Source: Pavona decussata (Eukaryota). From it: a stretch of 64,000 bases of DNA. Under the pieces are notes generated by a model. The model was not told where the DNA came from and did not search any database. It was given only the letters and a program-made list of their open reading frames with translations. This document shows positions 1-64,000 of the stretch, piece by piece. The translations under genes were made by a program, and so were the position numbers. The stretch is from assembly GCA_977016875.1 (NCBI GenBank), contig CDRNST010000282.1:806001-870000 (forward strand), written 5' to 3'. Numbering within the stretch: position 1 is the first letter of the stretch; every line of letters starts with the position of its first letter.

Positions 1-256
1 CTCAGAAAACAGTGCAATAGTAACATAATGAAAATAATACCAACGTGTGGCTTTGTAAAGAGAAACAAGCAAAGGAATTTGGCGTCCACTTCCTTTTTAT
101 ATGAAAATAATTAATTTGTCATGCTTTATTTCACATTAATACATGTACAGCCAAAATCGTTATTGCCCCAGCAATTAAGATGGATTAATTACAATGATAC
201 TATTTACCGTCAGTCATTGCCAATAAAATAGTCATTTTCGTGGCCTTGTTTTCCAG

Positions 257-523
257 TTCTATCGCAAATAACTGTCTACCTGACAAATGGCAATGAGACG
301 GTCCTGGAAGGTGGTAATGTGTCTTTGTACTGTGATATATCTGGGTTTCCTAAACCAACCATTACCTGGTCAAAAGATGGTGAACCTATTGATGAACCTG
401 TTCAGAACAGTCGCTGGTTAAACTTCATTTACATCAAAAGAGACGTGGCTGGGAATTACAGTTGCCATGCAAACAACACGTGTGGAAAAAGAGACTCTGA
501 AGTAAAAAGAATTGATGTGCAGT
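257..523 (+). CDS. Gene A Ig exon (I-set/C2-like)
   Basis: ttccag|...|gtaag; [21 protein letters not shown]...[13 protein letters not shown]. Confidence 0.92.
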
Positions 524-3500
524 GTAAGGACTATTCTTGTTAACACACGTTTCCATATCTCAAACTGACTTTGGACACCTTGTGAGATTTAAATAAATTA
601 GTGTTGCAGAACTTCATTTAGTAGGCAGAGAACTGAGTGAAGAAAGTGCCATTTAAGCAAGGAACTCAACAGCGTTTTAGGTTTAAGCACAGGGTTAGCT
701 TCATTGATTGTGATGTCCATGTAAACCTTAACAGCTAGTCCTTGGTCGTCGGTGTAATGTAAGGATAGCAGAAATGAAGCAAAGGACTCAAATTCAAGGC
801 GCACACTATTCTGATCTTTTCCCTTCTTTTAATCTCTTTTACTAAGTTTTACTTTATACAATTTCAAGTGAAAGACAAAAGTCAGTTGGGCATATGGAAA
901 CGAATGTTAACCGACCATTTTTCTCTAACTTGTCTTTCTAATTAAAATGTATCAAGCTTTGCTAAAATAGTGAAACAAAATGTGCAGTCTTCAACGTGAA
1001 ACGACTTGCTGGTAAGTTTCCGTGAAGGGAAGAACTCATTGTACTTTCTTTCTTGATCAGGAAGTTTCTTATTAATGAGTACTGTAGTATACGCCAGCAA
1101 AAATTGTATTTTTTTAAGATTACTACAGTATGTTACTAGGTTTTTAAGAACATTCAATGAATCCTTTGATAGACTACTGTATTGGGGAATTTTTGTGGGA
1201 GCAGGGATGGCGCAGTGGTGAGAGCACTCACCTCCCACCAATGTGACCCGGGTTCGATTCCCGGTCTTGGCACCATATGTGGATTGAGTTTGTTGTTGGT
1301 TCTCGTCCCTGCTCCAAGGGTTTTTCTCTGGTTTTCCTCCGTCCACAAAAACCAACATTTCCAAATTCCAATTCGACCTGGAAAAAATGGAGAGAAGACC
1401 CACTCGGTGGATTCCACTGAAATTCTATTTATTTATTTATTTATTTATTTAGTTATTTATTTATTTATTTTTGACTTTGTTGTATTAATTTTATTTTCTG
1501 AGAAAATAAGTGTTTCATTAAAGAATCAGGTTGTTTTCTTAGTAAGTATTGCTTTGGAAGCAATGTCTAAATCTAAGCGGGGAGAAAAAGTGGGCTGCAG
1601 GTGTCTCAGAGGGTAGCTTTTCATAATCTAGATTTGAAACTAATAACCGTTCACACGAATGCACGTGTATGTAACTCATCCAAAAACTCGTGATATGCTG
1701 TTCATTTTGTTTTTCATAACATGCCTTCTTTCTGTGCAGATAAACCTGAAAATGTTGCTTTAAATGTGAACATCTCAAATACCAAAGCGTGTGCAGACGT
1801 TGTAGTAAGTTTCACGTGTACAGCTAAAGCTGCCAACCCAGAACCAGATAATTATACTCTGTATGAAAATGGCCACGGTGTGGTTCAGAATATGCAAAGT
1901 CCAGGAGTGTGGATAAGACGATTGAACACTGTTGGTGAAGTAACCTACAGATGCGAGGCTAGGAATTCCATAGGAAAAGATAGCAGCAACAATACCACTT
2001 TCACTGTGGAAGGTGAGTTTCACTGCAAGTGTGATGGCTTTGCATGTTTATATTCATTTGCAACGTCAATGTAAGCTGATACAAACGCAGCTTGAGTGTT
2101 CAAAGAAGGGCACATTGTTTACTTAACATCAATTTTGCCATGTCTTCAGAGAAGCACATATTTGTAAGACGAGATTGAGTCTTTTACAGCATGTCTTATC
2201 TTAAAATGAGCTTTTAGATACATCCAGTGCCTGTTTAAATCAAGTCGTCCGATCGTGCTTTGTTTCAATACATACCCATTCTGTTAATGCCCTGACCAAC
2301 TGTAGAATGTGTAACGTTTGTCATTGCAAATAAAATGATTATTTTCTTGACCTTGTTTTTCCAGTTCCAGTAAACATAACAGTTGATCTGGTACACGGCA
2401 ACGAAACCCTCGTAGAAGGTGGTGATTTGTCTTTGTACTGCAGTGCACCTGGTTTTCCTGGAGTATCTGTAGCATGGTCAAAAGTTGGTGGCAAAACACC
2501 TGATGCGCGAGGTTCCTGGTTAAACTTCACTCGCATCACGAGAGTTGAAGCTGGTGATTACATTTGCCATGGAAACAACACCTGTGGTCGAACGAGCTCG
2601 TCAGTGAGAAGCACTGATGTCCAGTGTAGGGGAATTTCTTCTTTTTTTAATTAAAATTTAAGCTTTGCTAAAAGCATGTTAACACAATATAGATTGGAAC
2701 TGAGGTTTAATAGGATAAGTTCGTTTAACAGGGATTATTTGTCGCTGTTTTATGGAGATTTTTTTCCCTTAATCAACAGCTTTGAAATGTTATGCATCTG
2801 TAGCATACATGTACGACGTTCTTTAGCAAAATACACTCGTTATGTAGTAATTTTAACATTTATGGCACCCATTGTTTTACGTAGGTCATTTACCATGATG
2901 TCAGAAGATGGCAAATTCAAATTTTTTTGTGCACATGCAGTGTAGTCAACATCGGCCCCATACATAATTTTTATAGTTAAAAGCAAAAACAGCGGAAGGG
3001 ATGGATACAGCGTTAATTTTCAAATGCCAAAAAAAACTTTTATTCTGTCTATTAATTTCTCCATATTGTGCTTTCTTTTTTGAAGATGAACCTGAAAATG
3101 TTTCTTTAAATGTGAACATCATCGTCTCAAACAACCAAGTGTGTGCAGATGTTGTGGTGAATTTCACATGTACAGCTGAATCTGCCAACCCACCACCACA
3201 CACTTATACTCTGTTTGAAAATGGAAGCCCTGTGGTTCAGAATATGACAAGTCCAGGAGGGATAAGACGATTGACCACTACTGGCGAAGTAACCTACAGA
3301 TGCGAGGCTAGGAATTCCTTGGGATATGATAGTAGCAGCAATACTACTTTCAATGTCGGAGGTCAGCTTCACAACGAACGTTTCTCTGATTACTTCTCAA
3401 ATTCACCGTTACACTTGTTGCATGGAAGCTGGTGCTTACATGTATCTTGGGTCTCCAGAGAAGGGCATAGTTGACGTCTGAAATGTCTAGATCCCTCAAT

Positions 3501-6500
3501 CATCCTTAATGGGAGGCCTAAGTCCATTAAAAGGTTACCATAAACCGCTTTCCAGTTGTGTTCTGTTAGGTTTTTTATTCAATAGTTTTCTGGTTCCACA
3601 TATTACTTTTCCCCCTAGAGAAAAGAGGCATGTCGCAGGGGCTCAAGCTGTGCAGCCAACATTTAGCGAGGGAATACAGACAACTGTCATGTCTCCCAGC
3701 TTTTTAGGCGTTTTTTCTAGAGTATGTCTGTCATGTGTCTTTTTGGTAATAGCGTTAAGGGTGTGGAGTTGATTCCAAAACTCAATGGTGACTTTTAAAC
3801 TCAAAGTCAGTGTATCCATTTCATTTACTTTGCATTGTTTCGGGCGCTGTAAAGAAATTCCTGTTCTCATTCAGGAAATGTCAGGAGACAAACAGAAAGT
3901 GTTCATGCTGATCTGAGACCCTAACAATCCGCTTGGTCTTTAAGATGCATATAAAATTACTAAATCGTGCTTGGTCTAGCTTAGTGAATGGAAAAAAAAG
4001 GCTACCTTATTATAGGAAATTAACAATGCACTTTATTAACGCGATTTTACAAAATTCGCGTTAATTTAATGTATCTGAATTAATGTTGATGAAAATTTAA
4101 TGCACGCTATTTTACAACATTGTTATTTTAAAGCACCGTTTTTTTCATTACAAAACCTTACTAGTTCATGACTCCTCTATTGGCTCTTCAGAGTCACTAT
4201 CTTTTGAATTGATAGGGTCTAGTGAGGCTGCAAAACCAAATTTTCGGCTTTGACAAAACTTAGAAATATCCCTGCACTTGTCGTTTCGCAGTAAATAAAG
4301 CAAGATGCTTATCGAAAAGTTCGCGTTAATTTTAATGCATGTAAACCAAAGTTTAGAAAAATTCGCGTTAATTTAGGGTAACGTATATTTTCTTCGCCTT
4401 GTCAACGTGCATTGTTAATTTGCTATAACAAGGTAATTAAAAGTTTGTTGTGGAGCGTTTTCAGTGTCCTTGATGGCTCAGTTTGCCGACTGTGTCAATG
4501 CTGTCATCTAGTGTCTGTTGCTTCTTACAAAGATTTTGGCAGGCACGCAAGCAAAATGTAAAAATTCATTTTAAGCAACTGAACTGATGTAATTTGCGAT
4601 AGTGGAGAATCTGCTCGAACAAGCATCACCAAGTGGTCCTTAGTCCCACTCTGCCTCTCCCATTAATTCACCATAGAGAGAAGTGTCTGGTAATCCATAC
4701 AGATGGCAGACACTACCTTGCACTTATGTTTAAGACAGCTGGGAGCATGATGTCTTGAAAGTGTAAACGACTGTTATTCTAATGAGGGCCTCAATTAATT
4801 GTCCCTGTTGTGTTTCAAAGTTCCTGCAGTGACAATTGAGAACGACGCGATTGTCGTTAAGGAGGGAAGCAACGTGACGCTCTTTTGCAAATTCTCTGGT
4901 TTTCCATCTCCAAGTGTTTCCTGGGTTAGTAACAAAAGTGAGCTGATGAAAGTAGGTGACATATGGCGGATACCGAACATCAGAAAAAATTACACCGGAG
5001 AGTACAACTGCTCAGCAAGCAACGCGTGTGGCAACGACAGCAAAAGAACAGTTATTGATGTGCAATGTGAGTCACTGTTCATCCATTAAAATACATTGTA
5101 AAAATAGTGAGGTACAAATTGTAAAATGTGACGCTATTGTAATTAGTCATTTTTTGTTTAGCCTAAACATTGTGATAAAAAACCCAATAAACTAAAGTTA
5201 TGAAATAAACAACCCTAGAGTTGTGTACTTAACAGTTCAATAATCAAACTGCGATTCTTTTGTCTTTGGAGTTTATTATTTTTTGTCGTGATTACTTGAA
5301 ACACGCAGCCGTAGCATCCATTGAACAAAGCTCCTATTTGGTTTCTTTGCTTTTCTTTCCTTTGTTTACTTTTGGTAAGATTTTTGTTTATTTCAGTGGG
5401 GCTTACATGTTTGTGATGCACAGTAGTGGGTCTATCTATAACAAGATAGTTATGCAGTTAATGTATTCTAGCAAGGTGAAATCAATTTACTTTTAAAAAT
5501 ATTTTGTAATGCACACCTCGGAGCTCCGTTCAGTTACGGTCTATGTATGTAACATGGTTGCCATAGCGTTGTTTGTCTAAGCGTTTTTTTGTCAATGCAT
5601 TGTGACACTTAAAATAATTGCTCTTTACAGAGCTATTTTTGACCGCCTTTCTATTTGAATCCATGTTCATTTGACCAAGCACTTTTGAGAATACGCCATT
5701 GGAGGTTACTTGTAAATCCTTAGTAATCTTTAGGGAAATAAGTTGTTGGCATCTTTGTTTTCAGGGCTAAGATATCGTGGAGTATTTTTCTTGCATAAAG
5801 ATCAAACTCAGAGATAATGGATAACTTCTTAAAATAATTCAGACATCTGTTTTTACGATATGGTAATGGTCATAATGCCTGGCTTATTGAGATAAATGTG
5901 GTGGTCCATTTGGATTGTCATCCCAAAGAAGTCTATTCAAATAAGCATAGATTGCACCATCATTATCATCATCAGCGTTATCATAGGAATAACAAAAAAT
6001 GCAAGCAATAATCATGATAATTAACAAATGAATTTAACGTAATATTACATTTTTCTCACACCAAACAAACAAAAGGGACAAAAAACAACGACGATAGAAA
6101 CTGCAACACTACCGCTGCTATTACTTAATCACTACCATGACTAACTGATTCAAACCTAGGGTGAACTCCCCATTTATGTGTAATTAGGCCTACGCTCTAA
6201 CGATTCATATTTTGTCACTGGTTCTTTTCAGATCCTGCATTGGCCACACGTAGTGGTCGGAATTTCACTGTGTCCCTTGAAAGCTCTGCCTCTTTTGACT
6301 GCACTGTTGATGGAAACCCTGAACCTAACATTACATGGTACAAAGGAAGTACTGCTGGCGGAACTGTACTCTCCCTTGAGAAAGCCTTTATTTTTCTGCA
6401 GACCAAGTTAGATAACACGGGCTGTTATACCTGTTTTGCAAGTAACTTTTTGGGAACAGACACTATCACCGATTGCCTTAAAGTCGGTGAGTCATTTACA

Positions 6501-9500
6501 GTCCTGTGGAAGTAAATTTTCTTACAATTTACAGTTAACGTTAAATTTAGATGTTCTTTGATTTAGGATTTAGATGTCCGTTGTTTTCGGTTGCCCCCTT
6601 ATTAGCTATCATTTGATAGAAATCTCGAGCTCATAGTCTGATCGACATTGTTACAAATACATCGTGACTAATGTTTTCTAGTAATCATATAGCTTGTAGC
6701 TGCTAGATATTTGTATGTGTTTCCTTGTGCCGTTTGGGTTCAAACAAGATGCCTGGCATAAAGGATTTCTTTCACCCCCACTTGTTATTTACCACTAAGA
6801 GGGCATGCGTCTTTTGTACCACAGTTGCTGGTGGATCTGACTTTCTTTTAACTATGCTGCCGTTGAATGAAATCGAAACCTGTATTTTATTTTGCTGTGA
6901 TGATATGTTGGTTGAGAAGAGATTTTAAAGCATGTCACGACCAAAAAGACATCTAAATTTGCAGTTAGCTCGCCAAAACTGTGCAACTCATTGTTTTTAA
7001 ACATAACCGTTTTTTGCAAGGGTAGCTGACTAGCATCAATAATTATAGAAAAAAAAAACTGAAAAATAACAAGTAGTGTCCTGAGTATCTTACTCATTAC
7101 TGTCTCACTTTTTGTAGAACTGCCGCCCACACCTAGCACTGGCAAATCATCGGAACCTACTTCAAAAGGTAACCCTTTGCTAGAAATAATCTGTAACGTG
7201 ATCCAGTAAAGAAAAAGCCTCATTTACCCATTGATGTGCTTATCTACAGTCGAGGAAAAGTTTGACATTTGACCATGCTGTCAGTGTTAGAGTGCATTTT
7301 ACCGTTGTGGAGAGAAATAATTATTATAACAGTTTGTTAGTTTTGTAATCAGTTGCATCTGATTGTGAAAAATGGAACCAAAACGTGACTTAAGGACGGT
7401 GGCTGCTAATGCAAAGGTATTTTTGCTCAGTTTATGACTATGCGAGAAAAGAAGATCTTAGCAAAGGCTATTGAAATCTAACAATAAAATTGTGAGTTAT
7501 CACACATTTTTCAGAAATATTAAGCAACAATAATTAAAAAAGCTTTAAGAAACATAACAATGTATGGCATTTTCTCAGAATTGAATCTTGATTTTCTCTG
7601 AAAAATGCGTGGTTAGCCTCAATTCTTTTGGATTTCGATAACCCTAGCTAAGATCATTCTTTCTGCATAGTCATGAACTGCGCATCAATACATTTGAATT
7701 AATTTTCTCGGCCTGCAGCTTCCGGAGATGCACAGAACGTATGCGCAGTAGCAAACGGAAGCACCGTTCTTAAAACCTCCACTCTCAGAACAAATTGGCG
7801 TTAATTTGTTGCAAATTGTGCCTAAATTCCAATCCTTATTTTAAAAAGTAGAGATAGCGTTGAAGTGTTCTAAAAATTGGACTTAATCATAGCATATTGT
7901 CGCTTTTAAACTTTCTCCGCGCTGCCATTTTGGATTCCATGACGTCATATCGTTGCCCAATTATTCTGCACAAAAGAGCATCTGCTTCCTGTCAACCGTA
8001 GGGCGCCATAAAATCCAAAATGGTGACGAGTGGGAAATTGAAACGCAAAAATGGGCGATAGTCATTCGATTACTAAAATGCGATGGCCACGTTTTCAATT
8101 TTTTTTCAAACGTAGACACTATTTCCAAAGTTGAAAAGTTTAAGTTTGCGTTAACTGAAGTCTTTTCAAACTAAAGTCTCTCGTTTTGTGTTGTGCAGTT
8201 TTTAGTGAAAAAGATTCCCTTGGCACACACAAGTGGAGAGTTTTTCGCCAATCATGGGGCTCAATTCTGTGACCACTGTAACACCTGGATAGTTTGAATT
8301 ACCCAACATTTATGCTTAAACTTTTGTTTTTCCATTAGCTTCTGATAGCTCTCTTAGGGTCACGCTTAAAGTCACAAATTACAATTGTGGAAATTTACCA
8401 AGGGGAAAACTTATTCAAACGGTATGAATGTATTTAACTTCTTTTCTAAAGGTTGCTATAAGCAGTTGCAAAAAGGTTAAGACGCTTTTTTTTCTTCTTT
8501 TTCTTCTTCTTTTTTTTTTTTTTTTTTATTCAAAATTGTCATTCTGAATAAGAAATACACTTTTAAACGAAAGTGATAAGATTTTAACCAGCTCTGGTCC
8601 CCCGGCTCCCTTAAAGTGTTAATACCTGTTACTTTAAACATGAAATTCGAAATTGGAAAAACATTGATTAGAAGAAGGGGGTAGGGGGAGGGGGCGGCCT
8701 GACTTGATTGATGAATAATTCAATTCAATCCACTTCAATTTTATTCACACTTATTCGAATGGAATACAATATATTTTATAGTAAAAAAAAATTGTCCAAT
8801 TGAATATTGGACAAGTTCTATCTCCGATATGTAGTAAACCGAACAAGCTTGGTCAATGACGCTGCTCATGTGGCCCGTCGGATTGCATAATTCAATTATC
8901 TGGACTGCTTACTTGGTAGAATAGTAATAAAGGCTCTTACTTCCTTGATTTTACTTCCTTTAGGCTCAGGACATTGTTGAAGCTCAAGATTGTAAATTAG
9001 AAAGGTACTACCACCAGCAAATTTTGCGTATTTTTAACAAATGTAAACATTGGAATATTTGCAATCAAATTGCGCCAAATGTTTATCTGGTTTGACAAGG
9101 GGCTAGATTCTAAAGAAACTGTGGTTCTTCGCCGGTGGGTATCAACTCAGTTTATCAGTAGAGTTAGTAAGGTAATTTAATCGCCGTGACGAGATTCTAA
9201 TGCTGACGTTTTGAGCGTTAGCCCTTCGTCATACATGTAGTTTGGTTTAGTGCGTGATTCCCGCGTTACCAACACACACCATAGTTAGGGTGCTGTTGCA
9301 AGAACCAATCTTTTGTGCAACTCGCAAGGCATCGCCGTTGCGAAGCAAGTTGCAGACAAAAGTAAACTTGTAACACCTCCGCCTCGCTACTCAGTTTTCT
9401 CGCAACGTTGCGAGATGAGTTCCAACGTAACATGTCCTCTGCAACTTGCAGCGCATTGCTCTCGTAAACATTGCGTTGCACAAAAAATTGCCTTGTGAAA

Positions 9501-12416
9501 CAGCGCCTTAAGGATGACTCTTTACCGGACTTTCGGTCAGAAGATCGAAGGGTTGATGGTTCCAGGTTACTTGGAACCATCTACTGTTGTCTCGTTAGAG
9601 AGAAACTTTCCTCTACGTCCTGTTGGAATACTGTTGAGGGTAACCCCACGGTAGACTAGCATCCCATCCAGGGGGAGTAGCAATACCCTTAGTTGGTTCA
9701 TGCTACAGAAACCGGATTCCACTAAGGCTTGAAGTGCAACTTTGTCTTATTAGGCACTTTAAGCAACCTCGACGGCTACGCCTACCAAAACGTCACTCGA
9801 AAGTATAAGTCTACTCTTCTTGAACCACTTCGCGATTATCCCAATTCATTCAACTTGCACAACGCGGCTGAACTATCCAGGTACAGAATTGGTAGGAGCC
9901 GCATTCTAGTTTAGACAGAGTATGTGCTCACATTCTCGACAAAACCTTGGAATTTGGTCATTTCAAGTTGTTTTACCGAGGATGGCGAGGAAATATACCA
10001 AAATTTAAAACACACGTGCATGGTCGTTGTTTTTCTCGTATTAGGCTGATTTAGCAACAGAATGGGAACGTCATTTGAGGACGCAAAAGCGCGCGGAATA
10101 GTCTGGATGCGAGTCTATTTCGACTATCTTATGGGTATTCTTGATGCGTGCAACTACAACGCCGCAAAACTAAAGCTGTAATGACGAAAACAATCACTCT
10201 GCACGTGCATGTTAACTTTTGGTACACTTCTTTGCTGTCCGCTGTAAAACAACAACGTGAAATGACCAAATTCTAGGTTTTGTGATGAACTCGAACACAC
10301 GACAGTGAATTTTCAATTCTCTTTCTTTAGTTGAGTTGGACCACACAACTACCAATTTGGTTGGTTTTATTTGGTAGTTCACTATTTCTGTAGAAGTTGA
10401 ACTAGTTGAAGTAATCTCGAAGTAGCACAAATATAAAGTAAAGTTATATTTTCAAGTTACCTTTTCGTTGGCGTTGCAGCCGTCGAGGCTTAAGTTCCGT
10501 AGTAATACACACCCCTTCTCCAGAGAATGTGAAATTATGAAGCCGCTAAACTTCTGCGCAATATCGACAGCCATTGGTGTAAAACATTAGCTTGTAATAG
10601 GTATTTCTAATAGGTATCTTGTGACAATTAACTGGTCCATTAGTACAATGCAGCAATTTAGCAGTCTGTTTCTAATTTTAGGTGCAAACCAGGCAGTGCG
10701 ATCATTGATCTCGTTTTGCGATTCAATCGAAGTGTAAGTGAAAGCAAGGTAATATCTGCTCTGAAGACTGCTGCGCAACAAGACAAATTTGGCATCTTTA
10801 AAGTGGACCCCGAATCCACTAAGATCACCGAGCCTGAACCTACAACCAGAGGTACAGTAACACTGCTGTTTGTTTCTCTTTGGATAAGGAAAATGGCTTC
10901 ACTCCCAAAAGCGCCTGCAATTAAAAAATCTTAGTGCAAAGTGAGTTTCGCAGGATACCGAAAAACAAAATGTATCTGTTTTGTTGGCTCAGCTATGTTA
11001 GGGCAATCTTGTTTGCTGCTTTGTTTGGGGTGACTTTAACTGACGTTTCGACAACCTGAGCGGAAGTCATCTTCAGAGTCAAGTGAACTGTGGAACGTCA
11101 GTAGATGGTATATATGTCTCTGGTTGTTAACGTGACAGGTCAATGAAGTCAAGATGTTATTGTTCATTTGTCACTAAGCCGTGATGTTATTGGCTATGAA
11201 GACTGTAAAAAGTGATTGGTACGTTTCGATCTGTCTTTTGTTAGTCAAAAGTCCATGTGTCCTTTTTTAGTAAACTGTCTATTGTTGGTCTGTTTCGTTG
11301 ATGTTGTCAATGAGTCGTTTGTATGGTGCAGGTAGTTGTAGGCAACGGTTGAGTGGTGTTTGTTCTAAGTTAGTAAACCAGCTGTCCAGAATGAGTCGTT
11401 GATAGTAATTTGTACTGTAGGTAATGCACTTGGCAGAGTCCCAGTCGATTCTGTGGTTCGTTTGTAAATGGTGCTCAGCAATGTGATTGTTGATATCACC
11501 ATTTCTAGTTGCTCGTTTGTGTTCAGTCAGTCGTACGTTTAAATTTCTGCAGGTCTTCACCAATATAAGTGGCCTGGCAGTCACAGCATTTGATCTTGTA
11601 AACTGCTCTCTGTCTGCGGTTCGTTTCGTCTTTCTCCTGTACGTTCGTCAGCAGTTGTCGTGAAGTGGTAATTAATTAATTAATTAATTAATTAATTAAT
11701 TGAACCAAAACCTGTATTTTTTTTTTTTTTTGCTATGATGATAGTTTGGTTGAAAAGAGATTTCAAGCATGCCACGGCTAAAAAGACATCTAAATTTGCA
11801 GTTAGCATGCCAAACTTGTGCTACTCAATGTTTTTAAACTTAACCGTTTTTATCAAGGGTAGCAGACTAGCATCAATGATCATAGAAAAAAAAATTGAAA
11901 AAATAATAAGTAGTGTCCAAAGTATCTTATTGTTTATTGTCTCACTTTTCATAGAACTGCTGCCCACACCTAGCACTGGCGAATCATCGGAACCTACTTC
12001 AAAAGGTAACCATTTGCTAGAAGTAATCTGTAACGTGATCCAATAAANNNNNNNNNNNNNNNNNNNNNNNNNNNNNNNNNNNNNNNNNNNNNNNNNNNNN
12101 NNNNNNNNNNNNNNNNNNNNNNNNNNNNNNNNNNNNNNNNNNNNNNNNNNNNNNNNNNNNNNNNNNNNNNNNNNNNNNNNGTTTTATTCCTTTTTTTAAG
12201 ATTTTTAACTTTGTGTATATGATTGATTTTTTTAATAAGAATAGCATAGTAACTTTATCAGAAAAAAAAAGAAACGGCTTGAAAGTTCTCTTTTTTATCG
12301 AAATAAATTGTAAATAGTTTTTTAATAGTTCTTATTTCTACTTTTAACTTGTGAATAGCAATTTGTCTGAAATATGGTAATAAAGAGTTCTCATTATTTA
12401 AAAAATTATTATTATA

Positions 12417-12452
<36 letters not shown>

Positions 12453-36476: not shown

Positions 36477-39152
36477 CCCATTTTTTCAGGCTTTCTTTTC
36501 TTTTCTTTTTGGTAATTAGCTATTTGGTAATTATCGGCAATAAGGTTTTTCCAACCATGCTTGTCTAGATTTTGATGAGAAATTTTAAGTTTTTCACTAC
36601 TAAAGATTAAATTTCTACACCATTTTAACACCTTTTTACTCATTCCGACTCCTCTCAAGTCAATAAGAATGGTTTGTATAGTTTTCTGCACTATTAGAGA
36701 ATAAAGAACATTCACGATAAGATCGCCAATACAAGATTATAAGACGTCATTATTGCACTTTGCAAACTTCAGAGAACATCTCAGGAACACAAAAAGAAAA
36801 AACCCAGACTTAGTTTAAAAAAAGTTACAAAGTTAAAAAATCGAGTTCACATCTATTATTTGTTACCTATTGTGAAGATTTCGTAGAGAACAACTCCATA
36901 ACTCCATCTATAAGAAAGTGGAAATAAAGAATGATTTCCTGTTAGTTAATACATATAATGACAATATGTTTATTCAGATTTCCTGAACCGTTTCGACTTT
37001 CTGTGGAAGTTAATGGGTAAAATCAGCTGTTAAACAACTCTGCTACAGTTATACTTACACATCACTCTTGGTGGTGTATGTTCCATACAACAACGATTCA
37101 TAAGCTGTCCACTTGACTGGTAGCCGACCCTAATTGTTGAAAGGTACATGGATTATTTTAGGTTTATTAACAAGTACAATCAGATTAATGTAACACTTTT
37201 TCATTATGTTTACATGATTTTTCGATTTTTCTAATCTCGTTATTGCTTTGAGAGTTTATATATGTCATTTGGAAACGGGGAAATAATGTCTCTTTTCTCA
37301 AAGAATGCAATACCTCTTCAAATTAGCGAACAATATCACAAATTTTTTAGGACTTTTCTTAGTGTATTACCCGCGTTTTCCTTTCAAAGATGTTTTCTTG
37401 CTGCACATCCCTGGCCATTCCAAAGTCTGTCACTTTACACGTTTCTCCTTCTCCAACCAATACATTACGAGCAGCAAGGTCTCGGTGGATGATCTGTAAC
37501 GAAACACTCATTAGTTCCTAATGGCTCGAGTACGCCAGGCCATCCTGATGCAACTGGTTTTTACTGTTTTTTTTTCTGTGGTTTTGTTGGAAAGTTGTTG
37601 TAATATCAAGAGGTCCACTAAGGGCATTTTCATTGCTTATGTGCCCCTTATGGCTCGTGTACGCCGGGACATCCTCGTGCAACTGACGGCTAACCTGTTT
37701 ATAAGACTTGATTTTATGGTGCCCCTTCCAATCTGGCTTTATTCATTAATGTATCTGCTAATGCATCATTACAATAGAGACTTCCCACTGTTTGTTTAAA
37801 ATGGATGAGATGAAGTCGGAATACTTTTATTCACCTTTCTGGAAGACAGATAACTCATCCCATCTGCGATTTGCCAAGCAAACTTCATCAGCTGCTCTGA
37901 TGTCAGGGTAGTCTGGGGTTTGATATCCGGGTCTTTGTAATAAGTGTCATTCAATCCACGGCTCTTCCTCAGGTAACCCAGTAGATCCCCATACGGGACA
38001 TACTCGATCAACACCATCAAAGGCTCTGAATTAAAAGAAGAGACAACTCAAAGAGTTGCGCTTTGCCAAAAAGTCGGGGGCAATTTATGTTATGTAATCA
38101 ATCCGTTGCTTCTATATAGCATACATCTCAACAGATAGTACTTCTGGAATGAAAATTGAATGCGCTGTTTTCATCATTAATCAAACTCTGGGATCGTGTC
38201 GATGGATCTTTCCAAGGCATTTGATACCTTGCCACACGAACTGCTGGGGGCCAAGCTCAAGTCCTATGGAGCTGACGGCAAAACTACCGATCTAGTTCAT
38301 GACTACCTTGCAAATCGACGTATTTTCATAATAAACTGCTATCAAACTGCTATCATCATAAACTCTGGAACCGTGTTAAGTACTCTGGGATGGAAATACC
38401 TTCCATACACGAAATAACTTCTTGCAATGGAAATCCTGTGTAAGTCGCAAATGGCTGTCTATCAGAAAAATTAAAAAAAACTACCACTGAGGAACTTTTA
38501 AACGTGATTATGTAGGATAAAACTGCTTACCAGATTCAGTGACACATCCCAGCAGTTTGATTACGTGATTATGAGGTTTTAGCGTCTTCATCAATTGAAG
38601 TTCTGATAGTAAGTCCTTCTTGTCTGTTTCGGGGGTGTTTTCTAAAAGCAAGCAATGAGGCAAATTATAACTGAGAACAGAGCGAGTTGGCAAGGCATTA
38701 TCCAGTTAACAAAAGAAAAGGTCTCCATTGGAAACAATAAATAGCATTAAGTATGGATGAAACACATCTCGTTTACGTCCATGAAACAAACAATTTTTTT
38801 GCCAATACAAGAAAACAACTCAAACCAGTTTCAAAAAAGTGTTACCTTTCAGCATTTTAATGGCAACAGTCGTGTGTCCGGACCTGAACGGAAGTTCTAT
38901 TGCCGTTCCCTTAGCAACCTGACCAAAAGCGCCTTTACCAATAACCTTTTCCACAGTCACGTTGTTTTTTGCTACTTCCCAGGAGCGTGTCTGTAGATTA
39001 AGGGGGGCGTATTCGGCAACTGGAGAAGGACTCTGTGATTGACCGTTGCGGTTTTGTAGGTCCATGTATGTAGCACCGGACATTGTTAGCTGTTGTGTGG
39101 AGCTACTTTGACCAAGATGACTGGCATTAACGTCGTCCATTTCTACTTCATT
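33472..39152 (-). CDS. Gene B tyrosine kinase domain and C-tail (9 exons)
   Basis: [15 protein letters not shown], alphaC Glu (LLSELQLM), [32 protein letters not shown]...RP; ends [15 protein letters not shown]. Confidence 0.95.
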
Positions 39153-42100
39153 CTGAAAAAGGAAACATGCTTTGTCTCTTCGTAATGTAAGTTTAAAATT
39201 AATAGACTTTATTTCAGAAAATGATTTCATACATAGGGTGAAAGGCGAAATAGAAGAACTAAGGAAAGACTTACGTCATAGAATCCTTTATCACCAGGAG
39301 GCACCTCATATTGTCTAAGGGTAGAACAAAGGTGTTTGTGAGGAAGTTAATTCTTATTTAATTCAAGACACTACTTCTTGTTTTTTTTTTTTTTTTCATT
39401 AGAAGCTAAGGCGCGCGGCGGCTTTGAACCTGAATAACTTTTTGGTGGGGCACCAACAGTCCTTCTCCCCCTTCCTCCCCCACCCCCCGTTCCCCAGAAG
39501 ACAGAACAAAAAAAGCCCGGTCTAGATAGGATTAATTTACCTTCAATAATTAGCATGACCATAAAGTCTTCCACTTTCCGTTTAACACAGAGTAAGTGAA
39601 AAAAATTGTTTAGCATCAGCAGAGGTCTCCGAGAGCCCATTTACTCAGATACAAGTGAGGAAATCAGACTTTGCTTGTAATTTTGAAAACATAATAGCTT
39701 TCCCTTTGCATTCAAAATACTAAAATTTATTGATTTGAAAATATTAATGATTTGCTGTATTCTTTCGATTAAATCCGTACCTTTTCTTTTCTTCAGTTCC
39801 TGAAAAAAGGATAAAAGTCATCGTTCAGTAAAATAAATACAAGATTCTTTGCCAGAAAGATATTTCACTGAATAATTTACCTTTCTTGCGCTGCCAAATT
39901 ATGATTACAAGGAGAAGAATGACGATCAAGGCAAGAACTCCGATGATCGCTAGCAAAATGACGTCATTGCTGGAGCGTTTACATTCTGTAAGCAAAAGAA
40001 ATAAGAAAGCATTTGAAACACGAACAAAATTTATTGAAACCTTCTCTTGGTAAGAAATTTGTCACCCCGGAACATTCCCCAACGTTACCTCACTGCCACA
40101 GCGGAAAAAACCGCTTTGTTCTTAAAATAGTAAGTAATTGACTTAACTCAAAAACAAAAAGATATCTTGAGAGTTGCTGGAGCATTATGGTTTTTTACGA
40201 AAAGCAATTTACATCCTATTTCAGGCGGTTTTGATGGAGAGCTGAAGTAGTGTATGTGGAGGTTTCAAGTGGCTGTGTGTTGGATTTAATAAAATAGTCT
40301 GCGTGTCGAGCTTTGTGCCGAGAAAGGAGGATAGCTGGTGCATGAGACGAAAACTGGTGCGTGAGACGAAAGGAGCGCGTAAGTATGAGAAGAAATTAAA
40401 TCTGCTAGTTGATTATACTGTTGCTGAGTCCATTTTTGAAACTTAAGTTTTTACAACTCTATGAAACCGTGTAGCTCCTTTCGCATAAAGGAAATACCTC
40501 CTTACAATAAGGCTGTTGTTACTGTTGTTAAGGTTTGCAAGTTGAAACATTCACTACCTACTGAAAATGGTTTTACTCAATTTACTCACTATAACGTAAT
40601 CATCATAATCTCTTGTTCTACAAAGAAATTGTAGTGTCATGAATACTCCATTTATCATGGCGACCAACTACACATAATGAATTTTATTCAGCTGTTCAAA
40701 CGTTAGCATAAGCAAAAGTAAATGTGACACAAACCCTTTACTATACCTTGTGTGCCTCCTGTGCTGGTAGGTGATGAGGAAGTGGTTGAGCACGGAGCCG
40801 ACTTAATTGAATTGGGATCCACATTAAACGATCCGAATTCGTTTTGTTCTGCAGCAGTCTTAAGAGTAGATATCACATTGCTTTCAGCTACGTTTTGATT
40901 GAATCGCAGAACAAGATCAACGATCACACTACCACACCTAACAGATAAAAATTGAGAGATTGCTCAGCTGCACCTGTTTAAAAAGCTTGCAACAAGAAAA
41001 TTAAAAGGTGAGGAAAATCATACCGAACTGCGACTCCAACACCTTTCAGGCCGAAAGATTCTAGTGTCTTCTCAACCTACAAAGATAAAAATAATAAATC
41101 GGGCCACGAAACCAGCTTCTATCTTCATCAAGAATAACTGTCTCTTGTTACGTCTAATCCCTCCTTATGAACTCAGAAAATCATAATGGTCACTTATTTT
41201 TTGCGCACGTGTAAGTTAAATATAGGAGTCCAACCTACTCAAGTTGTAAAAGGGAGCTTCAGGGATTTTTACCTTCTCTTTGGCATGTAATACCAGTTTA
41301 GCTTTGTTAACAATCGATTTAAGACAACACAAAATATTTAATACCTCTGTGCGAAACTCATCTTCTGGAAAATTATTACAGTCTTTGTTGGTTATGGTTA
41401 AAGTCACCACTCGAACGAACTCCACAGATTCTACGGAAAGAGCAAGAATTTGTCAACATAACGTATACATGTTGAACGTAATGATTTGCTAACACCAAAG
41501 TAAGCCATTTTCAATTTTGTGGGAAATATTGGCAGCCATTATTATTATATTATTATTTTATCATCAGGCTTCACTTCCCGCGCTGAAGGACACGGAGTTA
41601 CTTGGAGAAATTAACACTTGTTGAAAGAGAATCGCTTGTGCTGAAGGACGCGGAGGTACTTGGAGAAACACTTGTTGAAAGAGAAGCGTCCTATGAATAC
41701 TTCATAGCGCAAACCGGATTTAATGAATAATTAATTTCCTTTGAATCGATTTAATATATCTTTAAATCTGAGACATACTAAGCTCATTTAAAGGTTAGGT
41801 CAGAATTATTAAACAAGGACCAAAAGCGGATAGGAAAAGGGAAGGAGGAGGGGGGAAAAATGAGATGTTCATACGGTGGATGTTACTGAAAGAATGACCC
41901 CCGTGGTAGCAAGGTCACAAGGAGTTAACCTCTGACAATAGATAGGGGGTTCATTTCATTGAGGAGGCGCGGTGGTGTTGTGGTTATCGCGTCGGACTTT
42001 CGATCGGACGGTCGGAGGATCTGAGGGTCGTTGGTTCGAGGCCAGGTTGGTCTCTTCATTGCTGTGTGGTTTCCTTAGACAAGAAACTTTGCTCCACATT

Positions 42101-45100
42101 GTCTCTCTTCACCCAGGTGTATAAATGGGTACCGGCGACATACTACTAGGGGTAACCCTGCGATGGACTGGCATCCCATCAAGGGGGGAGTAGCAATACT
42201 CCTAGTTGCTTCATGCTACAGAAACCGGGCTAAGCTCCGGCCGTGTGGGCCACTTAGGCTCTTGTGCGACTTTGCCTACCTTACCTCATTTCATTGAAAT
42301 GCGTAACCTTCAGCCCTTGTCTTGTCTGTCGTGGGAAGCGGCGTGGCCTAGTGGTTAGGGGAGCCGGACGGGTAATCTTGAGGCCCCAGGTTCAAGTCCC
42401 GCTCCAAGGCCACGCTTTGTAAATAGCCAACTGATTTGCCTCCCACCAGTTGGGATTTTTAACCATGTTATTTTCAGTTTGCATATTTATTTCACTGGTT
42501 TATACTGTCCCCAATTAGCGCTGCAGCGCTAAAAACTTCGACACTTAAATAAATAAAGTCATTTATTTTTTTCTGAAGCATCTCCGTGGGCCGGAATCTC
42601 AAATCCTCGAATCTGATTGGCTAATCGCGCGCTCGTAACCGGTCCAGCTTTTTACGATACGGACCACGGTCCGGATTTTGAAGTTGAACAAGACAGGCAA
42701 TTAAGCAAAATTCAAGATTTTATTCACTCACTTCGCCCTGGTAACACTAAAAAAAAGACAACTTACGATCTGAACATTTGGCGAAGATACTGTTCCTCAG
42801 TTGGAGAGACAAGAACCTTGGAAAACGTTCCTCCTAACGAGCTCAACATTCTGCTGTGCAGATTTTTCATGGACGTCCGTAAAAAAGATGGCGGAGGATG
42901 GCGGAGGATGGCGGAGTGTACGAGCCAGGTACACTTGCATCGCTCCAGAGAAGTATTCAGCGCTAGCTCATTTGTATCTAAAGTTCGCCAGCCATCGTCC
43001 TGAAGAAATGAAGAGACCCGAGACGCCTTTCTTCCTGTCTTCCTGACAATAAACCACAAAAGAAAGCCTGCAGATCCTGTGTGGTACAGTCGAGCTCCTC
43101 TCGGAAAAAACAAGATCGGAGAATTTTTGACGAAGGCTGAGAAGAATGCAGAACTGCCTGAAAATGTAACCAACCATTCTGTGCCAGAAACCTGCATTTC
43201 AAGGCTGATGGATGCAGAAATTCATGTTTATTATGTAGCTCAGCGGAGTGGACATAAGAATACAAAAAGCTTAGATTCCTACAAAACTGCTTCCGACGAC
43301 CACCAGCGCAAGATGTCCTTGCTACTGAGCAGCGAAACGAAATCTCCCATCTCTTCAAGCGATGCACCGCTTAATCAAGCAGTCAAAGCCTTGCAGCACC
43401 CATTCAAGCCGAGAGAAGACAAGCAAGCTTCTTCAGACGAGGATCCCTTGGTTTTTTTTTTTTTCGCTGGTTCGAACATCAGTAAAATTGAAGACTGCAC
43501 GTTCAATTTCTCTTTCAATACAGCGCCTTGAAGCAGTGGTGAAAGCTCGGCTCGGTCAAAGCCGCGAAAACGCCACATTATCATCTCAGATGACTCAGAC
43601 TCAGATTAACTTGAACTTGCTTTTGGAAAGTTAGTTTTCACAAATCCAGGGACGTTTTAAACATGTAACGAACCGTTAAGAAAAGTAAACTGCGTCGTGT
43701 TTGAGTTTTCATTCATAATTTTTATCATTCGATCGATATTTTTAGACCTTTTGGACATGCGTGTCATCATTTGCAGCGTGTCAACATTCATCCACTTTTG
43801 ACGTTTGACAGATGATTGTCATTTCAATGACTCTTAAATGGCTTTTTCTTTTTTTACATGATGATTTGCGAGTGAAAATAAAATTAAACTTCCTACAAAC
43901 ATGCCACTTAAATTGATGCCCTATTTACATTTGTTTTATAGGATTTTGTTACCACTTTCCTCCTCCAGCCTTAAACTTACACTCTTACAAACGTCCCGGC
44001 GAAAAAAAAGCAAACAAACAGAAAAAAAATAAATAAGTTATTTACCGGTCTAGGTCGGTCCGTATGGGAAAAAACTGTGCCCTTGGTCTTGAGTACGGCC
44101 CTCGGCCTTCGGCCTCAGGCCGTACTCAAGACCTCGGGCACAGTTTTTTCCCATACGGACCTCCCGCCCGGTAAATAACATATATTTTTTTTTTTTTTTT
44201 GTTTTTAAACCTGGCGAGCTTTGTTCGATTACATAACATTATACGAAGCCCGTTGGCGACAAATTATTTAAACAGTTGAGAAAATACCGAGAGAAAAACA
44301 TAAAAATTCTATTCGTCAGCAAATATTTCCTAACCGATTGTATTATTAGAAATAAAGCAATTCAGCGTCCTTTAAGTGGGTCTTAAAAATGCATAATGAT
44401 TATTTCATTTCGTTCTGATGAGAAAAGCTCGGGAATGATTATTGCTTTCCTGGCTCACTTCTTTAAAGGATCCATTTTAAATGCGTCTTGAGACGTCATA
44501 TAGCCTCTTTGCTCGCGTTAACACTATTCAGCCAGCTTGGGCTTTTTATAAGTTCCTGACCTCTTCGTAACTTGTAAAATCTATGACAATGGAAGAACAT
44601 TTTTCTTTGGCGTCCACAAAATAAGATGATGATGTTACTAATTACTGACTGATTACGTTATTGATTCTCCACAGCCGCCATCTTCTTCCATAATTATTTT
44701 TTGGATCACTGCTACATGCAGTTCTCTAAAACCCCAGAAAAATATCATATTAGCTCAGAAATAATCAAAACCAATAAAGAAACCTGATACAACAAACACT
44801 TTCACAATAGAGGTAATCAAATTTAAATATCAAATTTTCGAAGAACACCGCCTTGCCGTGAACAATATACCAAATTCATAAAGTTTGGTTGTGCTTGCTT
44901 TAATATTATAAAGTTATGCATTAAATTCACTGCGCCATCGCCCCCCCCCCCCCCCCCTCTCCCCCCTGCGACAAGGCTGAATAGGGTTAAAATGAAATTT
45001 CTGATGCTCATCATCGTTCCAGCTTTGGATGCAAAGAAGAGTGTGTCATGAGACCCCAAAGTTGCTGGAAACGGGCACCGACAAATCTTTTGCGTCATCT

Positions 45101-48100
45101 AAAAAGGGGGAACATACCCAAGTAAAACGCGGCAGCAAGTGGTCTGAAAACTTGAAAAAACAGTGAATTTCTTTGATTTTACTTTTGCAAGAATATGTAA
45201 CATACCAACCAAGAGGCACTGAACAGATGTTCTTTTGTGCAGAATAATTGGGCAAGCATATGACGTCGAGGAACCCAAAATGGCAGCGCGCAGAAAGTTT
45301 AAAAGCGACAATTGGCTATGATAAAATCCAATTTTTAGAACACTTAAACGTTATCTCTACTTTTTAAAATAATCTTTGAAATTTAGGCACAATTTCCAAC
45401 AAAATTAACGCCAATTTGCTCTGAGAATGGAGGTTCCCTTTAAGAACTGTGCCTCCGTTTGCTACTGTGCATACGTTTTTTGCATCTCCGGAAGCTCCGA
45501 GAAAAGGACGGTGCCTACTAATATAAATGTATTTATGCGCAATTTATGACTATGCAAAAAGAATGATCTTAGCTAGGATTGTCGAAGTCCAAACGAATTG
45601 TGGGTAATCACGCATTTTTCAGAGATAATCAAGATTCAATTCCGAGAAAATGCCATACATTGTTATGTTTCTTAAAGCTTTTAAAATTATTGTTGCTTAA
45701 TATCTCTGAAAAATGTGTGATAACCCACAATTTTATTGTTAAATTTCAATAGCCTTTGCTAAGATCTTCTTTTCTTGCGGCCATAAACTGAGAAAAAATA
45801 CCTTTGCATAAGGAGGCACCATCCTTAAGTCACACTTTGGTTCCTAGTTTTCACAATTAGATACAAATGATTACAAAACTAACAAACTGTTATTATTTCT
45901 CTTCATAACGGTAAAACGCACTCTAACACTGACAGCATGGCCCAATGTCAACCTTATCCTCGACTGTGGACAAGCACATCAATGCACCTTACACTTTTTT
46001 GTGAAAGGTGCAGCACAATTTTTTATTAATTTATTCATTTATTTTTTATTTTTATGGGTAAATGAGGCCTTTTCTTAACTGGATCACGTTACAGATAATT
46101 TCTAGCAAATAGTTACCTTTTGAAGTAGGTTCCGATGGTTTGCCAGTGCTAGCTGTGGGCGGCAGTCCTACGAAAAGTGAGACAATAAAGAATAAGATAC
46201 TTAGGACACTGCTTTTTTAATTTTTCTTTTTCTTTTTTTTCCTCTGATCATTGATGCTAATCTGCTACCCTTGATAAAAACGGTTAAGTTTAATAACAAC
46301 GAGTTGCACAGGTTTGGGTTGCTAACCGCATCTCTTCTCAACCAAAATATCACAGCAAAAAAAATTACAGGTTTCGATTTAATTCAGCAAGAGCCCAGTT
46401 AAAAGAAAGCCAGATTTCACCAGCAAATATGTACAGGCCCGCAAATGATTCCGGCCTGCAAATGATCCTCGGACCGGAAATGATCCCCAAATTGAACTGC
46501 AAATGATCCCCGGACGGGAAATGATCCCCGATCACCTCACCATAAATATTGAATGGAATGGACTCGAATTTGGACAGTGGATTTAAATTTTATACACTTT
46601 GTTTTTTTTTCCTTAATAACACCAGTCGTTATATTAAGCTACATGCATATACATTTCAAAACTTTAAAAATTATAATGTAGCAGCTCAGTGTAACAGAAC
46701 AATTTACTTTATATAAACTGGAACATACATGCCAGTTGTTCTCTCAGGGGTGTAGCCTGCGAACGTAGACGTGTTTCCGGCTGTCGAGATTTTCTCCGCC
46801 GGAATTTTTTCGACGTCCGGAAATACGTCTACGTTCGCAGGCTATCAGGTGTGTCGCCTGAGAACAAAAAGTAATTGGGTGCGTCGCCTTTGCTTCGTGA
46901 GCCGGCTAATTAACTCTGATATATTTAGTAGAAATTTCTCCAGAGGGAGATTTTGAACTCTGCCGTTCTTATCTCGGGTGTATCGCTAGTAAAGGACGAG
47001 CAATGGGATGTGTTGCCTTTGCTTTGCTGTGTTTAATACTCGCTGCACATCGACGATAACTTTTATTTACTCCAGATTTTTCGAAGGTTTTTTGACTGAA
47101 CCGGAAATAATCGACTGCATGCAGTGAGTGAATGTTGATTGCTGTGAACTTTTTACAATGGGATGGGTGAGACTCGTATTGCACCGAAAATGTGATTTTA
47201 AACTATCAACAGCACTCCCGTAAACGATATGCCCCCTGTAGTGATTGAGAAAAAATATGGATGGCAAAATCGGTTGCTAAGGCTTGCGGCTTGCCATGGA
47301 GGGGGACAATGGTCTTCTGTAGGTCTATGCCGACGACAGTGTGTTTTGTAAAAAAAAAATAGAAAAAAAAAAGACTGGGAGTCCAACTAGCAGCAAAACG
47401 AAAACGAAAGACAAAATCAACATATTACACGATAACGTATTGGACGACCGAGGCTTAAACGTTATGCTTAAGACTAAGATCCGATTAAGAACAAAGGCGA
47501 CGGTAGTGGGTGAGATTTGACTGCCATCTGAAGCGCATTGACCGATTCTCCTTCCTTTTTCGAAAAAAAAAAATGAAATAAAATTAAACTTGCGAAAATC
47601 TTAACTGACCCGCTCTTTATCAAATTTGGAAGAGTTTTGTACAATTCGTGCACATTTTAGGCATTGTATGTATGTTACAGTTTATAGGTAAATTGTTCTG
47701 TTGTATTGTGCTGCTATATTATAACTTTTAAAGTTGAGAAATTTGCATGCAGATAGCTTAAATATAACGAGTGGTGTTATTAAAAAAAAAAGGAATTCCC
47801 TTAAGTTTAAATCCACTGTCCAAATTTGAGTCCGTTCCATTTTATATTTATGGTAAGGCGATCGGGAATCATTTGCGGTCCAATATGGGGATCATTTCCC
47901 GTCCGGGAATCATTTGAGGTTCAATTTGGAGATCATTTCCGGTCCAGGGATCATTTGCGGGCCGGGATCATTTGCGGGCCTGTACAGCTATAAAAGACGC
48001 ATACTCTTTGGGGGGTGAATAACAAGTGAGGGTGAAAGTGACCAGGGCAGACCTCCTTTATGCCAGGCATCTTGTCTGAACCCAAACGGTACGAGAAAAC

Positions 48101-50461
48101 ACAAATATCTAGCAACTAGAAGCTATATGATTACTAGAAAACAATAGCAATGTATTAGTAATAATGTCAACCAAACTATGAGTTCGAGATTTCTATCAAA
48201 TAATAGCTAATGAGGGGGCAACCGAAATCAACGGACATCTAAATCCTAAATCAAACAACATCTAAATTGAACGTTAACTTTAAATTGTAAGTAACTTTAC
48301 GCCCCGCGGGCAGTAAATGACTCACCGACTTTAAGGCAATCGGTGATAGTGTCTGTTCCCAAACTGTTACTTGCAGAACAGGTATAACAGCCAGTGTCAT
48401 CTAACTTGGTGTGCGGAAAATTCAAGGCTTTTCCAAGGGAGAGTACAGTTCCACCAGCAGTACTTCCTTTGTACCATGTGATGTTAGGTTCAGGGTTTCC
48501 ATTAACAGCGCAGTCAAAAGAGGCAGGGCTTCCACGGAACACAGTGGAATTCCGACCACTACGTGCGGCTAATGGAGGATCTGAAAAGAACCAGTACAAA
48601 AAAATATTAAATGTTAGAGCGTAGGCCTAATTACACATAAATGGGGAGTTCACCCTATGTTTGACAAATTTAGTCATAGCAGTGATTAAGTNNNNNNNNN
48701 NNNNNNNNNNNNNNNNNNNNNNNNNNNNNNNNNNNNNNNNNNNNNNNNNNNNNNNNNNNNNNNNNNNNNNNNNNNNNNNNNNNNNNNNNNNNNNNNNNNN
48801 NNNNNNNNNNNNNNNNNNNNNNNNNNNNNNNCATTAAATCCATTTAATTATTATTATTATTATTATTATTGTTATTATTATTATTATAAATTAATAACAA
48901 TAATAATAATAATAATAATAATAACAATAATAAATAGTGACAAACTTTATTAAAATCTCCTAAGAAAACCTGTTTATAAATCTTCACCTATTTACAAATA
49001 ATAATATATGACAAATTATCATTCCACCATCGTATACTAAAATTTTGATGAAATGAAAATATTAAAAGATACCTAAGAAAACTAATTCACAAGCTCAAGC
49101 CATCATTCATTTTCTAAACTAAGCGGACACACGCTTGGTTAGTGTTTAAGCGGCAGTCATCAATGAAATCCTCTAGTGGAATTTTGTGGAAAAGAGTCCT
49201 GGAACCTCTTACGCATGCGTGTACCGTCCTTGAAATCTCGAAAGAAAGCAATGCTCTAATCCAAGTGATAGTACTAGATAGTCAATGCTCATAACTGAAT
49301 TAAATCCATTTCTTCAAGGGAATGGAGAACTGAAGTTGAAGATTGGAAAATGATGCTTGAATTCGATCAAATATCCATGTAAGATGAAGAAAACCTTCAG
49401 CCTACAGGATAATTTTGATGGCCATCATACAAGTTTTGTAAAAAAAGATGTTGCTTACATTGTCTTTCATTTTCTGACGCTAACCTGTCTCATCTGCCTT
49501 ATAATTTAAAGTAATGTGGGTAGAGGGGCCAGCTGACGCCCTTAAATGTCCATGCTTCCATTATTCTCCATTGCAGGTTGCAGGTTGCTGCTGGCACTGT
49601 TTGCAAGATGGGTTTTTAGCTGGTATTACCTAAGGCGAGCCAGTAGTAAGGGCTAAATTTAGACATTATCGTACTGTTGTCTAGTCTACTTCAAAGCCGT
49701 TATTAGGGTCATCAGGCAACGCACCTGAGGAGTATTTTTTATTCACCTCCTGGCATTGTTTTGGTTTTCGCACAAGTTTTTCTACTAATTTTTCATAAAT
49801 AAAGTGACTTATTGGAGCTGTGTATTTGGCAATTTGCGATTAACTAAGAACCATTGCTCACCAGTCAGTATCAGTGATTACTGGTAGATATTTACCTTGC
49901 CACAGCACTATACAACTTGTTAAATATCAACAACTATCCAGCTCAGTTTACTTTGTTGAACGATTGATAAATAAATTATCTTGGGCTATCCATTTCCCCT
50001 GGCCTTGCTTTTTCAGGTCATACTTAATGTTGTGAGGAGTATTCCACTCTTTTAATTATATACTGTATATGTTGTACATGCCATGGATGCAATGGCCAAA
50101 ACCTGATTCGCTGGACTTGTCTGGTCATTTTCCTCCGTATGCACAGTTGCATTACAGTTGCAACACGACATCAACTTACAGAATCATGAATTTAATGTAG
50201 GACTTTCTTTCTCTTTTCTTTCTGATTACTTTCTTTCTTTTATCTAAATACAGTACCATAGAAGTTTCAGTAATTTTTAAAATTGCAATATTATAGAATT
50301 AATTGCAATTATTAAAGCTAACATTATCAGTGTCACTGAAAAGTACACTGAGAGTGTCATTTAGTCCATTGCTTACATGTATTATTACTATGATCATCAT
50401 CATCATCATCATCATCGTTATTATTAGGATGATGATGATAATGATGAGGATTATTATTATT

Positions 50462-50536
<75 letters not shown>

Positions 50537-64000: not shown

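Follow-up and report, generated by a model that had tools for sequence, protein, structure and literature searches.

The window analysed here, a stretch of 64,000 nucleotides on contig CDRNST010000282.1 of Pavona decussata, contains two neighbouring, convergent and inverted paralogues. Gene A, on the plus strand, encodes seven Ig domains followed by a membrane span, whereas gene B, on the minus strand, combines Ig repeats and a membrane span with a tyrosine kinase (PF07714) that has seven Pfam-matched segments between 34252 and 38957. The Ig exons of gene A are found at 257-523 (exon 1), 1740-2012 (exon 2), 2365-2625 (exon 3), 3086-3361 (exon 4), 4821-5066 (exon 5) and 6232-6486 (exon 6), those of gene B at 53587-53862 (exon 0), 52775-53041 (exon 1), 51463-51741 (exon 2), 50828-51088 (exon 3) and 48326-48580 (exon 6). 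Exons with the same number form pairs, the gene A partner of exon 0 being located upstream of the window (L031:8678-8953). Besides pairs 1 and 6, to which the initial annotation referred, there are three further paired Ig exons, and two of them (1740-2012 and 2365-2625) fall within the region 257-6486 that it had covered. Exon 4 of gene A is a paralogue of exon 2 and, like exon 5, has no gene B partner of its own within the window. A tandem second unit of 4.9 kb on the minus strand (copy C, 54224-59140) is 97.5-98% identical to 49346-54228 and carries exons 0, 1, 2 and 3 at 58499-58774, 57688-57954, 56345-56623 and 55710-55970, respectively; its exon 1 is identical to the copy at 52775-53041. 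Similarity between genes A and B spans the introns, with blocks of 82-89% identity up to 7988/45221, past which an exon match of 81% at 10695-10818 is the sole A-B match. Apart from the window's three copies, the closest matches in the same genome reach no more than 52% identity. Such paralogues are too diverged for dS-based tests, and close homologues were therefore used for site models.

Both exons of the initial annotation encode canonical Ig domains. Exon 257-523 had hits to Ig_3 (PF13927; 56.5 bits, cut-off 30, 4e-15) and I-set (PF07679; 46.9 bits, cut-off 23.7, 2.9e-12), and exon 6232-6486 to I-set (47.0 bits) and Ig_3 (42.4 bits), likewise above the curated cut-offs. AF2 models show strands A-G, with exon 1 modelled as a beta-sandwich at a pLDDT of 86 and exon 6 at 88. 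The best PDB matches of the exon 1 model are Ig domains (TM 0.7-0.8, 26-35% identity), among them I-set/C2 domains of NEGR1/IgLON, CD22, CEACAM5, RAGE, Robo1 and FGFR; they are scattered over many unrelated Ig proteins and point to no specific family. The Cys(B)-Trp(C)-Tyr-x-Cys(F) core is present, and across 27 related Ig exons the columns C, G, W, Y, C, N, G and V are invariant, with C, W, Y and C found in 27/27. None of the 28 replacements in exons 1 and 6 affects an invariant column. Mapped on the predicted structures, with burial judged from strand alternation relative to the core Cys, Trp and Tyr, the replacements lie on loops or at out-of-register strand positions. One of them, E/G at residue 16 of exon 6232-6486, affects a nearly invariant Gly.

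The codon counts of the initial annotation were reproduced. Exon 257-523 differs from 53041-52775 by 11 nonsynonymous and 2 synonymous codons (15/267 nucleotides), and exon 6232-6486 from 48580-48326 by 17 and 4 (23/255 nucleotides). The Cys/Trp core, frames and splice sites are kept as it had described, both pairs being phase 1-1, open, flanked by AG/GT and of a length that is a multiple of three. Its conclusion of a dN/dS (omega) of about 1 or above was not supported, with values of 0.68-0.77 for pooled A versus B and of 0.72 family-wide, where omega=1 was rejected (p=3e-4). By NG86, omega for the paired exons 0, 1, 2, 3 and 6 was 0.43, 1.38, 0.72, 0.44 and 1.13, which makes the two originally chosen exons those with the highest values of the five. 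Neither of the two differs from omega=1 beyond chance (Fisher p=0.74 for exon 1 and 1.0 for exon 6), and pairwise maximum likelihood (ML) likewise gave 1.08 for exon 1 (LRT p=0.92), 1.39 for exon 6 (p=0.53) and 1.28 for both together (p=0.57). The value above 1 in exon 1 arises because there are only 2.5 synonymous changes; with 2.5 and 5 synonymous changes in exons 1 and 6, their omega of 1.1-1.4 reflects sampling noise, and the excess of amino-acid change in these exons is a small-sample effect and not demonstrated. All five pairs pooled yielded 94 nonsynonymous and 39 synonymous changes (NG86 omega 0.68; pairwise ML 0.77, p=0.22 versus 1), and omega was significantly above 1 in none of the five exons or any pool. 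Between the introns of A and B, divergence K was 0.122 over an alignment of 3423 bases. Divergence in exon 1 is below that in the introns on either side (15/267 versus 103/1006, p=0.023), and its dN of 0.063 is the smallest among the five paired exons; the divergence of exon 6 equals that of its flanking introns. Changes assigned to the gene A lineage comprise 38 nonsynonymous and 10 synonymous ones, near the neutral site ratio. N-glycan sequons shift between copies, e.g. residue 26 versus 66 of exon 1.

The kinase of gene B provided a within-gene control. Its seven segments gave an omega of 0.14-0.19 compared with ~0.6-0.8 for the Ig ectodomain, and the nonsynonymous:synonymous ratios differ (Fisher p=0.002-0.007), a comparison with the kinase exons that had been proposed as a check; the kinase exons are under clear purifying selection. 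For the family analysis, homologous seven-exon blocks from other assemblies were combined with the copies in the window. Two of the loci with homologous sequence (L035 and L037) had been considered as belonging to another species; they occur on the contig-level record that also carries the genes in the window and are same-genome paralogues, an assignment that leaves the codon-model results unaffected. The one-ratio model M0 gave an omega of 0.716 for the family, and for the closer copies alone omega was 0.85, indistinguishable from 1. Under M1a, 37% of codons have an omega of 0.10 and 63% an omega of 1. M2a improved on M1a (2dlnL 9.26, p=0.0098) by placing 4.7% of codons at omega 3.9, and M8 placed 5.9% at omega 3.5 (M8a versus M8, p=0.003). 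The M7 versus M8 comparison that had been recommended favoured a small class above 1 (p=0.007), with the overall omega remaining below 1. Across site models, ~37-40% of codons appear constrained and ~55-63% neutral, with a possible class of ~5% at omega 3.5-3.9. A small positively selected class is suggested by these alignments, with modest support (p=0.003-0.02).

Two further explanations of the differences between the exon pairs were considered. One of the copies could be decaying as a pseudogene or have Ig exons that are no longer in use, so that the differences represent neutral decay. This would agree with the failure of the A-B comparison alone to reject omega=1, with exon 6 diverging at the pace of introns, with the changes G16E, L52F, N53I and P55L specific to the gene A lineage at otherwise conserved positions of exon 6, and with the lack of exons 4 and 5 in gene B within the window. 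However, frame, AG/GT sites and Cys/Trp are retained in each of the window's 15 Ig exons (15/15), and the homologous Ig exons at five other loci are all open. At the intron rate ~41 indels would be expected in 1331 exon bases, about 8 each in exons 1 and 6, where none was seen. Only three blastn gap openings were observed (P=2e-14, counting all three), one being a genuine 6-bp indel that keeps the frame and the two others, a +1/-1 pair, being read as an alignment effect. The paired Ig exons contain no stop codons (P(no stop)=0.016). Together with the purifying selection on the kinase and the family-wide rejection of omega=1, this makes decay a very improbable explanation; neither copy resembles a pseudogene, a possibility which the initial annotation had named as one that would overturn its reading, and both genes look functional as judged from their sequences. 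The pairs could also be an assembly artefact, in which a single gene appears as two haplotypes or as mis-joined copies. The tandem B/C unit indeed differs by 2-2.5%, as expected of haplotypes, and is single-copy in a second assembly of lower coverage (L051). Genes A and B, on the other hand, are ~12% apart in their introns, inverted and different in their 3' halves, that of gene B containing the kinase; the contig-level record carries the A, B and C sequences without mismatches, and another assembly likewise has two copies in inverted order on a single contig (L032/L034). An artefact is therefore barely credible for the A/B pairs. Copy number and domain number differ between assemblies. Candidate population alleles were rejected, as none of them adds independent allelic information: L048, L049 and L050 have zero mismatches to the window and represent the contig-level record of the same individual, and L051 is a single-copy mosaic (C0 + B1-B6) in which the compared Ig exons are all identical.

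A more substantial alternative is diversifying selection at some of the exposed Ig residues, with the high overall omega arising from a constrained core mixed with positively selected surface sites. This would be expected if genes A and B formed a recognition pair, one inhibitory and one activating, that tracks a changing ligand such as a pathogen, a symbiont or non-self tissue. The extra class in M2a and M8 speaks for it, and the signal outlasts removal of the distant homologue (p=0.024) or of copy C (p=0.016). The Ig omega is ~4-5 times that of the kinase, some sites change repeatedly (e.g. residues 11 and 68 of exon 6 and residue 16 of exon 1), glycan sequons are gained and lost, and the number of copies and domains is variable. 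However, no individual site reached a posterior above 0.9, exon 6 contributes nothing to the site test (delta lnL 0.02), the test restricted to exons 1 and 6 gave p=0.09, and the overall omega is below 1. In our implementation of the site models the per-exon topologies were fixed and branch lengths merely rescaled, and exchange of exons between copies, which is evident here, can inflate such tests. We regard this explanation as possible, if doubtful. Its stronger form is unlikely, namely that a few exposed sites are under true diversifying selection and that genes A and B are a cnidarian counterpart of the paired immune receptors of vertebrates, or else serve in allorecognition or in recognising symbionts, with the kinase as activating arm instead of an ITAM adaptor.

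Probably, both members of each exon pair are functional coding sequence in two paralogous receptor genes, whose Ig domains are under weak, fold-preserving selection with a relaxed surface. A fairly recent copying or conversion (intron K ~0.12) would have involved the Ig-coding block together with its introns, and both genes are presumably expressed. Since then about 40% of codons, comprising the beta-sandwich core, Cys-Trp-Cys and the turn glycines, would have been constrained at an omega of ~0.1, and most surface codons may have drifted at or near the neutral rate, giving an overall omega of ~0.7; the surface would thus be relaxed rather than driven. The caveat of the initial annotation that relaxed selection was not excluded stands and has become the better-supported reading. 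Observations that run against a relaxed surface are the additional omega>1 class favoured by site models, the omega of 0.85 among closer copies, the near-neutral 38:10 ratio in the gene A lineage and the moving N-glycan sequons. Positive selection on the Ig exons is only weakly supported, and diversifying selection is at most suggested. If robust diversifying selection were true here, it would indicate a receptor involved in an arms race or in self/non-self recognition in a reef-building coral; reef-building corals are not known to have a defined allorecognition receptor or paired immune receptor. The claim is narrowed by our analysis. The ectodomain evolves fast, at about five times the rate of the kinase, and an arms race explains the data no better than a fold-constrained, surface-relaxed Ig stalk. 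Progress on this question hinges on population samples and more species rather than on added pairwise counts.

Extreme allelic polymorphism defines the allorecognition genes Alr1/Alr2 of Hydractinia. In genes A and B, the most N-terminal exon seen is among the slower ones (omega 0.43-0.61). Alr proteins are described as having unusual IgSF domains without canonical residues, and ITIM-type motifs are discussed (PMC9546547). Genes A and B resemble Alr in that both encode IgSF membrane proteins of cnidarians from clusters of several copies, and differ in that their exons are canonical I-set/Ig_3 domains above Pfam cut-offs. Vertebrate paired receptors appear to be closer. In Siglec-11/Siglec-16, constraint is relaxed on the converted ectodomain exons (PMC5701461), and paired CEACAMs of the CEACAM1/CEACAM3 type are described as having ITIM/ITSM versus activating tails (PMC5112662). 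The block in genes A and B would have been copied or converted. Unlike these receptors, gene B has a tyrosine kinase of its own rather than an ITAM or an adaptor-recruiting membrane span, the host is a cnidarian, and there are seven I-set-like domains without a V-set lectin domain. With regard to the elevated omega or positive selection in the ligand-binding domain that marks paired receptors of the KIR, LILR, Siglec and CEACAM type, genes A and B show an Ig omega of 0.68-0.85 and an omega>1 class (p=0.003-0.02) in which no site exceeds a posterior of 0.9. Genes A and B are similar to Siglec-11/16 and CEACAM1/3 in being adjacent, with near-identical multi-Ig ectodomains and differing cytoplasmic parts, in having introns common to the ectodomain block only, so that similarity ends before the signalling part, and in a raised, near-neutral nonsynonymous change in the shared exons. 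The fast-evolving ectodomain is real, and it is most like that of vertebrate paired receptors under relaxed constraint.

The window holds two convergent genes, A on the plus and B on the minus strand, with spliced exons bounded by AG/GT in a background of ~37-39% G+C. In gene A, Ig exon 0 is found shortly before the window begins (8678-8953 of locus L031) and is followed on the plus strand by Ig exons 1 (257-523), 2 (1740-2012), 3 (2365-2625), 4 (3086-3361), 5 (4821-5066) and 6 (6232-6486), and further downstream by a membrane-span exon and a tail exon. Gene B encodes on the minus strand Ig exons 0 (53587-53862), 1 (52775-53041), 2 (51463-51741), 3 (50828-51088) and 6 (48326-48580) and, 3′ of these and of the membrane span, tyrosine-kinase exons (~38957 to 34252, PF07714). 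Every Ig exon has an open frame, a length that is a multiple of three and phase 1-1, and is assigned to Ig_3, I-set or Ig_2 with Pfam scores above or near cut-offs. Searches were run per exon, and counts and likelihoods were summed across exons kept as separate partitions. The long intron that separates the stalk exons of gene A from its membrane-span exon contains a stretch richer in G+C (43-47%) with long minus-strand ORFs of 282, 229 and 320 aa (13477-17386); it is probably a transposable-element insertion.

The initial annotation had claimed that two paired Ig exons of A and B, exons 1 and 6, differ mostly by amino acid replacements and show a dN/dS (omega) of about 1 or above. Our analysis confirmed the observation and supported its interpretation in part. 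Coordinates, frames and splice sites of both pairs were all correct, and we obtained the same codon differences, namely 11 non-synonymous and 2 synonymous for 257-523 versus 53041-52775, and 17 and 4 for 6232-6486 versus 48580-48326. The inferred ratio, on the other hand, was drawn from two small exons out of five and fails once the rest is counted. By the Nei-Gojobori method, exons 1 (omega 1.38, dN 0.063) and 6 (1.13, 0.100) had the highest omega of the five A-B pairs, the others being exons 0 (0.43, 0.073), 2 (0.72, 0.179) and 3 (0.44, 0.081). Pooling all five (94 non-synonymous and 39 synonymous changes) gave an omega of 0.68 at a dN of ~0.10, with a deviation in the direction below 1 (Fisher two-sided p=0.049). 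The dN of exon 1 is the lowest of the five pairs, and its omega is pushed above 1 solely by the low number of synonymous changes (2.5). Under pairwise maximum likelihood (GY94), omega was 1.08 for exon 1 (p=0.92 against 1) and 1.39 for exon 6 (p=0.53); exons 1 and 6 combined gave 1.28 (p=0.57), and the full set of five pairs gave 0.77 (p=0.22). Aligned A-B introns served as a neutral yardstick (K=0.122, 386/3423); exon 1 diverged significantly less than its flanking introns (15/267 versus 103/1006, p=0.023), and the divergence of exon 6 equals that of its flanks (23/255 versus 157/1485, p=0.51).

AF2 models of both exons, based on alignments of 25-27 sequences, were confident beta-sandwiches (pLDDT 86 and 88), and the nearest solved structures were generic I-set/C2 domains (NEGR1, CD22, CEACAM5, RAGE, Robo1, FGFR). 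The initial annotation had held that all Cys/Trp core residues are kept, and they are. In exon 1, none of the 11 replacements (residues 5, 13, 16, 24, 26, 58, 63, 66, 68, 79, 84) falls on an invariant or near-invariant column (25, 29, 31, 37, 65, 67, 69, 73, 76, 87); judged from strand alternation, they would lie in loops or at strand positions that do not share the register of the core Cys, Trp and Tyr. Of the 17 replacements in exon 6, the one at residue 52 (F/L) is conservative and sits in the core register; another, at residue 16, is Glu in gene A but Gly in 24 of 25 related exons. An N-glycan sequon in exon 1 is located at residue 26 in B and in copy C, a tandem second copy of part of gene B, and at residue 66 in A. 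Polarised with the other copies, 38 non-synonymous and 10 synonymous changes were assigned to the gene A lineage and 22 and 10 to the gene B lineage, with 20 and 9 ambiguous; the non-synonymous changes of A and B differ at a binomial p=0.05. Exon 6 of gene A has 8 derived replacements, several of them at otherwise conserved sites (residues 16, 49, 52, 53, 55), which could indicate further relaxation, or else a change of function, in the membrane-proximal Ig domain. The lineage-specific changes in this exon (6232-6486) are G16E, G49E, L52F, N53I and P55L. A lineage-specific Gly-to-Cys change at residue 19 of gene B exon 3 (50828-51088) creates an odd extra cysteine, absent from copy C and all homologues.

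Homologues were obtained by a word search with exon 1, which led to short ORFs in other assemblies whose contigs gave blocks with the exon order 0-1-2-3-4-5-6. These comprise an inverted pair of copies that share a contig of ERZ26692669 (L032 and L034), a block in ERZ26692694 (L033), a further full seven-exon block (L035, ERZ25073805 ctg132990:446047-466271) and a Logan fragment (L036), and all 32 exons of these loci read open. A further kinase gene (L037, ctg132990:55379-75786) shares the contig of L035, which also carries sequences matching A, B and C of the window with zero mismatches. Because of this shared contig-level record, L035 and L037 are paralogues of this genome and not another species, which makes the locus a small multigene cluster. 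A search of the genome assembly (G000) did not find the L035 block, whose computed place falls past the end of the window's contig.

Among all these copies the pooled pairwise omega was 0.45-0.80, and M0 omega per exon ranged from 0.52 to 0.94. We fitted site models with a purpose-written partitioned codon-likelihood program, using one IQ-TREE topology per exon with branch lengths rescaled per exon, kappa and omega classes shared across partitions and F3x4 frequencies. The overall M0 omega was 0.716 and an omega of 1 was rejected (2dlnL 13.0, p=3e-4); M1a placed 37% of codons at omega 0.10 and 63% at omega 1. M2a added a class of 4.7% of codons at omega 3.9 (2dlnL 9.26, p=0.0098), and M8 was preferred over M7 (p=0.007) and M8a (p=0.003), on fixed topologies with branch lengths only rescaled and a small taxon set. 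Without the distant homologue, M0 omega was 0.85 (p=0.16 against 1) and the M2a test gave p=0.024; without copy C, the latter gave p=0.016. Exons 1 and 6 alone reached p=0.09 and the other five p=0.055. The likelihood gains for exons 0 to 6 were 0.9, 1.75, -0.23, 0.43, 0.83, 0.94 and 0.02, so exon 6 contributes nothing to the signal. A small positively selected class is at most suggested (p ~0.003-0.02), and no codon-by-codon posterior exceeded 0.9 (highest 0.86, exon 1 residue 53). Exon exchange, which can inflate such tests, was clear: A exon 4 (85.6% block identity, dN 0.137) resembles B exon 2 more closely than does A exon 2, its counterpart by position (82%, dN 0.179), and exon trees conflict with one another. 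These sequence comparisons suggest exchange at the exon level between repeats and between genes (1740-2012, 3086-3361, 51463-51741).

The replacements fit a pattern of a kept core and a free surface, which relaxed drift predicts as well as an arms race does. Pseudogene decay is opposed by the indel deficit, the lack of stops and the low omega of the kinase segments. At the intron indel rate (109 gap openings per 3544 aligned bases), the paired exons (1331 bases) would be expected to carry ~41 indels. The blastn alignments contain 3 gap openings, one a real in-frame 6-bp indel and the others a +1/-1 pair that we read as an alignment effect; even with all three counted the deficit has a Poisson P=2e-14. 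For exons 1 and 6, ~8 indels each were expected and none was seen, and substitutions placed at random, in the numbers observed, left all five exons stop-free in only 1.6% of trials. The gene B kinase served as a control: over 254 codons, in seven segments matched by Pfam, comparison with five homologous loci (introns aligning at 82-90%) gave dN 0.024-0.029, dS 0.145-0.19 and omega 0.14-0.19. The non-synonymous to synonymous ratio differs between Ig and kinase parts (p=0.002-0.007), the Ig part evolving four to five times faster in omega terms; the initial annotation had asked for this comparison. Gene B therewith appears to be a functional gene with a fast outer part, and the paired exons a real, intact, fast-evolving ectodomain (omega ~0.7 versus ~0.15 for the kinase).

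Domain number varies in the family, as seen from L033, where Ig exons 1 and 2 occur once more in tandem (8293-9634), and from the duplication of B exons 0-3. The latter is a 4.9-kb unit repeated in tandem (copy C, 54224-59140, versus 49346-54228; 97.5-98% identical, exon 1 being identical); with phase 1-1 throughout, read-through would extend the protein in frame by four Ig domains. The contig-level record (L049/L050) has the duplication too. A second assembly, of lower coverage (L051), has a single copy that equals C exon 0 joined to B exons 1-6 and shows no change in any exon compared, which is either a structural variant or an assembly collapse; the other assemblies of the window locus represent the same haplotype. 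Ig exons 4 and 5, which gene A shares with each of the four other full blocks (L032-L035), have no equivalent in gene B (48581-50827). No run of N in the window was filled in, and the run at 48692-48831, compared with L049 by coordinates only, has 140 bases, the same length as the L049 span, and therefore cannot hide these exons. Upstream of copy C lies a minus-strand 220-aa ORF (62181-62843) that is probably transposon-derived, because its match in L049-L051 carries the Pfam annotation HTH_animal.

Confirmation of diversifying selection, from population samples or from many species, would make these findings more significant. Polymorphism is the defining trait of Hydractinia Alr genes. These genes are the cnidarian IgSF comparison for A and B (PMC9546547). 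The closest analogue is the pattern of vertebrate paired receptors, adjacent genes whose Ig ectodomains are converted and near-identical and whose tails are opposite. For Siglec-11/16, a relaxation of functional constraint on the converted exons has been reported (PMC5701461), and for CEACAMs a co-evolution of paired ITIM/ITSM and activating members is described (PMC5112662). Classically the partner carries an ITAM or uses an adaptor, whereas gene B bears a kinase, so that A and B fall outside the classic definition. Of this arrangement, the analysis confirmed the gene B kinase and an ectodomain common to A and B. The logic may still resemble that of vertebrate paired receptors despite the kinase partner.

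Follow-up and report, generated by a model that had tools for sequence, protein, structure and literature searches.

How two neighbouring receptor genes came to carry nearly the same immunoglobulin (Ig) ectodomain on unrelated tails, and why their similarity stops abruptly short of the membrane, is the question raised by a 64,000-nucleotide stretch of the coral Pavona decussata (assembly GCA_977016875.1, contig CDRNST010000282.1, positions 806,001 to 870,000; hereafter the window). Comparison of the window with itself by blastn places gene A on the forward strand and, inverted and within 40 kb, gene B on the reverse strand. Gene A encodes a multi-Ig receptor and has SEA-like exons, a transmembrane (TM) exon of its own and an ITIM/ITSM-like tail, whereas B ends in TM and tyrosine-kinase exons (Table 1); the two tails might signal in opposite ways. 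Both genes share an ectodomain cassette of several Ig exons and a short stalk exon. The cassette measures ~10 kb in A and ~14 kb in B. D, a third copy, is located ~110 kb away. B and D belong to a set of five receptor tyrosine kinase (RTK) paralogs (B, D, E, F and G) that have SEA-like exon 1 (SEA1), a middle exon, SEA-like exon 2 (SEA2), the TM exon and the kinase exons in common. The preliminary description of this locus proposed that gene conversion or inverted duplication had recently re-homogenized the ligand-binding part of two older paralogs. In this study, A and B were compared with the RTK paralogs and with genes of another coral assembly, namely the ungapped A-type genes L053 and L055 and the B-type counterpart L054. 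Exons were compared singly by reference, and counts were pooled across exons.

Table 1. Features of the window, with positions numbered from its first base.
Feature	Position	Strand	Basis or remarks
Gene A, in-window portion of shared ectodomain cassette	1-7987	+	blastn
A, Ig exons	~257-523, 1740-2012, 2365-2625, ~3000-3400, ~4820-5072, 6232-6486	+	Pfam Ig_3/I-set matches; ends from splice sites
A, stalk exon encoding a Pro/Thr/Ser-rich linker (51 nt, phase 1 to 1)	7118-7168	+	Sequence, tblastn
Palindromic MITE-like element in shared tract	7392-7700		Matches in both orientations, 68-92%; counterpart B 45504-45810
Seam-equivalent point in A, A continuous	7984-7988	+	Colinearity with L053 and L055
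A, predicted SEA1, 83 nt, phase 1 to 0	8339-8421	+	Splice sites and TN.NC motif kept in the other species
A, predicted SEA2, 170 nt, phase 2 to 1, GSAII motif	10682-10851	+	Sequence comparison
A, second partial copy of stalk region, abutting gap 12048-12180	11708-12047	+	89% to first copy in A, 94% to L053, 91% to D
A, TM exon, phase 1	19124-19258	+	Unrelated to TM exon of kinase genes
A, cytoplasmic tail exon	20461-20808	+	ITIM-like VYADL and ITSM-like TQYADI motifs
B, TM exon and tyrosine-kinase exons, HRDLAARN motif	37362-40061	-	Sequence, profile search, paralog comparison
B, SEA2, 191 nt, GSVIV motif	40747-40937	-	Sequence comparison
B, middle SEA-like exon, 53 nt, phase 0 to 2	41024-41076	-	Conserved in B, D, E, F and G
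B, SEA1, 86 nt	41345-41430	-	Amino-acid identity 96% to D, 89% to E, 87-88% to F and G
B, native kinase-gene intron	44381-45222	-	Colinear with E (81.6%) and D (92%)
B, seam	45200-45224	-	Last A-like base 45224; relic of ancestral last Ig exon 45222-45206 (17 nt); pairwise and five-way alignments
Gene B, A-like cassette copy	45224-59157	-	blastn; contains 4.9 kb unit twice and a later TIR insertion

The end of the similarity was measured in two ways, by blastn of the window against itself and by a three-way MAFFT alignment, and the two agreed. In the former, the exons and introns of A and B can be aligned at 78-90% as far as window positions 7984 in A and 45224 in B, the final aligned bases, after which identity falls to random level; cassette exons are ~90% identical in nucleotides and 80-87% in amino acids, and the introns 78-90%. 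In 100-column windows of the MAFFT alignment, identity is 0.79-0.95 over A 6100 to ~7967 and 0.39-0.45 (random) beyond ~7967, and including the other-species copy L054 shifts the end point to A 7987. The sharp step that had been described, with introns and a shared MITE aligning up to ~7985/~45225, is therefore borne out. Past the break, relaxed word-7 blastn recovered only the SEA2 core in gene orientation (10692-10823 versus 40933-40802, 79.7%) and, in the opposite orientation, one repeat fragment (~9534-9760 versus 42009-42273). The SEA-like exons are still recognizable there (SEA2 ~71% and SEA1 ~50% in nucleotides), which agrees with the earlier observation that they are homologous but far more diverged than the Ig/stalk part; the peptides cited for it map to A 8341-8388 and 10707-10766 and to B 41428-41378 and 40918-40859. 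Downstream of the break the introns of A and B cannot be aligned, and the TM and cytoplasmic parts are unrelated.

A mis-join of the assembly at 7984 or 45224 might be suspected, as the window contains three N gaps, B has a near-identical, gap-flanked unit of 4.9 kb, and the unusual second copy of the stalk region adjoins a gap. However, both break points lie away from gaps, 7728-8482 is covered with 0 differences by one short-read contig (run X18), and the continuous and the chimeric configurations are both found on ungapped contigs of the other, independent assembly, so that the probability of an artefact is negligible. The preliminary description had argued the same from copy-specific insertions; these are real, the TIR element at B 46430-47986 being absent from L054 and the insertion at A 1197-1471 from L053, and they are later than the copying.

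Synonymous divergence also changes at the break. Between the Ig and stalk exons of A and B, dS is 0.135 and dN 0.103 over 364 codons, a second count giving a dS of 0.116 over 448 codons, whereas SEA1 and SEA2 together give a pS of 0.586, a dS of ~1.14 and a dN of 0.364 over 82 codons (all Nei-Gojobori). Synonymous divergence is thus not uniform across Ig and SEA exons but ~8-fold higher downstream (Fisher exact test on synonymous counts, p = 1e-12). A dS of 0.12-0.135 in the cassette against ~1.1 in the SEA exons implies two ages of homology, with a younger ectodomain copy over an older paralogy as had been supposed: A and B are young relatives upstream of the seam and old paralogs downstream of it. 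A single whole-gene duplication of one age, the downstream part of which looks older owing to transposon-replaced introns and fast SEA exons, would be in keeping with the repeat-rich downstream introns (depth table), with SEA1 of A, which evolves very fast and outpaces its flanking intron between species, and with the long SEA2 branch of A. This explanation is refuted by the seam and by the ~8-fold rise in dS, and it also leaves the 407-nt SEA1-SEA2 intron of B without a match in A, the TM and cytoplasmic exons unrelated, and B below the seam colinear with E, F and G, introns included; we consider it extremely unlikely.

The SEA-like exons themselves lie between the last Ig/stalk exon and the TM exon. 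A motif of the G-S-V-V-V type at the beta2/beta3 turn marks SEA autoproteolysis; the five RTK paralogs have GSVIV at this place, and the A-type genes GSAII or GSAIV. No match to the Pfam SEA profile was obtained by hmmscan at E up to 1 with the exons scored singly rather than joined. For SEA2, identity with B is 92% in D, 87% in E and 73% in F and G but only 65% in A. In the SEA2 tree the five RTK paralogs form a single clade (88/95) with the A-type genes outside, although an AU test on 132 columns did not reject a grouping of the A-types with B and D (p-AU 0.198). SEA2 of A is 82-86% identical in amino acids to that of the other species' A-type genes, with dN/dS of 0.2-0.4. The reading frame of A demands an additional exon between its predicted SEA1 and SEA2, and searches for this exon by tblastn with the RTK exon, by enumeration of in-phase AG..GT intervals and by conservation between species yielded none that was accepted. 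The best-looking candidate (10331-10389) lies inside a repeat and has a 5-nt indel in the other species, and another (9541-9593) sits in a transposon fragment. According to the exon phases, the TM exon of A can be joined in frame from either the stalk exon or SEA2. RNA or RNA-like runs yielded only short contigs, which covered the stalk, the last Ig exon and some of SEA2 and contained no splice junctions.

The tails of both genes have relatives elsewhere. The TM exon of B lies within 40061-39828, its kinase exons include the GKGAFGQV as well as the HRDLAARN motif, and the kinase exons are 84-98% conserved across the five paralogs; the first kinase exon taken alone matches PF07714 at E 1.6e-4, below the whole-protein cut-off. 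In L053 an A-type TM exon follows SEA2 at 2.3 kb. A search of representative proteins with the tail exon of A returned mostly exon-sized fragments, among the relatives being P0001 at 74% and the longer models P0003, P0006 and P0010. The longer models were ruled out as strict orthologs of A, with P0003 lacking SEA and P0006 having SEA2, TM and tail. Likewise, L052, an A-type locus of a third assembly, was set aside for comparison across the break: its Ig5, Ig6, stalk, TM and tail are as in A, but its SEA2 is of a different type.

The two sides of the break have different origins in B. Positions 45300-45224 match A 7909-7984, and from 45222 downward B matches the RTK paralog E (C282:705081-704278, 81.6%), so that the end of A-B homology and the restart of B-E homology coincide to within 2 nt. 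The B-E match starts inside the last Ig exon of E, in its final 17 nt, and continues through its splice donor, which is GTATGT at B 45205-45200. An A-type intron has thus been joined, with microhomology of at most ~3 nt, to the 17 nt that end the kinase gene's original last Ig exon. The join left the exon end duplicated at the 3' boundary, and the similarity tract is not bounded there by homologous sequence. The donor side of the junction is continuous in A, L053 and L055 and the recipient side in E, with D colinear further on; D carries a 527-nt deletion across the seam but is A-like upstream and B/E-like downstream. A itself runs unbroken past the corresponding point, since A 7777-7951, 7993-8025 and 8180-8338 are colinear with L053 and L055, and the colinear stretch includes SEA1, SEA2 and introns at 71-90%. 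The seam therefore belongs to B and not to A, the donor being the A-type (ITIM/ITSM) lineage and the recipient an RTK gene ancestral to B and D.

The stalk exon was found by tblastn in A, B, D and the other-species copies, and the same search in the kinase paralogs E, F and G found it in none of the three; these pass straight from the last Ig exon to SEA1. This absence, together with the 2-nt coincidence at the seam and the unbroken A-type genes of two species, speaks against the opposite direction of transfer, in which the kinase lineage (B/D) would have supplied its own cassette to an older gene with an ITIM tail, making A the chimera. Some features do point that way: the last Ig exon of A falls within the RTK family, next to B and D (amino-acid identity of 80-87% to B and D, 56-68% to E, F and G), whereas the SEA exons set A apart; nevertheless, we regard this direction as very unlikely.

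Whether the step nevertheless reflects re-homogenization depends on the nature of its edge and on its age. Classical gene conversion does not leave a non-homologous join, and the 3' edge is therefore not that of a homologous conversion tract; as the stalk exon was moreover imported, with nothing in E, F and G to homogenize, the term re-homogenized does not fit. L054 shows the same switch as B in the five-way alignment, although the look-up of this copy downstream of the seam ended in a dispersed repeat before any kinase exons. The step is therefore not species-specific, and the seam is older than the divergence from at least one other coral species. The dS between the cassettes of A and B (0.12-0.135) also equals that between A and the A-type genes of other assemblies (0.117-0.148), so the event is not recent, contrary to what had been proposed. 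Under the proposed re-homogenization the Ig regions were expected to group by species, whereas the cassette trees were star-like and their signal for grouping by gene was weak (72/66); a clade by species was not recovered, yet not rejected (p-AU 0.31). Recent re-homogenization of the ligand-binding exons within this species by conversion or inverted duplication, as part of ongoing concerted evolution, would draw on that p-AU value, on the two homology ages, which are real, on the inverted arrangement within 40 kb, and on the identity of B and D, which ranges from 80% to 97% along the gene and hints at later exchange within the family. It is contradicted for the step itself by the join, which is identical in the other species' assembly, and we judge it unlikely. 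Later exchange among cassette copies may have occurred, the trees being unresolved.

The other end of the copied tract is less sharply defined. A-B homology reaches upstream beyond the window, to ~-1687, but the homology of A to every copy ends at -1687 owing to a change in A itself, which counts against fixing the 5' end of the tract there. The far-upstream exons of B are mosaic, with exons nearer to A and one intron nearer to E, and upstream comparison of the copies found no fixed position for the 5' boundary.

The explanation that we hold to be highly probable is that a cassette from the A-type lineage was fused non-homologously onto an RTK gene before the species split, and that B and D are the resulting chimeras. 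The kinase gene would have received a copy of an ectodomain exon cassette from the A lineage, attached through a non-homologous break to the last 17 nt of that gene's last Ig exon, which would explain why the relic, its splice donor and the native intron persist in B directly below the seam. B and D would then combine an ectodomain of A type with the native SEA-like exons, TM and kinase of the RTK. Independent transposon insertions and fast, near-neutral change of the Ig exons followed. The join was presumably made by a repair or replication mechanism.

Receptor pairs with a shared ectodomain and two kinds of tail are a hallmark of vertebrate innate immunity and are commonly interpreted as the mark left by an arms race with pathogens or self-ligands. 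A and B resemble such pairs in being neighbours with a nearly identical Ig ectodomain and differing tails, the similarity stopping abruptly near the membrane-proximal region. Vertebrate examples are Siglec-5/14, Siglec-11/16, CEACAM1/3 and CD300A/C (for literature context on systems of this kind, see PMC5701461, PMC2832619 and PMC12447643). In these pairs similarity is upheld by repeated homologous gene conversion and ectodomains group by species, whereas A and B stem from a single old copying with a non-homologous 3' join that is common to species, and the copies have since drifted apart. The comparison with Siglec-5/14 made in the preliminary description thus applies to the outcome, in that different tails carry a common ectodomain, but not to the process, which was an illegitimate join and not conversion. 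A further difference is that the non-inhibitory partner B is a receptor tyrosine kinase and is not ITAM- or adaptor-coupled. As a pair, A and B/D would bind the same ligand and produce different signalling outputs. Tentatively, stony corals may possess a true paired system, in which an ITIM/ITSM receptor and at least one RTK present the same multi-Ig ectodomain, derived from a single cassette transfer and kept in at least two species. If so, the inhibitory/activating receptor pairs of vertebrates would have a kinase-coupled equivalent among invertebrates. A literature search for this coral gene pair found no title or abstract describing such a pair. The locus is an exact molecular record, with the scar still readable, of how such a pair can originate outside vertebrates, and it supplies both the direction of transfer and a relative date, before the species split. 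Furthermore, B, D and the other-species copy are natural chimeras with which to ask whether ligand binding is shared.

Among cnidarians, the Alr genes of Hydractinia are reportedly a clustered, fast-evolving Ig-superfamily family with ITIM/ITAM-like tail motifs. The window genes are likewise clustered, fast-evolving Ig-superfamily receptors with tyrosine motifs in their tails, a likeness at the level of description, but they differ in having domains of the I-set/Ig_3 type, SEA-like exons and kinase partners.

Chimeric genes can arise from partial segmental duplication or exon shuffling, with microhomology junctions formed via NHEJ or replication template switching. The present case is similar in that a multi-exon block was fused in frame, with phase 1-1 exons, microhomology of 0-3 nt and a remaining truncated piece of the recipient exon. 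It differs in that donor and recipient are distant members of one family (Ig, SEA-like, TM), and the result can therefore pass for gene conversion. Where identity between paralogs drops sharply, a signature attributed to gene conversion, the pattern should accordingly be read with caution, as it can stem from a single illegitimate fusion.

Gene A, a multi-Ig receptor gene with an ITIM/ITSM-like tail, and gene B, a receptor tyrosine kinase (RTK) gene, share an ectodomain cassette of Ig exons and a stalk exon, and their similarity ends abruptly at the 3' end of this cassette. The self-blastn alignment of A 1-7984 and B 58218-45224, at 78-87%, takes in the introns and a palindromic MITE, and in a three-way alignment the identity per 100 columns was 0.79-0.95 until about A 7967 and 0.39-0.45 thereafter. 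Past the break, only the core of SEA2, the second of the SEA-like exons of A, was recovered in gene orientation by a relaxed word-7 search (79.7% over 133 nt), and the 407-nt SEA1-SEA2 intron of B had no counterpart anywhere in the 2.26-kb intron of A. In Nei-Gojobori counts, pooled across exons without joining them, the Ig and stalk exons of A and B gave a dS of 0.135 and a dN of 0.103 over 364 codons, whereas SEA1 and SEA2 gave a pS of 0.586 (dS of about 1.1) and a dN of 0.364 over 82 codons. The dN/dS of the cassette was 0.76-0.88. The sharp step between Ig/stalk and SEA-like exons proposed in the preliminary description is thus borne out, as are the two ages of homology that it drew from the step, since synonymous divergence differs between the two groups of exons rather than being uniform (Fisher p = 1e-12).

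Features of genes A and B, blocks of A that match A-type loci of another assembly, and RTK paralogs in the same genome (coordinates in the window, G000:C282:806001-870000, unless a contig is named)
Feature	Position	Strand	Remarks
Gene A, Ig exons		+	6 within the window; Pfam Ig_3/I-set matches
A, stalk exon	7118-7168	+	51 nt
A, SEA-like exons (2)	8339-8421; 10682-10851	+	
A, transmembrane (TM) exon	19124-19258	+	
A, tail exon		+	motifs VYADL and TQYADI
Gene B, Ig exons	58880 to 48300	-	B lies tail to tail with A
Gene B, remainder		-	stalk exon, 3 SEA-like exons, TM exon, tyrosine-kinase exons with HRDLAARN
B, middle SEA-like exon	41024-41076	-	53 nt; conserved in B, D, E, F and G; absent from the preliminary description
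Blocks of A matching L053/L055	7777-7951; 7993-8025; 8180-8464; 8827-9897; 10608-11025		
Paralog D	C282 (contig of the window), about 953-968 kb		
Paralog E	C282, about 697-718 kb		
Paralog F	C282, about 656-676 kb		
Paralog G	contig C217		

The genome (602 Mb) was searched exon by exon for relatives, and five RTK paralogs (B, D, E, F and G) were found to have a common 3' body in the order last Ig exon, SEA1, 53-nt middle exon, SEA2, TM and kinase. The SEA2 of B has amino-acid identities of 92% with D, 87% with E, 73% with F and G and 65% with A, and that of A has 56-65% with all of the RTK paralogs. SEA1 of the RTK paralogs is 87-96% identical to that of B; between A and the RTK genes it has diverged beyond tblastn detection. 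In the SEA2 tree the five RTK genes form a clade (support 88/95) with the A-type genes outside; a constraint that joins the A-types to B and D was not rejected by the AU test, on only 132 columns (p 0.198). The last Ig exon of A is 80-87% identical to those of B and D and 56-68% identical to those of E, F and G, and within the family in this genome the stalk exon occurs in A, B and D only.

Comparison with paralog E indicates that the seam, the 3' end of the cassette at A 7984 and B 45224, sits in B and not in A. The last Ig exon of E aligns with B 48685-48334 at 78.7%, and the bases immediately next in E align with B 45222-44381 at 81.6%; the extra 3.1 kb in B consists of the stretch common with A (A 6478-7984) and a TIR transposon that came in later. 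Base by base, B 45300 to 45224 (gene orientation) matches A 7909-7984, and B 45222-45200 matches the end of the last Ig exon of E (17 nt) and its donor, GTATGT, followed by E-like intron. B therefore has two ends of a last Ig exon, an A-like one at about 48334-48300 and the orphan relic at the seam. Microhomology at the junction amounts to no more than about 3 nt, which argues that this 3' end was made by illegitimate joining, as homologous conversion does not produce such ends. Paralog D resembles A until A 7631 and B/E from the position that corresponds to B 45061, with 527 nt across the seam absent, an absence most simply read as a deletion that postdates formation of the seam. D (G000:C282:953000-968000, loci L033-L036) is a third chimeric RTK: its last Ig exon and stalk are A-type (84-92% amino-acid identity to A), its 3' body is 88-97% identical to B, and it is without the Ig-exon block that A has between about -9567 and 5676.

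A search with only the last Ig exon, extended to the encoding contigs, yielded three cassette-bearing loci, all in a single further assembly (ENA ERZ26692669). Two of them, L053 and L055, possess the complete cassette and the stalk, an SEA1 exon, an SEA2 exon 82-86% identical to that of A and an A-type TM exon, and A is colinear with both across the break point (71-90%). L054 matches A until 7987 and from there on has, as B does, the relic of the exon and the intron in E-like form (89% identity to B 45347-44970, 88% to E). Because A-type genes run through this position unbroken in each of the two assemblies and RTK-type genes are chimeric in each, the A-type lineage was the donor and an RTK gene the recipient; the shared seam makes the event older than the split of the two species. 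The preliminary description had instead suggested a recent conversion, with the ligand-binding part re-homogenized by an inverted duplication or gene conversion, which is at odds with both the seam in L054 and the illegitimate join at the 3' end. The insertions that it regarded as copy-specific were confirmed, the TIR element of B being missing from L054 and A 1197-1471 from L053. The ectodomain cassette of the A-type lineage would thus have been copied once into an RTK gene by illegitimate joining, possibly as a one-junction fusion and possibly as a two-junction replacement.

An assembly artefact does not account for the step. Neither break point lies near any of the three N gaps in the window (12048-12180, 48692-48831 and 55255-55440), a contig of X18, a run that covers all bins and thus behaves like DNA, extends over A 7728-8482 with 0 differences, and the continuous and chimeric configurations both recur in ungapped contigs of another assembly. 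Elsewhere in the window, a 4.9 kb unit of four Ig exons occurs twice in B (50567-58880; about 99% identical, branch lengths 0.004-0.007) with the second and third gaps each following a copy; either this is a tandem duplication of very recent date, or the assembler placed two haplotypes one behind the other. Part of the stalk region (intron and stalk exon) is present a second time at 11708-12047, 0.9 kb past the SEA2 of A, and this copy ends at the first gap; it is 94% identical to L053 of the other species and only 89% to the first copy in A, and could belong to the border of another A-type gene or result from faulty scaffolding.

The dS of the cassette was 0.116-0.135 between A and B, 0.135-0.148 between A and the A-type genes of ERZ26692669 and 0.117 between A and L052, an A-type locus of a third assembly (ENA ERZ25073805). 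Two regions of the cassette, of 1.2 and 2.2 kb with their intron sequence, gave star-like trees, with grouping by gene type at only 72/66. These similar values and star-like trees would place the copying shortly before these coral lineages split. Neither cassette dS nor the trees gave a positive sign of species-wise homogenization since then; the clade by species expected for the Ig exons under the earlier proposal was not recovered, nor was it rejected (p-AU 0.31). Because the identity of B with D ranges from 80% to 97% along the gene, the RTK genes may have undergone some exchange with one another since. Neither B nor D has a counterpart of Ig exon 5 of A (4799-5086), for which the best paralog in the genome reaches only 50%; the exon is found at 81-87% in all three ERZ26692669 loci and at 82% in L052. 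Its presence in the B-type L054 implies that it was lost from B or lies within the gap 48692-48831.

In L052, Ig5, Ig6, stalk, TM and tail are 79-86% identical to A in nucleotides, and the SEA2-like exon between stalk and TM (8746-8877) is of a different subfamily, grouping with the C282/C100 paralogs L007-L017. Homology between L052 and A stops within the MITE, at about 7524-7655, and breaks seem to have occurred on more than one occasion in the intron holding this element. In L051, from a more distant coral genome (NCBI GCA_029204205.1), SEA2, TM and an ITIM/ITSM-like tail occur in one gene (13891-23953), and an RTK-type TM exon lies about 9.6 kb downstream of it on the opposite strand (33504-33641); the two gene types may long have been tail-to-tail neighbours. 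The interval from the 3' end of A to that of B contains two more Ig-domain open frames (25587-26690, + strand), probably part of another Ig-superfamily gene.

In A, the phase is 0 at the end of SEA1 and 2 at the start of SEA2, so that an exon like the 53-nt middle exon of the RTKs is needed between them; none was found there. Splicing from either the stalk or SEA2 to TM is in frame. Among related protein models, P0003 from another coral runs from the stalk directly to TM, and P0006 has SEA2, TM and tail. No splice junctions were recovered in RNA contigs. SEA1 of A changes faster than its flanking intron, and constraint on the A-type SEA2 is hinted at by its dN/dS of 0.2-0.4 in between-species comparisons of about 50 codons. 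The label 'SEA' is suggested by the motif GS[VA]I[VI] and by position; single exons gave no score against Pfam. A long run of open frames in the SEA2-TM intron of A (13400-18900) resembles a large transposon insertion and makes up much of the 8 kb separating these exons.

No paper listed by the literature searches describes this coral gene pair. Given the shared ectodomain and the tail motifs, A and B/D might sense the same ligand with inhibitory and kinase outputs, respectively. The outcome resembles the vertebrate paired receptors Siglec-5/14, Siglec-11/16, CEACAM and CD300A/C. However, those pairs are shaped by recurrent conversion, whereas here a single, old illegitimate transfer of a cassette would be responsible, and the partner of the ITIM/ITSM-type gene is a receptor tyrosine kinase.
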